Shown in pieces: positions 1-64,000 of a stretch of 64,000 nt of DNA; positions within the stretch are counted from its first letter, which is position 1; every line of letters starts with the position of its first letter. Where the stretch lies: assembly GCA_020428315.1 (NCBI GenBank), contig JAGQNA010000003.1, positions 155 through 64,154 of the forward strand, read 5' to 3'. Source of the stretch: Candidatus Saccharimonadota bacterium (lineage in GTDB: Bacteria; Patescibacteriota; Saccharimonadia; Saccharimonadales; Saccharimonadaceae). A program made the translations under genes and the position numbers. The notes beneath the pieces are model-generated. The model was given only the letters and a program-made list of their open reading frames with translations. It was not told where the DNA came from and did no database searches.

Positions 1-6
1 GTAAGC

Positions 7-2532
7 ATGAAACGATTAGTACTTATAGACGGCATGAGTATATTTTATCGTGGATATTTTGCTATGCCTGGGTTGAGTTTACCAGATGGTACACCAACTG
101 GGGGAGTATACGGTTTTGCTAGTATTGCGATTGAAATAATCAAACAACTCAAACCGGATTATGTGGTAGTGGCTTGGGATAAATCCAAAACTGCAACCGC
201 AAAGCGTAAGGAAATTTTTCCTGACTATAAAGCCGGACGCACTCGCCCGCCAGATGATTTCTTTGTTCAAATACCGCTGCTTCATGATTTGCTGGATAGT
301 TTTGGTTGGCCAGTTTTAGAGCTCGATAGTTACGAAGCTGACGATATTATTGGTACTCTTTCAGTTGATGCGACCAGTAAGGGAATCGAAACCTGTATTA
401 TTAGTGGTGATTACGATATGATGCAGTTGCTTAACTCGCATACTAGAGTGTATATAAACAAAAAAGGCAGTGATATGATGCGCTTCACTGAAGTTGAGTT
501 TGAACAGAAGTATGGCATAAAGACAACTCAATTCGTTGACTATAAGGCACTTGTCGGTGACTCGTCTGATAATATTCCGGGCGTGCATGGTATTGGGCCA
601 AAGGCAGCACAGACTTTATTGAGAGATTACGATACGCTTGATGTAATTTATGAAAATATTGACAATCTCAAGGACGTACAAAAATTAAAATTAGAAAATG
701 ACAAAACTAATGCGTTCATGAGCCGTGAGTTGGCTAAGATTTTTTGTGATGCACCGATTGAACTTGACTGGAAAGAAGCTGACATACATCATACTGACTT
801 ACCAGCTGTCGCTAGCAAACTAAAGGAGTTTGAATTCCATTCGTTGATTAAACGTCTACCGCAACATATGCAAGACGTGGCTGATACAAGCTTATATTTC
901 CATGAAGCCGACGAGGTGAATCTTAAAGAGGTAGCTTGGCCTTCTCAGGTTACGATTGATGGTCCGTTTGTGCTTCATCTAGTTGATGATGAGCTTTGGG
1001 CATCATTTACGCCAACAACAGTTACGCACACTAACGTCAAAGATATTGATAGTAGTTTTTGGCGCGTAGTAGAGTTTGGGTTGGTAATTAGTTACGATGT
1101 AAAAGATTTGTATCATAAATTAACAAAACAGGGGATTACGCTACAGTTTAGTGATTTACACGACATTCGACAGTCAGCGTTTTTACTTGATCCGCTTAGA
1201 CGTGATCGCACGCTCGGCGGTTTAATCGGTGGCGAGCTTGTTCTACCGATTGAAGAGGTAGCGGCGATACGTCAAATTTATGGTTGGCAAATTAAATCAT
1301 TTGATGAGAAGCCCAAAGTCGCCGAAATTGCACGCAAGTTTGATTTTCCATTGATTTATCATCTGTTTAAGATGGAGTATCAAGGCATTAAGCTTGACAC
1401 AAGACTCCTCGGTCAAATGAACGATGAGGTAGGTAGAAAGTATCATGATCTTGAGAAACAAATGTATCAGCTAGCTGGTGGTGAGTTTAATATCGCTAGC
1501 CCAGCTCAATTATCAGAGATTCTGTTTACTAAGCTCATGCTACCAACTACTGGCATAAAAAAAGGTAAAACTGGCTATAGCACTGGTCAGAAGGAACTTG
1601 ATAAACTGCGAGGTTTGCATCCTATCATCGAGCTGATTGAGCAAACTCGTGAGCTAGCAAAACTCAAGAATACTTATCTGGATACATTGCCTGAGCAGGT
1701 AGATGAAAGCTCACGGTTGCATACAACATTTAACCAGGATGTAGCAGCAACTGGTCGGCTAAGTAGTATAAATCCAAATCTACAGAATATTCCGATACGT
1801 ACTGAGATTGGCCGTAAGATTCGTGAAGCATTTATCCCTGAAAAGGACAATGTCTTTGTTAGTGCTGATTACTCACAGTTTGAGTTACGCTTAGCTGCTG
1901 TTTTAGCCAACGATAAACAAATGATTGATGATTTTAATGGCGATATTGATATTCATACGAAGACCGCGAGCGATGTCTATGGTATTCCGATAGACAAGGT
2001 AACTAAGAGTCAAAGGCGAGATGCTAAAGTGATTAATTTTGGTGTTTTGTATGGTATGGGTCCACATGCTTTGGCGCAAAATACCGGTATGACATTTGGT
2101 GATGCTAAGAGATTTATCGACATGTATTTTAAGCTTAGGAAACCAATCCGTAATTATATCGATACTACCCTAGAGAAAGCTAGGACAGAAGGTTACGTTG
2201 AAACCTTTCATGGCCGTCGCCGACCAACCCCAGACGTAAATAGCAGTAACTTTATGGTGCGAGAAGCTGGTAAGCGTGCGGCTGCAAACATGCCAATTCA
2301 GGGGACCGAAGCTGATTTAATGAAGCTAGCAATGATAAAAGTAGACAAAGAAATCGATAATCTAGGTGTGCAAATCTTGCAAATACATGATAGTATCTTG
2401 GTGGAATGTCCAAAAGATAACGCCGATAAAATTAGTAAAATTCTAAAGGAAACGATGGAAACAATTGCCCCAGAACTACCGATCAAATTAAAGGTTGATA
2501 TAAGTGTGGGTAAGAACTGGGGTGAATTGTGA
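7..2532 (+). CDS. polA: DNA polymerase I (5'-3' exonuclease domain + family A polymerase domain)
   Basis: 841-aa ORF; 5'-nuclease block LVLIDGMSIFYRGYF; pol motif A DYSQFELRLAA, motif B RRDAKVINFGVLYGMG, motif C QIHDSILVE; central domain shows no obvious DxE ExoI motif, so proofreading is probably absent. Confidence 0.95.
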   Translation: MKRLVLIDGMSIFYRGYFAMPGLSLPDGTPTGGVYGFASIAIEIIKQLKPDYVVVAWDKSKTATAKRKEIFPDYKAGRTRPPDDFFVQIPLLHDLLDSFGWPVLELDSYEADDIIGTLSVDATSKGIETCIISGDYDMMQLLNSHTRVYINKKGSDMMRFTEVEFEQKYGIKTTQFVDYKALVGDSSDNIPGVHGIGPKAAQTLLRDYDTLDVIYENIDNLKDVQKLKLENDKTNAFMSRELAKIFCDAPIELDWKEADIHHTDLPAVASKLKEFEFHSLIKRLPQHMQDVADTSLYFHEADEVNLKEVAWPSQVTIDGPFVLHLVDDELWASFTPTTVTHTNVKDIDSSFWRVVEFGLVISYDVKDLYHKLTKQGITLQFSDLHDIRQSAFLLDPLRRDRTLGGLIGGELVLPIEEVAAIRQIYGWQIKSFDEKPKVAEIARKFDFPLIYHLFKMEYQGIKLDTRLLGQMNDEVGRKYHDLEKQMYQLAGGEFNIASPAQLSEILFTKLMLPTTGIKKGKTGYSTGQKELDKLRGLHPIIELIEQTRELAKLKNTYLDTLPEQVDESSRLHTTFNQDVAATGRLSSINPNLQNIPIRTEIGRKIREAFIPEKDNVFVSADYSQFELRLAAVLANDKQMIDDFNGDIDIHTKTASDVYGIPIDKVTKSQRRDAKVINFGVLYGMGPHALAQNTGMTFGDAKRFIDMYFKLRKPIRNYIDTTLEKARTEGYVETFHGRRRPTPDVNSSNFMVREAGKRAAANMPIQGTEADLMKLAMIKVDKEIDNLGVQILQIHDSILVECPKDNADKISKILKETMETIAPELPIKLKVDISVGKNWGEL

Positions 2533-3413
2533 TAGGTGGTGAGATATTACGTAAGCCAAGATGGCGACGGTTTTTACCAAGACGACAGTTTGCGTCTAAG
2601 CAACATGTTGCTGATTCTAATGTTTTTGATGAATCCTTCAGGCAGTTAATGAATCTAAACATAACAGATGTTAAGACTGCCAGCGAGGCTCGAAAGATAC
2701 TTGCTAGGAATAGCCAGCAAGGGTTAAAAGATAAGATATCACAGTTGGTTTTAGCAACTCCACGTGCTGCGCAAGCACAACTTGAGATGGATAGACACCA
2801 AGGAGGCTACCGTAATCATAAAGCACGACTTTTTGAGCTTATTGAATTTAATGATATCTTTGTTGACACTGTACTAACTTTACCTGACGACATGTTAATA
2901 GATTTTACCCTTAAGATTCACAAGCTAATGGATAGTTTTTGTAAAAAGATCAATTGTCTAATGTTTACCGATGAGCAGTTCGATGCCATTGTTCATGGGT
3001 TAAGTCGTGAGATTGCCGTATATAAAGCTGTTAGGTCTGAATCTGGAATGTCGGTAGTCATGGCAAACCGCGTCGAGGATGCTCATGGGGTAGATATGAC
3101 TATCGAGGACGAATTCGGAAGAAAAATGGGAATAGACTGTAAGACGCGTTCTTCATTCCATTTTAGGCTACTTGATCTAAAACGCAAGGGAGTGGTTACT
3201 GAGGAAGAGCGTTTGACAGCTGAGCTACTTGGCTATGCAGTTCTAACAAAAGGCAGTCAGAATGATTTTGTTCGGACAACACTACTTCGAGTATCGACAA
3301 AGGAGCTAGGTGATATTAAAGACTTTGCATTTCTTGACAGTAGTAGACTAATTGATTTACTAAGGACTGCAATGGACGCGCAGAACACATCAAGAACGAG
3401 AGATATCCATTGA
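2529..3413 (+). CDS. Hypothetical protein, start overlaps polA stop; weak PD-(D/E)xK nuclease-like motif
   Basis: 294-aa ORF; GTG at 2529 overlaps polA TGA (GTGA); segment AHGVDMTIEDEFGRKMGIDCKT fits D...(D/E)xK spacing; no family recognised. Confidence 0.5.
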   Translation: MIGGEILRKPRWRRFLPRRQFASKQHVADSNVFDESFRQLMNLNITDVKTASEARKILARNSQQGLKDKISQLVLATPRAAQAQLEMDRHQGGYRNHKARLFELIEFNDIFVDTVLTLPDDMLIDFTLKIHKLMDSFCKKINCLMFTDEQFDAIVHGLSREIAVYKAVRSESGMSVVMANRVEDAHGVDMTIEDEFGRKMGIDCKTRSSFHFRLLDLKRKGVVTEEERLTAELLGYAVLTKGSQNDFVRTTLLRVSTKELGDIKDFAFLDSSRLIDLLRTAMDAQNTSRTRDIH

Positions 3414-3438
3414 CAATACCATCGTAAAGTGATACAAT
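3410..3438 (+). promoter_or_regulatory. Sigma70-type promoter TTGACA-17 nt-TGaTACAAT, leaderless geometry for ORF 3445
   Basis: TTGACA 3410-3415, 17-nt spacer, extended -10 TGaTACAAT ending 3438, ATG at 3445 (6-nt gap), no SD. Confidence 0.7.
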
Positions 3439-3444
3439 TCTAGT

Positions 3445-4068
3445 ATGCAAAGAACAGGTGGCTCAAGGTTTTTACCCTTTCTAATAACAGTGATTATAAT
3501 TGTATTGGTTGTAATGGCTGTAATTTCTATTGGACGGTTGATTTTTTCCGATAAAAGCAAAGACACCAAACAGACTGTTGATCCTGGAATATCGGCCCTG
3601 ACTAATGTAAATGCTAAAAATAGTGTACGTATGACTATGCGTGGTCCGATTGTCGCTGAGGAAAAATTCCAGTCATTTACTTTAACGGTAGGAACGACAA
3701 AACGTGAACTAGCTGTATACGATGGCTACCTGGAAACATTAAATAAACGCAAAGTACTAGATAATAATATTCGTGCATACGAACAATTGGTGTTTGCACT
3801 TGATAAAGCAAACATGATGGTAGGTATTCAGCCTGATGACAAGAAAGCTAACGATTTACGAGGAATTTGTGCAAGTGGCTACGTGTACGTGTATGAAGTA
3901 CTCGAAAATGATGAGCCTGTAAAAAAATTGTGGACATCATCTTGCAAAGGCTCGATTGGTACTCTAAAAGCAAGTACTGACCAGTTAAACAATTTGTTTT
4001 TCAATCAAATACCCGGTTCTAGAAAATTAGTACCTTTTACAGGCCCGTCTAGTAGTTTGACGCTTTAG
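3445..4068 (+). CDS. Hypothetical membrane-anchored protein (one N-terminal TM helix, extracytoplasmic domain with 3 Cys)
   Basis: 207-aa ORF; hydrophobic FLPFLITVIIIVLVVMAVISIG near N-terminus; own promoter. Confidence 0.6.
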   Translation: MQRTGGSRFLPFLITVIIIVLVVMAVISIGRLIFSDKSKDTKQTVDPGISALTNVNAKNSVRMTMRGPIVAEEKFQSFTLTVGTTKRELAVYDGYLETLNKRKVLDNNIRAYEQLVFALDKANMMVGIQPDDKKANDLRGICASGYVYVYEVLENDEPVKKLWTSSCKGSIGTLKASTDQLNNLFFNQIPGSRKLVPFTGPSSSLTL

Positions 4069-4074
4069 CTGCTG

Positions 4075-4080
4075 TATAAT
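4075..4080 (+). promoter_or_regulatory. -10 box TATAAT, 6 nt upstream of ATG 4087
   Basis: gctgTATAATaagttcATG; no SD. Confidence 0.5.
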
Positions 4081-4086
4081 AAGTTC

Positions 4087-4668
4087 ATGATAAAGGCGAT
4101 TATATTTGATTGTTTTGGGGTTCTTTTTAGATCAAGTCTCGACCATATTCGGTCGATTACACCTAGTGAGCGACTTGAGGAGCTGGAAGACTATCGGATA
4201 CAGCACGACAGAGGATACATAAACCAAGATAATTTCTTGAGGCATATAGCAGATATCATCGATTGGCCCGTACAGAAGGTGAAATCATACATGCGCTCAG
4301 AGCATATTTTGAATGATGAACTGGTTGGATGTATATCTGAACTGAAGAAAGAGTATAAGATCGGTTTGTTGACTAATGTAGGTCAAGGTTGGCTAGACGA
4401 AATGTTCCCGGCGGGGATGCTTGAAAACCTGTTTGATAGCGTTGTTGAATCCAGTACCGTTGGAATAGTTAAGCCGGAACCTGAGATCTATCAACACTCT
4501 GCTCGTACGCTAGGACTTGATACAAAGGAGTGTTGCTTTATAGATGATTCCCTCCGAAACGTCGAAGGTGCAAAAAATGTAGGCATGGAAGTGATTCTTT
4601 ATACAACTAATCAAAGTACGATAGAGAGGCTTAATCAACTTGGAGTAAACAGTGCCAGAATTACCTGA
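4087..4668 (+). CDS. HAD superfamily hydrolase (subfamily IA-like phosphatase)
   Basis: Motif I IIFDCFGVL, LLTNVG, and KPEPEIY...CCFIDDSLRNVEGAKNVGM typical of HAD-IA. Confidence 0.8.
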   Translation: MIKAIIFDCFGVLFRSSLDHIRSITPSERLEELEDYRIQHDRGYINQDNFLRHIADIIDWPVQKVKSYMRSEHILNDELVGCISELKKEYKIGLLTNVGQGWLDEMFPAGMLENLFDSVVESSTVGIVKPEPEIYQHSARTLGLDTKECCFIDDSLRNVEGAKNVGMEVILYTTNQSTIERLNQLGVNSARIT

Positions 4669-5539
4669 GGTCGAGACCGTCTGTCGTGGCTTGGGTAGTT
4701 TGATTGTTGGACATACAATTAGATTACTTTCTTGCGATGATTCACCACGTAGTTTTCCAAATATCAAAACGGAGGTCGACTTATTTGTAATTGGAGCCAG
4801 CGTTATGGGAATACGCAGACGAGCAAAATTGTTAATGTTAGACTTATCGACTGGATATAGTCTAGTGGTGCACTTAAAAATGACTGGTCAACTGGTCTAT
4901 CGAGGTGATACGCAAGATTTTGGAGCTGGTCATCCAAGCGATAGCTTGGTGGGTGAGTTGCCAGATAAATCAACCCGAGTAATAATAGAGTTCAACAATA
5001 ACTCAAAGTTATTTTTTAATGATCAGCGTAAGTTTGGCTGGATGAAGCTTTATCCGACAGTAGAGATTCCAAATATTGATTTTATGCAGAAAGTTGGTCC
5101 TGAACCACTAGAAAAGGAGTTTACGGCTAAAGTATTTATTTCACGGATACGCAGACGTAATGGAACAACTATTAAAGCCGCTATTTTAGATCAGACTGTA
5201 CTTGCAGGAGTGGGCAATATATATGCCGATGAAAGCTTGTGGGGGGCAAAAATCCATCCAGCGACAAGAGTAAAAAACATATCTGATAAAAAACTGGCAT
5301 TACTCTTAAAAGAGATTAAATACGTTATGGGCTTATCAATTGAAAAGGGTGGTTCAACAAGTAAGAACTACGTAGACGCAGAAGGAAATAAGGGCAGCTA
5401 TATGGACTTTGCCAGAGTATTTCAGCGTAACGGACTAGCTTGTTCGCGACATTCAGATACTATGATCGAGAAAATCCGTGTAGCCGGACGGGGGACTCAT
5501 ATATGCCCAGTCTGTCAGCCAGAGACTGAGGCAAATTAG
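4652..5539 (+). CDS. mutM: Formamidopyrimidine-DNA glycosylase
   Basis: N-terminus (M)PELPEVETV with catalytic Pro2; C-terminal zinc finger C..H...CPVC; GTG start overlaps upstream gene by 17 nt. Confidence 0.92.
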   Translation: MPELPEVETVCRGLGSLIVGHTIRLLSCDDSPRSFPNIKTEVDLFVIGASVMGIRRRAKLLMLDLSTGYSLVVHLKMTGQLVYRGDTQDFGAGHPSDSLVGELPDKSTRVIIEFNNNSKLFFNDQRKFGWMKLYPTVEIPNIDFMQKVGPEPLEKEFTAKVFISRIRRRNGTTIKAAILDQTVLAGVGNIYADESLWGAKIHPATRVKNISDKKLALLLKEIKYVMGLSIEKGGSTSKNYVDAEGNKGSYMDFARVFQRNGLACSRHSDTMIEKIRVAGRGTHICPVCQPETEAN

Positions 5540-5559
5540 TCATCATTAGTATACTGAAG

Positions 5560-5565
5560 TATACT
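5560..5565 (+). promoter_or_regulatory. -10 box TATACT, 7 nt upstream of ATG 5573 (duplicated agtatactg at 5548-5556 and 5558-5566)
   Basis: agTATACTgtaggtaATG; no SD. Confidence 0.45.
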
Positions 5566-5572
5566 GTAGGTA

Positions 5573-6469
5573 ATGCTAGTTCTTCACGGTGAAAATAGTT
5601 ATGAAAAAGATCAGGCTATCAAGAAACTCACTAAAAACTTTGATGGCGAGGTGGCTATTAAGTATGGAGATGAAATTTCAATCTCAGATTTGCCTGATTT
5701 ATTCATGGGGCAATCATTATTTAGTACTCAACGACTAGTAATCATTAAGAACCTTTCAGATAATAAATCGCTCTGGGATAGGCTAGAAGAGTGGGCCCAG
5801 AGACTAAGTGATGGCAACCACCTTGTGCTATCGGAAAGCAAAATAGATAAGAGATCTTTAGTGTGGAAGTACTTGCAAAAATATGCAAAAGTACAGGAGC
5901 TTCCTTTACTTACTAGTAAAGACAAAACTTATGTGACCAGTTGGTTAAAGGAATGTGCAAATAGCAAAGGTTTACTATTAGAAACTAAGTATGCAAACTA
6001 TTTAATTAATAGAATCGGATTCAACCAGTGGTATCTGGCCAGTGCGGTAGACAAATTAGCCCTTGCAGCTATAGTAGATGAACATACTATAGATAAAGTC
6101 AGTGATATTAGTAACAAAGAGGTAGCATTTAATTTGTTAGAAATGAGCCTAATGGGTAAGACTAAGCAGCTTAGAATAGTCCTTGACTCGGTAAAAAAAA
6201 CAGAAGACCCGTATAGGGTTATGGGCCTAATTAGTTCACAAATTATTCAGCTTTCGGCTGTTGATGCCCAGAAAAATATGTCAACAACTGAGATAGCTCA
6301 AGAACTAAATATGAAACCATTTATTGTTGGAAAACTTAGTAAACTGACTAGCTATTATCGACGTGAGTACATTAGCTTAATTGCGAAAGTGGATTTATGC
6401 ATAAAAACAAAAAATACTCGACCTTGGGAAATGGTCGAGTATCTATTGATACAAATCGCGCTAAAGTAA
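5573..6469 (+). CDS. holA: DNA polymerase III delta subunit
   Basis: 298 aa; N-terminal LVLHGENSYEKDQAIKKL and C-terminal helical region resemble HolA; family-level call from pattern only. Confidence 0.6.
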   Translation: MLVLHGENSYEKDQAIKKLTKNFDGEVAIKYGDEISISDLPDLFMGQSLFSTQRLVIIKNLSDNKSLWDRLEEWAQRLSDGNHLVLSESKIDKRSLVWKYLQKYAKVQELPLLTSKDKTYVTSWLKECANSKGLLLETKYANYLINRIGFNQWYLASAVDKLALAAIVDEHTIDKVSDISNKEVAFNLLEMSLMGKTKQLRIVLDSVKKTEDPYRVMGLISSQIIQLSAVDAQKNMSTTEIAQELNMKPFIVGKLSKLTSYYRREYISLIAKVDLCIKTKNTRPWEMVEYLLIQIALK

Positions 6470-6473
6470 TAAA

Positions 6474-6842
6474 CTACTTTTTAGCCGTAGGTTTTTTTGT
6501 AGCTGTTTTTGCTGTAGTTTTTTTAGCAGTTGGTTTTTTCTCAGTAGTCTTTGGCGTAGCAGTCTTTGCAGGAGCTTTTTTAGTAGTTGGTGCCAGCTTA
6601 ACACCTGCTTCTTTAGCAGCTTTAGCTAAGTTAGCCTTACGACGTGCAACAGTATTTTTTTTGAGAAGATTTTTCTTGAGTGCTTTGTCGAGCTCAGAGT
6701 GGGCTTTCGCAAGGGTCTCACTAGATGGGGATTGATTAAATTTCTTAGTTGCTTCTTTTATCGCACGTTTTGTAGCTATATTTCGTTCGCGACGGATATT
6801 TGCTTGACGTACACGCTTAATCGCTGATTTAATGATTGGCAC
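6474..6842 (-). CDS. rpsT: 30S ribosomal protein S20 with Lys/Ala/Thr/Pro-rich C-terminal extension
   Basis: MPIIKSAIKRVRQANIRRERN start (GTG); last ~35 aa are AKK/TAKK/PTAKK repeats; SD AAGGA upstream. Confidence 0.9.
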   Translation of the reverse strand: MPIIKSAIKRVRQANIRRERNIATKRAIKEATKKFNQSPSSETLAKAHSELDKALKKNLLKKNTVARRKANLAKAAKEAGVKLAPTTKKAPAKTATPKTTEKKPTAKKTTAKTATKKPTAKK

Positions 6843-6942
6843 TTATATAATCCTTTGACTTTTAGTAGTTGCTATTACAATCAAGAGGTAATTATAGGGT
6901 AAATTACTTAAAAAGTAAAGCACTACAGATTAAAGATTTTTC

Positions 6943-6972
6943 TTGACTGTATTGTTACGCTTATGCTAGAGT
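6943..6972 (+). promoter_or_regulatory. Promoter TTGACT-18-TGcTAGAGT for ORF 7011 (leadered, ~30-nt 5' UTR)
   Basis: TTGACT 6943-6948; TGcTAGAGT 6964-6972; AGGAAA before ATG 7011. Confidence 0.5.
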
Positions 6973-7010
6973 AGAGTTATAAAAGCGCTAAAAAATAAAT
7001 AGGAAACAAA

Positions 7011-8900
7011 ATGGCAAATCTAACCAATGCCAGACAACAGCTAGCAGATAAGATAAAAGACGTTAATACGGTACTAGTTACTGTTGGTAAAAGCCCGGAT
7101 GTTGACGAGCTGTCTGCGGCTTTAGGTTTGACCATTATGTTAAACAAGCTTAATAAACATGCCACCGCAGTGGTGAGCGGTGAAATTCCACCGGCTATTG
7201 ATTTTTTAAATCCAGGATTGACTTTTGAAAATACCGTAGATAGCCTCCGTGATTTCATTATTGCTCTAGACAAAGAAAAAGCCGACCACCTTCGCTATAA
7301 GGTAGAAGGCGAGGTAGTTAAGATATTTATCACGCCGTATCGCACAAGGATTGATGAAGCAGATCTAGAGTTTACTCAGGGAGACTATAATGTTGAACTT
7401 GTGATAGCTATTGGCGTAAAGGATAAGAATGATCTTGACGCAGCACTAGAAGCTCATGGAAAAATTCTTCATGATGCAACAGTGGCGACTGTCAGTGCTA
7501 GTCAATCAAGTAACTTAGGTAGTATAGATTGGTATGATTCAAGTGCTAGTAGTGTTTCTGAGATGCTTGTTAGCTTGAGCGAGTCATTAAAGAATGACAA
7601 GCCACTACTTGATGAGCAAAGTGCAACAGCATTTTTGACAGGAATAGTAGCAACAACTGATCGATTTAGTAATGATAATACCAGTAGTAAAGTGATGACA
7701 ATGGCTGCACAGTTAATGACAGCTGGTGCAAATCAACAGCTGATTGCTGAGAAACTAGAAGAGGCGTATACAATTGATGCTCCAGAGGCTAGCCTTGACG
7801 ACTATGACAATCAAGAACAGAATGCCGATGAAAAATCTGAAGAGCAACAGTCTGATGAGGTAGCAAGTGATGGCAGTTTAGCAATATCTCATGAAAGAGA
7901 GGGTGATTTAGATACAGTAGCCCGTGATGTCATGAGAGAAAATCAAGAAAAGGCCGCTGTTAAAGCCGAAGATGCACTCGCCGAACAGTTAAATCTAGCT
8001 GGTACAAGTACACAGGCGAGCCAGTCTACAGCGTTAGACATTCAGAAAGACCTTGCTAATTTGAATACGCAGGCTAGTACAATTAACGACTTGAATTCTG
8101 TAAGTGATAAAACTATGCCTGGTTTTGAGCCGATACTTGGTGGAACTTTGAATGCCACGACCGAGCAGGCGGCAACAGATAAGCGCCTAGAGGAAGCAAG
8201 TCAGCAAAATCGAGCGATTTTATCACATAGCTCCTCAACCTATACTAGTGATAAGCCAGCCTTTGACACACCTTTGAACGCTGCTCAGATGCCGGATCCA
8301 GATGGCGTAGGTAGTGGTTTGCCATTGCTACCTCAAGATAATCCTACAGTCAGCGGCTCACCACTTACGAACCTGGAACCATCACAGGCTACACTTGAAG
8401 TGCCTGAGAGCCAAGTATTACCTTCTTTACCGCCTCTACCGCCAATTCAGCTAGATGCATCGACCACATCCGAGCCGATAGTTGACAGTTCTTCACCAAC
8501 ATTGGCAGAGATTGATCAGCAGAATCGTCAGTTGCCACCTGAACATACCGATGCATTGGCAGATGTACAGGCAGTATTTGACAGTCCTCCATCTTCCGAA
8601 AGCCTACCTCCGGTAGTATCGGATTTTGGTAATACACAATTTGGTGCGTTGCCGCCACTTCCTGATTTCAGTGCACCTCTGCCACCGCCACCGCCTATGG
8701 GCATGCCAATGGATAGCCTACCCCAGTTACCAACTTCTTCGCTACCTCCTATTGATACATCAGTTGCTCTACCTGCCGTGCAGCCGGCAGAACAACTAGG
8801 ACAAATTTTCGGTGATATACCAGGCCAGCCTTCTCAGGCTGAGACTGCCTCAGTAGAACCTACTAGTGATCCTGCCCAATTTAAGCTACCTGGTCAGTAG
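7011..8900 (+). CDS. DHH/NrnA-like domain protein with degenerate catalytic motifs and a long disordered acidic then Pro/Ser/Gln-rich tail
   Basis: VLVTVGKSPDVDELSAALGL (cf. HxxPDGDAxGS) and FLTGIVATTDRF (cf. DTGxF), but no DHH triad (reads VKDKND); residues ~250-629 low complexity. Confidence 0.5.
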   Translation: MANLTNARQQLADKIKDVNTVLVTVGKSPDVDELSAALGLTIMLNKLNKHATAVVSGEIPPAIDFLNPGLTFENTVDSLRDFIIALDKEKADHLRYKVEGEVVKIFITPYRTRIDEADLEFTQGDYNVELVIAIGVKDKNDLDAALEAHGKILHDATVATVSASQSSNLGSIDWYDSSASSVSEMLVSLSESLKNDKPLLDEQSATAFLTGIVATTDRFSNDNTSSKVMTMAAQLMTAGANQQLIAEKLEEAYTIDAPEASLDDYDNQEQNADEKSEEQQSDEVASDGSLAISHEREGDLDTVARDVMRENQEKAAVKAEDALAEQLNLAGTSTQASQSTALDIQKDLANLNTQASTINDLNSVSDKTMPGFEPILGGTLNATTEQAATDKRLEEASQQNRAILSHSSSTYTSDKPAFDTPLNAAQMPDPDGVGSGLPLLPQDNPTVSGSPLTNLEPSQATLEVPESQVLPSLPPLPPIQLDASTTSEPIVDSSSPTLAEIDQQNRQLPPEHTDALADVQAVFDSPPSSESLPPVVSDFGNTQFGALPPLPDFSAPLPPPPPMGMPMDSLPQLPTSSLPPIDTSVALPAVQPAEQLGQIFGDIPGQPSQAETASVEPTSDPAQFKLPGQ

Positions 8901-8903
8901 ACT

Positions 8904-8912
8904 TGCTATAAT
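8904..8912 (+). promoter_or_regulatory. Extended -10 TGcTATAAT, 7 nt upstream of truB ATG
   Basis: acTTGCTATAATctagcctATG; no SD. Confidence 0.6.
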
Positions 8913-8919
8913 CTAGCCT

Positions 8920-9606
8920 ATGCAATTCAATCTTTCTGAACAAAAAGACGGTATTTTACTTGTTGACAAACCGGGCGGTTGGACGAGTTTTGATGTCTGC
9001 GCTAAGATACGTGGGCAAATTAAGGCTGAATATAGGGCACGTGATGAAAGACCAACTAAGCGACAATTGAAAGTTGGTCATGCCGGTACGCTAGACCCAT
9101 TCGCGACCGGATTACTAGTGATTTTATTAGGTAGTGCCACGAAACAAGCGACTGAGTTTTTAAAACTGGACAAGGTCTATGAGGCAACAATTTACTTAGG
9201 GCAAACTAGCAGTACGGGCGATCCTGAAGGCAAAATTACTAACATATCTGACAGTCAGCCTTCTATTGACGAGGTTCATGAGGCGATTAAGCGATTTGTA
9301 GGTAAGATTTGGCAGCGACCGCCAGCCTATAGCGCTGTTAAGATAAATGGGCAACGAGCCTATAAGCTGGCAAGGCAAGGCAAGCAAGTGGAAGTACCGT
9401 TACGTGAAGTGACTATCCATTCGATTGAAATAATAGAATACAGCTATCCTGAACTAAGAATTCGTACTCATGTTGGTTCGGGGACATATATACGTACCTT
9501 AGCAGAAGATATCGGCCAAATAATTGGAATTGGTGCGTATTGTAGTGAGTTGAGGCGAATCCAGGTTGGAAAATGGACACTTATTGATTTACCAGTTGAA
9601 TTATGA
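8920..9606 (+). CDS. truB: tRNA pseudouridine(55) synthase
   Basis: GILLVDKPGGWTSFDV and GHAGTLDPFATG (catalytic Asp) motifs. Confidence 0.93.
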   Translation: MQFNLSEQKDGILLVDKPGGWTSFDVCAKIRGQIKAEYRARDERPTKRQLKVGHAGTLDPFATGLLVILLGSATKQATEFLKLDKVYEATIYLGQTSSTGDPEGKITNISDSQPSIDEVHEAIKRFVGKIWQRPPAYSAVKINGQRAYKLARQGKQVEVPLREVTIHSIEIIEYSYPELRIRTHVGSGTYIRTLAEDIGQIIGIGAYCSELRRIQVGKWTLIDLPVEL

Positions 9607-9612
9607 TATAAT
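9604..9612 (+). promoter_or_regulatory. Extended -10 TGaTATAAT, 6 nt upstream of ATG 9619
   Basis: tTGATATAATagaagtATG; overlaps truB stop. Confidence 0.55.
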
Positions 9613-9618
9613 AGAAGT

Positions 9619-10323
9619 ATGTTGAGTCAAGAAAAGGGAGATGTATATTTCCCCAATCACTTTATGGTCGAAAAACCAAAATCGAGACTTGTAAGGAAGC
9701 TTGCGAAATCTGCCTTGTCCCTTGCTTTGGTATTACAACTCAGTTTAAATGTCGGCACAAATCTAGATGAGACTGAGGGTGAATTCCGAGCAAGGACAGA
9801 TGTAACTGATTTGGAGCGAAAGGTTGCATCGGTTGCCGAAGGCATGACGGGACAGAAGGTTGCTATTGAGTGTGACAACAAAGAATTAAATGATGCACGA
9901 AATAGAACACTCTTAGGTTTCGTAAGCGTATTCACGTTAAAGTTGTATCCACTAGAAGAAATTGTGAAACCGATCACACATATACCAAATACAATAAGTT
10001 TGAAGAAGGGTATATGTGAGGATATCGTGGATCTGTCGCAGGAACTACCTAATCTTACTTCAATTTATTCAGACCCAGATTTAGATAGTGAGAATAAAAT
10101 GATCGACGCTACTCAAGGTATTTGGGTAGTATCTCACGAGCTAGAGCATACCGGGGGAGTAGTAAATGAGGCAACTGCTGATTGCAACACCTCTAAGAAG
10201 CTAGAAGGTCAAATCAAGAAAGGTTTTGACACTAGTAGCTTAGTGGCAAAGCAATTAGCAGAAGTAGCTGTCATGTTGCGAAGCCAGTTGGCGCCGAGTG
10301 AATATAAGTCACCTAAATGTTAA
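9619..10323 (+). CDS. Hypothetical membrane-anchored/secreted protein with HExxH zinc-metallopeptidase motif
   Basis: 234 aa; hydrophobic LAKSALSLALVLQLSL near N-terminus; VVSHELEHTGG contains HELEH. Confidence 0.5.
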   Translation: MLSQEKGDVYFPNHFMVEKPKSRLVRKLAKSALSLALVLQLSLNVGTNLDETEGEFRARTDVTDLERKVASVAEGMTGQKVAIECDNKELNDARNRTLLGFVSVFTLKLYPLEEIVKPITHIPNTISLKKGICEDIVDLSQELPNLTSIYSDPDLDSENKMIDATQGIWVVSHELEHTGGVVNEATADCNTSKKLEGQIKKGFDTSSLVAKQLAEVAVMLRSQLAPSEYKSPKC

Positions 10324-10816
10324 AAGGAAAATTTGTTTGGGTAATCATCAGCAAGGCTACAATCATATAGATGGTGAATCTAATTCACTTACTATATCGC
10401 AGCTAGCTAGTTTGTATAGCCATGTTGCTGATAAAGTAATCAGGAATGGTGATGTGGGAGGGTCTGAAGATGGTATTACTGCAACGATGCAGATAGATAA
10501 AGAATTTGCTAGGGAGATTATTTTTGCAAATGCCTCCGGAAGTATTGAGCAGTCTTTCATTGAGTATAATTCACCGCGACAAGTTGATGGCACAACAATC
10601 GGTGGATTAATTCTGACTGTAACTCTTCGTCAGGGCCACGAATCTACATTATCTAAACATTTTTGTATAGAAATCAAAGGAGAGTTAAGACAGTTTGACG
10701 GACTTTTTTTGCAGGAACACAACGGAGAACTAATAGAAATAAGAAGCCTATCTTGCAAAGACAAAGACGAATTACTGATACTAATTGACAAAATATCAAA
10801 CAATGATATTATATAA
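10298..10816 (+). CDS. Hypothetical protein (start probably TTG at 10334 after AGGA, which removes the overlap with the upstream gene)
   Basis: 172-aa ORF in track; no family recognised. Confidence 0.5.
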   Translation: MNISHLNVKRKICLGNHQQGYNHIDGESNSLTISQLASLYSHVADKVIRNGDVGGSEDGITATMQIDKEFAREIIFANASGSIEQSFIEYNSPRQVDGTTIGGLILTVTLRQGHESTLSKHFCIEIKGELRQFDGLFLQEHNGELIEIRSLSCKDKDELLILIDKISNNDII

Positions 10817-10818
10817 CA

Positions 10819-11469
10819 ATGAGTATCGAACGTACTGGCAATCCTGAGCTCCAAGCAATAGTTAATCAAATTAAAGAAACTACCAACAATCCAACGATAG
10901 ACATTTACGCAGACGGGACAGGCCCGCTCACTATAGATATGGTAGATAAGAAAGTGGTATTCACAAGTACGTTTGAGGATATTTGTAGTTTGTATGGCTG
11001 GCCAAATCGTATGGATGATGAGGATATTTCTCCCATTGAGGATTATGGGGATGCCTCAGGATTCATAGCTAAATTAATTGAACAGGATAACACCCAAGGA
11101 CTCGATAATTTAACAAAGTTCCTTTCAAGGGATCCTGTTCATAAATACGATGGAACGGATACACTGTGTGGGATTGACCCAGTCGTACACCGGGCACAGC
11201 TAGTTGCACCGGCTTTATTTAATAGTATCAGGGAATTGTATAGATACACCCAAAACTTACCCGATACTTCAGGGCAAGATATACTAAGTGGCGCATTACG
11301 GGATCCTGTAGCTAGCGAGCAAATATATAAAGCCTTTAAGATTCTTGGTAGATTAATTAAAGCTAGCGATAGTCAAATAATTGCTAAGAAAATTTCTCCA
11401 AATATGCATGAAGAAGTCAAACCAATAGCTAGTGCACAGAGCTATCTGGTCACTGGAGATTGCTGTTGA
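10819..11469 (+). CDS. Hypothetical cytoplasmic protein ending in GDCC
   Basis: 216-aa ORF, 2 nt after upstream stop; no family recognised. Confidence 0.55.
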   Translation: MSIERTGNPELQAIVNQIKETTNNPTIDIYADGTGPLTIDMVDKKVVFTSTFEDICSLYGWPNRMDDEDISPIEDYGDASGFIAKLIEQDNTQGLDNLTKFLSRDPVHKYDGTDTLCGIDPVVHRAQLVAPALFNSIRELYRYTQNLPDTSGQDILSGALRDPVASEQIYKAFKILGRLIKASDSQIIAKKISPNMHEEVKPIASAQSYLVTGDCC

Positions 11470-11471
11470 AC

Positions 11472-11500
11472 TTGATTAACATATCCTTCTCTGGTACAAT
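11472..11500 (+). promoter_or_regulatory. Promoter TTGATT-17-TGgTACAAT for rpsO (leaderless geometry)
   Basis: TTGATT 11472-11477; TACAAT 11495-11500; TTG 11507 / ATG 11510 follow 6-9 nt later. Confidence 0.6.
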
Positions 11501-11506
11501 ACATCA

Positions 11507-11776
11507 TTGATGATTACTAAAGAGGACAAATCACAGGCAATTGCTTTGACTCAGGTTTCAAAGGATGACGTTGGTAGCCCCCAGGCTCAAGTGTCTATCT
11601 TGACGGCTCGTATCAAAGAGGTGACAGAGCACCTAAAGCTGAACAAGCACGACCATATGGCTCGTCGCGGGCTGATTCAGATGGTAGGTAAGCGAAAGCG
11701 CCTTTTGAAGTATCTCGAACGTAAAGACTTTGAGGCCTACAAAGCCGTTGTCGCAAAACTAGGCCTCCGCAAATAG
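11507..11776 (+). CDS. rpsO: 30S ribosomal protein S15 (likely start ATG 11510)
   Basis: SPQAQVSILTARIKEVTEHLKLNKHDHMARRGLIQMVGKRKRLLKYL is canonical S15. Confidence 0.93.
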   Translation: MMITKEDKSQAIALTQVSKDDVGSPQAQVSILTARIKEVTEHLKLNKHDHMARRGLIQMVGKRKRLLKYLERKDFEAYKAVVAKLGLRK

Positions 11777-11790
11777 CGGAGGTTTTCGTT
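11764..11790. terminator. Intrinsic terminator between convergent rpsO and ORF 11790-12326
   Basis: CCTCCGC-AAATA-GCGGAGG hairpin followed by TTTTCGTTT. Confidence 0.7.
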
Positions 11791-12326
11791 TATTGCATTG
11801 GCGTTGGTGTTTGCGGAGTGGGGGCTATTGGTGGAGGAGTAGTGCCACCATCTACTAGCTGAACAGTCATTCTGCCGCTTGGATCTATAGCAACACCTTC
11901 AACGTCAGCGGTAGCCACTAAGACGTATTGGTGCTGTTGATTACCAAATTCATTTATAGCATCAACAACCGAAGCTACCTTGCCAAAGAACCCATCGCCA
12001 TGGTTACCTTCATTGACCGCCAGTGATAAATTGATGTCTCGAACTTCACCAGTATTAAGGTTGAAAACTTCGGTCTGATCAACACGAGCGATAGTACGTA
12101 CTCGTTCGTCATTTGTAACGTATGAGCTATTATTATAAGCACGGTTGTCTTCATCAATTTGATCCAACCTAATAGAGACTCCCTTTATAGTGGCCGAGTC
12201 ATTTTTGGCAATTACACGTACTGTTATTGCGTGAGGGATATTTTTTGAAATTAATGGCTGAGTATAAATTTCAACATCTACGCCACCTTGTGTAAAATTT
12301 TTTTTGATTGTATCTAAAATACCCAT
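11790..12326 (-). CDS. Spo0M-like (arrestin-fold-like) protein with Pro/Thr-rich C-terminal tail
   Basis: N-terminus MGILDTIKKNFTQGGVDVEI... parallels Spo0M-family N-termini; pattern-level call only. Confidence 0.45.
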   Translation of the reverse strand: MGILDTIKKNFTQGGVDVEIYTQPLISKNIPHAITVRVIAKNDSATIKGVSIRLDQIDEDNRAYNNSSYVTNDERVRTIARVDQTEVFNLNTGEVRDINLSLAVNEGNHGDGFFGKVASVVDAINEFGNQQHQYVLVATADVEGVAIDPSGRMTVQLVDGGTTPPPIAPTPQTPTPMQ

Positions 12327-12465
12327 TATATCTAGACTTTCTTTTTATTAAGCTATTAAGTTTATGGTACTACATATCATCACTTATGTTCAAGGAATGG
12401 TTTGGGGTGTACGGGCGGTGTGTGCTATTATTTAAACCAAAAGCAGTTATTATAGGAGTTTAGAT

Positions 12466-13731
12466 ATGGCAGATGTGGTCACAGAGGTTACTACAAAGGG
12501 TTATGGTAGGAGACTAGGTGGTTCTGTCGCTTCAGCGGCGCTTGGTTTTGTGCTATTTATTGGCTCTTTTGTGTTTTTGGGCTGGAATGAGGGTAATTTT
12601 GTCAAAGTAGCTCAGGGGCTGAAAGAGGCACGTACTTCATTAGTATAGCTAGATAACACCAAGGTTAGCTCTGAGAACGATGGTAAGCTGGTTTATGTTT
12701 CTGGCAAAACAACTACAGGAGAGGCGCCGCTGCTAGACCCGGTCTTCCAGATTAAGTCGAACGCACTGATGCTCGAACGTAAAGTTGAGATGTATCAGTG
12801 GGAGGAAGATGAAGATACTAAGACTCGCGAGACGGTCGGCGGCAGCGAAGAGACTACGACTACCTACACATACACAAAAGGCTGGTCGACTAAGGCTATA
12901 GACTCTGGGAAGTTTAATACTCCGAGCGGTCATGAGAATCCTAGTGAATTGCCTTATGAGCAGTCAAAGATTTTTGACGAAGAGGCGCGTTTGGGTGATT
13001 TTAAGCTAAGAGGGTCGACTATAGAATTGATCGGTGGAGCCACGACTGTACCTGTGGCAGAATTTGATACCAGTAAACTGCCAAACTCACATATATCAGG
13101 TGCGCACATCTATATCGGTGCCCAGCCAGCTAGCCCTATGGTCGGAGATGTGAGGATATCCTTCTCGGCCATACCGGCTGGTCTAGTTTCGGTTATCGCC
13201 CAACAGGACGGCGGAAAGCTAGTGCCGTACAAGTCAAAGTCGGGCTCAATTATAGAGCTTGCCTCAAGGGGTGAGAAGACGTCAGACGAGTTGATTACGG
13301 CGGCGGCTAATAAAAATACACAGCTTACTTGGCTATACCGGGCTGCCGGCTTCCTGGCGATGTGGATAGGCCTGACTATGATACTTGGGCCATTCTCTAT
13401 GCTCTTTGCGTTTATTCCATTCTTAAAGAGTGTGACAGGATTCTTGATTGGTGTAGCAACGCTACTTATCACGGTGATACTCAGCTCTTTGACTATTGCT
13501 GTGATGTGGCTATTTTATCGTCCGTTGATAGCTATTGGTATCATCGTGGGGGCTATCGGTGTGACGTGGCTTATCAAGGCGTTTATACTGGATAAAAAGA
13601 AGGGCACCCCAGCACCACTCCCTGCTCAGCCGCTAGCCCCGCCAGTCACACCTACGCAGCCAATGCCTCAGCCGCCATCACCACCTGTGCCACCAGCACA
13701 AGATCAGACTCAGCCACCATCGACTTCGTAG
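12466..13731 (+). pseudogene. TMEM43/DUF1625-like membrane protein interrupted by one in-frame TAG (12646-12648)
   Basis: Track ORFs 12466-12648 and 12769-13731 share a frame; the 40 codons between them are open (LDNTKVSSENDGKLVYVSGK...); NEGN after TM1, VEMYQWEE, YTYTKGW...GHENP and a C-terminal multi-TM block fit TMEM43 family. Confidence 0.6.
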
Positions 13732-13773
13732 TTTACTGAGTGGCTAGCACTAGCGGTTTCGTAGAAGCCTTAG

Positions 13774-13779
13774 TATAAT
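13774..13779 (+). promoter_or_regulatory. -10 box TATAAT, 7 nt upstream of ATG 13787
   Basis: tagTATAATtagcctaATG; no SD. Confidence 0.5.
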
Positions 13780-13786
13780 TAGCCTA

Positions 13787-14659
13787 ATGGCTTGGTCTAC
13801 TATTATGATACTACTGATTATTGCTAGTGGCTTAAAGGTGTTATTGGCGCGTAAGCTAGCTTTGAAAACAGATAAACTATTCTTTACTGTGGCACTTATT
13901 AGTCTTGCTACAGTAGCTTTGTTTGGTTTTATTTATGCAACCCTATATTTTGGCTATGTTCCAGCAATACCAAGTGGCCATGTATGGTGGTTTTTACTTG
14001 CCGAAGGCTTGATGATACCAATGTATTGGCTGGCGGAGTATAAGTTAATACAGCGACTAGGGGCAAGTAATGCAATAACAATCAATTCAACTAGTATATT
14101 TATGGCAGCACTAACAGGGATTATTTTTTTAAATGAATCAATTAGTTGGCGATTTGCACTGGCGACATTATTTTTTGTTTTAAGCATAGTCACTATACGT
14201 AATATCGCTCCAGATACTAAGACTGTAAAAGTTAAATTTGGTGTCGGTACCATATCATTAGTAATATTTATGGGATTAATGTTTGCTGGCGGTATATTTT
14301 TTGAAAAACTTGCAATTAATACCATAGGAGTATGGAACTACGCAGCTTATGGCTGGACAATGCAATTTCTAGGGGCTAGTATGTTGATGCTAATGTTTGG
14401 TAGGCGTGAAATTGGTCACGCTAGCCCAGTGCTCATTAGAAAGGTGGTTTTGTTAGGTTTTGTTACCTCAATTGCGGGTGGATTGTTTATTTACGGGCTA
14501 AGTATTGGCTCATTAAGCCACACTGTTATCGCTACGATAGGTAAAATAGCTTTTACGATATTACTCGCTGCAATCTTTTTGGGTGAGCGTAATGCTATGA
14601 AGCTGCGAATCACCAGCTTTATACTCGCTGCAATAGGTGTATATCTACTGGTCAGTTGA
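13787..14659 (+). CDS. EamA/DMT-family transporter (about 10 TM helices)
   Basis: 290-aa polytopic membrane protein with two-repeat DMT-like layout. Confidence 0.7.
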   Translation: MAWSTIMILLIIASGLKVLLARKLALKTDKLFFTVALISLATVALFGFIYATLYFGYVPAIPSGHVWWFLLAEGLMIPMYWLAEYKLIQRLGASNAITINSTSIFMAALTGIIFLNESISWRFALATLFFVLSIVTIRNIAPDTKTVKVKFGVGTISLVIFMGLMFAGGIFFEKLAINTIGVWNYAAYGWTMQFLGASMLMLMFGRREIGHASPVLIRKVVLLGFVTSIAGGLFIYGLSIGSLSHTVIATIGKIAFTILLAAIFLGERNAMKLRITSFILAAIGVYLLVS

Positions 14660-15316
14660 CATACAGGCTGCGACTGCAAAACGACCATCGGTTTGTCGAT
14701 TACCTTTTAAAAATTCACTATGTGAAAAATATTTTTCGCTTGTAGTTGTATCTTCCTGGCTGGCGGTTATGTTGCTGTTTTGAATCCCGACTTTCTGTAA
14801 CTGTGTAATAATAGTCTCGTGTATGCCACGATTATTAAAGTGGTGTAGTGGATAATTTTTTTGTCCAGCAGCTGGACTAAGCCAGGCGGTTATATTTTTT
14901 GGGTCACAATTAAATTGCTCAATCAAATATTCTACCGATTTTATGCCACTGTACTGCTCGATATTATGGCGTCCAAGATGACTCAGCATGAGCGTATTGT
15001 TGGTTGAGTCGTACAATATCAGTCCAGCACAATCAGCTAATGGTAAGAATAATACTAAATCTTTTTGCTGAGTAGCTATTCCGTCGGCAATCATACTTGA
15101 CTTACGAACTATTCCGTCGCCGCGTGAGCTTTGATCGACTGTTATGTATCTTGTAAAATCGCCTCCGCTATAGTTTAGATGAACCAGTACTGAATTGATT
15201 GGTTGTAAGCCATATTTTTGTAAAAAAGTAGTTCTTGACTTGAGTACGGTTTGCCATTGGCCATCGGTTGATTTCATCGACCCATCAGCTACAGAAGAGC
15301 ATACAATCTTAAGCAT
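14645..15316 (-). CDS. YfiH/PgeF (DUF152, LACC1-like) family protein
   Basis: LPLADCAGLILYD and MLSHLGRHN blocks resemble the ADC / HxGxxG core of YfiH; 3' end overlaps the convergent EamA gene by 15 nt. Confidence 0.6.
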   Translation of the reverse strand: MLKIVCSSVADGSMKSTDGQWQTVLKSRTTFLQKYGLQPINSVLVHLNYSGGDFTRYITVDQSSRGDGIVRKSSMIADGIATQQKDLVLFLPLADCAGLILYDSTNNTLMLSHLGRHNIEQYSGIKSVEYLIEQFNCDPKNITAWLSPAAGQKNYPLHHFNNRGIHETIITQLQKVGIQNSNITASQEDTTTSEKYFSHSEFLKGNRQTDGRFAVAACMSTDQ

Positions 15317-15863
15317 CGGTCTTAACTTGCATGATTCTATCGTCCCAGCGGAAGGCCTCGTGTCTAAGATCAGCGTAGTCCATACCCATACCGATTAACC
15401 AGTTGTCTGGTACCTCAAAACCAACATAATCGGCAGATACATTATAGTCTCGTGTCGTTTGCTTGTCGCATAGAACAGCTAGTTCAATTGCTTTAGCCCC
15501 TAGTCCCTGTATATGATTGATTACAAAATTGGCGGTAATACCTTTGTCGAGTACGTCATCTAGTACTATTACCGGCCTATCCCGAACAATTGTACCTGGT
15601 GCGATATCAGTGATAATCTTTGGTTCGTGTGCTTGCTGTTCTGAACCATAAGTGCTTACCATCATGTAATCAAGCTCGGGGTGGTAATCTGGATCTTTAC
15701 TGGTAATTTCTAGCATCAGCTTACTGGCGAATGGTGCTGCGCCGCGCAGTAGTGCTACGAATAGAGGGGAAGTATTATGTTTTTTAAGTATTTCATTGGC
15801 GATTCTGTGTATGGCTGAGTTAACTTGCTCTCTTGAGGCAACTTCACTATATCTTTCTATCAT
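15309..15863 (-). CDS. hpt: Hypoxanthine(-guanine) phosphoribosyltransferase
   Basis: PRPP-binding motif VIVLDDVLDKGIT; length and layout typical of Hpt. Confidence 0.9.
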   Translation of the reverse strand: MIERYSEVASREQVNSAIHRIANEILKKHNTSPLFVALLRGAAPFASKLMLEITSKDPDYHPELDYMMVSTYGSEQQAHEPKIITDIAPGTIVRDRPVIVLDDVLDKGITANFVINHIQGLGAKAIELAVLCDKQTTRDYNVSADYVGFEVPDNWLIGMGMDYADLRHEAFRWDDRIMQVKTDA

Positions 15864-15869
15864 GTCTAT

Positions 15870-15878
15870 ATTTTAGCA
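15870..15878 (-). promoter_or_regulatory. Extended -10 TGcTAAAAT (minus strand), 6 nt upstream of hpt ATG
   Basis: Minus strand reads TGCTAAAATatagacATG; no SD. Confidence 0.55.
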
Positions 15879-15942
15879 CGAGGCAGGGTAGGTAATTGAG
15901 GATCTGGTATATAAGAGAGAAAGATAAAATACTTCGGAGCTA

Positions 15943-15971
15943 TTGACAAAGTTAATTGTTTATGCTAAGAT
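15943..15971 (+). promoter_or_regulatory. Promoter TTGACA-17-TGcTAAGAT for ORF 16011 (leadered)
   Basis: TTGACA 15943-15948; TAAGAT 15966-15971; AAAGGAAAA SD before ATG 16011. Confidence 0.6.
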
Positions 15972-16010
15972 GTAGATATAACAAAATAATTAATACAAAA
16001 AGGAAAAAAT

Positions 16011-16982
16011 ATGCCAAATATAAGAGGATCAGACCCGGATTCAGCATATACATACATTTTGACTAATACCGTACACGATACTTATTCTAACCCTGGTAAT
16101 ATTCCATATAAAAAGCCACAAAAGCCACAGGGTTCAAGATCGGTAGCCCCGACAGGGTTTAATAAAAACCTAACCCAAAGTAAAGGTACATCTAGCGCAA
16201 CATCACATCATGGTGGTATGCCCAGTGGATCATCTAATAGTCAGACCGTACTTACCATACAGCATACTCCTGCAGGTCCATCTACTTACCAGCGAGCAAA
16301 GAAAAGTGTTCATAAGTATATGGATCAGGTCAACAACCGCCAAGATAGATTACAGAACTTAAACAACAGAGAAAAAAATCTCCAAAGTGCAATTGCTACA
16401 ACAACCGATACTACCCAGCTACAAGCACTAAAAACCCAACTTAAAACTGTTCAAGCCAAAGAGGATAAGGTTGAAAAGAGACTAGGGCAGGCACAGAGCA
16501 ATTTGCGTAGAATTGAAAAGAATCATCCAGGTGCGTTTGCAAGTCTATCTGCTAAAGACCGTGCTGAAATCTATCAGACAAGGGTCAACAACCGTCAAGC
16601 TCGACTAGCTAAATTAGACGATAGAGAAAAAAATCTCCAAAGTGCAATTGCTACAACAACCGATGCTACCCAGCTACAAACACTAAAAACTCAACTTAAA
16701 ACTGTTCAAGCCAAAGAGGATAAGGTTGAAAAGAGACTAGGGCGAGCTCAGAGAAATTTGCGTAGAGTTCAGGGTAATAATCCGGCTCTAATCCCAAACT
16801 CTACTCAGCAGTCTGCCAATAGTAGGCATAATGCTCCAGGTAAAAAACAGATGGGTGGGGCTGTCCGCGGTAATAACCAGAATGATTCACTTCCAACTGG
16901 TAAAGTAAAGATGGCAGCCATGAACGCTGGTGGTAACCGTAACCATGGCAACCCAGCTGGCGGTAGGCGACGAGGACGTTAA
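16011..16982 (+). CDS. Hypothetical disordered/coiled-coil protein with an internal 85-aa tandem duplication and Gly/Arg-rich C-terminus
   Basis: VNNRQ.RL..L..REKNLQSAIATTTD.TQLQ.LKTQLKTVQAKEDKVEKRLG.AQ.NLRR occurs twice. Confidence 0.6.
   Translation: MPNIRGSDPDSAYTYILTNTVHDTYSNPGNIPYKKPQKPQGSRSVAPTGFNKNLTQSKGTSSATSHHGGMPSGSSNSQTVLTIQHTPAGPSTYQRAKKSVHKYMDQVNNRQDRLQNLNNREKNLQSAIATTTDTTQLQALKTQLKTVQAKEDKVEKRLGQAQSNLRRIEKNHPGAFASLSAKDRAEIYQTRVNNRQARLAKLDDREKNLQSAIATTTDATQLQTLKTQLKTVQAKEDKVEKRLGRAQRNLRRVQGNNPALIPNSTQQSANSRHNAPGKKQMGGAVRGNNQNDSLPTGKVKMAAMNAGGNRNHGNPAGGRRRGR
16329..16785 (+). repeat. Tandem direct repeat, period 255 bp (copies about 16329-16530 and 16584-16785; near-identical core 16368-16488 / 16623-16743)
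   Basis: 42-nt block agagaaaaaaatctccaaagtgcaattgctacaacaaccgat is identical in both copies; the surrounding ~120 nt differ at only a few positions. Confidence 0.85.
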
Positions 16983-17002
16983 TTTCTAGCTAGCGTGTGA
17001 TT

Positions 17003-17030
17003 AAATAATACTCCGTAAGGAGTATTATTT
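17003..17030. terminator. Bidirectional intrinsic terminator between convergent genes
   Basis: Perfect 12-bp stem AAATAATACTCC-GTAA-GGAGTATTATTT; A/T runs on both sides. Confidence 0.75.
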
Positions 17031-19155
17031 AATGTAGACGAATGATTACCTCGTCATCATTTGACACACTATTGGTAGATTCTGTAGCAGTATTAGTATC
17101 TTCTGGAGTGATTTGTTGAATCGATTGGGATGCCTCGTTTAGACCAATGTGTTGTTCAATAACATCGGGGAGTAGATAGTTTTGGTCATCGGCAATCTCA
17201 GATTCTACCTGTTCTTCGGCTATTCCCTCAAGCAACTCAAGATAATAGTCTAAGCCACCAAGTTCATTTACATTTGTAAGGGTACCGTTGTCGAGAACGT
17301 ATATAGTGTCCATAAGTGCCAACAGTGATCGACGATGAGTTACCATGAGTACTGTTTTATCTTGAACAATTTCTACTAAGGAATCTCGTACGTAATTTTC
17401 GCTCTTAGCATCGAGAGCTGCGGTTGGTTCATCGAGGCATAGAATCGGGGAGTTTTTTATTAGTGCACGTGCTATTGAAACTCGCTGGCGTTGACCTCCA
17501 CTTAGGGAAGATCCGTTTTCGCCTACGGGAGTGTTTATACCGAGTGGCATTTTTATTGCGAATTCTGAAACATTTGCTACGTCAATTGCGTATCGAAGCT
17601 CATCGGTAGAGACTTGCCGGTAGATGTCGCCATCATATAGATTGTCGGCAATACTTCCTGCAAACAACTGAGGTGTTTGACCTACCCAGCCAATTTTACG
17701 TCGTAAATCTTGTAGTGAAACAGACTGAATATTGTAATCATCGATAGAGATACTACCAGAGGTAGGCTCGATAAATAGCGGAAGTAACTTTAAGATAGTA
17801 CTTTTACCACTACCGCTCGGGCCAATAATTGCAACTTTCTCGCCTGATCGGATTTGTAGGTTGAGGTTATCAAAAATAGCCTGACCGTCGTATGAATAGC
17901 TTACATTTTGAAAAGTTATTGCACCATTCATGATTTGTGGCAATCGGTTGCCGGCACGGAGATTCTCGATACCCTCGTGATCACTCATTACTTCGTAGAT
18001 ACGGTTAACATCGATCTTTTTCTGGTATCGACTAGTAATTTGATCCACTAGCGACTCGACAGGCCCTAATAGGTAACCCATGTAGGTCATAAAAATAAAT
18101 AATTCACCAAATGTCATCTGTCCTTGCATTGCGGCTGTACCACCAAAGTACATAACGATTGAGGTTGCAACTATAACCAGCAGAGAGTTCGAATGATCTA
18201 GAAGATTACCCCAGTTCATACTTTTACGAGATGCCACGTAGCTTTTATCCCACAGATTATTTACGGAATAAAGTTGCTTTTCTTCTAGGGTAAAGGTTTG
18301 AATAGTCTCTGCGTTATCTATCGATTCGCTGATAACGCTAGAAGTCTCACTATTTAGTTCAGTAAGTTCTTGCGCATACTTGCCAAGATGTGGTCCAATC
18401 AGTTTCATGGTCAGATATAGCAGCGGCATCAGAACGACAGAAACTAGAGTCAAGATAGGATTAAAAATAAGCATAATTGTTAGTACGCCTATAATCATAA
18501 TTATCGATGAAATTATTGATGAGGTAGTATCTAATACTAGATCAGATAGGCTATTTGTGACTGTATTCTGACGATAGATATAGTCACCTTTAGCTAGTCG
18601 TTCTTGGTGGTAGAGGGGTAGGTGTAGAATGTGCTTGAAGGATTCTCCTTTTATGCGCTTATTTAAGTTAAAGCCAATTTTTAAAAGGAAAAACTCGCAT
18701 ATCCAGCTAAATGCTGCACCTAAAATAAAAATTGCAATCGACATCAATGCGGTAAATGCAATAAGCGTAGGCGAGCCGGTAAATGGTGCGAGCGGCCCCG
18801 GCGCAGTAATATCGCCAAATGCTGAATCGGCCATAATTTTAAAGGGCCAAGGTTCGAGCAGCGAAAATCCTGCTTGAATACTAGATACGATAACTACAAA
18901 AACTACAGCACCCCAGGCACGTTTTTGATACTTACCAAGCCATGTTTTAAAGTCAGTCTTTTTTAAACGTGTGTCATGACGGCTCGTCCATTCGTAGACG
19001 GCCGGATTAACCAAACTAGCCGGCCATCCCACACCAGTCAAAACGCTTGCAAGCATGTTGTCGGGTACACCACTCGAACTTGCCATTTCAACTGCTTGCT
19101 TAAGTCTCTCTTTAACAACTTCTTGTTTACTCAATCCTTGTTCCACCGTTTTCAT
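17029..19155 (-). CDS. ABC exporter, fused permease/ATPase (type I, MsbA-like) with N- and C-terminal extensions
   Basis: Six-TM domain then Walker A GPSGSGKST, signature LSGGQRQR, Walker B ILCLDEPT. Confidence 0.9.
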   Translation of the reverse strand: MKTVEQGLSKQEVVKERLKQAVEMASSSGVPDNMLASVLTGVGWPASLVNPAVYEWTSRHDTRLKKTDFKTWLGKYQKRAWGAVVFVVIVSSIQAGFSLLEPWPFKIMADSAFGDITAPGPLAPFTGSPTLIAFTALMSIAIFILGAAFSWICEFFLLKIGFNLNKRIKGESFKHILHLPLYHQERLAKGDYIYRQNTVTNSLSDLVLDTTSSIISSIIMIIGVLTIMLIFNPILTLVSVVLMPLLYLTMKLIGPHLGKYAQELTELNSETSSVISESIDNAETIQTFTLEEKQLYSVNNLWDKSYVASRKSMNWGNLLDHSNSLLVIVATSIVMYFGGTAAMQGQMTFGELFIFMTYMGYLLGPVESLVDQITSRYQKKIDVNRIYEVMSDHEGIENLRAGNRLPQIMNGAITFQNVSYSYDGQAIFDNLNLQIRSGEKVAIIGPSGSGKSTILKLLPLFIEPTSGSISIDDYNIQSVSLQDLRRKIGWVGQTPQLFAGSIADNLYDGDIYRQVSTDELRYAIDVANVSEFAIKMPLGINTPVGENGSSLSGGQRQRVSIARALIKNSPILCLDEPTAALDAKSENYVRDSLVEIVQDKTVLMVTHRRSLLALMDTIYVLDNGTLTNVNELGGLDYYLELLEGIAEEQVESEIADDQNYLLPDVIEQHIGLNEASQSIQQITPEDTNTATESTNSVSNDDEVIIRLH

Positions 19156-19195
19156 TATACAGCAGTAGGGGGGGTAACTTCAGACGTTAACGTAT

Positions 19196-19660
19196 TTATT
19201 TGACTATACCTCGATCGAGTGCAATTTGATACGATTTCCAAAATTGCGAATGAAGAGGTGACGGTAGACTATCACTTGTAAACCAACCTATTTCGTCAAT
19301 CTTATGTGGCTCACCAACTCTTACGCTATTTGGTTCAACTTGTACGGTATGCATAATAGCTATCCAATGAGTTGTAGTGCCACTAATCTCCCTTAGTGCA
19401 TCGTAAATAGTTAAAAATTGTATATCTATTGGTTCAGTGCAAAGCTCTTCCTTAATTTCTCGTCGTACCGTTTCGTCAATAGATTCCCCGAAGTCTATAG
19501 CACCGCCGCCAACGTCCCACTTTCCATTCTCATCTCTTGCATCTGGACCACGTTTTTGAAGCAAAACACGACCCTGGCCATCATGGATGATAAAACTTGC
19601 TGAAATTCCAACATAGTCTACGCCCGGACGTAAGCCTTTATTTATATAAGAGTTATTCAT
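19196..19660 (-). CDS. NUDIX hydrolase
   Basis: Nudix box GGGAIDFGESIDETVRREIKEELC. Confidence 0.88.
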   Translation of the reverse strand: MNNSYINKGLRPGVDYVGISASFIIHDGQGRVLLQKRGPDARDENGKWDVGGGAIDFGESIDETVRREIKEELCTEPIDIQFLTIYDALREISGTTTHWIAIMHTVQVEPNSVRVGEPHKIDEIGWFTSDSLPSPLHSQFWKSYQIALDRGIVK

Positions 19661-19729
19661 AAATCTTCCATAATTTATATTAACACGCCAGATTTTATGT
19701 TGTAAAAGTGCTGACTGAGTCCGATTTAA

Positions 19730-19758
19730 TTGACAAATTTTCTAATTCATGCTAAGAT
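19730..19758 (+). promoter_or_regulatory. Promoter TTGACA-17-TGcTAAGAT for GH16 gene (leadered)
   Basis: TTGACA 19730-19735; TAAGAT 19753-19758. Confidence 0.6.
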
Positions 19759-19795
19759 AACAGTAGTAATTACTAAATAAAAAACAAAAATAATT

Positions 19796-21091
19796 ATGCA
19801 ACCTCAGACAATATACTCCACTAGCCCATATCATGGTCCAGGTCATGACTACAAGCCACGTAAGGTTATTGCCGTAGTACTTGGTGTTGTGCTAGTGACT
19901 ATTGTTGTGGTTGGAATCGGTGCTAGTTTTAGTATGCATCAGCGATCAGATGAAGACTCAAGTCAAAAATCAGCTCAGTCAACCAATACAAATAGTGTAG
20001 ACGGAACAACGAAGCCACTTAATGATCAGAAGCAATCTTCAAAAAACCATCAAACTTCAAAGGAAGATAGTAAAAACTCAGTACAAGAAAAACGAAGTAC
20101 TAAAAGGGAGTCTACGGTATTTGATAGTCCTTCAATATTTATGAATCCCGGCTATGCGGATAAGGATACAGATACTAAACCAAATACTATTTCTCCAAAC
20201 CAAGAAAATAATAGTTCGCTACCTACGAGTCAACAGCCGAACGAAGTTCAGCCAGCTTCAGACGCTTGCGGAAGTTATAAATATAAGGCGAATGGCAGTC
20301 GTTGGACATGTACATTTAGTGATGATTTCAGCGGTAATTCTTTAAACACATCTAAATGGGCAGTCGCAACTAGCCCAAATGACTTTTTTCAATTTTATGA
20401 ATGTTACTATAATCGCCCAGAGAATGTATACGTTGGCGGTGGTTATTTAAATCTAGTGTCTAGGCGTGAGATACCACAGATTGGTTGTGGATGGCTGGGT
20501 GGACGTGATTTTTCTGGTGGCATGGTGCGTACTTATAAAAAACACAGTGTGAATCGGGGTAAGATTGAAATTCGTCTGAAAATCCCACAGTCAAAAGGTA
20601 AGTTTGGAATCGGTACTTCACTATGGATGATTCCAGTACCATCTGGTAAGCCAGGAGCTGGTGATGCAGGCTGGTATGGAGCTTGGCCTGCGTCTGGTGA
20701 AATTGACATTGCCGAAATGTATGGACCGTACGATGATTATGCTAATCCATCACTACACTACAACGTAAAAAGCGGACATAGGTTGCAGTATTCATGTGGA
20801 CAAGAAAATTATAATACTGAAACGGTTACAGCACGATGTAACGTACCTGGAGCTGCAACTGGCTTTCATACCTACGGGGTAGAGTGGACAAACGATACAA
20901 TTACAATGTTATACGACGGTAAAAAAGTACTTGTTGACAAGTGGAATTCAACCCAAGGTGGCCCAGCCCCATTTGATAAAGATTTTTACTTAAACATAAC
21001 CCAAGGCTTTGCTAATATTCCGATCCCTGGGCCGTATAGCGCAGTCCTGCCCGCCACAGCACAAGTGGACTACGTAAGGATTTGGCAGTAG
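19796..21091 (+). CDS. Membrane-anchored glycoside hydrolase family 16 (beta-glucanase/laminarinase-like)
   Basis: N-terminal TM (VIAVVLGVVLVTIVVVGIGA), ~130-aa S/N/Q/K-rich linker, GH16 catalytic motif GEIDIAEM. Confidence 0.8.
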   Translation: MQPQTIYSTSPYHGPGHDYKPRKVIAVVLGVVLVTIVVVGIGASFSMHQRSDEDSSQKSAQSTNTNSVDGTTKPLNDQKQSSKNHQTSKEDSKNSVQEKRSTKRESTVFDSPSIFMNPGYADKDTDTKPNTISPNQENNSSLPTSQQPNEVQPASDACGSYKYKANGSRWTCTFSDDFSGNSLNTSKWAVATSPNDFFQFYECYYNRPENVYVGGGYLNLVSRREIPQIGCGWLGGRDFSGGMVRTYKKHSVNRGKIEIRLKIPQSKGKFGIGTSLWMIPVPSGKPGAGDAGWYGAWPASGEIDIAEMYGPYDDYANPSLHYNVKSGHRLQYSCGQENYNTETVTARCNVPGAATGFHTYGVEWTNDTITMLYDGKKVLVDKWNSTQGGPAPFDKDFYLNITQGFANIPIPGPYSAVLPATAQVDYVRIWQ

Positions 21092-21117
21092 TCGCAGTAG
21101 TTCAGGAGGACAACCCC

Positions 21118-21135
21118 AGGCTCTTTAAAGAGCCT
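21118..21135. terminator. Palindromic hairpin between convergent genes (weak terminator candidate)
   Basis: AGGCTCTTTAAAGAGCCT perfect palindrome; no strong T-run. Confidence 0.3.
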
Positions 21136-21146
21136 AAAGCAGCTCC

Positions 21147-21572
21147 TTACTGTCTCTTTTTCAGGTTACTCTTGGTTTGCTTGGTGTTTGCCAAAATAAT
21201 AATACCAGATATGAATACCGTAAAGCCGGAAATTACGAACATAATTGGCACTGCTATAAATGTTGATAAGCTGTATTGAACCCTCTCACTCGCTACTGCT
21301 GTTACTCGGGCTCCAACAGCAGGCGGTTTACAGTTATAAGATCTTTGAAGTATACAAAGAGTCGAGAGTGTGTATACTCTACCGGAGTCGCTCCGTACGG
21401 TGTATGAGTCGCTGTGGCCAGGGTCGGATTGGATGACAGTAGCTTTTTCAAATTGGCCTCCACCAAAAAGTATCGATATATACCCGCCAAAAGTTATCAC
21501 AAATACGACGATTGCTAAGAAAAATATGAGTTTATATGATAGCGGTGTTAACTCGGGGTCCTTTAGCGCCAT
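21147..21572 (-). CDS. Hypothetical small membrane protein (TM helices at both ends)
   Basis: 141-aa ORF with leaderless-type promoter. Confidence 0.5.
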   Translation of the reverse strand: MALKDPELTPLSYKLIFFLAIVVFVITFGGYISILFGGGQFEKATVIQSDPGHSDSYTVRSDSGRVYTLSTLCILQRSYNCKPPAVGARVTAVASERVQYSLSTFIAVPIMFVISGFTVFISGIIILANTKQTKSNLKKRQ

Positions 21573-21578
21573 ATAGAC

Positions 21579-21587
21579 AGTATATCA
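21579..21587 (-). promoter_or_regulatory. Extended -10 TGaTATACT (minus strand), 6 nt upstream of ATG 21572
   Basis: Minus strand reads TGATATACTgtctatATG. Confidence 0.55.
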
Positions 21588-21810
21588 TCAGGGTTCAGGC
21601 GAGTAGATTACCTGCGGAGCTTCTATAATTTAAAGAGGACTTATTCTATACAGTGGTAAGAAGTGTACTTTTGTGAGTAGATGGGGTTTTGGGTTGGAGT
21701 AGGGTATAATAAACAGTGTAAGTTAACGCGGAAGGTGATAGATATAATCGTTTGGATATAGCCGAACAGTTATACCTGTTACTCTCCGCATTATAAGAAG
21801 GAGGCTCTAT

Positions 21811-23928
21811 ATGAGTACTATAAACCCAAACGGAAAAGAGATTGTTTCCGTAACTACTGAGCTGTGCGGTAAGCCGCTGACTCTCGAAGTAAATCGTATC
21901 GGTTTTCGTACCACTGCTAGTGTATTGGTAAAGTACGGTGACACTGTGGTGCTTGGTACTACTCAAGTCGGGACGCGTCCGATTCAGCTCGATTACTTTC
22001 CGCTGAGTGTCGACTACGAAGAAAAAATGTATGCAGCAGGTAAGATTTCTGGTAGCCGTTTTATCAAGCGCGAAGGTCGCCCGAGCGATGAAGCGATTTT
22101 GATTGGTCGAATCATTGACCGTCCGATTCGTCCACTGTTCCCGAAGGGCTATCGTGCCGAAGTACAAGTAGTAGCTAGCGTATTGTCAATGGACCCTGCG
22201 TTTCGCCCAGACATGGTGGCGATGATTGCTGCAAGCTCGGCGCTATCTATTAGCGGTGCACCGTTTGATGGCCCGGTCGCTGGATTGCGGGTCGGCCGAG
22301 TAAATGGTGAGTTCAAAGCATTCCTGACACCAGAAGAGCGTGAACAGTCTGACCTCGACTTAGTAGTGGCTGGTATCGAAAGCGGCGTGGTTATGGTAGA
22401 GGCTGGGGCTAATCAAGTAGACGAAGAAGTCGTCATCGAGGCTATCGCCTGGGCGCATGAAGCTATGCAGCCAGCTATCAAGCTACAGCGTGAACTAGCC
22501 GAAAAAGTCGCCAAAGAAGCGATTGAGTACGAACTTGTACTGCCAAATGAAGATATTCAAGCCGAAGTAGATACTTGGGTCGATGGTAGGTTTGGTGCCG
22601 AACTACACCATCCGTATCCAGAACGTAATGCTTTGATTAACGAAATTCGCTGGGCTTTTCACGAAGAAATGGCTGAAAAATTAGGCGAAGAAGCATATGA
22701 CAAAGAAACCCGAGATGAATACGACGAAGCCTTCACGATGGCACTCCACAAAGACGTCCGTCGTGGTATCGTCGACTCACAAACTCGCCCAGATGGCCGT
22801 AAGCTTGATGAAGTTCGTCCACTAAGTAGCGAGATTGGCATTTTGCCACGCACCCACGGATCGAGCTTGTTTACCCGCGGCGTAACTCAGGGTATGAATA
22901 TCGTGACACTGGCGCCACTCAGCTATGCCCAAATCGTCGACACTATGGAAGTCAGCGACGGCGAGCGCCGCTATATGCATCACTACAACGCTCCTGGCTA
23001 TACAGTTGGTGAAGTTCGTCGCCTCGGCTCACCTGGTCGTCGCGAGATCGGCCACGGCTACCTAGCCGAACGTGCGGTGCTACCAGTTCTGCCGACCGAA
23101 GAGGAATTCCCATACGCTATTCGTTCTGTGACCGAAATTATGAGCCAAAACGGTTCAACTTCTATGGCGGCGACTTGTTCAAGCGTTCTAGCGCTTATGG
23201 ATGCTGGTGTACCACTCAAAGCACCAGTGTCTGGTATCGCTATGGGCCTTATGATGGATGGCGATACACCGTATGTACTTTCAGACATTGCCGATGCTGA
23301 AGATTTTGCCGGTGATATGGACTTCAAGGTCACCGGTACCGAGCAGGGTATCACGGCGGTTCAGATGGACATGAAGCTTCATGGTCTACCGGTAGAGATT
23401 TTGGCTCAAGCAATCCGTGGCAGTAAGCCTGGCCGCCTCCACATCCTCGAACATATGAAGTCGACTATTGCTGAGCCAAAGACTAATCTTAGTCCGTTTG
23501 CACCACGCATTGAAAAGATCAAGATCAATCCAGAAAAGATCGGTGCTGTCATCGGCAAGGGTGGCGAGACTATCAATAAGATTACATCTGAAACTGGTGC
23601 CGAAATCGATATCAAGGACGACGGTCTAATCACCGTCGCCAGCTCAGACGCTGCTAGTATCGAAAAAGCTCTCAACTGGATCAAGGGCCTGACCGAAGAG
23701 CCAGAAGTCGGTCGCGTCTATGAAGGTAAGGTCGTCAGCATCAAAGACTTCGGCGCTTTCGTAAACATCATGCCAGGTATTGACGGCATGGTTCATATCT
23801 CGCAACTTAGTAAAGAACGAGTTGAAAAAGTTACCGATGTCTTAAGCGAAGGACAGACAGTAAAGGTTAAGTTGACTGGTATTGATGAGCGAGGTCGCTT
23901 GAGCTTGAGTATTAAAGAAGTTGAGTAG
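21811..23928 (+). CDS. pnp: Polynucleotide phosphorylase
   Basis: 705 aa; two RNase PH domains plus C-terminal KH (GKGGETINKI) and S1 (GKVVSIKDFGAFV) domains; SD AAGGAGG. Confidence 0.96.
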   Translation: MSTINPNGKEIVSVTTELCGKPLTLEVNRIGFRTTASVLVKYGDTVVLGTTQVGTRPIQLDYFPLSVDYEEKMYAAGKISGSRFIKREGRPSDEAILIGRIIDRPIRPLFPKGYRAEVQVVASVLSMDPAFRPDMVAMIAASSALSISGAPFDGPVAGLRVGRVNGEFKAFLTPEEREQSDLDLVVAGIESGVVMVEAGANQVDEEVVIEAIAWAHEAMQPAIKLQRELAEKVAKEAIEYELVLPNEDIQAEVDTWVDGRFGAELHHPYPERNALINEIRWAFHEEMAEKLGEEAYDKETRDEYDEAFTMALHKDVRRGIVDSQTRPDGRKLDEVRPLSSEIGILPRTHGSSLFTRGVTQGMNIVTLAPLSYAQIVDTMEVSDGERRYMHHYNAPGYTVGEVRRLGSPGRREIGHGYLAERAVLPVLPTEEEFPYAIRSVTEIMSQNGSTSMAATCSSVLALMDAGVPLKAPVSGIAMGLMMDGDTPYVLSDIADAEDFAGDMDFKVTGTEQGITAVQMDMKLHGLPVEILAQAIRGSKPGRLHILEHMKSTIAEPKTNLSPFAPRIEKIKINPEKIGAVIGKGGETINKITSETGAEIDIKDDGLITVASSDAASIEKALNWIKGLTEEPEVGRVYEGKVVSIKDFGAFVNIMPGIDGMVHISQLSKERVEKVTDVLSEGQTVKVKLTGIDERGRLSLSIKEVE

Positions 23929-23950
23929 TACTTAGACTATTGAAACAAAA

Positions 23951-23979
23951 TTGACAAACCTACAACAATTTGCTATAGG
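23951..23979 (+). promoter_or_regulatory. Promoter TTGACA-17-TGcTATAGG upstream of a decayed small gene
   Basis: TTGACA 23951-23956; TG 23971-23972; TATAGG 23974-23979. Confidence 0.5.
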
Positions 23980-24006
23980 TAGATACTAATTTTAAATAAA
24001 CAAATC

Positions 24007-24353
24007 ATGTCAGAAGTAGTACTCCAAACTAGAACCGAACATTCCCGCAGTATCGAGAATGGCGATAGGTTTCGTGCATTAGAGTTTTAAAAAAAGTTGG
24101 GCTGTTAATAACAGTTAGTGATTTAGAGACCTGCCATGGCCGTCTAGGCCACAATACTGATGCTACCAAGTGGGAGGTTGACCCTTCATTTGCTAATGGC
24201 GGTAACGATAATGTGTATTATCGACCGATTTTATATACAAGTGATAGAGATACGGCTCAGGACTTTGCCAAGACTCGTGGTGGCTCTAGGATTAGACAAC
24301 TCTTCAGTAAAATATTTGATGATCGAGTAGCCAATTACACGCCCAACTGTTAA
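24007..24353 (+). pseudogene. Frameshifted small gene (~115 codons if repaired), product unknown
   Basis: ATG 24007 opens a 27-codon ORF ending at TAA 24088-24090 inside a T4A7 run; a 94-codon open frame with no start codon continues in the -1 frame to TAA 24351-24353; adding one T to the T4 run joins them. Confidence 0.4.
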
Positions 24354-24381
24354 GGGGAGCGGACGTTACCGTAACCCCCTT
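24352..24381 (+). terminator. Hairpin after the decayed small gene
   Basis: AAGGGG..GCGG-acgtta-CCGT..CCCCTT followed by CGTTT; T-run weak. Confidence 0.4.
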
Positions 24382-24437
24382 CGTTTAATGGTAGTTTTGG
24401 TAAGTGTACAGACTTTAATGGTAGGAAACTTGAACCC

Positions 24438-24466
24438 TTGACAAATCAAATGGATTAATGTAATAT
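24438..24466 (+). promoter_or_regulatory. Promoter TTGACA-17-TAATAT for ORF 24477
   Basis: TTGACA 24438-24443; TAATAT 24461-24466; ATG 10 nt downstream. Confidence 0.5.
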
Positions 24467-24476
24467 ATAACTATAT

Positions 24477-24857
24477 ATGAATATAGATAAAAAATCAGGA
24501 CATTCATCTACAGAAATTGATAAAGCCGTACAGGGCCTGGAGAAGGCAAACAGGTTTGATCGTATCACTATGGCTCTGGGTGGTACCGCAATCGGTGCGG
24601 CCTTAATGGAACATTTGTCGACACAGGGGTTTGAAGCAAGTATTGATCCGGTAAATGCTGGTATCTTGTTGGGAGGTGTATTCCTTGCGACTTTAGGTCC
24701 ACTTCTAGGTATCAATGCCCAAAAAAGATATGCCAGGACTAGGCTAGGAGGTAATAAGCTATTATCAGGGCAGGCAGAGGCACGTCTTAGAGTCGAAGCT
24801 AGTGGGCCGCTTGGAGCGATACGTGGCTCGCAACAGCATCCACCACAGGCTGAATAA
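24477..24857 (+). CDS. Hypothetical membrane protein (two predicted TM helices)
   Basis: 126-aa ORF; ITMALGGTAIGAALM and ILLGGVFLATLGPLLGI hydrophobic segments. Confidence 0.5.
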   Translation: MNIDKKSGHSSTEIDKAVQGLEKANRFDRITMALGGTAIGAALMEHLSTQGFEASIDPVNAGILLGGVFLATLGPLLGINAQKRYARTRLGGNKLLSGQAEARLRVEASGPLGAIRGSQQHPPQAE

Positions 24858-24923
24858 AAAATACTACACTTAACATAATAGTTACGCTATAATAGACTCC
24901 AAAGTAGTAAACTAGGAGTAATT

Positions 24924-25967
24924 ATGGATCCACAAAATAGTCAACCAGTCGAACCAACCGATCAGCCTGAACAGTCAATCAATCCTCCGGCTGGCAACCA
25001 GCAAGATGAAAGTGTGGCCGCAACGGCACAGCCCACCGAAGCTGCTCCGGTTTACCAACCCGAGCCAGTTGCACCTGCACAACCTTCCATGTACCAACAA
25101 CCACCTCAAATGCAGCCACAACAGCCAGTGATGGCTGTTTCGCCTCAGGGTCCACCAGTATTTGGCAGTAAAAGTCCAAAAAAAGGCTTAGTCATTGGTA
25201 TTGTAGGCGGTGCAGTTGGCTTACTAGTAGTTATTATAATCGTTGTGCTTGTGATTGGTCTTAATGGCGTATCTCAGAAAGATTATTCTGCTGCGCTTAG
25301 TAAATATAACGATGTTGTAAGTGCAAATTAAACATTAAGTATCAAAGCTTCATCTCTTCAGTATGGATTTGGTTCTGGTGCTACTGAAACAGTGTTTGAA
25401 AATGATGTAAAGGCAGCACGTGAGGCTGCTACAAAAGTAAAATCTGAAAACGAGGAACTGGGAAAATTAAAGGCCGTTCGAGTAGGTGAAGGGGGGAAGA
25501 AGTACAAAGTCTTTAAGGAAAAGGTTGATGCTTATGTACAGTATGTTGATGACCTAATAGTATCAGTAAATAGTACCTACGAGGCAAAAGACGAATGTGG
25601 CACTCGCACATCAATAGTTTCAAGTATAAAGCAATACAAACGAAATATTGAGGAGTGCTTACAGGCTTTGAAAGAAGTAAAAGAGACGCCGAATACTGAT
25701 GTAAAAGCATATGTCTCGAAGATGATATATCACTATGAGTCACTCGTGTCGGTAGTTGATAAGATGGCAAGTTTTAGTGATCCTTACGGAGATCAGTATA
25801 GCCAGTATTCTGCTCTTTCTAGTAAGAGAAGTGATATAGTCAGTGACATGGGCGATACACTTAGTGATTATAACTCAAATATCAACAAGCATATCGATGA
25901 GGTTGACCCTAAAGATGCTGCACGAGACCTAAGTGATTATTTGGTAGATAAAGTTAGGTCTAAATAG
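24924..25967 (+). pseudogene. Membrane-anchored protein (Pro/Gln-rich N-terminus, TM, helical ectodomain) interrupted by one in-frame TAA (25329-25331)
   Basis: Track ORFs 24924-25331 and 25392-25967 share a frame; the 20 codons between are open (TLSIKASSLQYGFGSGATET); the second ORF has only a GTG start, no SD and no promoter. Confidence 0.55.
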
Positions 25968-25984
25968 ATTTCAAATTTGACTGA

Positions 25985-26554
25985 ATGTCAAAAGCTGATT
26001 TACTAAATTCACTATATAAAGATATTGCTGCCAGTAAGGTATGTAACGAGCTAGCTTTGCAGTCCTCTGGGCTGGTTCCAGGCAGTGGTAATCTAGATGC
26101 AGATATAGTGATTGTTGGTGAAGCCCCAGGAAAGGCAGAAGATGCTGAGGGTAAGCCATTTGTTGGGGCGAGTGGAAAGTTTCTTGATATGATGCTTGAG
26201 TCTGCAGGCATAGCTAGAGCTAATATCTACATTACAAACATAGTAAAGTATCGACCACCAAGTAATCGCGACCCATCGAAGTTTGAAAAGGCAGAGTTTT
26301 GGCCATATCTACTTAGGGAGCTTGAAATAATTCAGCCAAAATTTATTATTACACTTGGCAGGCATAGCGGAATGTGTTTTTTACCAGACTTAGTGATTGG
26401 TCGTGATCATGGGCAGCCTAAAGAGGTATTATTAAACGAGAGAAGCTATGTATTGATTCCTTTGTATCACCCTGCAGCAGCACTGTATAACGGTAACATG
26501 AGACAGACGCTAATCGATGATTTTATGTTTACAGCAAAGCTTCTGGCTCAGTAA
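25985..26554 (+). CDS. Uracil-DNA glycosylase, family 4
   Basis: Motif A GEAPGKAED, FVGASGKFLD, motif B LYHPAAALYN. Confidence 0.85.
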   Translation: MSKADLLNSLYKDIAASKVCNELALQSSGLVPGSGNLDADIVIVGEAPGKAEDAEGKPFVGASGKFLDMMLESAGIARANIYITNIVKYRPPSNRDPSKFEKAEFWPYLLRELEIIQPKFIITLGRHSGMCFLPDLVIGRDHGQPKEVLLNERSYVLIPLYHPAAALYNGNMRQTLIDDFMFTAKLLAQ

Positions 26555-26717
26555 TGTTTATAAGTAGTATTGCATTATCTCTTAGTATCTGCTAAACTTA
26601 TATCACTTAGCAAGAGGGAATTCTCTATATACTTTATACAAAACAGCCCTCATTCTTGTTAAACAATTTAATGAAATTTAGTAATTAATTATTAAAAACT
26701 AAAGGAGATATACATAT

Positions 26718-28835
26718 ATGGGTCAAAGACGACTCCCTAGTCCGCAAGCGGATGATATGAGCAAGCGTCCTGGTCAAAACCAGAAGAAAAAAACTAATAA
26801 TACTGTTTTGAATAATACGAATACCCGTCGTGGTGAAGTTTTTCGAGCTGCTCGTCGGACCAATGACGATGTTAATAAACAGGCTAGTCAACACATAGTC
26901 GGGATTCCAGTAAACAAAAGTATTTATAATGGCTACGATGGACGTCAGTTCCAAAGTGGCGATCAGCGTAAACGACCAGACGATGGTGTGAAAAAATTGC
27001 GTGTAATACCTATTGGTGGGTTAGGCGAGATGGGCATCGGAAAAAATATGATGGCCATAGAGTATGACGATGAGATGATTGTTATTGATTGTGGATTTTT
27101 ATTTCCCGGCCCTGACTATCCCGGTATAAATTATATTACTCCAGACATCACGTATCTTGAGGCTAATAAACACAAGATTAAAGCACAGGTATTTACGCAC
27201 GGACACCTAGACCACATTGGTGCTTACCGACACATAGCTCATAGGATTCCAGCTCCAGTCTATGGTAGTAAATTTACATTAGCTATGGTGCAGCGGACTA
27301 TGGAAGAGGCCACTAGTGGCTACACGCCAGTGTTTCATGTTATGAATCCGGAGGCTCATGAACGAATTCAAGTGAGTCAACATTTTAGTATTGAATTAGT
27401 TAGAGTTAACCATTCGATCCCTGATTCTACAGCTGTTGTCATTCGTACACCGGTCGGTGTGCTTGTTGATACGGGAGACTGGCGATTTGAGGAAAATCCT
27501 GTTGACGGCCGTAAGTTTGATCTAGAACGCCTGACCGAGATTGCTACAAAAGAAGGTATTCACCTACTTATGAATGAAAGTACTAACTGTGAAAGTGATG
27601 GTACGCACACCCATGGTGAACATGATATTCAGGTGAGTATTGGTCAAGTAATGGAAAAATTTTCAAACGGACGAATTATAGTAAGTTCATTCAGTAGCCA
27701 GTTACATCGAATGCAGGTTATTTTAGACGAGGCAAAGAAACATGGACGTAAAGTTGCTTTTGCTGGGTATAGTATGATTCAAAATCTTGAAGTAGCTCTT
27801 AGGACTGGTACTATTAAAGTTCCAAAGGATGTTGTCATGAAGATGGATGACATTATTAAATTGCCAGATGGGCAAGTTACGATTGTCTGTACGGGTAGTC
27901 AGGGCGAAATGAATGCAGTACTCAATCGTATGGCGACAGGCGCACATAAACATATCAAGGTAAAGAACACCGATGTTATTGTCTTTAGTTCGAACCCAAT
28001 TCCGGGCAACGAAACTTATGTGGTACGGACGGTAGATGGTTTGATGCGTGAAGGAAGTGACGTAATTCAGAACGGAAAGACTCATCTTACCGGTGTGGGT
28101 CCGTTACACCTATCAGGTCATGGTTATTATGATGATCATGTAAAGTTCGTCAATGCTTTAAACCCGACATTTTACATGCCTATACATGGTGAATTCCATA
28201 TGCTTGTGCATAATGCTGAGTTAGCCGAGAAGGAGTGTGCTGTAAAGCGTGAGAATATATTTGTTTGCGACAGTGGTGATGTTCTCGAGCTTACCAGTGA
28301 TAGTGCTGAAAAAGTTGGCCGAGTACCAGTTGGTGGTGTGATGTATGACGATAGCGGTAGTGTGGTTAGCGAAGTAGTGCTAAAAGATCGTATACATATG
28401 TCAAACGAGGGTATGTTTGTAATTATTCTTACGATCCAACGCGGCACAGGCAGGCTATTGACCAGCCCAGATATTATAAGTCGTGGCTTTATTTATCTAC
28501 GCGATAGTGAAGAGTTGATGGGGCTGATTAGGCAATACGTTAAGCAAAAAACTACCCGAGAATTTAGTGGTAAGCGGTTTGATATCGAGAAAGTTAAGAA
28601 GGAAATTAAAGACGAAGTGACGCATATTTTATATGATCAAACACGACGTACACCTATCGTGATACCTGTGATCAATGAAATTGGTGGATCGGGCAACACT
28701 CAGGATGTTCGAAATGGTCAACCTGGAAGAAATAGGTCATTTAATAAGCCGCAAGTTAAGAAATTTCCACCTCGACAAGTACCAGATACAGAAGCTGTTG
28801 AGCCTAAATCTGGTAATAACCAAAACAGGTATTGA
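26718..28835 (+). CDS. rnj: Ribonuclease J (metallo-beta-lactamase/beta-CASP) with ~90-aa basic N-terminal extension and basic C-terminal tail
   Basis: HGHLDHIGA (HxHxDH), beta-CASP layout; SD AGGAG. Confidence 0.92.
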   Translation: MGQRRLPSPQADDMSKRPGQNQKKKTNNTVLNNTNTRRGEVFRAARRTNDDVNKQASQHIVGIPVNKSIYNGYDGRQFQSGDQRKRPDDGVKKLRVIPIGGLGEMGIGKNMMAIEYDDEMIVIDCGFLFPGPDYPGINYITPDITYLEANKHKIKAQVFTHGHLDHIGAYRHIAHRIPAPVYGSKFTLAMVQRTMEEATSGYTPVFHVMNPEAHERIQVSQHFSIELVRVNHSIPDSTAVVIRTPVGVLVDTGDWRFEENPVDGRKFDLERLTEIATKEGIHLLMNESTNCESDGTHTHGEHDIQVSIGQVMEKFSNGRIIVSSFSSQLHRMQVILDEAKKHGRKVAFAGYSMIQNLEVALRTGTIKVPKDVVMKMDDIIKLPDGQVTIVCTGSQGEMNAVLNRMATGAHKHIKVKNTDVIVFSSNPIPGNETYVVRTVDGLMREGSDVIQNGKTHLTGVGPLHLSGHGYYDDHVKFVNALNPTFYMPIHGEFHMLVHNAELAEKECAVKRENIFVCDSGDVLELTSDSAEKVGRVPVGGVMYDDSGSVVSEVVLKDRIHMSNEGMFVIILTIQRGTGRLLTSPDIISRGFIYLRDSEELMGLIRQYVKQKTTREFSGKRFDIEKVKKEIKDEVTHILYDQTRRTPIVIPVINEIGGSGNTQDVRNGQPGRNRSFNKPQVKKFPPRQVPDTEAVEPKSGNNQNRY

Positions 28836-28906
28836 GCTATCCGAGTATAAGCACTTGCTTTTTTAGATAATTTGTGTTATTCTTATAGAATAGGAATAAT
28901 ACAAAA

Positions 28907-29212
28907 ATGAATACAATCGAAATAATATATATAGTTGGCGTAATGGTAGCCATATGTGCTGGGCTACCCCAGATAATTCAACTAGTGAAGTCTAAAGCAT
29001 CAGACGAGTTTAGCGTACCTACTTGGGGAATGTGGCTTGTAACTCAATGTTCATCATTGGTATATGCGATTAGCATAAGTAATGCTATATTAGTCGGTGT
29101 AAATTTAGCATGGATGAGTTTTTACCTGATAATGATTAGTTTAATCTTATGGTACAGACGAAGGCCGGCCTACGAGTTAGTTGTATTAGACGAACAAGAG
29201 ACTCAATCTTAA
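28907..29212 (+). CDS. SemiSWEET / PQ-loop family transporter (3 TM)
   Basis: 101 aa, three TM helices, PQ motif in TM1 (AGLPQIIQLVKSK). Confidence 0.7.
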   Translation: MNTIEIIYIVGVMVAICAGLPQIIQLVKSKASDEFSVPTWGMWLVTQCSSLVYAISISNAILVGVNLAWMSFYLIMISLILWYRRRPAYELVVLDEQETQS

Positions 29213-29245
29213 CAGTGTAATGACTAAGGTATTCAATATAAAAAG

Positions 29246-29254
29246 TGTTACAAT
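29246..29254 (+). promoter_or_regulatory. Extended -10 TGtTACAAT, 11 nt upstream of ftsK ATG 29266
   Basis: aagTGTTACAATataaagtaattATG. Confidence 0.45.
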
Positions 29255-29265
29255 ATAAAGTAATT

Positions 29266-31503
29266 ATGGCTAAGCGAAAAACAAGACGAGTTACAGCTAA
29301 AAAGCGTTCTAAAAAAAATTCTGCCCCTGAACACGTTTTACCAGTAGGTTTTTGGCAGCAGGCTAGTGCAGTTGGATTGATTGCATTGTCTATTCTGATG
29401 ATTGTTGCGTGGTTTGGTGTCGGCGGCCCTGTGCTGGAGTGGCTACAAAATGCTTTTATGGCATCTATAGGGTTTGGTACTTACATTGTTCCGGTAGTCG
29501 CCGTTTATGTGGCAGTTGAGATATTTAGATCAGAAGATAATCGTCTACCGTTTGTTATGAAATTTGCAAGCTTTCTAGTAATTGCTTGGGTTAGTGGGTT
29601 ATTCGGCTTGATAGAGAAGGACGATAAAACATCTTACGGTGGATTCGTCGGTGATACCATAAATAGCGGCATACTCTCTCTTGTAGATAAAGGGGTTGCA
29701 ATATTTTTATATAGTCTACTCATTATTATTACAGTTTTATTTATATTACGAGTGTCACCAATGGCGATAATAGAAAAGATCAAAGATTTACTTGCTACTG
29801 CTGAGCGTGAAGAACAAGAGAGTAATAGCAATATTATGAAAAAGGCTACAAAGGCTTCAAAATCCACTGATATTGGTGAATTGAAATTGAATGCTGGCGT
29901 ACCGATGATGCAAGCTGAAGAAGAACCAAAAAAGCTACATTTATCTAGTCTAAAAAACAGCGTAGTTCAAGATAAGCAGGCCGAGGAAAAATCTGCGCTT
30001 GTAGCTATCAGTGATCCAAACTGGAAAGCCCCTAGTCTTGATCTGTTAGAGAAGAAACAAAAGCCAGCAGACCCTGGTGACGTACAACATAATGCACAGG
30101 CGATAAAAGATACACTGCATGAGTTTAACATTGATGTCGAAATGGAAGGTGCGAATATTGGGCCAAAAGTTACGCAGTATACGTTAAAGCCACCAGCTGG
30201 CGTGAAGTTAACAAAAATATCTCAACTTGAAACAAATATTGCCTTAAACCTTGCTGCTCAAAGTCTTCGTATTGAGGCTCCAATACCAGGTAAGCGAGCA
30301 GTTGGCATAGAGGTTCCAAATAGAAAAGCTGCTGACGTAAGACTGCGCGGCATACTTGAGGATAAGGTTTGGCGTAATTCGGGTGAACCTCTCAGTTTTG
30401 CAATAGGCCGTGATATTTCTGGAATGTCAGAAATTGGCAAGTTAAATAAAATGCCACACTTGCTGATTGCTGGTCAGACTGGATCAGGTAAATCTGTAAT
30501 GATAAACACTTTACTTTCAAGCTTGCTGTACAGAAATAGCCCAAGCGAAATGAAGCTGATTTTAGTTGATCCAAAACAAGTTGAGATGAAGCCATATGAC
30601 GATATCCCTCATTTATTAACACCAATAATTACAGAACCTGAAAAAACAATCAGTGCTCTTAAATGGGCTGTTAATGAGATGGAACGACGATATAAGCTAT
30701 TGGCCGAAGAGCGAGTACGGGAGATTAGTTCTTACAATAAGAAGATTAATCAAAAAGGGCATAAAATTTCAGTTAAGGATGAAGATGGTAATATACAGCA
30801 GCATGAGGAAGGGACCATGCCCTACATAGTTATCATTATAGATGAGTTAGCGGATTTGATGATGGTTGCAGCTCGAGACGTAGAAGCATTAATAGTACGA
30901 CTAGCTCAGAAAGCACGAGCTGTAGGCATTCATCTAGTACTTGCAACTCAGCGCCCGAGTGTAAATGTTATTACTGGGCTCATAAAGGCTAATGTTCCTG
31001 CAAGAATTGCTTTTACAGTAGCGTCGCAAATCGATTCGCGGACAATTCTAGATCAAATAGGTGCTGAAAAGTTACTTGGACAAGGTGATATGTTGTTAAA
31101 AACTGCTGATATGAGTAAGCCAAAGCGTGTTCAAGGTGCTTGGGTAATGGACGAAGAGGTCATAAAGATTACAGATTATTTACGTGAACAGTCAGAGCCA
31201 CAATACAATGAAGAGATTGTGAGCCAGCCTGTGCAGATAAATAGCAAGGGCGGCATGGTGATGGATATGGATAGTGGAGGCAGCGATGATTCCATGTACA
31301 ATGATGCCGTACGAGTAGTTATTGAAGGCGGAAAAGCTAGTACTAGCTATCTGCAGCGCCGGTTACGAATTGGCTATTCTCGAGCAGCACGTCTGATTGA
31401 GGAGATGGAAGAGAATAGTGTCATCGGCCCTGCGGATGGTAATCGTCCACGAACTATTCTAATAAGTTCAGTTGACGAATTGTCCAATGGCGAAGAGGAC
31501 TAG
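29266..31503 (+). CDS. ftsK: DNA translocase FtsK (start taken at ATG 29266; track ORF starts at GTG 29245 inside the -10 box)
   Basis: N-terminal TM helices, linker, Walker A AGQTGSGKSV, C-terminal gamma winged-helix (YLQRRLRIGYSRAARLIEEME). Confidence 0.93.
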   Translation: MAKRKTRRVTAKKRSKKNSAPEHVLPVGFWQQASAVGLIALSILMIVAWFGVGGPVLEWLQNAFMASIGFGTYIVPVVAVYVAVEIFRSEDNRLPFVMKFASFLVIAWVSGLFGLIEKDDKTSYGGFVGDTINSGILSLVDKGVAIFLYSLLIIITVLFILRVSPMAIIEKIKDLLATAEREEQESNSNIMKKATKASKSTDIGELKLNAGVPMMQAEEEPKKLHLSSLKNSVVQDKQAEEKSALVAISDPNWKAPSLDLLEKKQKPADPGDVQHNAQAIKDTLHEFNIDVEMEGANIGPKVTQYTLKPPAGVKLTKISQLETNIALNLAAQSLRIEAPIPGKRAVGIEVPNRKAADVRLRGILEDKVWRNSGEPLSFAIGRDISGMSEIGKLNKMPHLLIAGQTGSGKSVMINTLLSSLLYRNSPSEMKLILVDPKQVEMKPYDDIPHLLTPIITEPEKTISALKWAVNEMERRYKLLAEERVREISSYNKKINQKGHKISVKDEDGNIQQHEEGTMPYIVIIIDELADLMMVAARDVEALIVRLAQKARAVGIHLVLATQRPSVNVITGLIKANVPARIAFTVASQIDSRTILDQIGAEKLLGQGDMLLKTADMSKPKRVQGAWVMDEEVIKITDYLREQSEPQYNEEIVSQPVQINSKGGMVMDMDSGGSDDSMYNDAVRVVIEGGKASTSYLQRRLRIGYSRAARLIEEMEENSVIGPADGNRPRTILISSVDELSNGEED

Positions 31504-31598
31504 GGTTCATAGTCAAATAGTGTGAGTTTTGATGCAAAAAATATTTTTTGGGTCTTATCAGCAACGAGAAGCTGTGCCAATTTCTGTTAGATAATGTA

Positions 31599-31627
31599 TA
31601 GACTAGGGCGGTGGTGAGTGGTATAAT
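31599..31627 (+). promoter_or_regulatory. Promoter TAGACT-17-TGgTATAAT of the rpsF-ssb-rpsR operon
   Basis: TAGACT 31599-31604; TATAAT 31622-31627 with TG at 31619-31620. Confidence 0.6.
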
Positions 31628-31646
31628 ATGAAAGTTATAAACCTAA

Positions 31647-31682
31647 GCTTATGTGAAATAGCATAAGCATCCGTGTACGGAT
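31647..31682 (+). promoter_or_regulatory. Two adjacent perfect hairpins in the rpsF 5' UTR (candidate S6:S18 autoregulatory leader)
   Basis: GCTTATG-8 nt-CATAAGC (31647-31668), then ATCCG-TGTA-CGGAT (31669-31682), then SD GGAGG 31689-31693. Confidence 0.4.
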
Positions 31683-31700
31683 TCCAGAGGAGGAAATTCT

Positions 31701-32042
31701 ATGCAAGAGTATGAACTAACAGTTCTTATTCATCCAGATTTGGAGACAGATTTGGAAAAGCCGCTAACAGTTCTACGTGACATCGTAGCGTCAAATGGTG
31801 GAAAAATTAAATCAGAAGATAGTTGGGGGAAGAAGAAGCTTGCTTATAAAATTGCAAAGCAGAATTTTGCAGTTTACGTTGCTTTAGCTGTTGAATTACC
31901 CGCTACTGCACCTCAAAAAATATCGAACATTTTAAATATTACTGATGGAGTTCTGCGATACCTATTAGTCAAAATTGACGATAAGGAAAAAGCAAAGCTT
32001 GAAGCGTCAAAGCACGCTAGCAATGACCAAAGCGAGGAGTAG
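31701..32042 (+). CDS. rpsF: 30S ribosomal protein S6
   Basis: MQEYELTVLIHPDLE...WGKKKLAYKI; operon context. Confidence 0.93.
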   Translation: MQEYELTVLIHPDLETDLEKPLTVLRDIVASNGGKIKSEDSWGKKKLAYKIAKQNFAVYVALAVELPATAPQKISNILNITDGVLRYLLVKIDDKEKAKLEASKHASNDQSEE

Positions 32043-32044
32043 AG

Positions 32045-32482
32045 ATGGCAAAGAGTATAAATCAGGTAATACTTATGGGTCGATTGACCCGAGATCCAGA
32101 AGCACGTACGACAACAAGTGGCAAAACAGTAGTTAGTTTTTCACTTGCAGTTGATCGTGCCGGCCAGGATGGGCAAGCAGACTTTTTTGATATAACTGCA
32201 TGGGAAAAATTGGGTGATTTAGTCAGCCAATATCTAACGAAAGGTCGTCGTTGTTTAGTTCAGGGTAGGCTTCGGCAAGATAGTTGGGACGATAAGGAAA
32301 CTGGCAAAAAGCGCAGTCGTATTGAAGTCACTGCTACAGATGTGACCTTTTTAGACGGTCCGAGCGGTGATACTAGTAGCAGTTCAAACAATAAAGCTAC
32401 GGCTCAAGATGCGCCAAAAAAGGATACAGTGCCAACAGATATTGATGATTCGCCAATTGATTTGAGCGAGATACCATTTTAA
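32045..32482 (+). CDS. ssb: Single-stranded DNA-binding protein
   Basis: OB-fold N-terminus NQVILMGRLTRDPE, Ser-rich linker, acidic tip DLSEIPF. Confidence 0.93.
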   Translation: MAKSINQVILMGRLTRDPEARTTTSGKTVVSFSLAVDRAGQDGQADFFDITAWEKLGDLVSQYLTKGRRCLVQGRLRQDSWDDKETGKKRSRIEVTATDVTFLDGPSGDTSSSSNNKATAQDAPKKDTVPTDIDDSPIDLSEIPF

Positions 32483-32503
32483 GATAGCTAGGAGAAAAAT
32501 TAT

Positions 32504-32704
32504 ATGGCAAAAAAATTTAAGAAAGCAGTAGTTACATATTTTGACTACAGAGATGCAAAAACATTAAGTCGTTACATCAATATGTATGGTCAAATCGATC
32601 CGGTTTCAAAGACAGGCTTAAGTGATAAGCAACAAAGACAGCTTGCTGTAGCTATCAAGCGTGCTAGACACCTTGCCTTACTGCCGTTTGTTGCAAAAGG
32701 GTAG
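32504..32704 (+). CDS. rpsR: 30S ribosomal protein S18
   Basis: [14 protein letters not shown]...[19 protein letters not shown]. Confidence 0.9.
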
Positions 32705-32706
32705 CC

Positions 32707-33966
32707 TTGCTTATGAGGCTATGGGAGAAAACATATAGCCAAACAGAAGCTTTATTGTCTCAATACGGATCACCTCTTTATGTGTATGAAAAAGGACAGA
32801 TTATAACCCAAGTAAAGCTTTTTGATAGTAATCTTGGAGTTGTGGTTGGTAAAGGTGTGAAGAACTATTTTGCTGTTAAGGCATTACCAAATCCACACAT
32901 ATTATCAATTTTATATCAGGCTGGAATGGGGTTTGATTGCAGTAGCTTACCGGAAGTTCATCTAGCGCATAAAGCTGGAGCTTCAGGTGAAGACATTATT
33001 TATACCTCAAACAACACTACTATTGAGGAACTCACGGAAGCTAGTGCGGATGGAGCAATGATCAATTTTGATGATTTGAGCCTGGTTCAAAAATTTATAG
33101 ATTGTAATCATCAGCCATTACCAATTGCTTTTTGTAGGTATAACCCAGGTGATATTGAATTTGTTGGACTAAACCAATCAATAATCGGTAAGCCTAGTGA
33201 AGCAAAATATGGTATGCCTAAAGATCAAATTATGAAAGCCTACAAGTTACTAAAAGATAGTGGGGTTAGACGATTTGGGTTGCACACTATGTTACTGAGT
33301 AATGAATTAGACTACAAAAACCACTTACGGATAGCAAGGCTATTGTTTGAATTGGCAATTGAAATTGCCGACAAGCTTAATATTAAGTTTGAGAAGATTA
33401 ATCTTGGGGGTGGATTTGGGTTGGCCTATTCTCCTGACCAGCATGATTTTGATATACGCACTTATGGCAAAGAACTCTCGAAACTGTATAAGCAATTGGA
33501 TATGCAACGAGCTGGGTCGCCACAAATAATTACTGAAAATGGTCGCTGGGTTACAGGCGATAGTGGATACTTGATTACGAAAGTAATAAACCAAAAAAAT
33601 ACACACCGAAAGTACATTGGAGTTGATGCTACAATGGCAAATCTAATGAGGCCTGGCATGTATGGTGCGTACCATCACATAAGCTTATTAAGTGGGCGTA
33701 CTGATTTTGATTTAAACAAAGTTGAGACTGTTGATGTAGTAGGTAGTCTTTGTGAAAATAATGATAAGTTTGCAGTTCAGCGTGAACTGCCAGTTACTAA
33801 AGAAGGTGACATTATCATCATTCATTCAGCGGGTGCGCATGGCCATGCAATGGGCTTTCAGTATAATGGAAAGTTACGGTCTGCTGAGGTATTATTGAGC
33901 GACTCATCATCTGAATTGATACGTCGTGCCGAAACTGAAGTAGATTATTTTGCAACACTTGTGTAA
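32707..33966 (+). CDS. lysA: Type III PLP-dependent decarboxylase, diaminopimelate decarboxylase-like
   Basis: YFAVKALPNP (PLP Lys), INLGGGFGLAY, GSLCENNDKF; substrate not determinable from sequence. Confidence 0.65.
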   Translation: MLMRLWEKTYSQTEALLSQYGSPLYVYEKGQIITQVKLFDSNLGVVVGKGVKNYFAVKALPNPHILSILYQAGMGFDCSSLPEVHLAHKAGASGEDIIYTSNNTTIEELTEASADGAMINFDDLSLVQKFIDCNHQPLPIAFCRYNPGDIEFVGLNQSIIGKPSEAKYGMPKDQIMKAYKLLKDSGVRRFGLHTMLLSNELDYKNHLRIARLLFELAIEIADKLNIKFEKINLGGGFGLAYSPDQHDFDIRTYGKELSKLYKQLDMQRAGSPQIITENGRWVTGDSGYLITKVINQKNTHRKYIGVDATMANLMRPGMYGAYHHISLLSGRTDFDLNKVETVDVVGSLCENNDKFAVQRELPVTKEGDIIIIHSAGAHGHAMGFQYNGKLRSAEVLLSDSSSELIRRAETEVDYFATLV

Positions 33967-33988
33967 ATTTTAAAGAAAGGAAAATGCA

Positions 33989-34549
33989 ATGTATCAGCCT
34001 ACAGATTTAAAGAAAGGAACAATTTGTCAGATAGAAGGTGTTCCGTATCGTGTCACTGAATATGGGCAAAAAGTTATGGGCCGCGGCGGCTCAATCGTTA
34101 ATGTAAAACTTAAAAATCTAATTGATGGTAATGTCATCCCGAAAACATTTAAGGGTGCTGACAAGATTGAACATGCAGAAGTAAGTAGTAAAACTGTACA
34201 ATATTTGTATTCAGATGGTGATAGCTATCACTTTATGGACCCGGAGAGCTTTGAGCAATTCGAGCTACTAGCAGATGTTGTCGATAGTGCTAAGGATTAT
34301 CTTAAGGAAGGTGACACACTGCAACTTCAGTTTTTCGATGATAAGGTGATAAATGTAGAGCTGCCAAAAAATCTATTTCTAGAAGTGACTTATGCTGAAG
34401 ATGTAGTCAAGGGAGACACAAGCGGAGCAGTACAGAAGGATGCAACTCTTGAAACAGGACTAAATATAAAAGTTCCTGCATTTATAAAGGTCGGTGACGT
34501 AGTGAGCGTTGATACTACAAATGGTACTTACCGCGAACGAAAGAAATAG
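33989..34549 (+). CDS. efp: Elongation factor P (Arg at the loop tip)
   Basis: Collinear with EF-P; tip loop reads KVMGRGGS where Lys-type EF-P has KPGKGAA. Confidence 0.93.
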   Translation: MYQPTDLKKGTICQIEGVPYRVTEYGQKVMGRGGSIVNVKLKNLIDGNVIPKTFKGADKIEHAEVSSKTVQYLYSDGDSYHFMDPESFEQFELLADVVDSAKDYLKEGDTLQLQFFDDKVINVELPKNLFLEVTYAEDVVKGDTSGAVQKDATLETGLNIKVPAFIKVGDVVSVDTTNGTYRERKK

Positions 34550-34552
34550 GCT

Positions 34553-35275
34553 ATGGGTAGCCGTATTCGGTTAGATCAATGTATGGCGATTCGCGGTTTG
34601 TCACAGAGTCGTAGTCAGGCAGGTAACTTGATACGACTCGGTAAAGTGCTAGTCGATGGGAGAATAGTTCAGAGGCCCAGCTATTTAGTGTCAATGGAGC
34701 AAGTCGTAGACTTTGTAGACAGAAAAAAGTATGTTAGTCGTGCCGGTCTGAAGCTGGCCAGTGTCGTTCAGAGTCTGGATATCGATTTTATAGATAAAAC
34801 TGTGCTTGATGTAGGCAGTAGTACGGGTGGGTTTACAGACTATGCGTTACAGCATGGAGCAAAAAAAGTGATTGCTGTAGACGTAGGTACAGATCAGTTA
34901 CATCCGAGTTTGCGCAGCGATTCTAGGATTGAACTTCATGAAAAAACTGATATTCGACACTTTAAGCCCGACGATGTGATAGATACTGTAGTCATCGATG
35001 TTAGCTTTATAAGCTTGAGAGATATCCTACCTTACATTAAACAGATAGCTAGTAAAACTACGAATGTAATTGCAATGGTAAAACCACAATTTGAAGCAGG
35101 TAAGCATCAAGTGAGCAAAGGTGTAATAAAAAACGACGCCATACGACGCCAAATTTTAAAGGATTTCGAGGCGTGGGTGAAGGAATATTTTATAATTACC
35201 AACAAAGCTGACAGTAAGGTAGCTGGTGCAAAAGGCAACCGAGAACGGTTCTACTTGTTGCAGCCCATAGTTTGA
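34553..35275 (+). CDS. tlyA: TlyA-family rRNA 2'-O-methyltransferase (S4 + FtsJ-like domains)
   Basis: S4-like RLDQCMAIRGLSQSRSQAGNLIRLGKVLVDG; SAM motif VLDVGSSTGGFTD. Confidence 0.85.
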   Translation: MGSRIRLDQCMAIRGLSQSRSQAGNLIRLGKVLVDGRIVQRPSYLVSMEQVVDFVDRKKYVSRAGLKLASVVQSLDIDFIDKTVLDVGSSTGGFTDYALQHGAKKVIAVDVGTDQLHPSLRSDSRIELHEKTDIRHFKPDDVIDTVVIDVSFISLRDILPYIKQIASKTTNVIAMVKPQFEAGKHQVSKGVIKNDAIRRQILKDFEAWVKEYFIITNKADSKVAGAKGNRERFYLLQPIV

Positions 35276-35281
35276 TATACT
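35273..35281 (+). promoter_or_regulatory. Extended -10 TGaTATACT, 12 nt upstream of ATG 35294
   Basis: ttTGATATACTagattgcagaatATG; overlaps tlyA stop. Confidence 0.4.
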
Positions 35282-35284
35282 AGA

Positions 35285-36976
35285 TTGCAGAATATGAAGG
35301 GTTGGTGGCGAAAACACGTACTAGTACGAAAAATAGCTATTGCCTGCGGTGGGTTGTATGTGTTGGTAATTGGCTTTCAGCTGGCCTATCCTAGCGATTT
35401 AGCACTACCATTTGCAGAAATTGACAATAAGTCAGTTGGCATGATGCGTAAAGATGAGATTGCAAAACAAGTACAGGATGATTATGGTGACACTAAAATC
35501 GTAACTACTATTCACAACAAAACAACTGCGACACCTTTGCAGGAAACGGGATTGAAGATAGATACCAAAAAAATCAACAGTCAACTAACTGACTATCCTT
35601 GGTATTGGCGTATTATACCGTTCAGCAGCGTTATTATAGGTGTAGGCAGAAACGTACACGTGGCACATTATGCTGATCAAAAAGAATTTATAGTGTATGC
35701 GAGTGAACGAGGTAAAGAATGTTCAATTACGCCAAAAGATGCAGGAGTGGTAGTTAAAAATGGCAAAGTTCAGTTAGATAAAGCAGTGCATGGCAGTGAG
35801 TGCAAAAGTAGCGATCTTGCAAAGCAGCTTACGGCTGTACCGTTGAATAAGAATAAAACGGAAGTTAAGATCGTGCCAGCAACAGTGCAGCCAAAGCGTC
35901 TAGATAAGGACGTGCAGAATGTGCTAGGAGAAGCTAGAAAAATCACAGCACATAAAGTTACACTCGATGCTGTGGGTAAAACGTACAAAGTAGATAAAGC
36001 AATGTTAGTATCGTGGTTGTCATTCCCCGAAGACCCAAAAACCAAGAAACTTACAGTTGCAACTTCACCCGATGCTATAAAAGCATATTTGGCGACTGTA
36101 CAGAAAGAGGTACAAATAAAACCGGGTGTAACAACAATTACTACACGTGATGGTATAGAGGTTTCACGAGTAAATGGTGCTTCTGGACGCGGTATAGATG
36201 AAACGGCTACTGCCAAAGCTATTGCCAAACAGGTAGCTACCGGTAGTGGAACGGTGAAAGCAGCAATTGCACCGTTGCCGCCAACTTTGCACTACATTCG
36301 TTCGTATAGCAAAACACCGGAAGGGTTGCAGGCGTTACTCGATGATATTGTCAAAGGAAAAGATATGGCAATTTCAGTGCGGCGGCTTGGCGATGCAGGT
36401 GTAAGTGCCAATGGAAATAAGCGGTATCACCCAGCTAGTACGTACAAGCTATTGGTGGCGTATTCGGTACTAAAACGAATTGATGCTGGTCGATTGAGCT
36501 GGGGGAAAACGGCGAGTGGCGGGCAAACAGTAGCGCAGTGTTTTGACAAGATGATCGTCTCGTCGGATAACCCGTGCGCGGAATGGTTTGGCGGTACAGC
36601 AATCGGGTGGGGAGCGGTGCACAACGAAGCCCGAGCACTGGGACTGAACAATACAGTACTAAACAGTGCATTTGTTTCAACTGCTAACGATCAAGCACTC
36701 TTTTTACAAAAATTAGAATCGAACCAGCTAGGGCTAAGGGAAGAGTCGCGGGCAAAGCTAATAAATGCTATGAAACGACAGGTATTTCGTAAAGGAATTC
36801 CTGCTGGTGTAAGCGCACCAGTCGCCGACAAAGTTGGCTTTTTAGATGGCCTATTACACGATAGTGCGATTGTATATGCACCAAGCGGGGTGTATGTAAT
36901 CGTTATTTACAGTAATGGCAGTAGCTGGGGGGCAATTGCTGACGCCGCAAGACAAGTTCAAACACAGATACAATAG
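35285..36976 (+). CDS. Membrane-anchored serine hydrolase: large N-terminal ectodomain + class A beta-lactamase/PBP-like domain (start may be ATG 35294)
   Basis: SxxK (ASTYK), SDN (VSSDNP), KxG (DKVGF) motifs in the C-terminal ~230 aa; TM helix near N-terminus. Confidence 0.65.
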   Translation: MQNMKGWWRKHVLVRKIAIACGGLYVLVIGFQLAYPSDLALPFAEIDNKSVGMMRKDEIAKQVQDDYGDTKIVTTIHNKTTATPLQETGLKIDTKKINSQLTDYPWYWRIIPFSSVIIGVGRNVHVAHYADQKEFIVYASERGKECSITPKDAGVVVKNGKVQLDKAVHGSECKSSDLAKQLTAVPLNKNKTEVKIVPATVQPKRLDKDVQNVLGEARKITAHKVTLDAVGKTYKVDKAMLVSWLSFPEDPKTKKLTVATSPDAIKAYLATVQKEVQIKPGVTTITTRDGIEVSRVNGASGRGIDETATAKAIAKQVATGSGTVKAAIAPLPPTLHYIRSYSKTPEGLQALLDDIVKGKDMAISVRRLGDAGVSANGNKRYHPASTYKLLVAYSVLKRIDAGRLSWGKTASGGQTVAQCFDKMIVSSDNPCAEWFGGTAIGWGAVHNEARALGLNNTVLNSAFVSTANDQALFLQKLESNQLGLREESRAKLINAMKRQVFRKGIPAGVSAPVADKVGFLDGLLHDSAIVYAPSGVYVIVIYSNGSSWGAIADAARQVQTQIQ

Positions 36977-37015
36977 CATCTTAATTTGTGTTTCGTGCTT
37001 ATCACGTTTTAGTAT

Positions 37016-38098
37016 TTATTTACTAACGTTAAATCTGAATTCTACTACATCATTTGCCTGCATGACATAATCTTTACCTTCGGTACGAATCTTGCCAGCA
37101 TTTTTGGCAGCCTGTTCACTGCCTGCGGACACTAGGTCTTCGTAGGATACTATTTGGGCGGCGATGAAGCCTCTTTCAAAGTCAGTGTGGATGACGCCAG
37201 CTGCTTGAGGCGCAGTTGCACCTTTTTTAATTGTCCAGGCTCGAACTTCCTTGGGGCCAGCGGTCAAATAGCTCTGCAGTCCTAGTGTATCGTATGAAAC
37301 ATGAATCATTTGCTCGAGGCCAGTTTCTTTAACCCCGTAACTTTCTAGTAGCTCATGGGCGTCGTTGGAGTCAAGTCCTTTGAGTTCTTCCTCGAGTTTG
37401 GCGCAGACGAATAGGCACCTAGCTGGAGCTACTAGTTCAGATAGTTTATTTTGTTTTTCATTGTTAGTCAGGGTATCTTCATCGACATTAAATGCGTAGA
37501 TTATGGGTTTAGCTGTTAGCAGGTGAAGGTCGTCGATTGATTCGACATTAAGATTAGGTATAGAAGATAGAGGTATACCAGTTTTAAGTTGTTCAACTAA
37601 ACTCTCTAGATAATTTAATTGTTCACGAATAGCTGGTTTTGACTTAGACTCCTTTTGTAACTTAGGTAGTCTTTGTTGAATCGTTTGCATGTCTGCCAGA
37701 ATTAGCTCAGTGTTGATAGTTTCAATATCGGAAGCAGGATTAACTTCACTGTCATCGTGACGTAGAATCTCACCATTATGAAATGTACGAACTATGTGTA
37801 GTATGGCGTTACATTGTCTAATGTTTGCTAGAAATTTATTACCTAAGCCTTCACCCTTTGAAGCACCCGCTACAAGACCAGCGATATCAACAAATGTGAC
37901 AGAGGCAGGTAATTGTTTGTCTGATCCGTAAATTTCAGCCAGTTTTTGTAATCGTTCGTCTGGTACAGGGACTATACCGGTGTTTGGTTCGATCGTTGCA
38001 AAGGGGTAGTTGGCTGCTAGGATATCATTATTTGTTAACGCATTAAAAAGCGTCGACTTGCCGACGTTTGGAAGACCTACGATACCAACACTTACCAT
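37016..38098 (-). CDS. ychF: Ribosome-binding ATPase YchF
   Basis: [19 protein letters not shown]-loop, C-terminal TGS-like domain, 360 aa. Confidence 0.95.
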
Positions 38099-38227
38099 AC
38101 TATAAGGTTAACAGATTTTACAGATTAAAAAAATATAGAAGTTGATAAAACGCTTGTGCATAATCAATATAAATGCTAAAGTAATTTGAGAATAATAATT
38201 ATTAACTGTAGACAGGAGTCTAGATAG

Positions 38228-38875
38228 ATGATAATAACAAAAAAACTATTTGTAACTTTAAGCGCAGTGCTTTCAATAACTGCATTAGTAGCTGCAACAC
38301 CTAGTGCTTATGCGGCGCTTACAGATTCAACAAATTTAACCCAGTCAATCACACCCGGAACATTGGCTACATTGATTGGTGACACTTCTGGTAATGAAGT
38401 CGCTACACCAAGTGTTGGCTTTACAGCTAAGTCTGTCTCTGGTAGCACTCAAACTAGTACAGGTACGTTCGGTACTAGCTCTGAGCGTATATATGTAGAC
38501 AACCCGGACGGTGCTGATAATGGCTGGACTCTAGCATTGGCCTCAACGGGTGGTTATACATCTGACTGGACAAGTGGTGGTAATCATTATCCATTTAACG
38601 CGGCTACATCTTCTGCAGGACAGTTAACAATCGATCCTTCTGTTGGTACAGTTACAGCCGATGTTGGTACAACTACAGGAGTATCAAAGGGATCTAGTGG
38701 TACTTACAATCACTCGGGTGGTACAGATTCAATCACCCTAATGACAGCATCTGCAGCATCAGACGATATTCACAAAGTCTATCTAACAGGTGTCTCGATG
38801 AGCCAGACAATCCCAGCGGGTACTCCAAGCGGTAGCTACGCTATCGACTTTACTCAGACAGTCACTGCGTCATAG
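38228..38875 (+). CDS. Secreted WxL-like domain surface protein (small)
   Basis: Signal peptide ending AYA; PGTLATL..., VSGSTQTSTG, VDNPDGADNGWTLALAS, IPAGTPSGSYAIDFTQTVTAS follow the WxL-domain pattern (second WxL degenerate). Confidence 0.6.
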   Translation: MIITKKLFVTLSAVLSITALVAATPSAYAALTDSTNLTQSITPGTLATLIGDTSGNEVATPSVGFTAKSVSGSTQTSTGTFGTSSERIYVDNPDGADNGWTLALASTGGYTSDWTSGGNHYPFNAATSSAGQLTIDPSVGTVTADVGTTTGVSKGSSGTYNHSGGTDSITLMTASAASDDIHKVYLTGVSMSQTIPAGTPSGSYAIDFTQTVTAS

Positions 38876-38921
38876 TGTATAATTAACCCTAGATGCTAAA
38901 TAATACTGTGAGGGGTGTATT

Positions 38922-40121
38922 GTGAAGAGGTTTATTGTTGCGATTATTGGTATATGTGCGATTGCAACAGTGCCATCACAAGTCGGGGCAGCTGGCTTAA
39001 TAGGTGGACGACCAGGTGCGCCAAGAGATAATGAGCCACGTTCGCGATCAATATTCATCCATACAATCGATGCTGGTAAATCTGCTAGAGATAAGGTGCT
39101 TGTATCAAACAGATCAGACAAAAAGCAAAGTGTCGAGCTGTATGCTGTCGATGCGATTACGACGAATACAGGGGCCTTTACTTGTCGCCAAAAAGCAGAA
39201 AAAAGTCTCGATGCTGGCACATGGATAAATCTATCGAAAAGTGAAGTTACCTTGTCACCAAGAACAACTGAACTTGTAGATTTTAGTATTGCAGTGCCAA
39301 ACAAGACCGATGTTGGTGAGCATAATGCTTGTATCGTATTTGCAGCTAAAGACGATGTTGAAAAAGTAGGCGGTAGTTTGACTATCCGAACAAGATCGGC
39401 GATAAGAGTTGCAATAACAATTCCGGGTGAGCTAAAGCGTGGTGTTAATATACAGAGCTTTGATGTTAAGCAAAACAATGACGTACAAACCTTTACAGTG
39501 CTTATGCGTAATACTGGTAACGTTTCGGCTGATACAAATGTAGATGTACAGATGAAGTCATTGTTTGGTAAAGTGGCCTATACTAACCACGGCCAATATC
39601 CTGTACTATCTGGAAATAGTCTTGAAGTGAACTATGACAACAAGAAAACTCCATTTTGGGGTGGTTTTTATTTAGCTGACGCCACGTTGTCTTATAATAA
39701 AGATGCCAACAAATGGGACACAAAGGCAAAAAACACACTCCAGACAGAAAAATCTGGTACTAAAATAATATTTGTGATCCCGCAACTGCCAGCTATTATC
39801 GTCTATTTTGTAATTATATTGGTAGTATCAGGAGTTGTGGCTTATTGGTGGTTTGAGAAACGAAAAGTTCAATTGATTCTTGATACATGGCAACATCATA
39901 AAATTAAAAAGGGTGATACACTTGACTCTCTATCTACCGAGCGAAAAGCGAACTGGCATTTGGTTGCAAAGGTTAATAAGCTAAAGGCGCCATATACGTT
40001 GAAAGTAGGTGATAGCATACTATTGCCTCGCCGACCGAGGAAAAGTAGTGACACGGCAATACAAAGTAAATCAAAGACAATAAAAACAAATAAAACAACT
40101 GTAAAATCTAAAGAGCCATAG
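38922..40121 (+). CDS. DUF916/DUF3324-like (WxL-interacting) protein with C-terminal TM helix followed by a LysM domain
   Basis: Signal peptide; SIFIHTIDAGKSARDKVLVSNRSDKKQSVELYAVDAITTNTGAF...; TM LPAIIVYFVIILVVSGVVAYWWF; LysM HKIKKGDTLDSLS...VNKLKAPYTLKVGDSILLP. Confidence 0.6.
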   Translation: MKRFIVAIIGICAIATVPSQVGAAGLIGGRPGAPRDNEPRSRSIFIHTIDAGKSARDKVLVSNRSDKKQSVELYAVDAITTNTGAFTCRQKAEKSLDAGTWINLSKSEVTLSPRTTELVDFSIAVPNKTDVGEHNACIVFAAKDDVEKVGGSLTIRTRSAIRVAITIPGELKRGVNIQSFDVKQNNDVQTFTVLMRNTGNVSADTNVDVQMKSLFGKVAYTNHGQYPVLSGNSLEVNYDNKKTPFWGGFYLADATLSYNKDANKWDTKAKNTLQTEKSGTKIIFVIPQLPAIIVYFVIILVVSGVVAYWWFEKRKVQLILDTWQHHKIKKGDTLDSLSTERKANWHLVAKVNKLKAPYTLKVGDSILLPRRPRKSSDTAIQSKSKTIKTNKTTVKSKEP

Positions 40122-40125
40122 GTCT

Positions 40126-41835
40126 TTGATGTTTCGTATACGCCTCAAACATACTAAAACTAGATTAATTGTCATTGTTATTCTAGCTAGTATTAGTATA
40201 GTATTTCTTACGGCTACGGCTTGGGCGTTGACATTGACCACAACTTTAGACCCTAATGGAACAGTTACTGGTAACTGGACAGGCGGTGGAACGGCAGATG
40301 GTTCGTGTACTGGAAACTGTCAACGAGTTGATGATGGTAGCACCCCCGATGGTGACACAAGTTATGTATCAAGCTCAGCTGCGAATGTCGATGAGTACTC
40401 ACTACCAGATACAGTTGGCGGCCAGCGAGCTACGAGTATAAAGTTACGGGTTTATATGAAGCGACAGTCGGCTGAGTCATGTTTTTGGAACTGGGGCACT
40501 CCGAGCACAAACTTACTGCAGATGAATATTCGCATTGGCGGCACTTTGCAAACGCAGTCAAATAAAACCCCGACAGCTAACTATGCTTGGTATGAACAAG
40601 ACTACATAGGCACCTGGACGCAATCACAGATAAATAGCTTACAGATTTGGGTTAGTAAGTCTACTACAACTGGCTGTGTTCTTCGTAATAATAATGCGAC
40701 TTTTCGAATCTCTGCCGTGCAAGCAGTTGTTAGCTGGACTTCACCAGATTTGAATCAAGAGTCGAGCAGAGTTTATTTGAATACAGACAACGCTACCCCA
40801 GGAACGCCAATAGCTACGTCAAATAGCTTATCTGACGTACAGCATGATACGGCTTTTCGAGTTCGAATGGCAGTCAAGCCGACGGCGGTAGATTGGCAGA
40901 CTGATACTTGGGGCCCACATAGTAACACTTATAAATTGCAGTATTCTTCGAAATCTGCATCAAGTTGCGCCGCACAGTCTAGTGGCTGGGGTGATGTGTC
41001 TAGTGGATCGGGCAATATACGTTGGTACAACAATCCAGGCGTAGCCGACGGGGCAGCTATAACCGCGTACGCAAATGATCCAACTGTTGGCGGTAGCTTG
41101 GCGCATCAGACTTATAGAGAATCAAACAACTTTGGCTTAACAAACACAGTTACTACTGGAAATGCCGCCCTATGGGATTTCTCGCTACAAGATGTCGGTT
41201 CGACACCGGGTGATGATTACTGTCTAAGGATAGTCAAGTCAGACGGAACACTACTCGAGAGTTATAGTAACTACACAGAAGTGGTGGCAGTCGGAGATTA
41301 TGGTGTCAGTATTGTCAACAGTGCTGGTGTAGATGTAGCTGGTCCGCAAGTGACGTTTCCTAGTGCAGAGGTAAAAACATCGTGTAATGTTTCAAATGGT
41401 ACACTTGGCGTGTCTAGTCAAAAAGTGCGAATCAATAACGATATATTGAAAAATGGTTGGGACGTAAGTATTGCACCAACGAATGGCCCGACAGACTCGT
41501 GGCAATCGGGTGGAGAAGAGTATGATTTTAATGACAGCTCAGGCTGTTTAGACGGAGCAGATGCCGACTCGTTGGGTGGTTCACTCGAGGTGCAGGCTTC
41601 CTCGTCGACTGTTACACCAAAATCTGGCTGTAATAATACAGGAGTTAGTAAGGGTAGTAATGTATCGTTTGTTCAGCCGGGTGTCGACACGGTAAGTTTA
41701 GTTTCGGCCAGTTCGTCGGCATCACGTTTTTGCTACTGGGACGTAACCGGTGTTGGGCTAGAGCAGTTGATTCCAAAGGCTACACCGATTGGTAACTATA
41801 GTATAGATATGACAATAACAATGACGGCATTATGA
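40126..41835 (+). CDS. Large secreted surface protein whose C-terminal ~140 aa is paralogous to the WxL-like domain of ORF 38228
   Basis: N-terminal TM/signal; C-terminus NGWDVSIAPTNG...GVSKGS...IPKATPIGNYSIDMTITMTAL aligns with GWTLALASTGG...GVSKGS...IPAGTPSGSYAIDFTQTVTAS. Confidence 0.55.
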   Translation: MMFRIRLKHTKTRLIVIVILASISIVFLTATAWALTLTTTLDPNGTVTGNWTGGGTADGSCTGNCQRVDDGSTPDGDTSYVSSSAANVDEYSLPDTVGGQRATSIKLRVYMKRQSAESCFWNWGTPSTNLLQMNIRIGGTLQTQSNKTPTANYAWYEQDYIGTWTQSQINSLQIWVSKSTTTGCVLRNNNATFRISAVQAVVSWTSPDLNQESSRVYLNTDNATPGTPIATSNSLSDVQHDTAFRVRMAVKPTAVDWQTDTWGPHSNTYKLQYSSKSASSCAAQSSGWGDVSSGSGNIRWYNNPGVADGAAITAYANDPTVGGSLAHQTYRESNNFGLTNTVTTGNAALWDFSLQDVGSTPGDDYCLRIVKSDGTLLESYSNYTEVVAVGDYGVSIVNSAGVDVAGPQVTFPSAEVKTSCNVSNGTLGVSSQKVRINNDILKNGWDVSIAPTNGPTDSWQSGGEEYDFNDSSGCLDGADADSLGGSLEVQASSSTVTPKSGCNNTGVSKGSNVSFVQPGVDTVSLVSASSSASRFCYWDVTGVGLEQLIPKATPIGNYSIDMTITMTAL

Positions 41836-42221
41836 AAAAATATTTCTTAGCAGGACTAGCGATGTATGTATGTATGTATTTTATCGTTGTTCCAGTCGCA
41901 AACGCATCAGGTGAAGAAATCTATAGATTTAGACAGTGGATTGCACCAAAAGAGTGCGTTGAGAATAAGGTGGTAAACGGTGTTGATACACAGATCTTTC
42001 TAACCCCGAGTGATTGTAATCAGCTATTACACCCACCGCAGCGACCACAAACTACACCGGCAAATCCAACCTCTCCGACCTCAAATCCAAATAATTTTTT
42101 GATACCCGGTGTGCCGAACACTGGCTATGGAGCAGTGGCAGTCGGCTTACTATTTGGTATAGGGTTAATGCTTATATTGCTTGTGGCAATACGCATGGTT
42201 CAAAGGCTGGTATATAGGTGA
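41832..42221 (+). CDS. Small secreted protein with LPXTG-like sorting signal (VPNTG + hydrophobic helix + basic tail)
   Basis: Signal peptide; Pro-rich stalk; ...IPGVPNTGYGAVAVGLLFGIGLMLILLVAIRMVQRLVYR; start overlaps upstream stop (ATGA). Confidence 0.55.
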   Translation: MKKYFLAGLAMYVCMYFIVVPVANASGEEIYRFRQWIAPKECVENKVVNGVDTQIFLTPSDCNQLLHPPQRPQTTPANPTSPTSNPNNFLIPGVPNTGYGAVAVGLLFGIGLMLILLVAIRMVQRLVYR

Positions 42222-42236
42222 GCTTTAGGCTTAAGA

Positions 42237-42265
42237 TTGACTATATTTCAGTAATAATGTATAAT
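42237..42265 (+). promoter_or_regulatory. Promoter TTGACT-17-TATAAT driving a long structured leader
   Basis: TTGACT 42237-42242, exactly 17 nt, TATAAT 42260-42265; next credible start codon is ~275 nt downstream. Confidence 0.6.
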
Positions 42266-42470
42266 GTAAACCATCCAACGTCTAGTGTCACAAGTAATTA
42301 TAAAGCACTATAGATCGTTGGTGCGTAGTTAGCATCCTGCTTGAGCGAATTATTTGCTCGTGGTGATACGACTATTTAACAAAATGTTCTCAGCTACTTT
42401 TTTCTTCGATGACCTTTGCCAGTAGTATTTATAGTGCTAACTAGGCTATATACAGACGTGTATGGTACTG

Positions 42471-42498
42471 GTTAGCACTGTAAGTGCTAACGTTTTCT
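42471..42498 (+). terminator. Intrinsic terminator/attenuator hairpin inside the leader of ORF 42532
   Basis: GTTAGCACT-gta-AGTGCTAAC (8-9 bp) followed by GTTTTCT. Confidence 0.55.
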
Positions 42499-42531
42499 AG
42501 GAAATCCCTAGGAAGCCACCTTTGAAAGGAG

Positions 42532-43146
42532 GTGGTGGCTATGAACGGCCACAAACAGAAAACCCTCAGGATGGTCACTATGGCAATCCTGGGATTCTTT
42601 GCTTGGAGCGGCATTATAGTTGCCGCTCCGGCACAGGCGGACAGTGTCGGATGCTATCCAACACTGTCCGATCCGTGTTCTGACTGGACGCGAGTCCAGT
42701 CGGAGCAGCTCGTAGTCGATTACAACAACAGTAATCGGCAGCTGACAGTAATCATCCAGCGTCACTATGAGGCTGGATATTATCTCATCGGGGAAGGTGC
42801 TGCCTATCCCCATGTAGGTTTCTGGTATCTTGGCCAGGAGCCCCTTAGGTATCAGTGGTTCTGCCGGTCGGCAGAACCACTGTACCTAAAATATGAGTTC
42901 AATCGCTCCCTCGAATGGGATCCATTCGTTTGGGGGATTGTCGAAGCTAGGTGCAGTGATGGCACTACACCTAGCGTGATGACGGGTAAAACTACTCGTC
43001 ATCAAGCTTTGCAATTTTGTGCCGAAAGGCACAAAATTGCAAAGCGCAAGAAGGGGAGGGCCTTGAAAAAGGCCCTCCGCAACGGAACTACCAAGTTCCG
43101 TTGTGTAAAGCCTAAACGGGCGCATAAGCGTCCGTTTGGTAGCTGA
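42532..43146 (+). CDS. Hypothetical secreted protein, 6 Cys, polybasic C-terminal tail (likely start ATG 42541)
   Basis: SD AAGGAGG; signal peptide ...VAAPAQA; tail KIAKRKKGRALKKALRNGTTKFRCVKPKRAHKRPFGS; G+C about 53% by hand count of 42541-42740. Confidence 0.6.
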   Translation: MVAMNGHKQKTLRMVTMAILGFFAWSGIIVAAPAQADSVGCYPTLSDPCSDWTRVQSEQLVVDYNNSNRQLTVIIQRHYEAGYYLIGEGAAYPHVGFWYLGQEPLRYQWFCRSAEPLYLKYEFNRSLEWDPFVWGIVEARCSDGTTPSVMTGKTTRHQALQFCAERHKIAKRKKGRALKKALRNGTTKFRCVKPKRAHKRPFGS

Positions 43147-43151
43147 GACAA

Positions 43152-43200
43152 GCCTGACTCGCCAACCCAAAAAAGGTTGGCGAGTCAGGCAAACTCATTT
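43152..43200 (+). terminator. Strong intrinsic terminator
   Basis: Perfect 16-bp stem GCCTGACTCGCCAACC-caaaaaa-GGTTGGCGAGTCAGGC, then AAACTCATTTT. Confidence 0.85.
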
Positions 43201-43226
43201 TGATTTCTGTTACTAAATACAGGTTA

Positions 43227-43235
43227 TGCTATTAT
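43227..43235 (+). promoter_or_regulatory. Extended -10 TGcTATTAT, 7 nt upstream of ATG 43243
   Basis: taTGCTATTATtgtatgtATG; no SD. Confidence 0.5.
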
Positions 43236-43242
43236 TGTATGT

Positions 43243-45234
43243 ATGATCAATAGCTTAATTCGAAGATCAATTTTGTTGTTCATTTTAATGGCTAGTGTTT
43301 TGTCCATTTTTTTTGTATTAATATTTGCCTCTCATAAAACGTATGCTAGTAGCCGTATAGTAACAATAAACCCTACTGTTGGTGATTCTGCTACCGCAGT
43401 GCATCTGATGAACATAATGTGCAACAGTTATGCAGTTGGTTTTGGCGCGTACATAACCGATGCTTCTATTAATAGTTCCGGTGTTGCTAGTTACAATGTT
43501 AATATTGTGTATAAGAAGTGTAATAACACAGCAACAAGAGCCTATGCATTAGTAGGCAACAGTGGACTTTGTCCATTGGTAGGCAGATATGGCGGTGGCA
43601 ATACTGGACAAGCATTTGATTGTGTAAAATATATTGGCGCCCCAAAGTATTCGACTGGCTCTGGCCTTGATTGTGAAAGTCCACCTGAATTAAATGATAG
43701 ATGCGTGTATCAGCCTGTATTCAATTCGATTGCCATAGCATATGATCAGCCGGTCGGCGTGGGTACTCAGTATTCGTTAACAAGATCAATACTGTATGGT
43801 ATTCCTGCTAGTCTGTGGCAACAACCACAAGGCTCTATAAATATTGGTGCTGAGACCCAAATGTGTCAATTCTATAAGGTTAAGCTTTCTAGAGACGCAG
43901 ATTGGAAAGATGGTGCTGGAATTTATGGCTGTCAATCTATATATTTATCTGTCTCATGGCGTGAGCGCTCCTACAATCTCACCCCAAATATCGCCATAGG
44001 TATAGATAGGTTTACTGGGCAAGCTAATATTCCAATAGGGGCAGATATATCTCAAGGATCAGCGGATGACCCGGTAGGTGAAAATCATAATTGGTTTGTT
44101 ACCAAAGCAGTATTTAAGGCTCCTATCAACAGAGGTGCTGTGGCATTGTCAGATGACGAGCCGTGTACATATTTTAATAAAAAATCGTCAAATGCGTTAC
44201 GCCATGGGGTGTGCGAGGAAGCTATTGGGGGCGGAAAAATATACCCAGGAAGCGGCAACTATTTCGGCACAAGACCTACAGGTAATATCCCTCTTGGTTA
44301 TTATATTTGCTATATGACATCAGTACAAAATCCAACCAGCCGATCGGATGATGATAGTAAATGGCGTCATAGTGACATAAAATGTGCTCAATCTGTTGCT
44401 ATTCCTAAGCTCCAAGTTCATGGTGGCGATTTACGAGTGGCTAGTGATAGTAATTGTACAGCCAAGAAGGGCTTTATTAACACTAGTATGTCGCGGATTG
44501 ACGGGCGACACTATGGTAGCTGGTCAGAGTTTGCTAGCTTTAGTCAGTGTAGTGATAGCAACTTTACTACGGGGGCAGAGCTAGAATCTGGTCAGGCTAG
44601 TGTTACGCCTATTGATCCCTACCATGGCTTAACGTTTGCAAATGGTGGTGGCTCGTACGGTAGCTACAGTACCGATACAAATATTGTACGTGGTGTCCAG
44701 CCTATTACAGATTGTCCAGCAAGTGTACCGTCAGACCATAGGTTTAGTAGCTTTGGAGCTTTTAAACTTAGTGTTGATGAAGGAAATGTAGCTGGTAGCT
44801 ACTGCGTGGGGAATAGTAGTAGCAATTTAAATGTAGATAGCGATGTTAAGTTAACGGGTAAACCCAGTGGGATAAAACAAATACCTCAAGTAATATTGAT
44901 TGGTAAGGACATAAACATTCATGAAGGAGTGTCAAGGCTTGACGCCTGGCTACTGGCTAGTGGAGATCTAAATACTTGTACCAATAGTACCAACAACCGC
45001 AATGCGACCCTAAAAAGTACTGTGTGCAACAACCAGCTAGTTATTAACGGCCCAGTATATACCAATAAACTGTATCCCGACAGAACTTTTGGTTCTCGTG
45101 ATGAAAATGATAAGGCTAAAGCCGGTGAGATATTTAACCTACCAGCGTCTACCAGTATATGGCTGTATAACCAGTCAAAGACTAGTGGTGCAATAGACAC
45201 GGTTAGCCTAAAAGAATTGCCACCAAGATATTAG
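43243..45234 (+). CDS. Large secreted/anchored Cys-rich protein of unknown function, immediately upstream of the T4P locus
   Basis: 663 aa; N-terminal hydrophobic SILLFILMASVLSIFFVLIFA; many Cys spread through the ectodomain; no pilin signal. Confidence 0.65.
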   Translation: MINSLIRRSILLFILMASVLSIFFVLIFASHKTYASSRIVTINPTVGDSATAVHLMNIMCNSYAVGFGAYITDASINSSGVASYNVNIVYKKCNNTATRAYALVGNSGLCPLVGRYGGGNTGQAFDCVKYIGAPKYSTGSGLDCESPPELNDRCVYQPVFNSIAIAYDQPVGVGTQYSLTRSILYGIPASLWQQPQGSINIGAETQMCQFYKVKLSRDADWKDGAGIYGCQSIYLSVSWRERSYNLTPNIAIGIDRFTGQANIPIGADISQGSADDPVGENHNWFVTKAVFKAPINRGAVALSDDEPCTYFNKKSSNALRHGVCEEAIGGGKIYPGSGNYFGTRPTGNIPLGYYICYMTSVQNPTSRSDDDSKWRHSDIKCAQSVAIPKLQVHGGDLRVASDSNCTAKKGFINTSMSRIDGRHYGSWSEFASFSQCSDSNFTTGAELESGQASVTPIDPYHGLTFANGGGSYGSYSTDTNIVRGVQPITDCPASVPSDHRFSSFGAFKLSVDEGNVAGSYCVGNSSSNLNVDSDVKLTGKPSGIKQIPQVILIGKDINIHEGVSRLDAWLLASGDLNTCTNSTNNRNATLKSTVCNNQLVINGPVYTNKLYPDRTFGSRDENDKAKAGEIFNLPASTSIWLYNQSKTSGAIDTVSLKELPPRY

Positions 45235-45267
45235 CTTTTTGCTATTGCCACAAGGGGTATGGGCTAG

Positions 45268-45273
45268 TATAAT
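45268..45273 (+). promoter_or_regulatory. -10 box TATAAT, 8 nt upstream of pilM ATG
   Basis: ctagTATAATagggctgtATG. Confidence 0.5.
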
Positions 45274-45281
45274 AGGGCTGT

Positions 45282-46331
45282 ATGAAGTTATTCAAAAGTG
45301 TGGGCAGTTTCTTTGCGCTTGATATTGGTACCAACGCTGTTCGTGTGGTTCAGCTAGATACAGTGGGTAATAATGTTTGGTCGCTTGCTCATTACGGCTA
45401 CATGAATATCGATGAGAAGTTATCTGCTTCTGACTCAGAAGAATCAAAACAACGGCTTGGAGAAGCAATATTGACCGTAGTTGGCCAAAGCGGTATTTCT
45501 ACTCGAAATGTGGTGCTAGGCTTACCTAGCCAGAAAACATTTACTACTGTGGTTGAAGTACCAATCACAAATGATTCAGAGCTAGCCAGTTTAATGAAAT
45601 ACCAGGTTGATCAGCATATACCAATGAGTGTTGATGATGCAAAAATTGATTGGTCGGCACTTGGGCCAAGCTTGCGAGACCCTAAAATGCAAGAAGTATT
45701 AATTACCAGTACTGCGATTGAGTACACCGAGAACCGACTTGAATTTATTGAGGGACTTGGATTTGATGTAATTGCCGCTGAGCCAGACCCTATAGCGATG
45801 ATACGCTCGTTGCTTCCTGCTAATTCGCAAGATGCACAGCTTATTGTCGACATCGGTGAACAATCGACAAATTTGGCACTTGTATTTGGTGACGCACCAC
45901 GGTTAGTGCGAAGTATTCCGACTGGGCTAAGTACCTTAGTTAAAACAGCTGTCCAAAATTTAAATGTTAAAGATGAGCAGGCTAGGCAGTTTATTTTAAA
46001 ATTTGGTCTTGCGCAGGACAGGCTAGAGGGTCAGGTTTATAATGCGCTTGAGTCAACTCTTGACGCATTTGTGAGTGAACTTACAAAATCCGTTAAGTTT
46101 TTTCAAACTAGGTATCCTGGCATAAGTGTATCTAGGATTTTAATGTCTGGTTATGGTATGAGTATTCCGAAGTTGAGCGACTATGTTAGTACAAAATCTG
46201 GCCTTGCGACTATTCAGGCAAATCCTTGGCAGAAAGTGCAAGTCTCTCAGGCCGATCAGCAGAAAATATTGCCAGTCGCTAGTGAGTTTGCAACCGTTGT
46301 TGGGCTAGCACAAAGGGATACCAGCATATGA
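45282..46331 (+). CDS. pilM: Type IV pilus assembly protein PilM (actin-like ATPase fold)
   Basis: FALDIGTNAVRVVQL N-terminal phosphate-1-like motif; first gene of a pilMNO-like trio. Confidence 0.85.
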   Translation: MKLFKSVGSFFALDIGTNAVRVVQLDTVGNNVWSLAHYGYMNIDEKLSASDSEESKQRLGEAILTVVGQSGISTRNVVLGLPSQKTFTTVVEVPITNDSELASLMKYQVDQHIPMSVDDAKIDWSALGPSLRDPKMQEVLITSTAIEYTENRLEFIEGLGFDVIAAEPDPIAMIRSLLPANSQDAQLIVDIGEQSTNLALVFGDAPRLVRSIPTGLSTLVKTAVQNLNVKDEQARQFILKFGLAQDRLEGQVYNALESTLDAFVSELTKSVKFFQTRYPGISVSRILMSGYGMSIPKLSDYVSTKSGLATIQANPWQKVQVSQADQQKILPVASEFATVVGLAQRDTSI

Positions 46332-47050
46332 TTCAAGTAAACTTAATTCCAAACGTTAAGCAAGAGTTTATAAAAGCACAGCGAATGCGCAACCTAGTGA
46401 TATCTATTTCGATAGTGGTATCGATTGCTAGTGTGGCAGTAGTTGTGGTTATGGGTATGTACGTTTTTGGGGTACAGGGTTTTCGCAATAGTCAGGCAGA
46501 TAAAAATATAACGAAAGGCGTTAATGAGCTAAAGGCTGTACCAGATCTAGACAAAGCGTTAACAGTGCGTAATCAACTTCAGAATATTGATTCAATTTAC
46601 GATAAAACACCGCTTTCTGCAAGAATGTTTGATGTTCTTGCAACAGTTACTCCCTCTGATGAAAATAAGGTTAGCTTGACTAAATTTGATTTAGATATCG
46701 TTGATGGATCTATTCTCATAGAGGGCAAGACGTACAACGGCTATAAAGCATTAGATGCGTTTAAAAAGACAATCTTGGCAACAAAGTTTTCGTTTACTGA
46801 TCGGAATAGCAAACAAAATGATGAGGTTCCATTAACCGATGAGATAGTCGATGGTAATAGGAGTTTTGGTGAGGATGAGAGTGGCCAAAAAGTACTATCA
46901 TTTAGTTTTAGCTTTAAGTACGCACCTGAATTATTGAGTAGATCATCGGTAGAACCGAAAATTATTGGCCCAAAGAAAACAAATGCAACTGATTCGGCGC
47001 TTGAGATACCGAAGAGTATATTTGAAGTAAGTAGTGGAGGTGATAAGTAA
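46328..47050 (+). CDS. pilN: PilN-like pilus assembly protein
   Basis: MIQVNLIPNVKQEF (INLLP-like) followed by one TM; start overlaps pilM stop. Confidence 0.7.
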   Translation: MIQVNLIPNVKQEFIKAQRMRNLVISISIVVSIASVAVVVVMGMYVFGVQGFRNSQADKNITKGVNELKAVPDLDKALTVRNQLQNIDSIYDKTPLSARMFDVLATVTPSDENKVSLTKFDLDIVDGSILIEGKTYNGYKALDAFKKTILATKFSFTDRNSKQNDEVPLTDEIVDGNRSFGEDESGQKVLSFSFSFKYAPELLSRSSVEPKIIGPKKTNATDSALEIPKSIFEVSSGGDK

Positions 47051-47835
47051 TGGCTGGTCAACAAGGCACTGCTCTGCGAAAACGACAAAAAATTAAGCAG
47101 GCTGGTCGCATGATGTTTTTCTGGGTAGCTGGAGCATCTGTCATTGTTGGAGCATCTGCGGTTGTTCTTTTCTCAATGACTCAAAAACTCATATTTAATG
47201 AACAGGTGTTAGCAAAGAAGGGCCAGACTATTTCACGGCTTGAACAGAACAAAAAAATTGTTCCCGAACTCAAAGATAATGTACGACTGCTTAACACAAA
47301 TCAGAAGCTGATTAACCTGCAGACGCCAGCCGATGCACAGCCAGTACAGGTTATATTTGACGCTTTGCCTACTACAGCAAATGGAGAGGCTCTAGGCTCT
47401 GCCTTGTCTCATCCAAAATTACTTGGAGATAGCAGTATAACTGTGATATCAAGCAGTGTTGGCGATAGTAGTATCGACAGTGCAAGCAGTAGCTCGTCTT
47501 CTAGCAGTTCAACTTCAGCTACTTCGGGTACTAACTCTGGTACTACTTCTAGCACCTCAAGTACAACCGTTAAACCCAGTGAAATTAGTTTTAGGTTCAC
47601 TGTATCGTCGTCTAGTGTAAATAACCTTCGCGATTTGCTATCTAGGATGAGTCGCTCGATTCGGGCGTTCAATGTTAGCTCCGTTAACTTTATGAATAGT
47701 ACAAAAAATTTCGAGATGACAGTAACTGGACAAGCCTACTATTTGCCTGCCAAGACTGTAGACACGACAACAGTTCAGGTTCCTGAAAAAAAGAAGGTAT
47801 CATCAGTAAGGAGGGCATCAAGTGAAAAAAAGTGA
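47050..47835 (+). CDS. PilO-like pilus assembly protein with a Ser/Thr-rich tract
   Basis: Basic N-terminus, one TM, coiled-coil segment, then SSSSSSSSTSATSGTNSGTTSSTSSTT. Confidence 0.5.
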   Translation: MAGQQGTALRKRQKIKQAGRMMFFWVAGASVIVGASAVVLFSMTQKLIFNEQVLAKKGQTISRLEQNKKIVPELKDNVRLLNTNQKLINLQTPADAQPVQVIFDALPTTANGEALGSALSHPKLLGDSSITVISSSVGDSSIDSASSSSSSSSSTSATSGTNSGTTSSTSSTTVKPSEISFRFTVSSSSVNNLRDLLSRMSRSIRAFNVSSVNFMNSTKNFEMTVTGQAYYLPAKTVDTTTVQVPEKKKVSSVRRASSEKK

Positions 47836-48046
47836 TATTGCTATGTTGATACTTGTGGTTGCAGTTAGCGTTATGGTGTCATACTTTACCGTTGGCTCAA
47901 TACCCGCTCTAAAGTTCTCTGACAAGCCAGTATCTGTAAAGACTATTGAAGAGTATAAGTCAGATATAAGTGAGGTAAATGGAGATATATTCCGTGAGGA
48001 TGCAATAAACCCAACAGTTGAAGTAACTATCGGCAACGGGGACTAG
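47822..48046 (+). CDS. Small single-TM protein within the T4P operon
   Basis: 74-aa ORF, GTG start overlapping upstream gene by 14 nt; TM IAMLILVVAVSVMVSYF. Confidence 0.45.
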   Translation: MKKSDIAMLILVVAVSVMVSYFTVGSIPALKFSDKPVSVKTIEEYKSDISEVNGDIFREDAINPTVEVTIGNGD

Positions 48047-48048
48047 TC

Positions 48049-49809
48049 ATGAGCGTGCTGACAGATCAAGCGCAGCAGAAGCTCGTTCAGCTATTAGTAG
48101 ATGAAGGACTTACAACTCGTGAGCTAATTGAGGCTAGTAAGGCCGAGGCGCAGCAAACCAATAAGCCATTGCTTAGTATTTTGGTTACGAACGATATTGT
48201 AGATGACGAGCTGCTTACACATGCAACTGCACATGTACTTGGTGTACCGTATGTCAATCTTAGAAACAGTGTAATCGACGAAAGCATACTTGGGTTAGTA
48301 CCTGAAGATTTAGCATCGCGGTTTATGGCAGTACCTTTAGCAGAAACTAATAATCGTTTGGCAGTGGCAATGATAGATGCCGATAACGTGCAAGCAGTTG
48401 ACTACCTAGCAAATAGCATAGAACGGCCAATAAAAGTGTTCATGGCGTCGCAAGAGAGCATCCAGCATATACTCGATCAGTATAAGACTGACCTATCGAC
48501 CGTCGATGAAGTTGCTGAAGAATCCAAGTCCGACTCTCTAGATCAGGAGCATAAAGAAATAAAAACTTTGGTTCAAGACTCACCAATTAGTCGTGCCCTG
48601 AGTACTATTTTAGAGTATGCCGTGAAGAGCAAGGCTAGCGATATTCATGTTGAACCGCTTGAAAAATCTTTAAAAATTCGAGTCCGAGTTGATGGGGTAT
48701 TGCGTGAGATTATGCAACTTCCAAAAAGTATTGAACCACCACTAGTGAGTCGGATAAAAATACTATCTTCACTTAAAATTGACGAACACCGTACACCTCA
48801 AGACGGTCAGTTTACTGTTGCTGTAAGTAATAAAGAAGTTGACCTTCGTGTGGCTATCAGTCCGGTGGTATGGGGCGAGCAAGTCGTTATCCGACTTCTA
48901 GATAAAAGTGGCAATACGTTTGATTTAGCAGATATGGGGTACATTGGTCGTGCACTTCGAACAATAAAAAAGGGTATTAAACGCCCAAGTGGGATGATAT
49001 TAACTTCTGGTCCAACGGGTAGCGGTAAGAGTACTAGTTTATATGCACTAATTAAAGAAATTAAAGACGATACAATAAATATTGTTACTCTTGAAGATCC
49101 AGTTGAATATAAAATGCAAGGGGTAAACCAGATACAAGTAAATACAGACGTTGGCTTGACGTTTGCCAGTGGTTTACGGTCAATCTTGCGTCAAGACCCA
49201 GATGTTGTGATGGTTGGTGAGATTCGAGATAAAGAAACAGCAAATCTTGCTGTTCAGGCTGCCTTGACTGGGCATTTAGTATTTAGCACACTTCATACAA
49301 ATTCTGCTGCAGGTGTACTGCCACGACTTTTAGACATGGGGATTGAGCCATTTTTAATAGCCAGTACTGTGAATACAATAATTGGTCAGCGACTAGTCCG
49401 TCGGGTTGCACCAAAGCGAGATATCTATAATTCCACACCAATAGAAACTCAGAATATTTTATCAACAGTTGGTCATTTATTACCGAAAGCAACTTCCGAG
49501 GCTCTTCAGGTAGCACAAGATTTAGGCTATAAAGACTTGCCACTAGCGGGTCAAAACGCTTATACTTTAGTTAAGGGGAAAGATTCTCCGCAGACGCCAA
49601 ATGGCTATGCTGGGCGGGCAGGTCTATATGAAGTAATGGATGTATCGGAAGAAATCCAGAACTTAATCATAAATCGTTCAACTAGCGCAGAAATTCAGCG
49701 ACTGGCTGTATCGCAAGGGATGGTCACAATGAGGCAAGACGGTTATCTGAAGTCATTGTGCGGCATAACGACATTAGAAGAAGTTAATCGTGTAGCGGCA
49801 GACATATAA
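48049..49809 (+). CDS. pilB: Type IV pilus extension ATPase PilB (GspE family)
   Basis: N-terminal GSPII-like domain; Walker A SGPTGSGKST; GEIRD and HLVFSTLHTN blocks. Confidence 0.92.
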   Translation: MSVLTDQAQQKLVQLLVDEGLTTRELIEASKAEAQQTNKPLLSILVTNDIVDDELLTHATAHVLGVPYVNLRNSVIDESILGLVPEDLASRFMAVPLAETNNRLAVAMIDADNVQAVDYLANSIERPIKVFMASQESIQHILDQYKTDLSTVDEVAEESKSDSLDQEHKEIKTLVQDSPISRALSTILEYAVKSKASDIHVEPLEKSLKIRVRVDGVLREIMQLPKSIEPPLVSRIKILSSLKIDEHRTPQDGQFTVAVSNKEVDLRVAISPVVWGEQVVIRLLDKSGNTFDLADMGYIGRALRTIKKGIKRPSGMILTSGPTGSGKSTSLYALIKEIKDDTINIVTLEDPVEYKMQGVNQIQVNTDVGLTFASGLRSILRQDPDVVMVGEIRDKETANLAVQAALTGHLVFSTLHTNSAAGVLPRLLDMGIEPFLIASTVNTIIGQRLVRRVAPKRDIYNSTPIETQNILSTVGHLLPKATSEALQVAQDLGYKDLPLAGQNAYTLVKGKDSPQTPNGYAGRAGLYEVMDVSEEIQNLIINRSTSAEIQRLAVSQGMVTMRQDGYLKSLCGITTLEEVNRVAADI

Positions 49810-49822
49810 GTAGGAGGGCAAT

Positions 49823-50893
49823 GTGAATAACCAGGAAGTAAGAATAGAGCTATTACTCGAAGAAGTAGTTAAAAAAAGAGCTAGCGATCTTCACTTACAA
49901 GTTGGCTTGCCACCAATGATGCGAGTCGATGGGAGTTTGAATCCGATTGCTGGTTATGACACTTTAGATGAACAGAAAGTTGAGATGCTTGTTAATTCGA
50001 TTCTCGACCAAGATCAGCAGCAAATATTACAAAAAGATAAAGAATTCGATTTTAGTTTTGCATTTGGTAACCTTGGACGATTTCGGGTTAATGCTTTTCA
50101 TGAGCGTGGTAACCTGGCGGCGGCTTTACGCTTAATACCAAATGAAATAAAAAGTGTTAGCGAACTCGGTATGCCACCGATTGTTATGCAGTTTGCTAAT
50201 TTCCCGCGTGGGCTAGTGCTAGTCACTGGGCCTACAGGTAGCGGTAAGTCGACTACTCTAGCGGCTCTTGTCGATAAAATTAATACTGAACGCTCGAGCC
50301 ATATTATCACTATCGAGGATCCGATTGAGTTTACGCATAAGTCTAAGAAATCTGTGGTTGTTCAACGTGAGGTTCACTACGATACTTATAGTTTCTCGGC
50401 AGCACTTCGTTCAAGCTTGCGTCAGGACCCTGATGTAGTATTGATTGGTGAGATGCGAGATCTAGAGACGATTAGCGCAGCTATAACCATTGCTGAAACT
50501 GGACACCTAGTGTTTGCAACTCTACACACAAACAGTGCTTCACAGTCGATTGACCGAATGATAGACGTTTTTCCACCTCACCAACAGCCGCAAATTCGTG
50601 CTCAGCTTTCAAACATCTTACAGGCGATTGTTAGTCAAAGGCTAGTGCCGTCTATAGGTGGTGGGCGAGTTATTGCTGCTGAGATACTGGTTGCCAACAG
50701 CGCAGTACGAAATATTATTCGTGAAGGCAAAAGCCACCAGCTTGATGCTGTGATCCAAACTGGTGCAGAGCAGGGTATGCAAACAATGGATCGTACACTA
50801 GCGTCATTGGTGCACTCGGGAACTGTTAGCTTAGACGAAGCACGTAATTTTGCAGTAGATTTAACTGAATTTGACAGGATGATTAGAGGCTAA
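49823..50893 (+). CDS. pilT: Twitching-motility retraction ATPase PilT
   Basis: 356 aa; ASDLHL, Walker A GPTGSGKSTT, GEMRDLET, HLVFATLHTNSA. Confidence 0.92.
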   Translation: MNNQEVRIELLLEEVVKKRASDLHLQVGLPPMMRVDGSLNPIAGYDTLDEQKVEMLVNSILDQDQQQILQKDKEFDFSFAFGNLGRFRVNAFHERGNLAAALRLIPNEIKSVSELGMPPIVMQFANFPRGLVLVTGPTGSGKSTTLAALVDKINTERSSHIITIEDPIEFTHKSKKSVVVQREVHYDTYSFSAALRSSLRQDPDVVLIGEMRDLETISAAITIAETGHLVFATLHTNSASQSIDRMIDVFPPHQQPQIRAQLSNILQAIVSQRLVPSIGGGRVIAAEILVANSAVRNIIREGKSHQLDAVIQTGAEQGMQTMDRTLASLVHSGTVSLDEARNFAVDLTEFDRMIRG

Positions 50894-52105
50894 ATGAAAC
50901 GATATCATTATGTTGCAAAAGATCTAGCAACAGGTAAAAAAACACAAGGGGAAGCTCAAGCCGATAGTGTTAATGACGCTGTAAAACTATTAGTCAAGCA
51001 AGGCTTTACTCCACTTGATATCAAAGAACAAGATGAAAATAGTAGTTTTTTCTCAAGTATTAGTGGGCGTATTCGTGCCAAAGATAAGATTGTTTTCAGT
51101 CGACAGCTAGCGACCCTTTTGGGGGCTGGACTTCCACTTAGCCAAAGCTTGCATACTGTAGCTCAGCAGACAGAGAATACAAAGTTACGTAAGGTTGTTG
51201 AAGAGATTATTACCGATATAGAGGGTGGTAAGTCTCTTCACGACTCTTTCGCGAAACATCCAACCGTCTTTAGTAAGGTTTTTTTAGCACTTGTTGAAGC
51301 AGGTGAGGCTAGTGGTACGCTAGATGATGCCTTGAAGCGTATTGCTTCACAGCAGGAAAAAGATGCTGAAGTGGTTAGTAAAATTCGTGGTGCGATGGTT
51401 TATCCAATGATTGTACTGGTTGTTATTGGCTTAGTGATTGTGTTTATGATGCTTACTGTTGTCCCACAGGTTGAACAGCTATACGAAGACCTTCATAAGC
51501 CACTACCGTTATTAACAAAAATCATGGTAGACGGCGCCAGCTTTATGCGTAGTTATTGGTATGTTGTTGTTTTAGTGCTTCTGGCGTCTGGTTATTTTTT
51601 CTGGCAGTGGCTAAAAACAGAAGGTGGTATTAAGTTTAAAGATAGCTTTAAGCTAAACGTACCTTTGTTCGGTATTTTGTTTAGAAAGCTTTATATGGCT
51701 CGATTTGCTCGAACAGGACAAACTTTACTTAAGGTTGGTGTGCCAATGCTCGATATGTTAAGGATTACGGGCGAGGCGGTAAATAATACGATATTAGAGT
51801 TGGCAATAACTCGAGCATCAGACAAGGTAAAAAGTGGCAAGCCGCTGTCGAAGAGTATTGAAGGCGAAGACTACTTCATGGTACTAGTACCTCAAATGAT
51901 AAACATTGGCGAGCAGTCTGGTAAGGTTGACGAAATGCTTGGTAAAGTAGCACAAGTCTATGAAGATGAGCTAGATGAGCAGATTCGTACTATATCGACA
52001 CTCATCGAGCCAGTGTTGATGGTTGTACTTGCTATTGTGGCTGGTGGAATGGTGGGTGCGATCTTATTTCCAATTTACAGCTTAGTTGGTGGAGTAAAAA
52101 TTTAA
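50894..52105 (+). CDS. pilC: Type IV pilus platform protein PilC (GspF family)
   Basis: 403 aa with two T2SSF repeats and three TM segments. Confidence 0.9.
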   Translation: MKRYHYVAKDLATGKKTQGEAQADSVNDAVKLLVKQGFTPLDIKEQDENSSFFSSISGRIRAKDKIVFSRQLATLLGAGLPLSQSLHTVAQQTENTKLRKVVEEIITDIEGGKSLHDSFAKHPTVFSKVFLALVEAGEASGTLDDALKRIASQQEKDAEVVSKIRGAMVYPMIVLVVIGLVIVFMMLTVVPQVEQLYEDLHKPLPLLTKIMVDGASFMRSYWYVVVLVLLASGYFFWQWLKTEGGIKFKDSFKLNVPLFGILFRKLYMARFARTGQTLLKVGVPMLDMLRITGEAVNNTILELAITRASDKVKSGKPLSKSIEGEDYFMVLVPQMINIGEQSGKVDEMLGKVAQVYEDELDEQIRTISTLIEPVLMVVLAIVAGGMVGAILFPIYSLVGGVKI

Positions 52106-52195
52106 ATAAATTATCTAGACAAGGCTAGGCCAGTAGTGTAGTATAAGCTTTAGCATAGTGCTATAGAATTAGTAACCGGAAAGGTGGGTTAATAA

Positions 52196-52672
52196 ATGAA
52201 TAAAGTACATAACAAAAGAGGGTTTACTATCATAGAGGTAGTATTGGTACTTGCAATTGCAGGTTTAATATTTTTAATGGTATTTATTGCGCTACCAGCG
52301 CTTCAGCGAGGTCAGCGTGATACTCAGCGACGTGATGACGTATCGAAGTTTACATCACAACTACAAAGCTACGCGGTCAATAATCGTAATAAGTTGCCCG
52401 CCGCTACTCCTGTTGCTGTTACTGCATTTAAAACTAGCTATCTCAAGTGGAAGGTTGATAATAGTGGAGAATTTAATGATCCAAAAACTGGTAACGGTTA
52501 TAACATTACAACAGGTGCGGGAACACCTACAGCAGCTGATGAAATGCGATATGGTGGACCGAATACCGAGTGTAATAATGAAGCGATTCAAACAGGTGGT
52601 GGTAACCGTCAAGCAGCAATCTCTGTTGTCCTCGAGGGCGGTGGAGTATATTGCCAGAACTTAGTACAGTAA
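52196..52672 (+). CDS. pilA: Major type IV pilin
   Basis: Class III signal NKRG|FTIIEVVLVLAIAGLIFLMVF; followed by its own terminator. Confidence 0.85.
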   Translation: MNKVHNKRGFTIIEVVLVLAIAGLIFLMVFIALPALQRGQRDTQRRDDVSKFTSQLQSYAVNNRNKLPAATPVAVTAFKTSYLKWKVDNSGEFNDPKTGNGYNITTGAGTPTAADEMRYGGPNTECNNEAIQTGGGNRQAAISVVLEGGGVYCQNLVQ

Positions 52673-52690
52673 GCAAAAAGTGGCATAAAT

Positions 52691-52716
52691 AAATGGGCAC
52701 CTTCGGGTGTCCATTT
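52691..52716 (+). terminator. Terminator after pilA
   Basis: AAATGGGCACC-TTCG-GGTGTCCATTT (one G-U pair) running into TTTG. Confidence 0.65.
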
Positions 52717-52724
52717 GCTATAAT
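52716..52724 (+). promoter_or_regulatory. Extended -10 TGcTATAAT, 10 nt upstream of pilD ATG 52735
   Basis: tTGCTATAATagataatactATG. Confidence 0.5.
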
Positions 52725-52734
52725 AGATAATACT

Positions 52735-53625
52735 ATGGTGGCAGTTATTGCGATACTAGGTTTAGTTATGGGGTCGTTTGCTGGTGCTCAAGTTTGGCGT
52801 TTGCGTGCCTGGCAACTATTAACCGATAAACAATCTGGTGAAAAACTAACTAAGTTGGAGCAAGCAGAGTTAGTAAGGCTACGACCGCTTACTAGTAAGC
52901 CTTTGGCCGATGATCGTTCGCGTTGTTTACATTGCAAGCACGAGCTGGCTGTTCGTGACCTGGTGCCGCTTATCAGTTGGCTGAGTACTGGTGGTCGCTG
53001 CCGCTACTGTAAAAAGCCAATCGGCTGGTTTGAGCCACTGATCGAGCTATCTGTAGCTACTTTATTTACCGTCAGCTTTATACTATGGCCGTTCCCTATA
53101 GCAGATTTTGTATCTATCAGTATATTTCTATTGTGGTTGACGTCGTTAATATTGTTTGTAATCCTGTTTGCATACGATGCAAAATGGTTTTTGCTTCCAG
53201 ATATAATCATCTGGCCGCTACTTGCGATAGGAAGCATTTTTGCAGTTATACGGCTGATGAATGCTCCAGATCTTGTTGGTGCACTAACCTCACTACTTAT
53301 TGGACTTGTCATATTATCAGGGCTATATGCAGCTCTTTACTATTATTCAAGCTGGCGAAGCAAGGGCGAAAGTAGCTGGGTCGGCTTTGGTGATGTGAAG
53401 CTCGGTTTTGTTTTGGCACTTTTCTTGCTAGATTGGCAGTTGGCATTTTTGACACTTTTTGTGGCAAATTTTCTTGGTTCATGTATCGCCATACCAGGCT
53501 TATTGTTAAAAATTCTACCGCGGGGTGCCAGAATACCATTTGGTCCATTGTTGCTTGCCGGTTTTTTCATATCAATGTTTTGGGGTCAATATATAATAGA
53601 CTGGTTTAATAAGCTTATGCTATAA
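52735..53625 (+). CDS. pilD: Prepilin peptidase (A24 family); start taken at ATG 52735 rather than 52693
   Basis: Cys-box CLHC...CRYC, catalytic Asp contexts AYDAKWFLLPD and GFGDVKL; polytopic. Confidence 0.88.
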   Translation: MVAVIAILGLVMGSFAGAQVWRLRAWQLLTDKQSGEKLTKLEQAELVRLRPLTSKPLADDRSRCLHCKHELAVRDLVPLISWLSTGGRCRYCKKPIGWFEPLIELSVATLFTVSFILWPFPIADFVSISIFLLWLTSLILFVILFAYDAKWFLLPDIIIWPLLAIGSIFAVIRLMNAPDLVGALTSLLIGLVILSGLYAALYYYSSWRSKGESSWVGFGDVKLGFVLALFLLDWQLAFLTLFVANFLGSCIAIPGLLLKILPRGARIPFGPLLLAGFFISMFWGQYIIDWFNKLML

Positions 53626-53626
53626 T
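53618..53626 (+). promoter_or_regulatory. Extended -10 TGcTATAAT, 7 nt upstream of minor-pilin ATG 53634
   Basis: taTGCTATAATtacacctATG; overlaps pilD stop. Confidence 0.55.
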
Positions 53627-53633
53627 TACACCT

Positions 53634-54386
53634 ATGAAGGGTAGTATTAGCTCTGGTTTTACTGTCATCGAAGTCGTGCTTTTTTTAGTCGTATCGTCTG
53701 CCTTGACAGTAGCTATATTTTCCACTATTACCATGTCGATAAACGAACAAAAATATCGAGATACTCTTACCGGTGTGCAGTCTAAAATATCTAGCCAGTT
53801 TAATCAAACAACGCATGTTGTTAACTCTCGAGATAATAATAGTGGTGTAGCTTGCGGAAGTACTACAAATAGAGGTGCATCAAATTGTATAGTCATTGGT
53901 AGGCTTGTTGAGGTCCATGAGGATAGTATTACTACATCTTCGCTAATTGCTACCCCTGTAGATGACGGTGTCGTAGTCGATGGAATTCCGAACCAGGTTG
54001 CTAATAGCTCTACAGCCGATGATCCTACTACCGTTGAAGACTATTTTAAACTGTATAATATTACATCAGATAAAGACAGCTCAGCTGATACCTACCAACT
54101 ACCCTGGGAGGCTGATATTGAGGGCATAGGCGATGGCCAGAAGCTAATGATAATGATACTTCGCTCACCAGAGACGGGTCAAATCTATACTTATTCAAAA
54201 CAAGTTTCGGATGGAGATACTACGTATAGGTCTATTATCGAAGATACTAACACTGTAGAGCGGACAATTTGCATCCCACGTGATGGACTTGGCAGCTCGA
54301 AGTCATTAGGGATAAAACTACGAGCTAAGGCTAGCAATGCTGGCTCCGTTGAACTGCTGACAGACGGTGAAGGCAACCCATGTTAA
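53634..54386 (+). CDS. Minor pilin
   Basis: Prepilin signal SSG|FTVIEVVLFLVV. Confidence 0.75.
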   Translation: MKGSISSGFTVIEVVLFLVVSSALTVAIFSTITMSINEQKYRDTLTGVQSKISSQFNQTTHVVNSRDNNSGVACGSTTNRGASNCIVIGRLVEVHEDSITTSSLIATPVDDGVVVDGIPNQVANSSTADDPTTVEDYFKLYNITSDKDSSADTYQLPWEADIEGIGDGQKLMIMILRSPETGQIYTYSKQVSDGDTTYRSIIEDTNTVERTICIPRDGLGSSKSLGIKLRAKASNAGSVELLTDGEGNPC

Positions 54387-55009
54387 AACGGCATAATCAG
54401 CGAGGGGATACAATCATAGAGGTTACTTTAGCGTTTGTAGTTTTTTCACTACTATCGGTATCGGCAATTGCTATTATGAATCGTGGCGTATCTGCCTCGC
54501 AAAAGGCACTAGAGATCACGTTGGTTCGACAGCAAATTGATTCGCAATCCGAGGCCTTGCGAAATCTAAACGATTTTGCTAGTAAAAAAAATGCTAGGAC
54601 AGACTTTCACGACGAATACGCTGATTGGCAAAAAATTGCAAAGGTAAACAGTACGCTATATCCAGACAGTATTGCAAGGAGTAGTGTTGAAGAACTTAAG
54701 CTTACTGAGGATAATCGCTGCCCTGGTGTGCCGGAAGGGTCATTTATAATGAACGCTAGAACAGGAAGGGTAGGTGGCCTAGCTAAGGATGATAAGATAA
54801 GTGGTTCAGATACCGCACCGTTTAGTCAGGTGGTATATAATTCTGCTGATCCGAAATTGATTGATAGTACAAATGGAATTTGGGTTCAGCCTAAGCGACA
54901 GTCAAATAGTACTAAGTATGTAGACTTCCATATCACAGCCTGTTGGTATTCGGCGTCGGGGACCCCAACGATACTGGGGACGATTGTGAGGATTTATGAT
55001 AATGTTTAA
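54380..55009 (+). CDS. Minor pilin with atypical +1 residue
   Basis: QRG|DTIIEVTLAFVVF: Asp instead of Phe/Met at +1, Glu5 kept. Confidence 0.65.
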   Translation: MLKRHNQRGDTIIEVTLAFVVFSLLSVSAIAIMNRGVSASQKALEITLVRQQIDSQSEALRNLNDFASKKNARTDFHDEYADWQKIAKVNSTLYPDSIARSSVEELKLTEDNRCPGVPEGSFIMNARTGRVGGLAKDDKISGSDTAPFSQVVYNSADPKLIDSTNGIWVQPKRQSNSTKYVDFHITACWYSASGTPTILGTIVRIYDNV

Positions 55010-55769
55010 GCGAGGCTTTACTATAATAGAATTAATGCTCTCTATGACGTTCATCTCAATTCTTTTAATTGCTGTTGCTACACTAACTATCCATATGAGC
55101 AACTTATATACTCGGGGTATCACAATGCGCCAGGTGAGTACCGCAGGTCAGGAGCTTGCAAATAATATTCAGCGAAATATTCAGAGCACACAGGGAATCG
55201 ATTTAAATAATAATTATGTTGTCTTCATGAATAATTCTGTGAACCCTAGGGTCAAACGTGGTCAAGCTGCATATGACGCTATGAATGATGTAAATGAAGC
55301 AAAAAAAATTATGGGTGGTCGACTATGTGTTGGAGGAACAACCTATGCATGGAATAACGGTAGCTACTTGAAAAACTTTGAAGCTGGAGGCAGTACCGAC
55401 TCGCCTAACGTAGTGGATGATAAGCCAGTCCACTTAGTTAAGGCAACAGGTGTAAATTTGTGTCCGAGCGGCAACAGCTTAGCACCTTTTAATAGTAGCT
55501 CACTGGATGCGGCGTCTAGTACCGAGGACTTACTCAGTAACGGTGACCGCCAGCTTGCAATACACAAATTTCTTATCAGTAGCGTAACTAATAAGGGGCT
55601 ATATTCTATAAGCTTTACTATCGGTACTAGTGACGTAGATGCATTAGAATCTGGGAGTGAAAGTTGTAAGCCCCCGAGTGATACAGACAGTGATGAAAAC
55701 TATTGTTCAGTAAATCGGTTTGATGTAATAGCTAGATCAATTCCACAGTCTGGAGGGGTAACACCATGA
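54996..55769 (+). CDS. Minor pilin
   Basis: KRG|FTIIELMLSMTFISILL. Confidence 0.75.
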   Translation: MIMFKRGFTIIELMLSMTFISILLIAVATLTIHMSNLYTRGITMRQVSTAGQELANNIQRNIQSTQGIDLNNNYVVFMNNSVNPRVKRGQAAYDAMNDVNEAKKIMGGRLCVGGTTYAWNNGSYLKNFEAGGSTDSPNVVDDKPVHLVKATGVNLCPSGNSLAPFNSSSLDAASSTEDLLSNGDRQLAIHKFLISSVTNKGLYSISFTIGTSDVDALESGSESCKPPSDTDSDENYCSVNRFDVIARSIPQSGGVTP

Positions 55770-56866
55770 CACGTAAACATGAATCGGGTGCAGTATCATT
55801 AGTAGTTGTGATTTTTGCGTCTCTACTTATAACAGTAGTTACAATTAGCTTTACACGAGCTATGCTAGAGTCAGTTCAGGAAGCAAGTACGGTAGATCTG
55901 TCGCAGAGTGCTTATGATACAGCACTAAATGGGGTTGAAGATGCCAAGCGGGCTATTGCTAACGGAGATATATCGTCTACGACCACCCAATGCAACCAAG
56001 GTCTGCTTTCAGGTGGTGGGTCAGGTATGGAGGTTATGGTTAGTCAGGATGCTAGCGACGAGAAACTATCACAAGCGTATACCTGTGTGACTGTTGATTT
56101 TTCTGCACAATCTGTTAATTACGACGCTGTCGCAGAGAATAGTTCGATACTGATACCTTTAAAACCCGATACAGGTGGAGTTTTTTCACAAGTTCGCATA
56201 GGCTGGAGTAGACCAAACAAGTCTAACAATCCCCCTGTTTTGGCAGCGAATTCGAGCAAGTTACCTGTTGATAGTGCGTGGCCAGAGGAAAGACCTGCAT
56301 TATTAAGAGTACGGTATATTTGGTCAGATAGTTCCGTAGATATGGCCAAGTTCAATTCTACAGAAGGGGGTGGTACGTTCAAGCAGGCTGATAATAGTCG
56401 TACGCTGTTCCTTGTGCCTACCGGTACTTCAGCTGTTCAAACCTCGTCTGATATTAGCGCAAAGAATGCGAATAGCAGCTCCCCTGTGTATGTAGATTGT
56501 AATAGTGCAGCTACTGTCAACTCTGGGAGAGATGACTGTGCATTTAACCTTACTAATGTTCCAGAAGCATCTCAAAGTGACGCACCTAAATTTGTTCAGA
56601 TTACACCGCTCTATAGTAGCTCTAATATTAGCGTTGAGATGCTAAACGGCTCAGGTGCAATTGTTCCGTTTGTAGGTGTACAAGCTGTAGTTGATTCGAC
56701 TGGGCGAGCAAGTGATTTATTCAGGCGAGTCCAGGCAAGAGTAAACTTAGATGGGTCAACCAATCAGAGCTACCCAAGTGATGCGTTAGTTATTAAAGAT
56801 GGCAATTTATGTAAGTCATTTACTATTACAAACGAGGATTTAGCCCCTGATCCTAGTTGCAGGTAG
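55766..56866 (+). CDS. PilX-like pilus-associated protein (hydrophobic N-terminus, no Glu5)
   Basis: HESGAVSLVVVIFASLLITVV then a 330-aa ectodomain; last gene of the pilin block. Confidence 0.5.
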   Translation: MTRKHESGAVSLVVVIFASLLITVVTISFTRAMLESVQEASTVDLSQSAYDTALNGVEDAKRAIANGDISSTTTQCNQGLLSGGGSGMEVMVSQDASDEKLSQAYTCVTVDFSAQSVNYDAVAENSSILIPLKPDTGGVFSQVRIGWSRPNKSNNPPVLAANSSKLPVDSAWPEERPALLRVRYIWSDSSVDMAKFNSTEGGGTFKQADNSRTLFLVPTGTSAVQTSSDISAKNANSSSPVYVDCNSAATVNSGRDDCAFNLTNVPEASQSDAPKFVQITPLYSSSNISVEMLNGSGAIVPFVGVQAVVDSTGRASDLFRRVQARVNLDGSTNQSYPSDALVIKDGNLCKSFTITNEDLAPDPSCR

Positions 56867-56874
56867 TGGCTAGA

Positions 56875-57783
56875 TTAGGAGCTATGGAATCTTTCGTGAA
56901 CCTCACGTAAATGTTCGTCTGTTACATGTGTATATACCTGAGTCGTAGAGATATTGCTATGGCCAAGCATGCTCTGAACACTACGAAGGTCGGCGCCATT
57001 CATCAATAGGTCTGTGGCGAAGCTATGGCGCATAGTGTGAGGACTAACATGTTTTGTTATACCGGCCATGCGTGCGTATTTGCTTATCATCCGTTGGACG
57101 CTACGAGCACCAAGCCGACGGTAGTCACCCGAATTACTAGATATATTGTTTCGACTATAACTTAGAAACAGAGGGGGTAGGTTGTCTAGCCGGCTGTCTA
57201 GGTAATCTTCAACGCACTTAGCTGCAGCATCACTCACAAAGACTGGACGATCTTTTTGTCCCTTACCGCGAACCATAAATTCGCGCCTTTTTGTGTTTAC
57301 GTGGCCTTTATCTAGGTTTACTAGTTCAGAAACACGGAGCCCACTACTAAATAGTAGTTCAATAATTGCCCGATCGCGTAGCCCTTCTTCTTTTTCAAGG
57401 TCAATTACACTAATGAGCTGCTGGATCTCTTCAAAATGTAGAAATGTAACTTGTTTACGACTTATTTTTGGTAGTTTTACCTTGTCGGCCGACAGGGTAG
57501 TGATGTTCCGGTCTGATAAATACTTTAAAAATCCACGCAAGGCTATAAGATGGTAACTCTGAGTAATGGTCGATAGCTTTTCGCTGTTGTTATTTTCATA
57601 ACGATTCAACCACAATCGATAACGACGTACAATTTCGGTTGTTATTTTCTCTACAGCTATATCATCTGTAAATTGGACAAAACGCTCAAGGTACAATCTG
57701 TAATTTTCTGCTGTTTTTGCAGAACGGCCACCTTCGACCTCGATAGATTCAACGAAATCCAGTATCAACTCAGACGTGTACAT
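56875..57783 (-). CDS. Tyrosine recombinase XerC/XerD family (start taken at ATG 57783; track ORF runs to 57813)
   Basis: HTMRHSFATDLL, LGHSNISTTQVYTHV (catalytic Tyr), N-terminal SAM-like core-binding domain. Confidence 0.88.
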   Translation of the reverse strand: MYTSELILDFVESIEVEGGRSAKTAENYRLYLERFVQFTDDIAVEKITTEIVRRYRLWLNRYENNNSEKLSTITQSYHLIALRGFLKYLSDRNITTLSADKVKLPKISRKQVTFLHFEEIQQLISVIDLEKEEGLRDRAIIELLFSSGLRVSELVNLDKGHVNTKRREFMVRGKGQKDRPVFVSDAAAKCVEDYLDSRLDNLPPLFLSYSRNNISSNSGDYRRLGARSVQRMISKYARMAGITKHVSPHTMRHSFATDLLMNGADLRSVQSMLGHSNISTTQVYTHVTDEHLREVHERFHSS

Positions 57784-57789
57784 GATATT

Positions 57790-57795
57790 AGTATA
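57790..57795 (-). promoter_or_regulatory. -10 box TATACT (minus strand), 6 nt upstream of xer ATG 57783
   Basis: Minus strand reads gcgTATACTaatatcATG. Confidence 0.5.
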
Positions 57796-57798
57796 CGC

Positions 57799-57804
57799 TA
57801 TAAT
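57799..57804 (+). promoter_or_regulatory. -10 box TATAAT, 7 nt upstream of uppP ATG 57812
   Basis: cgcTATAATtaagcgcATG. Confidence 0.5.
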
Positions 57805-57811
57805 TAAGCGC

Positions 57812-58600
57812 ATGACCTTGTTCGATGTGATTGTACTAGGACTGATACAGGGATTAACTGAGTTTATTCCTGTCAGTAGCTCGGGCCATCTGGTGATAGC
57901 TCAAACACTGCTTGGTATGGAGCCACAGCATTTATTTTTAGAGGCAATAAATTTTGGGACGTTCTTTGCACTGCTTGCTTATTTTTGGCCTAAAATCATT
58001 ACGATTCTGCACGACATTTTTTTTAAAAAAAACTACAAGTTATTCAGAAATATATTAATTACATCTGTCCCTGCTGGTTTGGTAGGCTATATTTTTGCCG
58101 ACTTTATTGGTGCATCGGCATTTTTTGGAAACATCTGGGTTGTAGTTACAACACTTTTTGCAATTGGTATCGTTATGGTTTGGTTAGAAAGAATACCACG
58201 ACTTAGTGATATTGCGAACGGTGAGGAGCTATCTTCAAAAAGAGCCTTAAGTATCGGCTTTGCTCAGATGCTGGCTTTAGTCCCGGGCGTTTCACGCTCG
58301 GGCTCAACAATTATCGTCGGTCGTTTAATGGGTCTAAGTGCTAAGGAGGCAGCCGAATACAGCTTTTTGGCTAGTTTGCCAATAATGCTTGGTGTAATTT
58401 TAAAGGTCTCTCTTGATAACCCTAGTTACTTGATAGAAAATATGAGCCTTCTTCTTGTTGGAAATCTCGTCGCTTTCTTCTCTGGCTTATTAGCCGTAGG
58501 ATTTTTAATAAAGTTTTTATCTAAACATCCATTAAGGCTGCTAGGCTGGTATCGAATTGTGCTAGCAGTTTTGATAGCCATTAGTCTTTTGGTACAATGA
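57812..58600 (+). CDS. uppP: Undecaprenyl-diphosphate phosphatase (start taken at ATG 57812)
   Basis: GLTEFIPVSSSGHL and PGVSRSGSTI motifs; polytopic. Confidence 0.9.
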   Translation: MTLFDVIVLGLIQGLTEFIPVSSSGHLVIAQTLLGMEPQHLFLEAINFGTFFALLAYFWPKIITILHDIFFKKNYKLFRNILITSVPAGLVGYIFADFIGASAFFGNIWVVVTTLFAIGIVMVWLERIPRLSDIANGEELSSKRALSIGFAQMLALVPGVSRSGSTIIVGRLMGLSAKEAAEYSFLASLPIMLGVILKVSLDNPSYLIENMSLLLVGNLVAFFSGLLAVGFLIKFLSKHPLRLLGWYRIVLAVLIAISLLVQ

Positions 58601-58624
58601 TAGGAGTAATTAATAGGAGAATAT

Positions 58625-59131
58625 ATGAGTAAAAATGTTGAACAGACGTTGGTATTATTTAAGCCGGATTCGTTACAGAGGGGGCTAGTTGGTGATATCT
58701 TGACTAGATTCGAACGAGTTGGCCTTAGAATTGTTGGAACTAAGATGCTAGCTCCAGATCGTAACCACTATGGTAAACATTACGAAGATATCGGCAAGCT
58801 TAAGACTCGAGCAGGTGAGAAAATATTTGACATAACCCTTGATATGATGGGTCGTGGACCAGTTATTGCTATGGTTTTTGAAGGAGTCGAGGCGGTGAGC
58901 TTGGTCCGAAAGTTGGTTGGTGGCACAGAGCCGAAGAGTGCGGAACCAGGTACGATTCGAGGTGACTTTAGTCATATGAGCTATGAATATGCTAACAGCG
59001 CTCAAAAGGGTATTCCAAATCTTATTCACGCTTCAGGCGACCCAGAAGAAGCGATTAAGGAAGTGAACCACTGGTTTAGTGATAGCGAACTTTACGATTA
59101 TCAGGCACTACACGAGGTGTTTACTCGTTAA
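58625..59131 (+). CDS. ndk: Nucleoside diphosphate kinase (long form)
   Basis: LVLFKPDSLQRGLVGDILTRFE, GTIRGDF, NLIHASGD (active-site His); SD AGGAG. Confidence 0.88.
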   Translation: MSKNVEQTLVLFKPDSLQRGLVGDILTRFERVGLRIVGTKMLAPDRNHYGKHYEDIGKLKTRAGEKIFDITLDMMGRGPVIAMVFEGVEAVSLVRKLVGGTEPKSAEPGTIRGDFSHMSYEYANSAQKGIPNLIHASGDPEEAIKEVNHWFSDSELYDYQALHEVFTR

Positions 59132-59141
59132 ATCTAAATTA

Positions 59142-59765
59142 CTATTCTCGGAAGATACTTTTTAATCTCGGCATGACAATGTCTGCAATAATCCGATGTC
59201 CCTCATTATTTGGGTGTAGGCTATCGGGCAAGAGTTCAGTTTTTGCCTCCGCCTCTGTAAAGGGAGTGAGAATATCAATAAACTCCAATGCGTTGTCATG
59301 GCAAAAAACCTCCAAGACCTGATTGAACATTCGTATTCTATCGTTTGTATAGCCAGTATTGCTCCATGATACAGGGTTTGAGCGTTCTTCTACGCATGGC
59401 GTAAGTCCGACAAAAACAATTTTGTTAGAGTACCTACTAGCCATTACGAGTAGTTTTTCAAGATTGCTTTTGTATTCTTCTGGTTCAGAGAAATTAACGC
59501 CCGATTTTGTACGTGAGTCATTTAACCCTACGGCAAAAATAAACCCCAACTCCTCGTCCTGACATCGGGCCTTTGTTTCTGCCTCAAAACGCTCCACGAT
59601 ATCCCGGCTACTATTTCCAGAAATACTCAAATTAAAGATTGTCGGCAAATCGTAGCCAGTTTTAATAGTTTCTTTGTCGTACACTGTGCGAATACGCTGT
59701 ATCCAGCCGCCGTTAGTATCCCAAAAGCCCTGTGTTATGCTGTCGCCAAAAATTAGTACTCTCAT
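59142..59765 (-). CDS. SGNH/GDSL-family hydrolase
   Basis: Block I IFGDSITQG, block III GLNDS, block V DSLHPN. Confidence 0.8.
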   Translation of the reverse strand: MRVLIFGDSITQGFWDTNGGWIQRIRTVYDKETIKTGYDLPTIFNLSISGNSSRDIVERFEAETKARCQDEELGFIFAVGLNDSRTKSGVNFSEPEEYKSNLEKLLVMASRYSNKIVFVGLTPCVEERSNPVSWSNTGYTNDRIRMFNQVLEVFCHDNALEFIDILTPFTEAEAKTELLPDSLHPNNEGHRIIADIVMPRLKSIFRE

Positions 59766-60505
59766 GATTTGTATCTTGGGTCGTGTATTGTTGTATAAAT
59801 AATCGTTTGTATCCAGCGTTCGATAATATCATACCATTTGGCTGGATTGGGCATAAGTTTTGGCGAATGTTCAAGACCTCTTATGACTATATAGTTACCA
59901 TGTGCTGCAGCGTGATAGTACGACTGCAGTATATTGGCTTCAATAACCGTATCAGCTTCATGCTCGATGATGTAACTTGTACCGTCAAAGGCTTTTAGTG
60001 CCTCCGTTGCTTTATTTGAATATGTCATATCAATATTTTGTCTGTAGAGGTCTTTAGCCTCGTCATCTTTACTTTCTATTGTTTCCGAATAAGGATAGTC
60101 AAACTCCTCGTCTTTGTAGTTCGCTGCCGCACGCAAGATAACAATCTGAGGTTCTCGAACTCCTGCGAGGAGTGCTGCCATGTAGCCGCCAAAACTACCG
60201 CCAATGATAATGATTTTGTCTAATCCTCGACTCACAAGCTGGTCATACACGGTGCATACTTCCTCAAATTGTTGCTTGCGTGTCGCTTGTTCTAGCGGGA
60301 CAGGATGATTGCCATGTCCAGCATAGTTGAGAATGGCAAATGGAACATTGGAAGCAGTGCTCATACGTTCACAACCCTCATTATGGCCCTCGATTGTACT
60401 GGTAAAGCCCTGTAGCCATAATACAACCCAGCCGTTATGTGCGTTATCTGGAGTGAATAGTCGCCACGGTGTACCGTCATCAAGAGTGTAATTGTCAATT
60501 TTCAT
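59762..60505 (-). CDS. Alpha/beta-fold hydrolase
   Basis: Nucleophile elbow GGSFGG; 247 aa; overlaps downstream SGNH gene by 4 nt. Confidence 0.7.
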   Translation of the reverse strand: MKIDNYTLDDGTPWRLFTPDNAHNGWVVLWLQGFTSTIEGHNEGCERMSTASNVPFAILNYAGHGNHPVPLEQATRKQQFEEVCTVYDQLVSRGLDKIIIIGGSFGGYMAALLAGVREPQIVILRAAANYKDEEFDYPYSETIESKDDEAKDLYRQNIDMTYSNKATEALKAFDGTSYIIEHEADTVIEANILQSYYHAAAHGNYIVIRGLEHSPKLMPNPAKWYDIIERWIQTIIYTTIHDPRYKS

Positions 60506-60511
60506 ATCTGT

Positions 60512-60520
60512 ATTATACCA
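60512..60520 (-). promoter_or_regulatory. Extended -10 TGgTATAAT (minus strand), 6 nt upstream of ATG 60505
   Basis: Minus strand reads TGGTATAATacagatATG. Confidence 0.55.
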
Positions 60521-60659
60521 CTCTCTTTTTTCTTTAGACGGGCAACGGTCACGCTTTGTATTTTTCTATTTTTGGTGTCCTGTACCATTTTGCTAGAATC
60601 TATTTTAGTATGAGATGCTAAGTAAACCCTATCGAATGTGTTACAAGCGACACATAGGC

Positions 60660-60665
60660 TATAAT
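60660..60665 (+). promoter_or_regulatory. -10 box TATAAT, 7 nt upstream of the original alr ATG 60673
   Basis: ggcTATAATcgtaagtATG. Confidence 0.5.
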
Positions 60666-60672
60666 CGTAAGT

Positions 60673-61810
60673 ATGTCAGACCGACTAACTGTAGCAGATA
60701 TAGATCTTGGAAATTTACGCTCATAATATTTCAAAGATACTGGAAATCGTACCAAATGATACAAGAGTAATGGCTGTGGTGAAAGCCGACGCTTATGGAC
60801 ATGGTATTGAGGCGATGGCCAAGACAGCCGTTGAAGCTGGCGCAACCTATATAGGCGTTGTAAGCTTAGGCGAACTAAAAAAAGTCCGTAACGCAGGTAT
60901 TCAAGCACCAATTTTGTTACTTAACTACATAGATAAAGCTTCAGTTATGGAAGCAATCAAGCTTGATGCATCTATAACTGTCATGGACGAGGAAATATTG
61001 ATTGCTATCGAGAAAGCTGCCAGCTTTCAAGCAAAGAAAGCTAAAGTGCATATCAAGATTGATACAGGTATGCACAGAGCGGGCTGCGATCCAGACAAGC
61101 TGCTTGGCCTTGCTCAAGCCATACTAAGTACACGACATCTAGAATTAGAGGGCTTGTTCACACATCTAGCGGAGGCAGAAGATTTAGACGTAGCGTTTAC
61201 GCACCAGCAACTAAAGGTATTCAGCGATTTGATTGATGTTTTACGAAATACAGGAATCAATCCACCATTACTGCACTGTGCCAATAGTGCTGCAATTATA
61301 AATTTTCCAGAAGCACACTTTACGATGGTTCGACCAGGGTTGATAACATATGGGCTTAATCCTTTCCCTGAGGGACATCAGTAACACGAATTTGTCGCCA
61401 AAGAGTTCAAGCCAGTTTTATCTCTTAAAACGCAGGTGATTTTCGTGAGAACTATCGAGTCAGGTGAAACAGTTGGCTACAATAGGCGTTGGCAAGCTAA
61501 AAGACAAAGTGTTATCTCGTTACTGCCTGTTGGTTATGGCGACGGCTACCGCCGCGCGCCGCATAATGCCACAAGGGTTTTGATAAATGGACAGTATGCT
61601 CCAATAGTTGGCAGTGTAGCAATGGATCAAACAGTTATTGATGTTACTGATATTGATGGCTCAATTTCCGTGGGTGACGAGGTCATTCTACTCGGTAAAC
61701 AAAGCTCACTATCAATTACAGCCGATGACGTGGCTGTCGCATACGGAACTATAAATTATGAAGTAGTTACCTCGTTATCTGACCGTGTTGACAGAAACTA
61801 CTCATCTTGA
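60673..61810 (+). pseudogene. alr: Alanine racemase with a +1 frameshift near 60721 and an in-frame TAA at 61382-61384
   Basis: ATG 60673 gives MSDRLTVADIDLGNLRS*; removing one nt (T 60721) gives ...[17 protein letters not shown]...[11 protein letters not shown] (PLP-Lys motif); ORFs 60707-61384 and 61436-61810 share a frame, with 17 open codons (HEFVAKEFKPVLSLKTQ) between them. Confidence 0.8.
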
Positions 61811-62026
61811 AATCCGATTGTTTAGCACACCGTCTAGAAAAATAATTATTGATCTCAAAGATATTCTTAAATCCAAAGTCTACTCCAAGAAGCAAAAAAA
61901 CATTAGCGATTGTAGAGCAATCGCACACAAGTAGTGCATAAATAACATAACGTAATTGCAAAATATTAAAGCTTATGTTATTATACAATATATAAAGTAA
62001 ATTGAACAAGAAAGCGTCCTACAACT

Positions 62027-63082
62027 ATGACAGAACCCAGCAGGGAAGAATTACCACAAAGCCCCACTCCTGACCTTAAAATGGTCACTGCTGCATATGA
62101 TCACATTCTTAAATATAATATCAAGCACACAGGCTTCAGACCTATGCTCAGTGGTTTATTCAAGGTTCTTATGGTGAGTGATGGTGTTCTTGACATGGAC
62201 AATCCTGACGCTACAACTCCTAAGAGTACAGAAGAAGCATACAGTGGTTTTGACGATACAATGCAGGAAGGCGTTGTGGAAGGCGACATGAACGCTGAGT
62301 TGCAAGACATTTTTCATAGCGATACATTCATGCGTGCTGGTATCAAAATTGCACCCTTTGGTCAGCTTCATGCTAATGGTGAGGGCAGGGCTGTTACAAG
62401 CACAGAGCTAGTGCCTGTAATCGAAAATACTTCACTGTTTGCAGAGTTCCTTGGCAAGTTACAGCCTGAGGATGTTCAGAACGAGGGTGCTGAAATATTC
62501 CTTAGTGACGTAGTGGCTAACTTATCAAAAGTTGTAGGACTGTGCTTCGATACTAGTAAGCACAAAGACTTGTCTGACGAAGAAAGAGCTGCTGTTACTA
62601 AAGCAGGTGAGGACGCACTTCGTACATTCGTTACAATCGACCCTGAGTATGCACGTCTTGGCATTGACGGTGACGCTATGCGTGCCTGTGTAGAGTTTAT
62701 GACTAAGTGTGTAAATTACTGGGGTCGAAACCTTTTGCCTGAGTACTTAGTAGCTCAGAGAGGTCAATACCTAACACCTCCTGCCGAACAAGGCTTTGGT
62801 CCTTCTAACTGGCAAAAAGATAGTGGTCAGCACCACTGGCAAGAAGCCCTCGGTTTCTTACGTGTACTTGAGCAAGATGAGCGAACTAAGCCATTTGCAG
62901 AAGAAGTGCGTAATGGTTTGGTTACGTCGCTTAACGCTGCCCTCGCTGAGTTAGATGATCCTACCAAAAATGTTAACTGGCGAAGTCAGGGCAGTGATTT
63001 GGTTAACATTCTCAACGCCATTACTGATCAACCGTTTGATGAAGTGAAACTTGCTGACTACATCAAAAGCCTGACTACATGA
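62027..63082 (+). CDS. Hypothetical acidic cytoplasmic protein
   Basis: 351-aa ORF; no TM, no motif recognised. Confidence 0.55.
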   Translation: MTEPSREELPQSPTPDLKMVTAAYDHILKYNIKHTGFRPMLSGLFKVLMVSDGVLDMDNPDATTPKSTEEAYSGFDDTMQEGVVEGDMNAELQDIFHSDTFMRAGIKIAPFGQLHANGEGRAVTSTELVPVIENTSLFAEFLGKLQPEDVQNEGAEIFLSDVVANLSKVVGLCFDTSKHKDLSDEERAAVTKAGEDALRTFVTIDPEYARLGIDGDAMRACVEFMTKCVNYWGRNLLPEYLVAQRGQYLTPPAEQGFGPSNWQKDSGQHHWQEALGFLRVLEQDERTKPFAEEVRNGLVTSLNAALAELDDPTKNVNWRSQGSDLVNILNAITDQPFDEVKLADYIKSLTT

Positions 63083-63221
63083 GTTAAGCCCCTACGCCTC
63101 TGCGCTTTAGCACAGGCGACCTGACAGAAACAGCCTTTTCTATAAAAAAGAAAAATTCGGCGGGGAAATCTAGAAAATGTAAAGCGTTTTTCTGGCGGCG
63201 CGATTCCGACTTTCCCAATTT

Positions 63222-63298
63222 TGGTACCCCGGGCAGGAGTCGAACCTGCAACCTTATCCTTAGGACGGATCTGCTCTATCCAGTTGAGCTACCGAGGC
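63222..63298 (-). tRNA. tRNA-Arg (anticodon CCU), CCA encoded
   Basis: Reverse complement GCCTCGG-TA-GCTC-AACTGGATA-GAGC-A-GATCC-GTCCTAA-GGATA-AGGTT-GCAGG-TTCGACT-CCTGC-CCGGGGT-A-CCA folds as a cloverleaf (2 G-U pairs in acceptor stem, one 27-43 mismatch); U33, anticodon CCT, A37. Confidence 0.85.
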
Positions 63299-63321
63299 AT
63301 ACACCTTGAAACATTGTAGCA

Positions 63322-63330
63322 TGCTATACT
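63322..63330 (+). promoter_or_regulatory. Extended -10 TGcTATACT, 9 nt upstream of ATG 63340
   Basis: aTGCTATACTtaaacatgtATG. Confidence 0.45.
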
Positions 63331-63339
63331 TAAACATGT

Positions 63340-63879
63340 ATGAGCAGGCAATTGTCTAGAGCTGAGCAAGAGTTTGAGGGTCAGCGTGAGGGTGAGGAGC
63401 TATTGTTCGTCTTTCGCAGGCATATTATTGCGATGCGTAAGGGCTTCTACGGGCTACTTATTCCTTTGTCTGTTGGCTCAATACCACCACTTATCTGGCA
63501 AAGTAATCTGCAGCTTTTTTTATTACCCCTTATCGGGCTTGGAATAGGAATATTGTTATTCTCGTATCACTTTATTATGTGGTATTTCACAATTTATATT
63601 GTTACTACCGAACGTCTGAGGCAAGTGACTCAAAAAGGCTTTTTTGGTAAGGATGTTGTTGAGCTACGTCTGTCAAAAATTCAGAACATAAGCTATAATA
63701 TACCAGGGTTTAGTGGTGAGTTATTCCATTATGGAACAATAGTAATTCAGACTTTTGTAGGAGATTTAGTTATACATAAAGTAGAGCATCCCAGTGAGAT
63801 TTACAATAAACTACAAGATGCAGTACTTAATATAATCGAAGAAAATAATGAAGATGAGAATGAAGATTACGAAGCGTAA
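63340..63879 (+). CDS. Membrane protein with bacterial PH-like (YdbS/YdbT, DUF304-like) domain
   Basis: Two TM helices, then TTERLRQVTQKGFFGKDVVELRLSKIQNISY...GTIVIQTF; acidic tail. Confidence 0.55.
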   Translation: MSRQLSRAEQEFEGQREGEELLFVFRRHIIAMRKGFYGLLIPLSVGSIPPLIWQSNLQLFLLPLIGLGIGILLFSYHFIMWYFTIYIVTTERLRQVTQKGFFGKDVVELRLSKIQNISYNIPGFSGELFHYGTIVIQTFVGDLVIHKVEHPSEIYNKLQDAVLNIIEENNEDENEDYEA

Positions 63880-64000
63880 GAAAAAGATAATTAAAGACGG
63901 TAGCACCCCACATATAACAAACGAAACCGTGGCCGAACATCGTGAGGAAGTAATATCAAAGGGTCGACGTTTTAAGTACCCGCATCAATATCTAAAGCAT
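63860..64000 (+). CDS. Partial ORF running off the window end (basic N-terminus MKITKRKKKII...)
   Basis: ATG 63860 overlaps the previous gene by 20 nt; frame open to position 64000; only 47 codons visible. Confidence 0.3.
   Translation, partial: MKITKRKKKIIKDGSTPHITNETVAEHREEVISKGRRFKYPHQYLKH

Follow-up and report, generated by a model that had tools for sequence, protein, structure and literature searches.

A highly diverged candidate WxL/WxLIP-type surface-complex operon in a Candidatus Saccharibacteria genome

Organisation of the locus

Four co-oriented genes on the + strand of a Candidatus Saccharibacteria genome (38228–42221 in the 64-kb stretch of DNA analysed here as a whole, further called the window) form a tightly packed operon. 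ORF check recovered all of them where an earlier note on this DNA had placed them, and every peptide motif quoted in that note was found in the sequences. Intergenic distances from gene 1 to gene 4 are 46, 4 and −4 nt, the last one being a 4-nt overlap between the start of protein 4 and the stop of protein 3. An AGGAG ribosome-binding site lies ~9 nt ahead of the protein 1 ATG; no strong + strand promoter was revealed by consensus scan in the intergenic region that separates the operon from ychF (Table 1). GC content of the operon resembles that of its surroundings. A protein combining PG_binding_4 with a beta-lactamase fold (Pfam) is encoded 1.2 kb upstream, and the upstream genes show no synteny at related loci. 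The earlier note also emphasized the position of the locus beside type IV pilus genes. These genes are real (PilM, PilB, PilT, PilC, pilin and PilD, from position 45282), but two unrelated genes intervene and the linkage was registered in 0 of 37 related loci, so that the adjacency was over-read and is not conserved.

Table 1. Features of the operon and of its 5′ flank, in window coordinates
Feature	Position	Strand	Description
ychF ORF	37016-38098	-	Divergent from the operon
Intergenic region 5′ of the operon	38099..38227	+	AT-rich; sequence read directly; promoter presumed
Protein 1	38228-38875	+	ORF of 215 aa; signal peptide (...SAYA/A) and single WxL-like domain, residues ~30-215
Protein 1, motif 1	38525..38533	+	W100-T101-L102 in VDNPDGADNGWTLALA; true Trp-x-Leu; hydrophobic L104 at W+4
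Protein 1, motif 2 equivalent	38837..38863	+	Y204-A-I-D-F208-T-Q210-T-V212; hhalign register and conservation
Protein 2	38922-40121	+	ORF of 399 aa; signal peptide, PGBD (DUF916), HBD-like domain, TM helix, LysM
Protein 2, PGBD/DUF916	39021..39335	+	Residues 34-138; PF06030, 37.4 bits vs gathering cutoff 27.3
Protein 2, second Ig-like domain	39369..39755	+	HBD/DUF3324 equivalent, residues ~150-278; phmmer and hhalign
Protein 2, TM helix	39786..39842	+	Residues ~289-307; Kyte-Doolittle 2.79
Protein 2, LysM	39897..40028	+	Residues 326-369, C-terminal to TM helix; PF01476, E 1e-6
Protein 3	40126-41835	+	ORF of 569 aa; signal/anchor helix, then three beta-sandwich domains
Protein 3, WxL-like domain	41254..41829	+	C-terminal, residues 377-568; paralogous to protein 1
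Protein 4	41832-42221	+	ORF of 129 aa; signal peptide, two-Cys module, Pro-rich linker, VPNTG, hydrophobic helix, basic tail
Protein 4, VPNTG	42111..42125	+	Residues 94-98; sortase-type sorting-signal variant

Domains of the four products

Judged by sequence comparison, protein 2 is a WxLIP homolog. The order DUF916 then DUF3324, ascribed to it previously, was borne out for the first domain by Pfam (Table 1), while the DUF3324 model gave no match in this protein and the second domain was recognized by alignment. Residues 24–278 matched the solved EfmWxLIP1 (9i1y/9i25) in phmmer with E 1.4e-4 over both domains, the protein 2 family profile matched the same protein with E 7e-9, and comparison of the family with 7 canonical WxLIPs by hhalign gave 98.2% probability and E 3e-14 over 260 columns. 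In total 234 homologs, mostly DUF916+LysM, were found in Patescibacteria. The protein is strongly basic (K+R 59, D+E 36) and does not end in its TM helix, as had been supposed: another 92 residues lie beyond the helix and contain a bona fide LysM domain that was missed. This LysM is conserved throughout the family, the family profile matches LysM structures down to E 1.8e-13, and some Patescibacteria WxLIPs carry two or three such domains after the TM helix; it is missing from 7 of 7 canonical WxLIPs and from both actinobacterial DUF916 proteins examined. Across 31 family members the TM helix is flanked on average by 1.2 K/R on the N side vs 4.7 on the C side, and because of the positive-inside rule LysM is predicted to be cytoplasmic. 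Such a location would count against a simple surface-complex model; the domain may be a lineage-specific elaboration.

Protein 1, which corresponds to the “small WxL” protein, is acidic (K+R 6, D+E 14) and belongs to a family of 370 proteins whose named members come from Saccharimonadales/Saccharibacteria; among the 120 matches listed for this family no Pfam domain was annotated. The Pfam WxL model matched neither protein 1 nor protein 3, and when the threshold was relaxed to E <= 10 it still recognized 0 of 40 family members. Profile comparison nevertheless connected the domain family shared by these two proteins with canonical WxL, represented by 8 verified PF13731 proteins: hhalign gave 95.9% probability and E 6.3e-9 over 159 columns at 14% identity, with both motifs in register, while reversed and column-shuffled controls scored 8.5–14.8 vs 62.3 for the real comparison. 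In the opposite direction, with E < 0.01 as the limit, a canonical WxL HMM recognized 68 of 120 family members and none of 120 reversed decoys. Motif 1 is aligned with canonical GWtL, and its W100 and L102 are kept in at least 90% of the family. The second motif had rightly been called degenerate: Trp-x-Leu is absent there, Gln stands for the second Trp (Leu or Ile in relatives) and Val for Leu, the register being Y/Y, F/L, Q/W and V/L, with Y204, T209 and T211 among the conserved positions. DCA couplings 107-209, 103-213 and 102-210 pair the strands of the two motifs antiparallel, in agreement with the published description of WxL (PMC9772566). For protein 1 an all-beta structure was predicted by AF2 (pLDDT 82.7), and this model found no significant Foldseek match in the PDB (E at least 0.018, TM-score ~0.35). 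The solved WxL chain 9i25_A, which the fold library may not include, was absent from the best 50 matches, and the weak top ones were the donor-strand pilins/cannulae CanA, FimA/FimG, CsuA/B and CfaE (prob up to 0.92). On these sequence data protein 1 and the C-terminal domain of protein 3 are remote homologs of the WxL domain.

Protein 3 corresponds to the “large WxL” protein. Its C-terminus was said to repeat protein 1 over ~140 aa; the paralogy is confirmed by BLASTP (37% identity over 194 columns, E 2e-26) and by the family HMM (E 1e-72), but extends over ~190 aa, and the domain shares with protein 1 both the profile match to canonical WxL and the failure of the Pfam model. The AF2 model (pLDDT 80.3) places ahead of this domain (D3) a CBM/jelly-roll-like D1 (residues ~36-205) and an Ig-like D2 (~209-371). 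In Foldseek this model matched multi-Ig adhesins with E from 3e-6 to 1e-3 (PrgB, AgI/II C123, integrin legs), and CBM16 was matched locally (prob 1.0, TM-score ~0.5). Six Cys residues are invariant and 62 homologs were found. In a search of 1.84 billion proteins the WxL-like domain was C-terminal in all listed matches longer than ~300 aa, the proteins reaching 1,744 aa; many family members of ~360–430 aa have one extra domain before it, and relatives of protein 3 carry Laminin_G_3, H_lectin, BNR propellers, RCC1 or beta-helices as heads.

Protein 4 has all the traits noticed earlier, i.e. a Pro-rich composition, VPNTG, a hydrophobic helix and a basic tail, along with a conserved two-Cys module, QWIAPxEC...LTPxxCxxLLHPP. 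The motif [ASV]P[ND]TG with the helix and the tail is kept in the 6 closest homologs; distant ones without this motif retain the TM helix alone or are truncated. At 13 or more related loci a homolog is encoded immediately 3′ of the gene for the large protein. Similarity to the NCBIfam EF2685/EF0750 LPXTG family is weak and not significant (E 0.14). No sortase gene was detected within the window; sortase is encoded in more than half of CPR genomes (PMC6744442).

Distribution, relation to WxL clusters and origin

The small WxL-like and WxLIP-like genes are adjacent wherever the flank suffices in 37 related Patescibacteria genomes or loci, ~20 of which also encode a large protein that combines an exchangeable lectin- or Ig-type head with a WxL-like domain at the C-terminus. 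The module recurs in unrelated contexts, such as between rpoC and rpsL or after ftsZ/nrdR, and is widespread in CPR bacteria.

The roles described for Lactobacillales/Bacillales (small WxL, CscB/Swp; WxLIP, CscA/Duf; large WxL, CscC/Lwp; LPXTG, CscD) find their equivalents here: a small single-domain protein, a TM-anchored WxLIP with two Ig domains, a large protein that varies in its heads and ends in an anchor domain, and a small anchored protein. The genes agree in order and size with those of canonical plasmid loci (106/195/333/603 aa in L. plantarum, for instance), a signal peptide is present in every product, an acidic small protein goes together with a basic WxLIP, the first Trp-x-Leu is retained in a domain with antiparallel motif strands, and remote homology covers the WxL domain and both domains of WxLIP. 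The differences are no less distinct. CPR proteins escape the Pfam WxL and DUF3324 models, Gln, Leu or Ile stands in place of the second Trp, and LysM follows the TM helix in the CPR WxLIP alone, the N-terminal motif of which is GGRPAxPxxxNPRTxSIFI vs canonical NQIDKxxxYFDLK. The small anchored protein is encoded last rather than first and bears the two-Cys module with [ASV]P[ND]TG or no sorting motif vs LPQTx. Finally, the host belongs to Patescibacteria, outside the range known for WxL clusters, whereas Firmicutes hold over 91% of known WxL proteins. Therefore the WxL-type locus proposed in the earlier note stands as regards three core components, which are remote homologs in the same order and architecture, but not as regards strict Pfam membership: of the models named there WxLIP_PGBD is found in protein 2, while WxL is missing from proteins 1 and 3 and DUF3324 from protein 2. 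We consider it likely that the operon represents a form of the Gram-positive WxL/WxLIP (Csc-type) surface complex that has diverged strongly and occurs throughout Patescibacteria.

One could suppose instead that the resemblance is an artefact, due to chance or to the composition of Thr/Ser/Gly-rich beta proteins, with the DUF916 gene alone being related, or that the genes were recently acquired from Firmicutes. The 44% S+T+G content of protein 1, the silent Pfam WxL model and the low hhalign identity fit the artefact. Clean reversal and shuffle controls, both motifs in register, covariation supporting the pairing of WxL strands and the strict association with WxLIP homologs at 37 loci speak against it; recent transfer disagrees with the native-like GC content, with the spread of the family across many CPR classes at 35–60% identity and with the fact that, among non-CPR WxLIP relatives found on plasmids, the nearest belong to Actinobacteria rather than to Firmicutes. 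This explanation is already largely refuted and hardly credible.

The actinobacterial relatives come from plasmid pCCh of Clavibacter phaseoli and from a Streptomyces goshikiensis plasmid. Among plasmid-borne sequences a DUF916 protein of this group gave the best tblastn match to protein 2, and it outscores Firmicute WxLIPs with the Patescibacteria WxLIP HMM. Weak matches to the canonical WxL HMM were obtained for an adjacent unannotated small protein in Clavibacter (E 7e-6) and for the C-terminus of a large RICIN protein in Streptomyces (E 1e-3). Unlike the CPR form, these DUF916 proteins have no LysM and their genes are set among glycoside hydrolases and sugar ABC transporters; the small Clavibacter protein gave no significant match to the Patescibacteria small-protein profile.

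Proposed assembly and possible function

Based on these data one can propose that the four products, with signal peptides predicted in each, are exported via Sec, and that protein 2, consisting of PGBD and HBD, is tethered to its own membrane by the TM helix with the basic stop-transfer flank. By analogy with the WxLIP-WxL pairs of Firmicutes, a PGBD beta-strand would complete an incomplete beta-sandwich in the WxL-like domain of protein 1 and in that of protein 3, and both proteins would thereby be held non-covalently at the cell surface. Protein 3 may then project its CBM-like and Ig-like head outward and bind a ligand on a surface, the most plausible one being an envelope glycan of the host bacterium that Saccharibacteria live on. 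Protein 4 could serve as a small stalked accessory fixed by its membrane helix, with cross-linking to the wall by sortase as a further possibility.

Completion of an Ig-like sandwich by a strand from a two-domain partner is also typical of chaperone-usher pili (Pap/Fim/Csu), the class of the weak top Foldseek matches of protein 1. Here, however, both usher and outer membrane are absent, the sequences are not similar, and the partner is membrane-anchored; the resemblance is at best analogical. Another system of interest is the Pam pilus operon of the Saccharibacterium Ca. Mycosynbacter amalyticus, compared through its published description (bioRxiv 10.64898/2026.03.03.709456). According to this alternative the operon would give rise to a short fibre linked by donor strands and related to Pam, WxL-like domains would be truncated Ig-like pilin domains, protein 2 would be a membrane-anchored chaperone or anchor like PamC/PamD or PamR, and head-to-tail strand exchange would join the subunits rather than park them on peptidoglycan. 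Pam subunits are Sec-exported beta-sandwiches, one single-domain and others multi-domain with an N-domain, a linker and a C-terminal strand-accepting domain, and two-Ig/FnIII strand donors end in a TM helix, which matches proteins 1, 3 and 2, respectively. Disulfides of Pam subunits have a parallel in the invariant Cys of protein 3, many WxL-like family members are near PamB in size, and both systems are reported from CPR bacteria only. The Foldseek matches of protein 1 point in the same direction, though none is significant; purified L. plantarum WxlA oligomerises (PMC13522541), and the Firmicute WxLIP itself is predicted to insert a strand into WxL (PMC10599100). On the other hand, pam comprises seven genes with two chaperones vs four and one here, and is consistently flanked by ATP-synthase genes, none of which was found in the window or in 37 related loci. 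DUF916, WxL or LysM annotation is not mentioned in the Pam paper, and sequence searches with the protein 2 profile yielded no PapD/FimC-type chaperone. A Pam-related fibre seems unlikely.

As to the function of the WxL/WxLIP-like complex, the original Csc hypothesis for Lactobacillus, put forward by Siezen et al. in 2006, is said to have been polysaccharide capture or a cell-wall role. Transferred to this operon, it implies that the CBM-like head binds environmental or wall glycans for nutrients or remodelling and does not serve partner attachment. The CBM16-like segment matched in protein 3, the heads of lectin type in its relatives (Laminin_G_3, H_lectin, BNR), LysM in protein 2, the PG_binding_4 protein upstream and the neighbourhood of actinobacterial DUF916 genes are in line with this idea. 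It is weakened by the absence of hydrolase and transporter genes from the module both in the window and in related CPR loci, and by the upstream genes not being syntenic elsewhere, and seems improbable. Firmicute WxL proteins characterised by experiment are adhesins (PMC13522541) and wall-binding proteins (PMC10599100). Attachment to a host or partner is a plausible predicted function, and the operon is a good candidate for how CPR epibionts may display binding proteins on their surface.

Organisation of the operon and its second product

Four genes of the plus strand, in which the earlier note had recognised a WxL-type cell-surface locus, were found exactly where it had placed them. They are separated by 46, 4 and −4 nt, the gene of protein 1 is preceded by an AGGAG ribosome-binding site, and all four products (4/4) start with a Sec-type, signal-peptide-like N-terminus. 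Protein 1 shares 100% identity with NCBI KC952_00980 (Candidatus Saccharibacteria). The GC content of the operon is similar to that of the remainder of the window, and recent horizontal transfer was rejected, as there is no compositional anomaly in the window.

Features of the operon and of its neighbourhood (positions in the window)
Feature	Position	Strand	Description
Protein 1	38228-38875	+	ORF, 215 aa; small WxL-like
Protein 2	38922-40121	+	ORF, 399 aa; WxLIP-like
TM helix, LysM and tail of protein 2	39786-40121	+	LysM C-terminal to the only TM helix
Protein 3	40126-41835	+	ORF, 569 aa; large WxL-like
Protein 4	41832-42221	+	ORF, 129 aa; small anchored
PG_binding_4/beta-lactamase-fold gene	35285-36976		563 aa
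Intergenic region after the operon	42222-42531		310 nt
Promoter-like element	42237-42265		TTGACT-17-TATAAT
Terminator-like hairpin	42471-42491
First intervening gene	42532-43146		204 aa, 6 Cys
Second intervening gene	43243-45234		663 aa, 18 Cys
T4P set	45282-53625		starts with pilM

Judged by its sequence, protein 2 is a WxLIP, i.e. a protein composed of PGBD (DUF916), HBD (DUF3324) and a TM helix. Its residues 34-138 correspond to WxLIP_PGBD/DUF916 (Pfam PF06030) with 37.4 bits at a gathering cutoff of 27.3, so that the first of the two domains assigned in the earlier note was confirmed by Pfam. For the second one the Pfam DUF3324 model gave no match in protein 2, but two alignments extend through the HBD. 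In a phmmer search of PDB sequences residues 2-266 of EfmWxLIP1 (9i1y_A, 9i25_C) were aligned to residues 24-278 of protein 2 (E 1.4e-4), which spans both Ig-like domains and so reaches the HBD region; with the profile of 31 protein 2 family sequences this match rises to E 7e-9. Comparison of the family by hhalign with seven canonical proteins of DUF916+DUF3324 type, encoded on Firmicute plasmids (98.2%, E 3e-14, 260 columns) covered template columns 1-281 of 351. The canonical motif NQIDKxxxYFDLK is absent from the protein 2 family, and the equivalent position is occupied by a different, highly conserved N-terminal segment GGRPAxPxxxNPRTxSIFIxTL. Of the 234 members that could be detected in the family, virtually all come from Saccharibacteria or other Patescibacteria, and most combine DUF916 with LysM. 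Public annotation lists these WxLIP homologs as “DUF916” or “LysM” proteins, while their small and large partners lack Pfam domains and were deposited under the name hypothetical protein.

Protein 2 had been described as ending in a TM helix, which proved wrong: 92 more residues follow, and they include a LysM domain. In 31 of the 31 family members examined a single TM helix lies C-terminal to the second Ig-like domain and is followed by a tail of 63-138 aa with LysM (31/31), while some CPR variants have extra copies of LysM (two or three). Canonical Firmicute WxLIPs have tails of only 7-20 aa after the helix, with the same basic stop-transfer flank, and LysM is present neither in them nor in two actinobacterial DUF916 proteins. 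A short basic tail as the sole continuation of the TM helix, taken as a mark of WxLIPs, is thus not found in these members of the protein 2 family. The 15-residue flanks of the helix contain on average 1.2 K/R on the N side versus 4.7 on the C side (31 members), and according to the positive-inside rule this bias places LysM in the cytoplasm. Such a location, predicted here for the LysM of protein 2, is unusual. Kbp, which resides in the cytoplasm and provides a precedent for cytoplasmic LysM, was among the weak PDB matches of the family profile. Alternatively, the WxLIP helix may not span the cell’s own membrane at all, as was speculatively proposed in PMC10599100. A LysM predicted on the cytoplasmic side of the WxLIP helix is an anomaly that could show in what way the complex is coupled to the cell.

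The domain shared by proteins 1 and 3

Protein 1 is paralogous to residues 377-568 of protein 3 (37% identity, E 2e-26). The paralogy noticed earlier is therefore real, although it extends over ~190 aa rather than ~140. Assignment of the shared domain to the WxL family was not supported by Pfam PF13731, which matched neither protein at E <= 1 and none of 40 family relatives even at E <= 10; NCBIfam contained nothing for either protein. The comparison of profiles, however, aligned the whole domain. As a canonical reference we used 8 small WxL proteins from annotated loci on plasmids of Enterococcus, Lactiplantibacillus, Pediococcus and Bacillus, all 8 matching PF13731. In hhalign the shared-domain family matched them at 95.9% probability (E 6.3e-9, score 62.3) along 159 columns, which span the domain, while controls with either profile reversed or with columns shuffled 20 times scored 8.5-14.8. 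With the HMM of the same 8 proteins, 120 family members scored 11 bits at the median and 32 at most, and 68 of them had E < 0.01; reversed decoys scored no higher than 4.9 bits (median −3.8), none of them at E < 0.01. These data show remote homology to WxL, and proteins 1 and 3 appear to carry a divergent WxL domain.

The alignment sets VDNPxGADNGWTLxLA opposite V.DLRGSN.GWTLTV at motif 1 and AGSYxIDxTQTV opposite A.TY..TLTWNL at motif 2. Motif 1 is a true Trp-x-Leu (W100-T-L102 of protein 1), kept in at least 90% of the domain family. Motif 2, located in the C-terminal strand Y204-V212, is degenerate, as had been supposed: the aligned position has Gln in place of Trp (relatives have Leu or Ile) and Val in place of Leu, so that only the first part of the dual Trp-x-Leu motif is retained. 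In canonical WxL domains the motifs occupy neighbouring beta-strands that run antiparallel (PMC9772566). When 361 domain sequences (effective number 299) were analysed by mean-field DCA, the pairs 107-209, 103-213 and 102-210 ranked 2, 5 and 36, respectively, at a chance expectation of ~0.4 such pairs among the top 36, and by these couplings the strand of motif 1 pairs antiparallel with the C-terminal strand.

AF2 modelled protein 1 with confidence as an all-beta domain (pLDDT 82.7), for which Foldseek found no significant match in the PDB; donor-strand pilins and cannulae were the best of the weak ones. The solved WxL chain 9i25_A was outside the top 50 matches for the models of both proteins 1 and 3 in a fold library that may not include it. 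It is present in the PDB sequence set, where searches with proteins 1 and 3 and with the family profile retrieved nothing relevant. The attachment of known WxL domains to the cell wall is non-covalent (PMC13522541; PMC10599100), and WxL proteins serve as adhesins for fibronectin and collagen (PMC13522541).

Cluster architecture and distribution

Hassan, Chaudhuri & Williamson (2023) speak of a WxL gene cluster where one or more WxLIPs and two or more WxL proteins are encoded within four genes of one another (PMC10599100). The operon has this composition, with protein 2 as the WxLIP directly flanked by proteins 1 and 3, only if profile-level homologs are counted as WxL. The division into small and large WxL proteins can also be recognised: protein 1 consists of a signal peptide and one domain, while protein 3 has a head, variable in the family, and the C-terminal domain. 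The model of protein 3 contains three beta-sandwich domains, the paralogous one being the last (pLDDT 80.3); its whole chain resembles the multi-Ig adhesins PrgB and Antigen I/II C123, and a local match is of CBM16 type. The canonical L. plantarum locus is built of the same parts of nearly the same sizes (LPXTG 106, small 195, WxLIP 333 and large 603 aa), and in E. mundtii the LPXTG gene is followed by WxL (263), WxLIP (355) and then a large WxL. On the Enterococcus mundtii plasmid pLDW-8 a second copy of the locus (retrieved locus L003, 5917-6921) has its canonical WxLIP split into DUF916 and DUF3324 ORFs and is probably decaying.

When GTDB species representatives were scanned by motifs with 9 closer sequences as a query, 37 module loci were obtained; since the scan was limited by motifs, missing Firmicute or Actinobacteria matches are not evidence of absence. 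The loci belong to Saccharibacteria, Doudnabacteria, Falkowbacteria, Andersenbacteria, Kerfeldbacteria, Microgenomates and three MAGs labelled otherwise, probably by mistake. The labels Gammaproteobacteria or Limnocylindria of the MAGs with loci L042, L043 and L044 suggest mislabelled or mis-binned CPR contigs. According to HMM annotation of the 37 loci, the small WxL-like gene, sometimes duplicated, adjoins the WxLIP-like gene wherever the flank suffices, and a large protein with a C-terminal WxL-like domain is encoded in ~20 of them. A profile search of 1.84 billion representatives returned 760 clusters (50% identity), 680 of them at E <= 1e-10. Among the matches listed, with sizes up to 1,744 aa, the WxL-like domain is C-terminal in every protein longer than ~300 aa. 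Among the head domains of 48 large members are Laminin_G_3, H-type lectin, PATR, DUF2341, beta-helix, BNR, RCC1 propellers, Ig and fn3. The operon is conserved, and the module is widespread over many CPR classes, with modular lectin, propeller or beta-helix heads on a constant anchor domain.

Elsewhere the module resides in unrelated contexts, between rpoC and rpsL or after ftsZ/nrdR, and the flanking genes of the window, including its genuine T4P cluster, do not travel with it in related loci. The adjacency to type IV pilus genes, to which the earlier note had drawn attention, is therefore not a property of the module: PilM, PilN, p5, p6 and the upstream genes are not near it in other genomes. 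The only exception is a ychF homolog in L044, 48% identical to that of the window and, as in the window, ~3 kb upstream.

In at least 13 loci the large gene is followed, often with an overlap, by a homolog of protein 4. These homologs have in common a signal peptide, a conserved two-Cys module QWIAPxEC...LTPxxCDxLLHPP, a Pro-rich linker and a TM helix plus basic tail. In protein 4 itself the sorting-signal-like VPNTG precedes a hydrophobic helix and a basic tail; [ASV]P[ND]TG is confined to its six closest homologs, and the rest are truncated or have retained the TM helix alone. WxL gene clusters frequently contain a small LPxTG protein, a substrate of sortase. LPXTG proteins of canonical clusters are similar in size and layout, but have LPQT[NSD] and no Cys module. 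The match of protein 4 to NCBIfam EF0750_LPXTG (E 0.14) is not significant, and homology does not follow from it. Sortase is encoded in more than half of CPR genomes (PMC6744442); its TLxTC motif was not found in the 64-kb window.

Among plasmid-borne genes, tblastn matched protein 2 best to those of actinobacterial DUF916 proteins, which also outscore Firmicute WxLIPs with the HMM of Patescibacteria WxLIPs. On plasmid pCCh of Clavibacter phaseoli (locus L001, 5128-5754) an unannotated 208-aa neighbour of DUF916 weakly matches the canonical WxL HMM (E 7e-6); its comparison with the profile of Patescibacteria small proteins was not significant, with a 22-column C-terminal match alone. The C-terminus of a RICIN protein on a Streptomyces goshikiensis plasmid (locus L002, 3846-5843) also gives a weak match to the canonical HMM (E 1e-3). 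The literature describes WxL as “almost entirely Lactobacillales and Bacillales” (PMC10599100), and over 91% of known WxL proteins are in Firmicutes. Our data suggest that loci of WxL type are spread more broadly and that divergent ones also occur in Actinobacteria, the host phylum of Saccharibacteria. In a plasmid record labelled Klebsiella pneumoniae (H21, CP069367.1, 101758-102537) an unannotated stretch encodes a product 76.6% identical to EfmWxLIP1 of Enterococcus faecium; this is unexpected, and the record may be mis-assigned or chimeric.

Possible mechanism, Pam pili and the genomic neighbourhood

Binding of WxL by WxLIP was predicted (PMC10599100), and the complex is now solved as 9i25. 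The locus, being homologous to WxL/WxLIP clusters, probably works like them. Protein 2 would then be tethered to the membrane and, through strand complementation, hold proteins 1 and 3 by their WxL-like domains, protein 3 would present a glycan-binding head, plausibly toward the envelope of the host bacterium, and protein 4 may be an accessory anchored stalk. The locus is not covered by the curated definitions of the families, carries a LysM fusion specific to its lineage and belongs to a phylum for which such clusters had not been described. Among the papers searched, none combined WxL with Saccharibacteria, and DUF916 was mentioned in none of the CPR papers listed. Cultivated Patescibacteria live on host bacteria, and apart from type IV pili and Pam pili their contact proteins are largely unknown. 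Kinship with WxL/WxLIP offers a testable model of how CPR bacteria display proteins at the surface and recognise their hosts, and extends the range of a system known almost only from Bacilli to Patescibacteria and, apparently, to Actinobacteria.

Pam pili of the Saccharibacterium Ca. Mycosynbacter amalyticus are CPR-specific and consist of Ig-like subunits joined by donor-strand exchange (2026 preprint 10.64898/2026.03.03.709456; sequences WP_260763277-289, structures 25PZ and 25QA). Their single-domain tip subunit, subunits with an N-terminal as well as a C-terminal domain and two-domain chaperones/anchors with C-terminal TM helices (10.64898/2026.03.03.709456) mirror the parts of the module, though this likeness is by description only. 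The preprint (10.64898/2026.03.03.709456) mentions neither WxL nor DUF916 nor LysM. The pam operon has seven genes and is flanked by those of ATP synthase, while Walker motifs of AtpA/AtpD were found neither in the window nor in the 37 related loci; identity of the two operons is thus unsupported by neighbourhood. With this flank absent, seven genes in Pam and a comparison made by description, the link to Pam pili stays conjectural. We consider it rather unlikely that the module is an evolutionary and mechanistic bridge from Firmicute WxL/WxLIP complexes to the donor-strand-exchange pili. Were it so, WxL-type domains would be truncated Ig-like pilin domains accepting a strand, WxLIP would be a membrane-anchored chaperone or terminator, and an ordered strand-linked chain would run from the anchor through the large adhesin to the small cap, acting as a host-recognition device of epibiotic CPR bacteria with swappable lectin heads. 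The kinship of the module with WxL/WxLIP also poses the question whether WxL clusters and Pam pili have a mechanism of strand complementation in common.

Several features of the window surround the operon. At 1.2 kb upstream there is a gene for a protein with PG_binding_4 and a class-A beta-lactamase fold (Beta-lactamase2, E 1.6e-28), which is not syntenic with the module elsewhere. The T4P set is complete and comprises PilM, two unassigned genes, PilB (T2SSE+MshEN), a PilT-like ATPase, PilC (T2SSF), a pilin with the N-methylation motif and prepilin peptidase. Both proteins encoded between the operon and pilM have an N-terminal hydrophobic segment; they gave no Pfam or NCBIfam match and are not near the module in other genomes. 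The intergenic region that follows the gene of protein 4 has no match in Rfam. It contains a near-consensus promoter and, ~200 nt beyond it, a terminator-like hairpin, and could be a small RNA or the leader of the next gene.

Follow-up and report, generated by a model that had tools for sequence, protein, structure and literature searches.

The described RNA leaders that come closest to the one analysed here are the E. coli trp, pheA, pheST, and his attenuators, the type I toxin mRNAs (tisB, hok/mok, AapA1), the stabiliser hairpins of the E. coli ompA 5' UTR and of B. subtilis aprE and ermC, and the translational riboswitches and RNA thermometers (fourU, ROSE). The present leader, which is untranslated and ~270 nt long, is located in Saccharibacteria (TM7) DNA in front of a gene for a 201-aa secreted protein, p201; the whole 64-kb stretch of DNA that was analysed is referred to below as the window. 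Like the attenuators, the leader is promoter-proximal and, in the window, combines overlapping 2:3 and 3:4 pairings with a short ORF, three codons of which specify Phe, and a short U-run. Unlike in the attenuators, the ORF, the regulatory codons, and the stop position are not conserved, the pairing segments are absent in most members of the family, the 2:3 helix is 31 bp long, the gene lies outside amino-acid metabolism, and there is no Rfam match.

Like the type I toxin mRNAs, the transcript has a long 5' UTR rich in structure, in which a local hairpin buries the SD and a conserved single strand upstream, perhaps together with an upstream ORF, could offer a standby site; the product here, however, is a Sec-secreted protein of 200 aa rather than a small membrane toxin, and there is no sequence homology. 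The stabiliser hairpins resemble it in the hairpin lying within ~2 nt of the predicted 5' end, the long leader, and the strongly promoted gene for an exported protein, but the 5'-terminal stem here (P1) is near-invariant beyond any generic need and a second conserved domain is present. The conserved 5' domain with variable platforms, and a U-rich anti-SD that pairs with GGAGG through G-U, are reminiscent of riboswitches and thermometers, from which the leader differs in that no switching helix was found, the SD hairpin (P5), which has a GNRA loop, is rather stable (-12.6 kcal/mol), the leader is narrowly distributed, and Rfam has no match. By analogy, the leader would work like the SD-sequestered, stabilised mRNA leaders of the ompA or tisB type, and it falls into no described family.

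All of the elements listed by the initial annotation, which had seen in the region the textbook layout of a transcription attenuator or, alternatively, a ~230-nt sRNA, were found where it had placed them. The anatomy is richer than first described and includes six predicted hairpins in succession (P1-P6):

42237..42265, + strand: sigma-70-type promoter (-35 TTGACT, 17-nt spacer, -10 TATAAT)
42275..42321, + strand: P1, 5'-terminal hairpin, CCAA..UCUAGUG paired with CACUAUAGA..UUGG around a 16-nt A-rich loop; -13.0 kcal/mol
42325..42375, + strand: P2, irregular rod-like hairpin, ~-13.5 kcal/mol, including segment 1 (42328-34)
42375..42391, + strand: conserved single-stranded motif UUUAACAAnUUGUUCUC, predicted to be unpaired, which holds the start codon of the mini-ORF
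42384..42425, + strand: mini-ORF MFSATFFFDDLCQ, 13 codons, judged not to be a conserved leader peptide
42328-34, 42433-41, 42471-79, and 42483-91, + strand: segments 1 to 4 of the four-segment element as read from the sequence, GTTAGCA, AGTGCTAAC, GTTAGCACT, and AGTGCTAAC, respectively
42423..42489, + strand: P3, hairpin of 31 bp, the extended 2:3 pairing; -41.5 kcal/mol
42471..42498, + strand: alternative 3:4 hairpin (42471-42491) followed by GUUUUCU, terminator-like; -10.4 kcal/mol
42492..42516, + strand: P4, hairpin of GUUUUCUAGG and CCUAGGAAGC, whose 5' arm is the U-tract of the "terminator"; -12.2 kcal/mol
42517..42534, + strand: P5, SD-sequestering hairpin with anti-SD CACCUUU (42517-23), GAAA loop, and SD GGAGGUG (42528-34)
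42535..42552, + strand: P6, hairpin of GUGGCU (42535-40) and GGCCAC (42547-52) with the start codon (42541-43) in its loop; -9.4 kcal/mol
42541..43146, + strand: p201 gene, 201-aa secreted protein with a signal peptide, a beta-rich core, and a Lys/Arg-rich C-terminal tail
43152..43190, + strand: perfect 15-bp palindromic hairpin, which closes the monocistronic unit

Locus, promoter, and leader family

Folding of 42270-42545, a check suggested by the initial annotation, placed the + strand far below its shuffles (-99.5 kcal/mol versus -67.6 +/- 5.0 for 200 shuffles; z -6.35, with 0 shuffles as good). The opposite strand gave -73.4 kcal/mol (z -3.78), an asymmetry that is expected if G-U pairs matter, the structure then belonging to the + strand RNA. 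The proposal of a promoter-driven, highly structured, non-coding leader of ~270 nt was upheld, and the leader is very probably regulatory.

The near-consensus promoter is present as had been reported, with an 11/12 match, and is joint best within the 9 kb scanned. In most homologues the promoter has an invariant -10 box at the same 17-nt spacing, and the spacer and the -35 box are variable (TTGACT, TTGACA, TTGCAC, TTGCAT, or TTGCGG); L047, of type C, combines an extended -10 box (TGGTATAAT) with a -35 box that is only weak. In the leaderless genes of the window, which are many and include pilM, TATAAT is located 6-8 nt 5' of the ATG. From this distance the transcription start site (TSS) of the leader is predicted at ~42272-42274, that is, 1-3 nt 5' of P1, which begins 9 nt past the -10 box. 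An SD-like motif was found in only 20 of 55 genes and the genome is largely leaderless, so that a 270-nt leader with a perfect yet hidden SD (AAAGGAGGUG) is exceptional. Canonical hairpin-plus-U terminators are scarcely enriched across the genome.

The gene order is ychF (- strand), surface-protein genes (LysM and WxL-interacting domains being present in one of them), a 129-aa gene, the leader with the 201-aa gene, a 663-aa gene, and pilMNO...pilB. PilM, encoded 2.7 kb downstream, was compared with the PilM proteins of the Candidatus Saccharibacteria / Saccharimonadales MAGs retrieved; identity was 59-67% for most of them and 46-54% for the most distant. A Sec signal peptide was identified in p201, and profile searches returned no Pfam, NCBIfam, or PDB relative, in line with the earlier description of the downstream gene as one of unknown function. 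The AF2 model of p201 was poor (pLDDT 54.5) and therefore unfit for a fold search.

Members of the protein family were collected with word-indexed searches (7 in 5.8 billion proteins) and an exhaustive profile search (15 cluster representatives), and 14 leaders were gathered via contig look-ups and one metagenome pattern scan. These leaders comprise four types: type A (the window, L001, L002, L003b (= L004), and L053), type B1 (L003a, L009, L010), type B2 (L006, L013, L051, L052, L054), and type C (L047). All 13 homologous leaders are located 5' of paralogues of one family of small secreted, basic-tailed proteins in a narrow Saccharibacteria clade, and the leader motif was found solely in front of this gene family, never alone. 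There was no second copy of the 5'-domain motif elsewhere in the 64-kb window, and at 29 other Saccharibacteria pilM loci neither a leader copy nor a p201 homologue was found with nhmmer and covariance model R1. A pattern scan with the P1 motif yielded 0 exact-pattern matches in GTDB species genomes and IMG/VR and 4 matches in metagenome contigs, of which L006-L008 are true copies and L005 is a chance match; L008, the sole truncated copy, is a deletion remnant. BLAST of the leader against a phage collection returned nothing. The Rfam scan that the initial annotation had put forward matched no family to the leader: with Rfam 15, the leader region at E<=10 gave only mir-2253 (E 1.5), the whole window at the gathering threshold gave only a tRNA, and six homologous loci gave no match within their leaders. 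The leader belongs to a small family of structured, SD-hiding leaders that is lineage-specific and had not been described before.

The flanking genes of L001 and L002 are ~91% identical to the window over 5.7 kb; the similarity of these leaders therefore proves little, and the comparison between types is the informative one. Between types, the 5' domain is 54-95% identical, the proteins 19-33%, and the 3' half of the leader ~40-60%, the last being roughly the level of unrelated sequence. Covariation statistics are modest because the family is small (~8 clearly distinct sequences) and narrowly distributed.

The leader and its gene form part of an exchangeable cassette. Upstream of 42391, L053 matches the window at 96.6% identity, and from 43968 onwards at 99.8%. 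The stretch in between, which comprises the leader 3' half, the CDS, the terminator, and ~725 nt at the start of the 663-aa gene, is substituted in L053 by unrelated sequence that encodes a 22%-identical paralogue. The same replacement pattern was observed between L051 and L011. The cassette unit was also found after hisS, beside ychF, after nusG, and beside an IS200/RAYT-like Y1 transposase. The IS200/RAYT-like element next to some cassettes was considered as a relative of P1 and rejected, because it forms a distinct unit flanked by hairpins of its own. In L001, L002, and L003 the palindromic hairpin at 43152..43190 aligns to itself in either orientation. Since the cassette is exchanged between strains, conservation of the 5' domain could be aided by recombination; the tandem type A and type B leaders of L003, however, are only 70% identical, which argues for selection at the RNA level and against homogenisation.

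Purifying selection on the 5' domain and a start region predicted to be hidden

The conserved 5' domain spans ~120 nt and consists of P1, the rod-like P2, and the ~17-nt single-stranded motif. The initial annotation had treated the interrupted hairpin at 42275-42321 (P1) and the hairpin over the SD as ancillary; both are present, and these two proved to be the conserved parts. The arms of P1 are near-invariant in 12 homologues (98.1% of cells paired), with compensatory changes in which a base pair occurs as AU, GC, or GU and UAGCG:CGCUA replaces UAGUG:CACUA in L054. Type C has a shorter, different 5'-terminal hairpin in place of P1.

P2 is composed of helices P2a (GUAGUU:GACUAU), P2b (UCCUGC:GUGGUG, with one mismatch), and P2c (GAGCGAA:UUUGCUC), with 99.3% of cells paired, 3 pairs changed on both sides, and 28-55% in slid controls. 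The P2a sequence given is that of type A, compensated to GUAGCU:AGCUAU in L053; the helix is GACGA:UCGUC in type B1, GGC(C)GAU:AUCGCC in type B2, and GGCU:GGCC in type C. Despite this type-specific sequence, the same P2a-P2b-P2c rod was obtained from each of 13 homologues folded singly. The most conserved primary sequence is the single-stranded motif, which is near-invariant in 14/14 leaders, type C included.

Two alignments of the 5' domain were evaluated. In an independent MAFFT alignment (9 sequences), 95.4% of cells pair, compared with 29-52% when partners are slid. In an alignment of 13 sequences, which was fitted to the structure model, 98.8% of cells are paired versus 28-55% with slid partners, and double-sided changes affect 5 pairs, a number equalled in 3/500 shuffles. 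The 5' domain, a conserved, aptamer-like domain of covarying helices, is under purifying selection at the RNA level. The internal loops and junctions of P2 are variable and the invariant positions are in stems and the single strand, a distribution that fits a protein or RNA partner better than a metabolite. The near-invariance of the P1 stems is also compatible with a sequence-specific DNA or protein site.

The 3' end of the leader always consists of two hairpins, P5 pairing the SD and P6 bracketing the AUG. An SD-pairing hairpin with an adjacent AUG hairpin was found in 13/13 distinct loci (SD P(unpaired) 0.01-0.5), in at least 6 different anti-SD/SD sequence solutions, and the P6-equivalent helices of the other types are GCGGCC:GGUCGC, GCGACC:GGUCGC, GACCAU:AUGGUC, and GCCAU:AUGGC. 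In the window, the reported GCCACC...GGTGGC hairpin does mask the SD in front of the ATG at 42541. The 9-bp form of P5 (42515-42536) has a predicted energy of -12.6 kcal/mol, and the SD has a P(unpaired) of 0.04 in the local fold. The start region (-70..+30) of p201 reaches -42.3 kcal/mol, compared with -16.6 +/- 6.2 (minimum -31.1) for 53 other genes, and is the most structured among the 54.

A cis-acting helix that could release the SD was not identified. For an intramolecular anti-anti-SD, no upstream segment pairs with the anti-SD beyond chance (z ~0), and no significant pairing of the P1 5' arm with downstream partners was found. The P1 3' arm can pair with a downstream mimic at 42427-42438 (3/300 shuffles as good in the window), which is also significant in L002 and L006/L013 and absent in L009/L010. 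This pairing was not adopted because a U-to-C change in segment 2 of L001 and L002 is compensated in segment 3 and not in P1. An alternative helix of 11 bp between AACAAGUUGUU and the P2c 3' strand in type B was likewise rejected, as it is not conserved in types A or C. A locked start and a conserved 5' platform with no connection in cis point to a trans-acting partner or to a constitutive set-point; the translational lock could be constitutive.

Segments 1-4 and the mini-ORF

The variable 3' half of the leader holds P3 (31 bp) and P4 in the window. The four copies of a repeat element described earlier are present, three as exact 9-mers and one as a partial copy of 7 nt; in the 64 kb the exact 9-mer (GTTAGCACT or complement) was found 3 times, each time within the leader. 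Segments 2 and 3 form the core of P3, which also takes in 7 nt of segment 4 and the stop codon of the mini-ORF. The alternative 3:4 hairpin (9 bp with 4 GC pairs, then GUUUUCU) is mutually exclusive with P3 and with P4, for which its U-tract doubles as the 5' arm, and is predicted at -10.4 versus -41.5 kcal/mol for P3.

Alternating 1:2, 2:3, and 3:4 helices had been proposed. The 2:3 and 3:4 pairings are kept with compensation in L001 and L002 (for P3, 97% of cells paired and 4 pairs changed on both sides among the window, L001, and L002; for 3:4, 92.6% paired and one compensatory pair), whereas 1:2 (83% paired) shows no covariation and is weakened in L001. In P4, 3 pairs differ on both sides when 4 type-A leaders are compared, and the full type-A leader is 95.8% paired with 8 compensatory pairs, equalled in 0/500 shuffles. 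Alignment of the homologous leaders, which the initial annotation had proposed as a check of the segments and the mini-ORF, gave compensatory changes in P1, P2, P3, P4, and 3:4, but neither the segments nor the mini-ORF are conserved family-wide. Segments 1-4 are found only in the window and two ~90%-identical relatives (L001, L002). Segments 2 and 3 are precisely deleted between direct repeats in L003b/L004, L053 has an unrelated long hairpin with no U-run at the position of P3, and types B and C have other structures in their place. A hairpin followed by a U-run was found only in the window, L001, and L002, weakly in L003b, and in none of L053 and types B and C. P3 or 3:4 possibly has a minor type-specific role in termination or RNase III processing.

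The 13-codon ORF with three consecutive Phe codons is present in the window at 42384-42425. Its start codon is AUG in the window only, UUG in 12 homologues, and UUU in L003b. Among the 14 leaders its length ranges from 4 to 41 codons and its stop from 15 to 115 nt 5' of the main ATG; in L001 it runs through all four segments. FFF occurs in 3/14 leaders, the longest Phe run being 1-2 codons in the other 11, and the "Phe codons" fall within a U/C-rich linker that varies in length by numbers of nt not divisible by 3. A conserved Phe leader peptide, as originally claimed, is contradicted by this variation, and the idea that a terminating ribosome masks segment 2 fails on the stop position, which is not conserved.

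Function of the leader

We consider it somewhat more probable than not that the region is a 5' UTR, specific to this lineage and acting in cis, by which the mRNA is stabilised and its translation locked until a factor acts. The promoter would start a transcript beginning within ~2 nt (predicted 5' end) with P1, which would probably shield the 5' end from 5'-end-dependent decay and so stabilise the mRNA. P5 and P6 would hide the strong SD, giving a stable mRNA that is poorly translated by default. The platform of P1, P2, and the single strand would be the recognition site for a trans-acting factor (a protein, an RNA, or possibly a small ligand), which, once bound there, would decide on the opening of the start region. 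The 2:3/3:4 arrangement with its short U-run would be a recent type-specific addition rather than the core of the device, and may contribute some premature termination or a site for RNase III.

It is unlikely that, instead, a uORF is translated from the conserved (A/U)UG in UUUAACAAnUUGUUCUC and the ribosome remodels the downstream hairpins, with coupling to or standby loading onto the locked start. A potential start codon is at the same place in 13/14 leaders with conserved first codons ((M/L)-F/L-S), the sequence upstream is A/U-rich and unstructured, SD-less initiation is frequent in the genome, and the stops of L047, L003a, and L053 lie 15-26 nt before the ATG, near enough to melt the anti-SD. 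The stop is, however, 84-115 nt 5' of the ATG in the window, L002, L006, L013, L051, L052, and L054, and because stop positions vary, translational coupling was rejected as a general mechanism. Neither the length nor the sequence of the peptide is conserved, L003b has UUU at the start position, and conservation is as high in the non-coding bases 5' of the putative start as it is in the first codons.

A metabolite or ion riboswitch, with P1, P2, and the conserved single strand as aptamer and the variable 3' half as expression platform, would account for a conserved covarying 5' domain with variable platforms behind it, each of which sequesters the SD at its end. This explanation is distinctly unlikely, given that the anti-SD has no alternative helix with the 5' domain or with any upstream segment, that alternative partners of the P1 arms are significant in some types only, and that variable P2 loops and junctions with invariant stems and single strand favour a protein or RNA partner. 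The narrow distribution, restricted to a single gene family with no assigned function, and the lack of an Rfam class match also count against it.

The strong promoter, the strong predicted structure, the terminator-like site, and a 5' domain far more conserved than the gene could also be explained by an independent trans-acting sRNA of ~220 nt (42272 to ~42498), ended by P3 or by 3:4 with the U-run and giving the p201 mRNA by read-through. The restricted occurrence of the hairpin with U-run, the constant fusion of the element to the p201 family (truncated L008 being a deletion remnant), and the scarcity of canonical terminators in the genome make such an sRNA very improbable.

A constraint at the DNA level, with the P1 inverted repeat and an AACAAnTTGTT palindrome as operators or the 5' domain as a homology arm for cassette exchange, is highly improbable, even though the P1 arms and the palindrome are near-invariant and the cassette is swapped between near-identical strains with its left boundary near the promoter or leader. 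The spacing of the P1 arms varies by 1-2 bp among leaders, G-U pairs are many and the strands asymmetric, compensatory changes occur in P1 (L054) and P2, and the tandem type A and B leaders of L003 are not homogenised.

The Phe-sensing leader-peptide attenuator of the initial annotation, in which translation of MFSATFFFDDLCQ would mask segment 2 and favour the 3:4 terminator and stalling at FFF would favour the 2:3 antiterminator, can draw on the ORF, the three Phe codons, the 1:2, 2:3, and 3:4 complementarities, and the U-run of the window and on the 2:3 and 3:4 pairing retained in L001 and L002, but is so improbable that it was rejected, because the start, length, stop, FFF, and segments are not conserved (segments 2 and 3 being missing from L003b/L004, L053, and types B and C, that is, most of the family) and the gene, for a secreted protein and not an amino-acid pathway enzyme, is unrelated to phenylalanine, to which are added the U-rich tract indels that are not multiples of 3, the 1:2 pairing that lacks covariation and is weakened in L001, the excess of the 31-bp 2:3 pairing (-41.5 kcal/mol) over 3:4 (-10.4 kcal/mol), and the missing match to an Rfam leader family.

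A further, unlikely possibility is that the P1/P2/single-strand domain represents a new class of sensor RNA, which would respond to a ligand or to a host-contact-dependent factor and unlock translation of polymorphic secreted-protein cassettes. Saccharibacteria strains exchange these cassettes along with the N-terminal portion of the adjacent pilus-operon protein. In that case an epibiotic CPR bacterium would express a variable host-interaction module in response to a signal.

To our knowledge, gene regulation in Patescibacteria/CPR bacteria is essentially unknown. In a recent perspective, translational regulation is regarded as likely key to the life cycle of these bacteria (PMC11665869). The leader is a concrete candidate for post-transcriptional control in CPR bacteria. 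It marks the 5' edge of a hypervariable secreted-protein cassette beside the operon for the type IV pilus, the apparatus by which Saccharibacteria attach to their hosts. If its trigger is found, Saccharibacteria genetics would gain from the leader a natural regulatory part, as well as access to a polymorphic locus with a possible role in host specificity.

Cassette replacement beside the pilus operon

Pairwise comparison of window 42392-43967 with 1190-3323 of L053, a contig from a relative, revealed a single block that was swapped for unrelated sequence and was flanked on both sides by DNA 97-99.8% identical between the strains. Replaced together are the 3' half of the leader (the structured 5' UTR), the entire gene for the 201-aa secreted protein along with its terminator, and ~725 nt at the 5' end of the downstream 663-aa gene; the replacement sequence encodes a paralogue 22% identical to the 201-aa protein. 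The same pattern of block replacement was found between L051 and L011. The swapped block, which lies beside the type IV pilus operon, appears to be a polymorphic module.

Variation was also observed within the gene, which is laid out as a conserved signal peptide, a hypervariable core, and a basic tail. The central portion (window 42781-42978) was not alignable with loci L001 or L002, and the DNA around it was 79-93% identical to both. The following hairpin closes the gene and is kept in L001, L002, and L003.

Window 43152-43190: palindromic hairpin, perfect 15 bp stem, A6 loop, without a U-tract

Across the window, the frequency of hairpin-plus-U terminators was barely above that in shuffled sequences.

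Tandem and deleted cassettes and an adjacent transposase

Two family members are arranged in tandem at L003 1050-3091, and a separate promoter and leader precede each of them, the leader being of type B1 for the first and type A for the second. The spacer before the second promoter retains a fossil 3' end of the upstream 129-aa gene. L008 1075-2109 is a deletion variant in which both tandem cassettes are gone and the promoter and the 5' leader hairpins P1 and P2, through GTGGCGGA, are joined to the GH16 gene region that follows the two cassettes in L003.

In several genomes, a gene for a 212-aa Y1 (IS200/RAYT-like) transposase, with inverted copies of the hairpin TTTCCAAGnACGGTnCTTGGAAA on both sides, lies immediately 5' of the cassette promoter. 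Solo or related hairpins occupy the equivalent place elsewhere; neither transposase nor hairpin is present in the window.

Y1 transposase or hairpin sites: L010 876-1604; L054 591-1323; L055 77-809; L056 87-819; L009 467-489; L047 2260-2295

Gene starts across the window

A separate stretch of ~550 nt (window 23929-24476) has neither an ORF of at least 60 aa nor an Rfam match. In many genes of the window, TATAAT lies 6-8 nt before the ATG and no SD is present, as in the following examples.

TATAAT close to ATG: window 4087, 8920, 9619, 13787, 45282, 53634, and 59762-60505 (minus strand)

An SD-like motif precedes only 20 of the 55 genes in the whole window. The proximity of TATAAT to the start codon, together with the missing SD, implies that leaderless mRNAs are widespread in this genome.

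What the first reader, a model, noticed from the sequence alone, without database searches (positions are those of the whole stretch)
60673..61810. Alanine racemase hit twice: 1-nt frameshift plus in-frame TAA
A leaderless-type promoter and ATG (60660-60675) open a 17-codon ORF, MSDRLTVADIDLGNLRS*. Deleting one nt around T60721 restores the canonical N-terminus ...[35 protein letters not shown], which carries the PLP-Lys motif. About 660 nt further on, TAA 61382-61384 interrupts the otherwise continuous sequence ...NPFPEGHQ*HEFVAKEFKPVLSLKTQVIFVRTIESGETVGY. Two independent lesions argue for real inactivation. The window still encodes wall-related functions (uppP, a PBP-like hydrolase, LysM and sortase-type substrates). 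If alr is truly dead, D-Ala must come from another racemase or transaminase, or from a host or partner.
Basis: partly seen in the sequence, partly recalled or inferred. Interest (0 to 1): 0.6.

Follow-up and report, generated by a model that had tools for sequence, protein, structure and literature searches.

The report
Recently broken alanine racemase gene
The only alanine racemase gene of this tiny Saccharibacteria genome is truly broken by two mutations, an ordinary step of gene loss in a lineage where most relatives have already lost the gene and must get D-alanine another way.

Summary
Both lesions are real. The frameshift is one extra T in a TT run (window 60714-60716, not T60721). The stop is a CAA-to-TAA change at 61382, in the loop between the enzyme's two domains. 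Ten contigs assembled independently from several studies are 100% identical to the window here and carry the lesions, so assembly error is excluded.

Intact 378-aa alleles at 92-95% nucleotide identity circulate in the same recombining population. One haplotype has the +T and TAA with a recombinant 3' end. Another has the +T, no TAA, and its own extra C. So the +T came first and later hits accumulated independently, which is the pattern of a dead gene. There is no excess amino-acid change yet, so the loss is young.

This genome (98% complete) has no second alr, no D-amino-acid transaminase, no glutamate racemase, no MetC-type enzyme and no DapF. Ddl, MurF, MurD and MurE are intact. alr was found in only 23 of 300 other family genomes, while ddl is common, so living without alr is normal in this lineage. 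D-Ala probably comes from the host bacterium or from a GlyA side reaction (inferred). This is a well-documented but ordinary case of reductive evolution.

The parts
60673..61810 (+). alr pseudogene, whole extent (ancestral 378-codon gene plus one inserted base)
   Evidence: TIGR00492 scores 358 bits read-through. It is collinear with intact 378-aa orthologues P0002 and P0003.
60660..60665 (+). TATAAT -10-like hexamer, 7 nt upstream of the ATG; possible leaderless start
   Evidence: Read in the sequence and conserved in L019 and L021. No -35 was found by the scan. Function not tested.
60673..60726 (+). 17-codon remnant ORF: the first 14 codons are the true alr N-terminus, then out of frame to TAA
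60714..60716 (+). Lesion 1: +1 T insertion (TT to TTT) causing the frameshift at codon 15
   Evidence: Alignment A1 and the haplotype table. The extra T is absent from intact L019, L021 and L143. It is present in the window and in 9 of the 10 window-type contigs L024-L033 (L025 does not reach this site), and also in L145 and L142.
60707..61384 (+). 225-codon ORF in the shifted frame, covering the N-terminal PLP-binding barrel (Ala_racemase_N) with the Lys motif [10 protein letters not shown]
   Evidence: TIGR00492 212 bits over profile positions 13-229. PF01168 233 bits.
61382..61384 (+). Lesion 2: TAA nonsense codon (ancestral CAA Gln; AAA Lys in the 84% orthologue), in the inter-domain loop
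   Evidence: The domain position comes from the alignment to solved Alr 4y2w.
61385..61810 (+). C-terminal beta-domain remainder (Ala_racemase_C) with the catalytic Tyr in ETVGYN. Gene callers start it at GTG 61436 (124 aa) or GTG 61445 (121 aa), the latter preceded by AGGTGA 61434-61439.
   Evidence: TIGR00492 138 bits over profile positions 238-367. ORFs, gene calls, sequence.

Best explanation
This is a genuine, recently inactivated alanine racemase pseudogene in a Candidatus Saccharibacteria (Saccharimonadales) genome.

Shown: a +1 T insertion at codon 15 came first and cut the N-terminus off the rest of the protein. With selection gone, lineages then picked up different second lesions. 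The window's lineage gained CAA-to-TAA at the domain boundary. Another lineage gained a +C in the C-terminal domain. Broken and intact alleles co-circulate and recombine within one species-level population.

Shown: the gene is expendable in this group. alr was not found in about 92% of family genomes, although most keep ddl.

Inferred: D-Ala, and here D-Glu as well, is obtained without a dedicated racemase. The most likely source is the host bacterium's cell-wall turnover. The alternative is the slow alanine-racemase side reaction of GlyA.
For: Anatomy.

Not an artefact: ten contigs from separate runs and assemblies are 100% identical to window 60640-61830 wherever they overlap it, and each carries the lesion at every site it covers. 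They come from SRR6747754/799, SRR14610230/236/243, SRR28385529, SRR7638771, ERZ27309117/088 and ERZ28655329. Neither lesion lies in a long homopolymer.

Intact orthologues: P0002 at 91% amino-acid identity (L019, 864-kb contig), P0003 at 84%, and P0124/P0126 at 95% nucleotide identity.

Order of events: L145 has +T and TAA with an L019-type 3' end. L142 has +T, keeps CAA, and has a private +C near 61668. L143 is intact.

Young: polarised substitutions are 18 non-synonymous to 17 synonymous on the window lineage, against 19 to 22 on the intact sister lineage (Fisher p = 0.82). The TAA sits in a 400-bp patch with only 6 differences from L019.

The other twelve genes of the 11-kb syntenic block are intact.

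Single alr locus in a genome that is 98.3% complete.

Family context: alr in 23 of 300 family genomes and 4 of 40 relatives. ddl in 30 of 40. glyA in 37 of 40.

No substitute enzyme found: the class-IV aminotransferase is IlvE-type, 234 bits against 82 for Dat. No MurI or Asp/Glu racemase, no MetC family, no DapF.

Consumers are intact: Ddl, two MurF-like ligases, MurE, MurD and MurT.

Against: There is no detectable rise in dN/dS. That fits a young pseudogene, but it would also fit a gene still under selection.

The TAA lies exactly between the two domains, and an SD-like AGGTGA precedes GTG 61445, so separate translation of a C-terminal piece is conceivable.

L142's +C rests on a single contig.

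The genome is in 69 contigs. glyA is assembled only for its first ~150 codons, so a substitute enzyme hidden in a gap is not excluded.

The D-Ala source is inferred, not shown.
Confidence: 0.88

Rival explanations
1. Sequencing or assembly error: the gene is intact in the organism and the two lesions are artefacts of this MAG.
For: This is a fragmented MAG of 69 contigs. The reads themselves could not be inspected.
Against: The identical sequence with both lesions was assembled independently in ten contigs from several studies and assemblers, and in a further haplotype, L145. The lesions are a TT-to-TTT insertion and a base substitution, which are not typical short-read errors.
Confidence: 0.02
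2. Split but still functional enzyme: the barrel piece and the beta-domain piece are translated separately by re-initiation and reassemble into an active racemase.
For: The TAA falls in the variable inter-domain loop. AGGTGA lies 5 nt before GTG 61445. Both catalytic motifs, the Lys in [10 protein letters not shown] and the Tyr in VGYN, are retained. The Asp in the Lys motif occurs in 36 of 118 homologues. No dN/dS increase was seen. From memory and not verified here: an active two-fragment alanine racemase of Bacillus stearothermophilus was engineered by Toyama and colleagues (J Biol Chem 1991).
Against: Three pieces would be needed, not two. The +T removes the first 14 residues, or 32 if translation restarts at ATG 60770, and no SD precedes TTG 60707. 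The 121-124-aa piece lacks the first ~17-20 residues of the beta-domain (HEFVAKEFKPVLSLKTQ...). The SD-like motif is ordinary coding sequence, identical in intact orthologues. Different haplotypes carry different second lesions, including a +C that truncates the C-terminal domain, as expected for neutral decay. Most of the family does without alr.
Confidence: 0.04
3. Programmed recoding: a +1 ribosomal frameshift and stop-codon read-through yield full-length Alr.
For: The two frames overlap cleanly and the rest of the gene is undamaged.
Against: No slippery or stimulatory motif is present, and the T-run is only 3 nt. Orthologues at 84-95% identity have a plain uninterrupted frame, so the features are new mutations rather than conserved signals. 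TAA is an efficient stop and the organism's other genes read normally under table 11.
Confidence: 0.01
4. The gene is dead, but D-Ala is made inside the cell by an enzyme not recognised here or lying in an assembly gap, rather than taken from the host.
For: glyA is present but cut by a contig edge, and GlyA can racemise alanine (PMC3935232). glyA is near-universal in the order, in 37 of 40 relatives. About 1.7% of marker genes are missing from the assembly.
Against: The GlyA side activity is slow and gave only partial rescue in E. coli. No source of D-Glu was found either, which points to a general reliance on outside D-amino acids. Saccharibacteria are known epibionts lacking amino-acid synthesis (established knowledge).
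Confidence: 0.3

Closest known systems
Biosynthetic alanine racemase Alr (TIGR00492; fold-type III PLP enzyme, e.g. PDB 4y2w, 1sft)
   Same: Full-length collinear homology. PLP-Lys motif [10 protein letters not shown]. Catalytic Tyr in the C-terminal domain. Two-domain layout.
   Different: The frame is broken twice, so no single polypeptide with both domains can be made.
Intact orthologues in the same Saccharibacteria population (P0002/L019, P0126/L143, P0003/L021)
   Same: Same locus and neighbours: uppP, ndk, GDSL lipase, 247-aa gene, then alr. Nucleotide identity to L019, L143 and L021 ranges from the mid-80s to 95%. Mosaic sharing of segments.
   Different: They lack the extra T and have CAA or AAA instead of TAA.
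alr-less bacteria that keep peptidoglycan synthesis (Chlamydiaceae)
   Same: Ddl and Mur ligases are present with no functional Alr or DadX, and GlyA is available as a possible slow racemase (PMC3935232). In Chlamydia the missing MurI is covered by DapF (PMC5885031, title and abstract).
   Different: Here DapF is absent too. The organism is an epibiont of bacteria, which release D-amino acids, rather than an intracellular parasite of eukaryotic cells. The loss is caught in progress and is polymorphic.
Gene decay in reduced symbiont genomes (generic reductive evolution)
   Same: A single inactivating hit is followed by independent secondary lesions, and sister lineages have already lost the gene.
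   Different: Nothing substantive. This is a new instance of the pattern.

Membership tests
Alanine racemase (TIGR00492 / PF01168 + PF00842) | Sequence match above the curated cut-off over both domains | tested here: met
   358 bits against a cut-off of 168, profile positions 13-367, read through one TAA. The pieces score 212 and 138 bits.
Alanine racemase (TIGR00492 / PF01168 + PF00842) | PLP-binding Lys motif K-[AG]-[DNE]-A-Y-G-H-G near the N-terminus | tested here: met
   [10 protein letters not shown]. Asp at this position occurs in 36 of 118 homologues and in solved Alr 4y2w.
Alanine racemase (TIGR00492 / PF01168 + PF00842) | Second catalytic base, the Tyr of the C-terminal domain (G-Y-G/N motif) | tested here: met
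   ETVGYN aligns with FIGYG of 4y2w. The identity of this Tyr as the catalytic residue rests on established knowledge of the family.
Alanine racemase (TIGR00492 / PF01168 + PF00842) | One uninterrupted reading frame encoding both domains | tested here: not met
   A +1 T at 60714-60716 and TAA at 61382-61384.
Alanine racemase (TIGR00492 / PF01168 + PF00842) | Racemase activity | not testable with these tools
   Needs complementation of an E. coli alr dadX mutant or an enzyme assay.
Unitary pseudogene (recent) | Disrupting mutations relative to intact orthologues at the same locus | tested here: met
Unitary pseudogene (recent) | Lesions reproducible outside the one assembly | tested here: met
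   Ten independent contigs plus L145. The read-level check was not possible.
Unitary pseudogene (recent) | Independent secondary lesions in lineages sharing the first lesion | tested here: met
   TAA in the window and L145; +C in L142. The L142 lesion rests on one contig only.
Unitary pseudogene (recent) | Relaxed selection (raised dN/dS on the broken lineage) | tested here: inconclusive
   N/S is 18/17 against 19/22, p = 0.82. There are too few substitutions to tell, which fits a young age.
Unitary pseudogene (recent) | No functional product expressed | not testable with these tools
Programmed frameshift / read-through gene | Recoding site conserved in orthologues, with a slippery motif | tested here: not met
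   Orthologues have a plain frame. The T-run is 3 nt and no stimulatory element is visible.

The most novel reading that the evidence does not exclude
This Saccharibacteria population is polymorphic for D-alanine autonomy. Strains with intact and dead alr co-circulate and recombine. The dead-alr strains lack every recognisable route to D-Ala and D-Glu yet keep Ddl, MurD and MurF. They would build their wall entirely from D-amino acids scavenged from the host bacterium's peptidoglycan turnover, and alr status would track which host they live on.
Probability: 0.35. Interest if true: 0.5.

Novelty: new member of a known kind. Interest (0 to 1): 0.3.

Why it matters
On its own this is a routine pseudogene. 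Its value is as a cleanly dated snapshot of reductive evolution: a first hit, independent second hits, intact alleles still in the population, and relatives in which the gene is already gone.

It also sharpens a practical question for growing Saccharibacteria. This genome consumes D-Ala and D-Glu but has no recognisable way to make either. D-amino-acid supply by the host may therefore be a dependency that could be tested, or supplemented, in co-culture. The near-identical intact and broken strains would be natural controls for such a test.

Tried and rejected
- **Read-level and RNA check:** Independent public assemblies were used instead.
- **Metagenome pattern scan:** a scan across the TAA/CAA site returned nothing.
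- **Literature:** searches on D-Ala supply in Saccharibacteria or Patescibacteria found nothing relevant. The split-racemase paper I recall is not in the library.
- **Dat hypothesis:** rejected. The only class-IV aminotransferase is IlvE-type.
- **Second alr, YggS or DadX:** rejected.
- **MurI, Asp/Glu racemase, MetC-type and DapF:** none found.
- **Rest of glyA:** tblastn with a relative's GlyA found only the contig-edge fragment. My first attempt picked the wrong ORF, a MurA-like gene.
- **N39D as a third lesion:** rejected. Asp is common at that position.
- **Full sigma-70 promoter at the start:** not found by the scan.

Full report
**What is in the sequence**

At window 60673 an ATG opens a 17-codon ORF, MSDRLTVADIDLGNLRS, that stops at 60724-60726. 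The alanine racemase frame continues one base over (TTG 60707 to TAA 61382-61384, 225 codons). It then runs on in that same frame to TGA 61808-61810. The two large pieces match TIGR00492 alanine racemase at 212 bits (profile positions 13-229) and 138 bits (238-367). Read through, the locus scores 358 bits against a cut-off of 168.

**Exact nature of the lesions**

I aligned the locus with two intact 378-codon orthologues: L019 (product P0002, 91% amino-acid identity, on an 864-kb contig) and L021 (P0003, 84%).

- The frameshift is one extra T in a TT run. The window reads AAATTTAC where both orthologues read AAATTAC. By the ruler the run is 60714-60716.
- The stop is CAA (Gln) in L019, AAA (Lys) in L021 and TAA in the window. 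That is a single C-to-T change at 61382.
- Alignment of the intact orthologue to solved alanine racemases places this codon in the short variable loop between the N-terminal PLP barrel and the C-terminal beta-domain.
- The window-specific Asn-to-Asp change next to the PLP lysine ([10 protein letters not shown]) is harmless. Asp occurs there in 36 of 118 homologues and in the solved enzyme 4y2w.

**Artefact or real?**

As a substitute I looked up the exact truncated products in public assemblies.

- The 225-aa and 124-aa fragments occur on ten contigs assembled independently. The runs and assemblies are SRR6747754, SRR6747799, SRR14610230, SRR14610236, SRR14610243, SRR28385529, SRR7638771, ERZ27309117, ERZ27309088 and ERZ28655329.
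- At DNA level all ten are 100% identical to window 60640-61830 wherever they overlap it, and each carries the lesion at every site it covers.
- Neither lesion is in a long homopolymer.

Assembly error is effectively excluded.

**Population context and order of events**

The protein cluster around P0002 holds further alleles, and I fetched their DNA. The variable-site table and pairwise identities give four kinds of haplotype:

| Haplotype | +T at 60714-16 | Site 61382 | Other features |
|---|---|---|---|
| Window type | yes | TAA | ten contigs, 100% identical |
| L145 | yes | TAA | 99.5% identical; 3' end (61704-61824) is L019-type, so it is a recombinant |
| L142 | yes | CAA | private extra C (GTC to GTCC) near 61668, which truncates the C-terminal domain; product P0123, 323 aa |
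| L143/L144 and L019 | no | CAA | intact. L143 is 95% identical, a mosaic of L019-type and window-type segments, and has the same downstream 351-aa orphan gene as the window |

All broken haplotypes share the +T but differ in their second lesion. The +T was therefore the first, inactivating hit, and the later lesions accumulated independently. That is the signature of a gene no longer under selection. L142's +C rests on one contig and should be treated with that caution.

The window and L019 are about 94% identical over 11 kb, in a mosaic of patches at 1-3% and 10-15% divergence. This population recombines, and intact and dead alleles co-circulate in it.

**Age**

Using L021 as outgroup, the window lineage has 18 non-synonymous and 17 synonymous changes, against 19 and 22 on the intact L019 lineage (Fisher p = 0.82). 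No relaxed-selection signal has built up yet. The TAA lies in a 400-bp patch (61264-61663) with only six differences from L019. Both points indicate recent inactivation. The other genes of the syntenic block (type IV pilus genes, xerC-like integrase, uppP, ndk, GDSL lipase and a 247-aa gene) have the same lengths as in L019, so alr is the only broken gene in that 11 kb.

**Could it still work?**

A full-length protein would need a +1 frameshift and a read-through. There is no slippery motif, and orthologues have a plain frame, so programmed recoding is rejected.

A split enzyme is conceivable in principle, for these reasons:
- The stop is at the domain boundary.
- AGGTGA (61434-61439) precedes GTG 61445.
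- From memory, not verified here, an active two-fragment alanine racemase was once engineered from the Bacillus stearothermophilus enzyme.

Against it:
- Three pieces would be needed. The N-terminal 14-32 residues and the first ~17-20 residues of the beta-domain would be lost.
- The SD-like motif is ordinary coding sequence, identical in intact alleles.
- The independent +C lesion in L142 fits neutral decay better.

I give this about 4%.

**Where does D-Ala come from?**

The genome (816 kb, 69 contigs, 98.3% complete) has a single alr/PF01168 locus.

No substitute producer was found:
- The only class-IV aminotransferase is an IlvE-type branched-chain enzyme, at 234 bits against 82 bits for D-amino-acid transaminase.
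- No glutamate racemase or other Asp/Glu racemase.
- No MetC-family enzyme.
- No DapF.

The consumers are intact: Ddl at 295 bits (above its cut-off), two MurF-like ligases, MurE, MurD at 351 bits, and MurT.

So the cell still needs D-Ala and D-Glu but shows no dedicated way to make either. glyA is present, but only its first ~150 codons are assembled, at a contig edge. [quoted passage not shown] GlyA is therefore a possible internal source of D-Ala, though not of D-Glu.

**How unusual is this in the lineage?**

Not very.
- alr was found in only 4 of 40 sampled relatives. It was found in 23 of 300 other genomes of the same family, all with uninterrupted frames.
- ddl was found in 30 of 40 relatives, glyA in 37 of 40, murI in 22 of 40 and class-IV aminotransferases in 9 of 40.
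- Having ddl without alr is thus the usual state in this order. The window's lineage is caught taking that step.
- The nearest alr homologues are all Saccharibacteria, then other candidate-phyla-radiation bacteria. This fits vertical inheritance with repeated loss.

Saccharibacteria are epibionts of other bacteria and lack amino-acid synthesis (established knowledge). Uptake of D-amino acids released by the host's wall turnover is therefore the most economical explanation. It is inferred, not shown.

**Verdict**

Biologically this is an ordinary, well-documented case of reductive gene loss in a lineage that mostly lives without alr. The moderately interesting residue is the missing source of both D-Ala and D-Glu. 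The co-circulating intact and dead alleles would let that dependency be tested.

Noticed in passing
window 61811-63339; L019 11138-13150; L142 3973-4361: The stretch between alr and the bPH_2 gene varies between close haplotypes. The window and L143 carry a 351-aa orphan gene (62027-63082) next to tRNA-Arg(CCT) at 63222-63298 on the minus strand. L019 carries a 543-aa serine recombinase instead. L142 has neither. From 63219 onward the window is 99.7% identical to L019 again.
   Followed up: partly
window 50664-61850 vs L019 1-11178: Divergence from the sister genome is strongly mosaic, with 200-bp bins ranging from 1 to 41 differences. This indicates frequent homologous recombination within this Saccharibacteria population.
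   Followed up: partly
G000 C44:276-1352 and C6:66-965 (L007, L008): There are two ddl copies, 91% identical at protein level, and the C6 copy is cut by the contig edge. The divergence matches that between window-type and L019-type alr alleles. The bin may therefore contain contigs of two co-occurring strains rather than a true duplication.
   Followed up: partly
relatives G002, G006, G009, G010, G016, G036, G038 (murI matches): Several glutamate racemase matches in related genomes contain one or two in-frame stops. These may be further decaying D-amino-acid genes, or matches that run past short genes' true ends. Not examined.
   Followed up: no
G000 C16:685-1881 (L018): A 398-aa ORF immediately follows the IlvE-type aminotransferase. 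By eye it resembles a MoeA-type molybdopterin molybdenumtransferase, which would be unexpected in such a reduced genome. It was not run against any family library.
   Followed up: no
G000 C18:518-1906: A long ORF is 56% identical over 465 aligned residues to a relative's 474-aa protein that by eye has an HTH-type N-terminus fused to a MurA-like body. It lies next to the truncated glyA.
   Followed up: no
window 12646, 24088, 25329: An earlier scan note lists three further single-site lesions in other genes of this window. They were not checked here. The independent-assembly test used for alr could be applied to them too.
   Followed up: no
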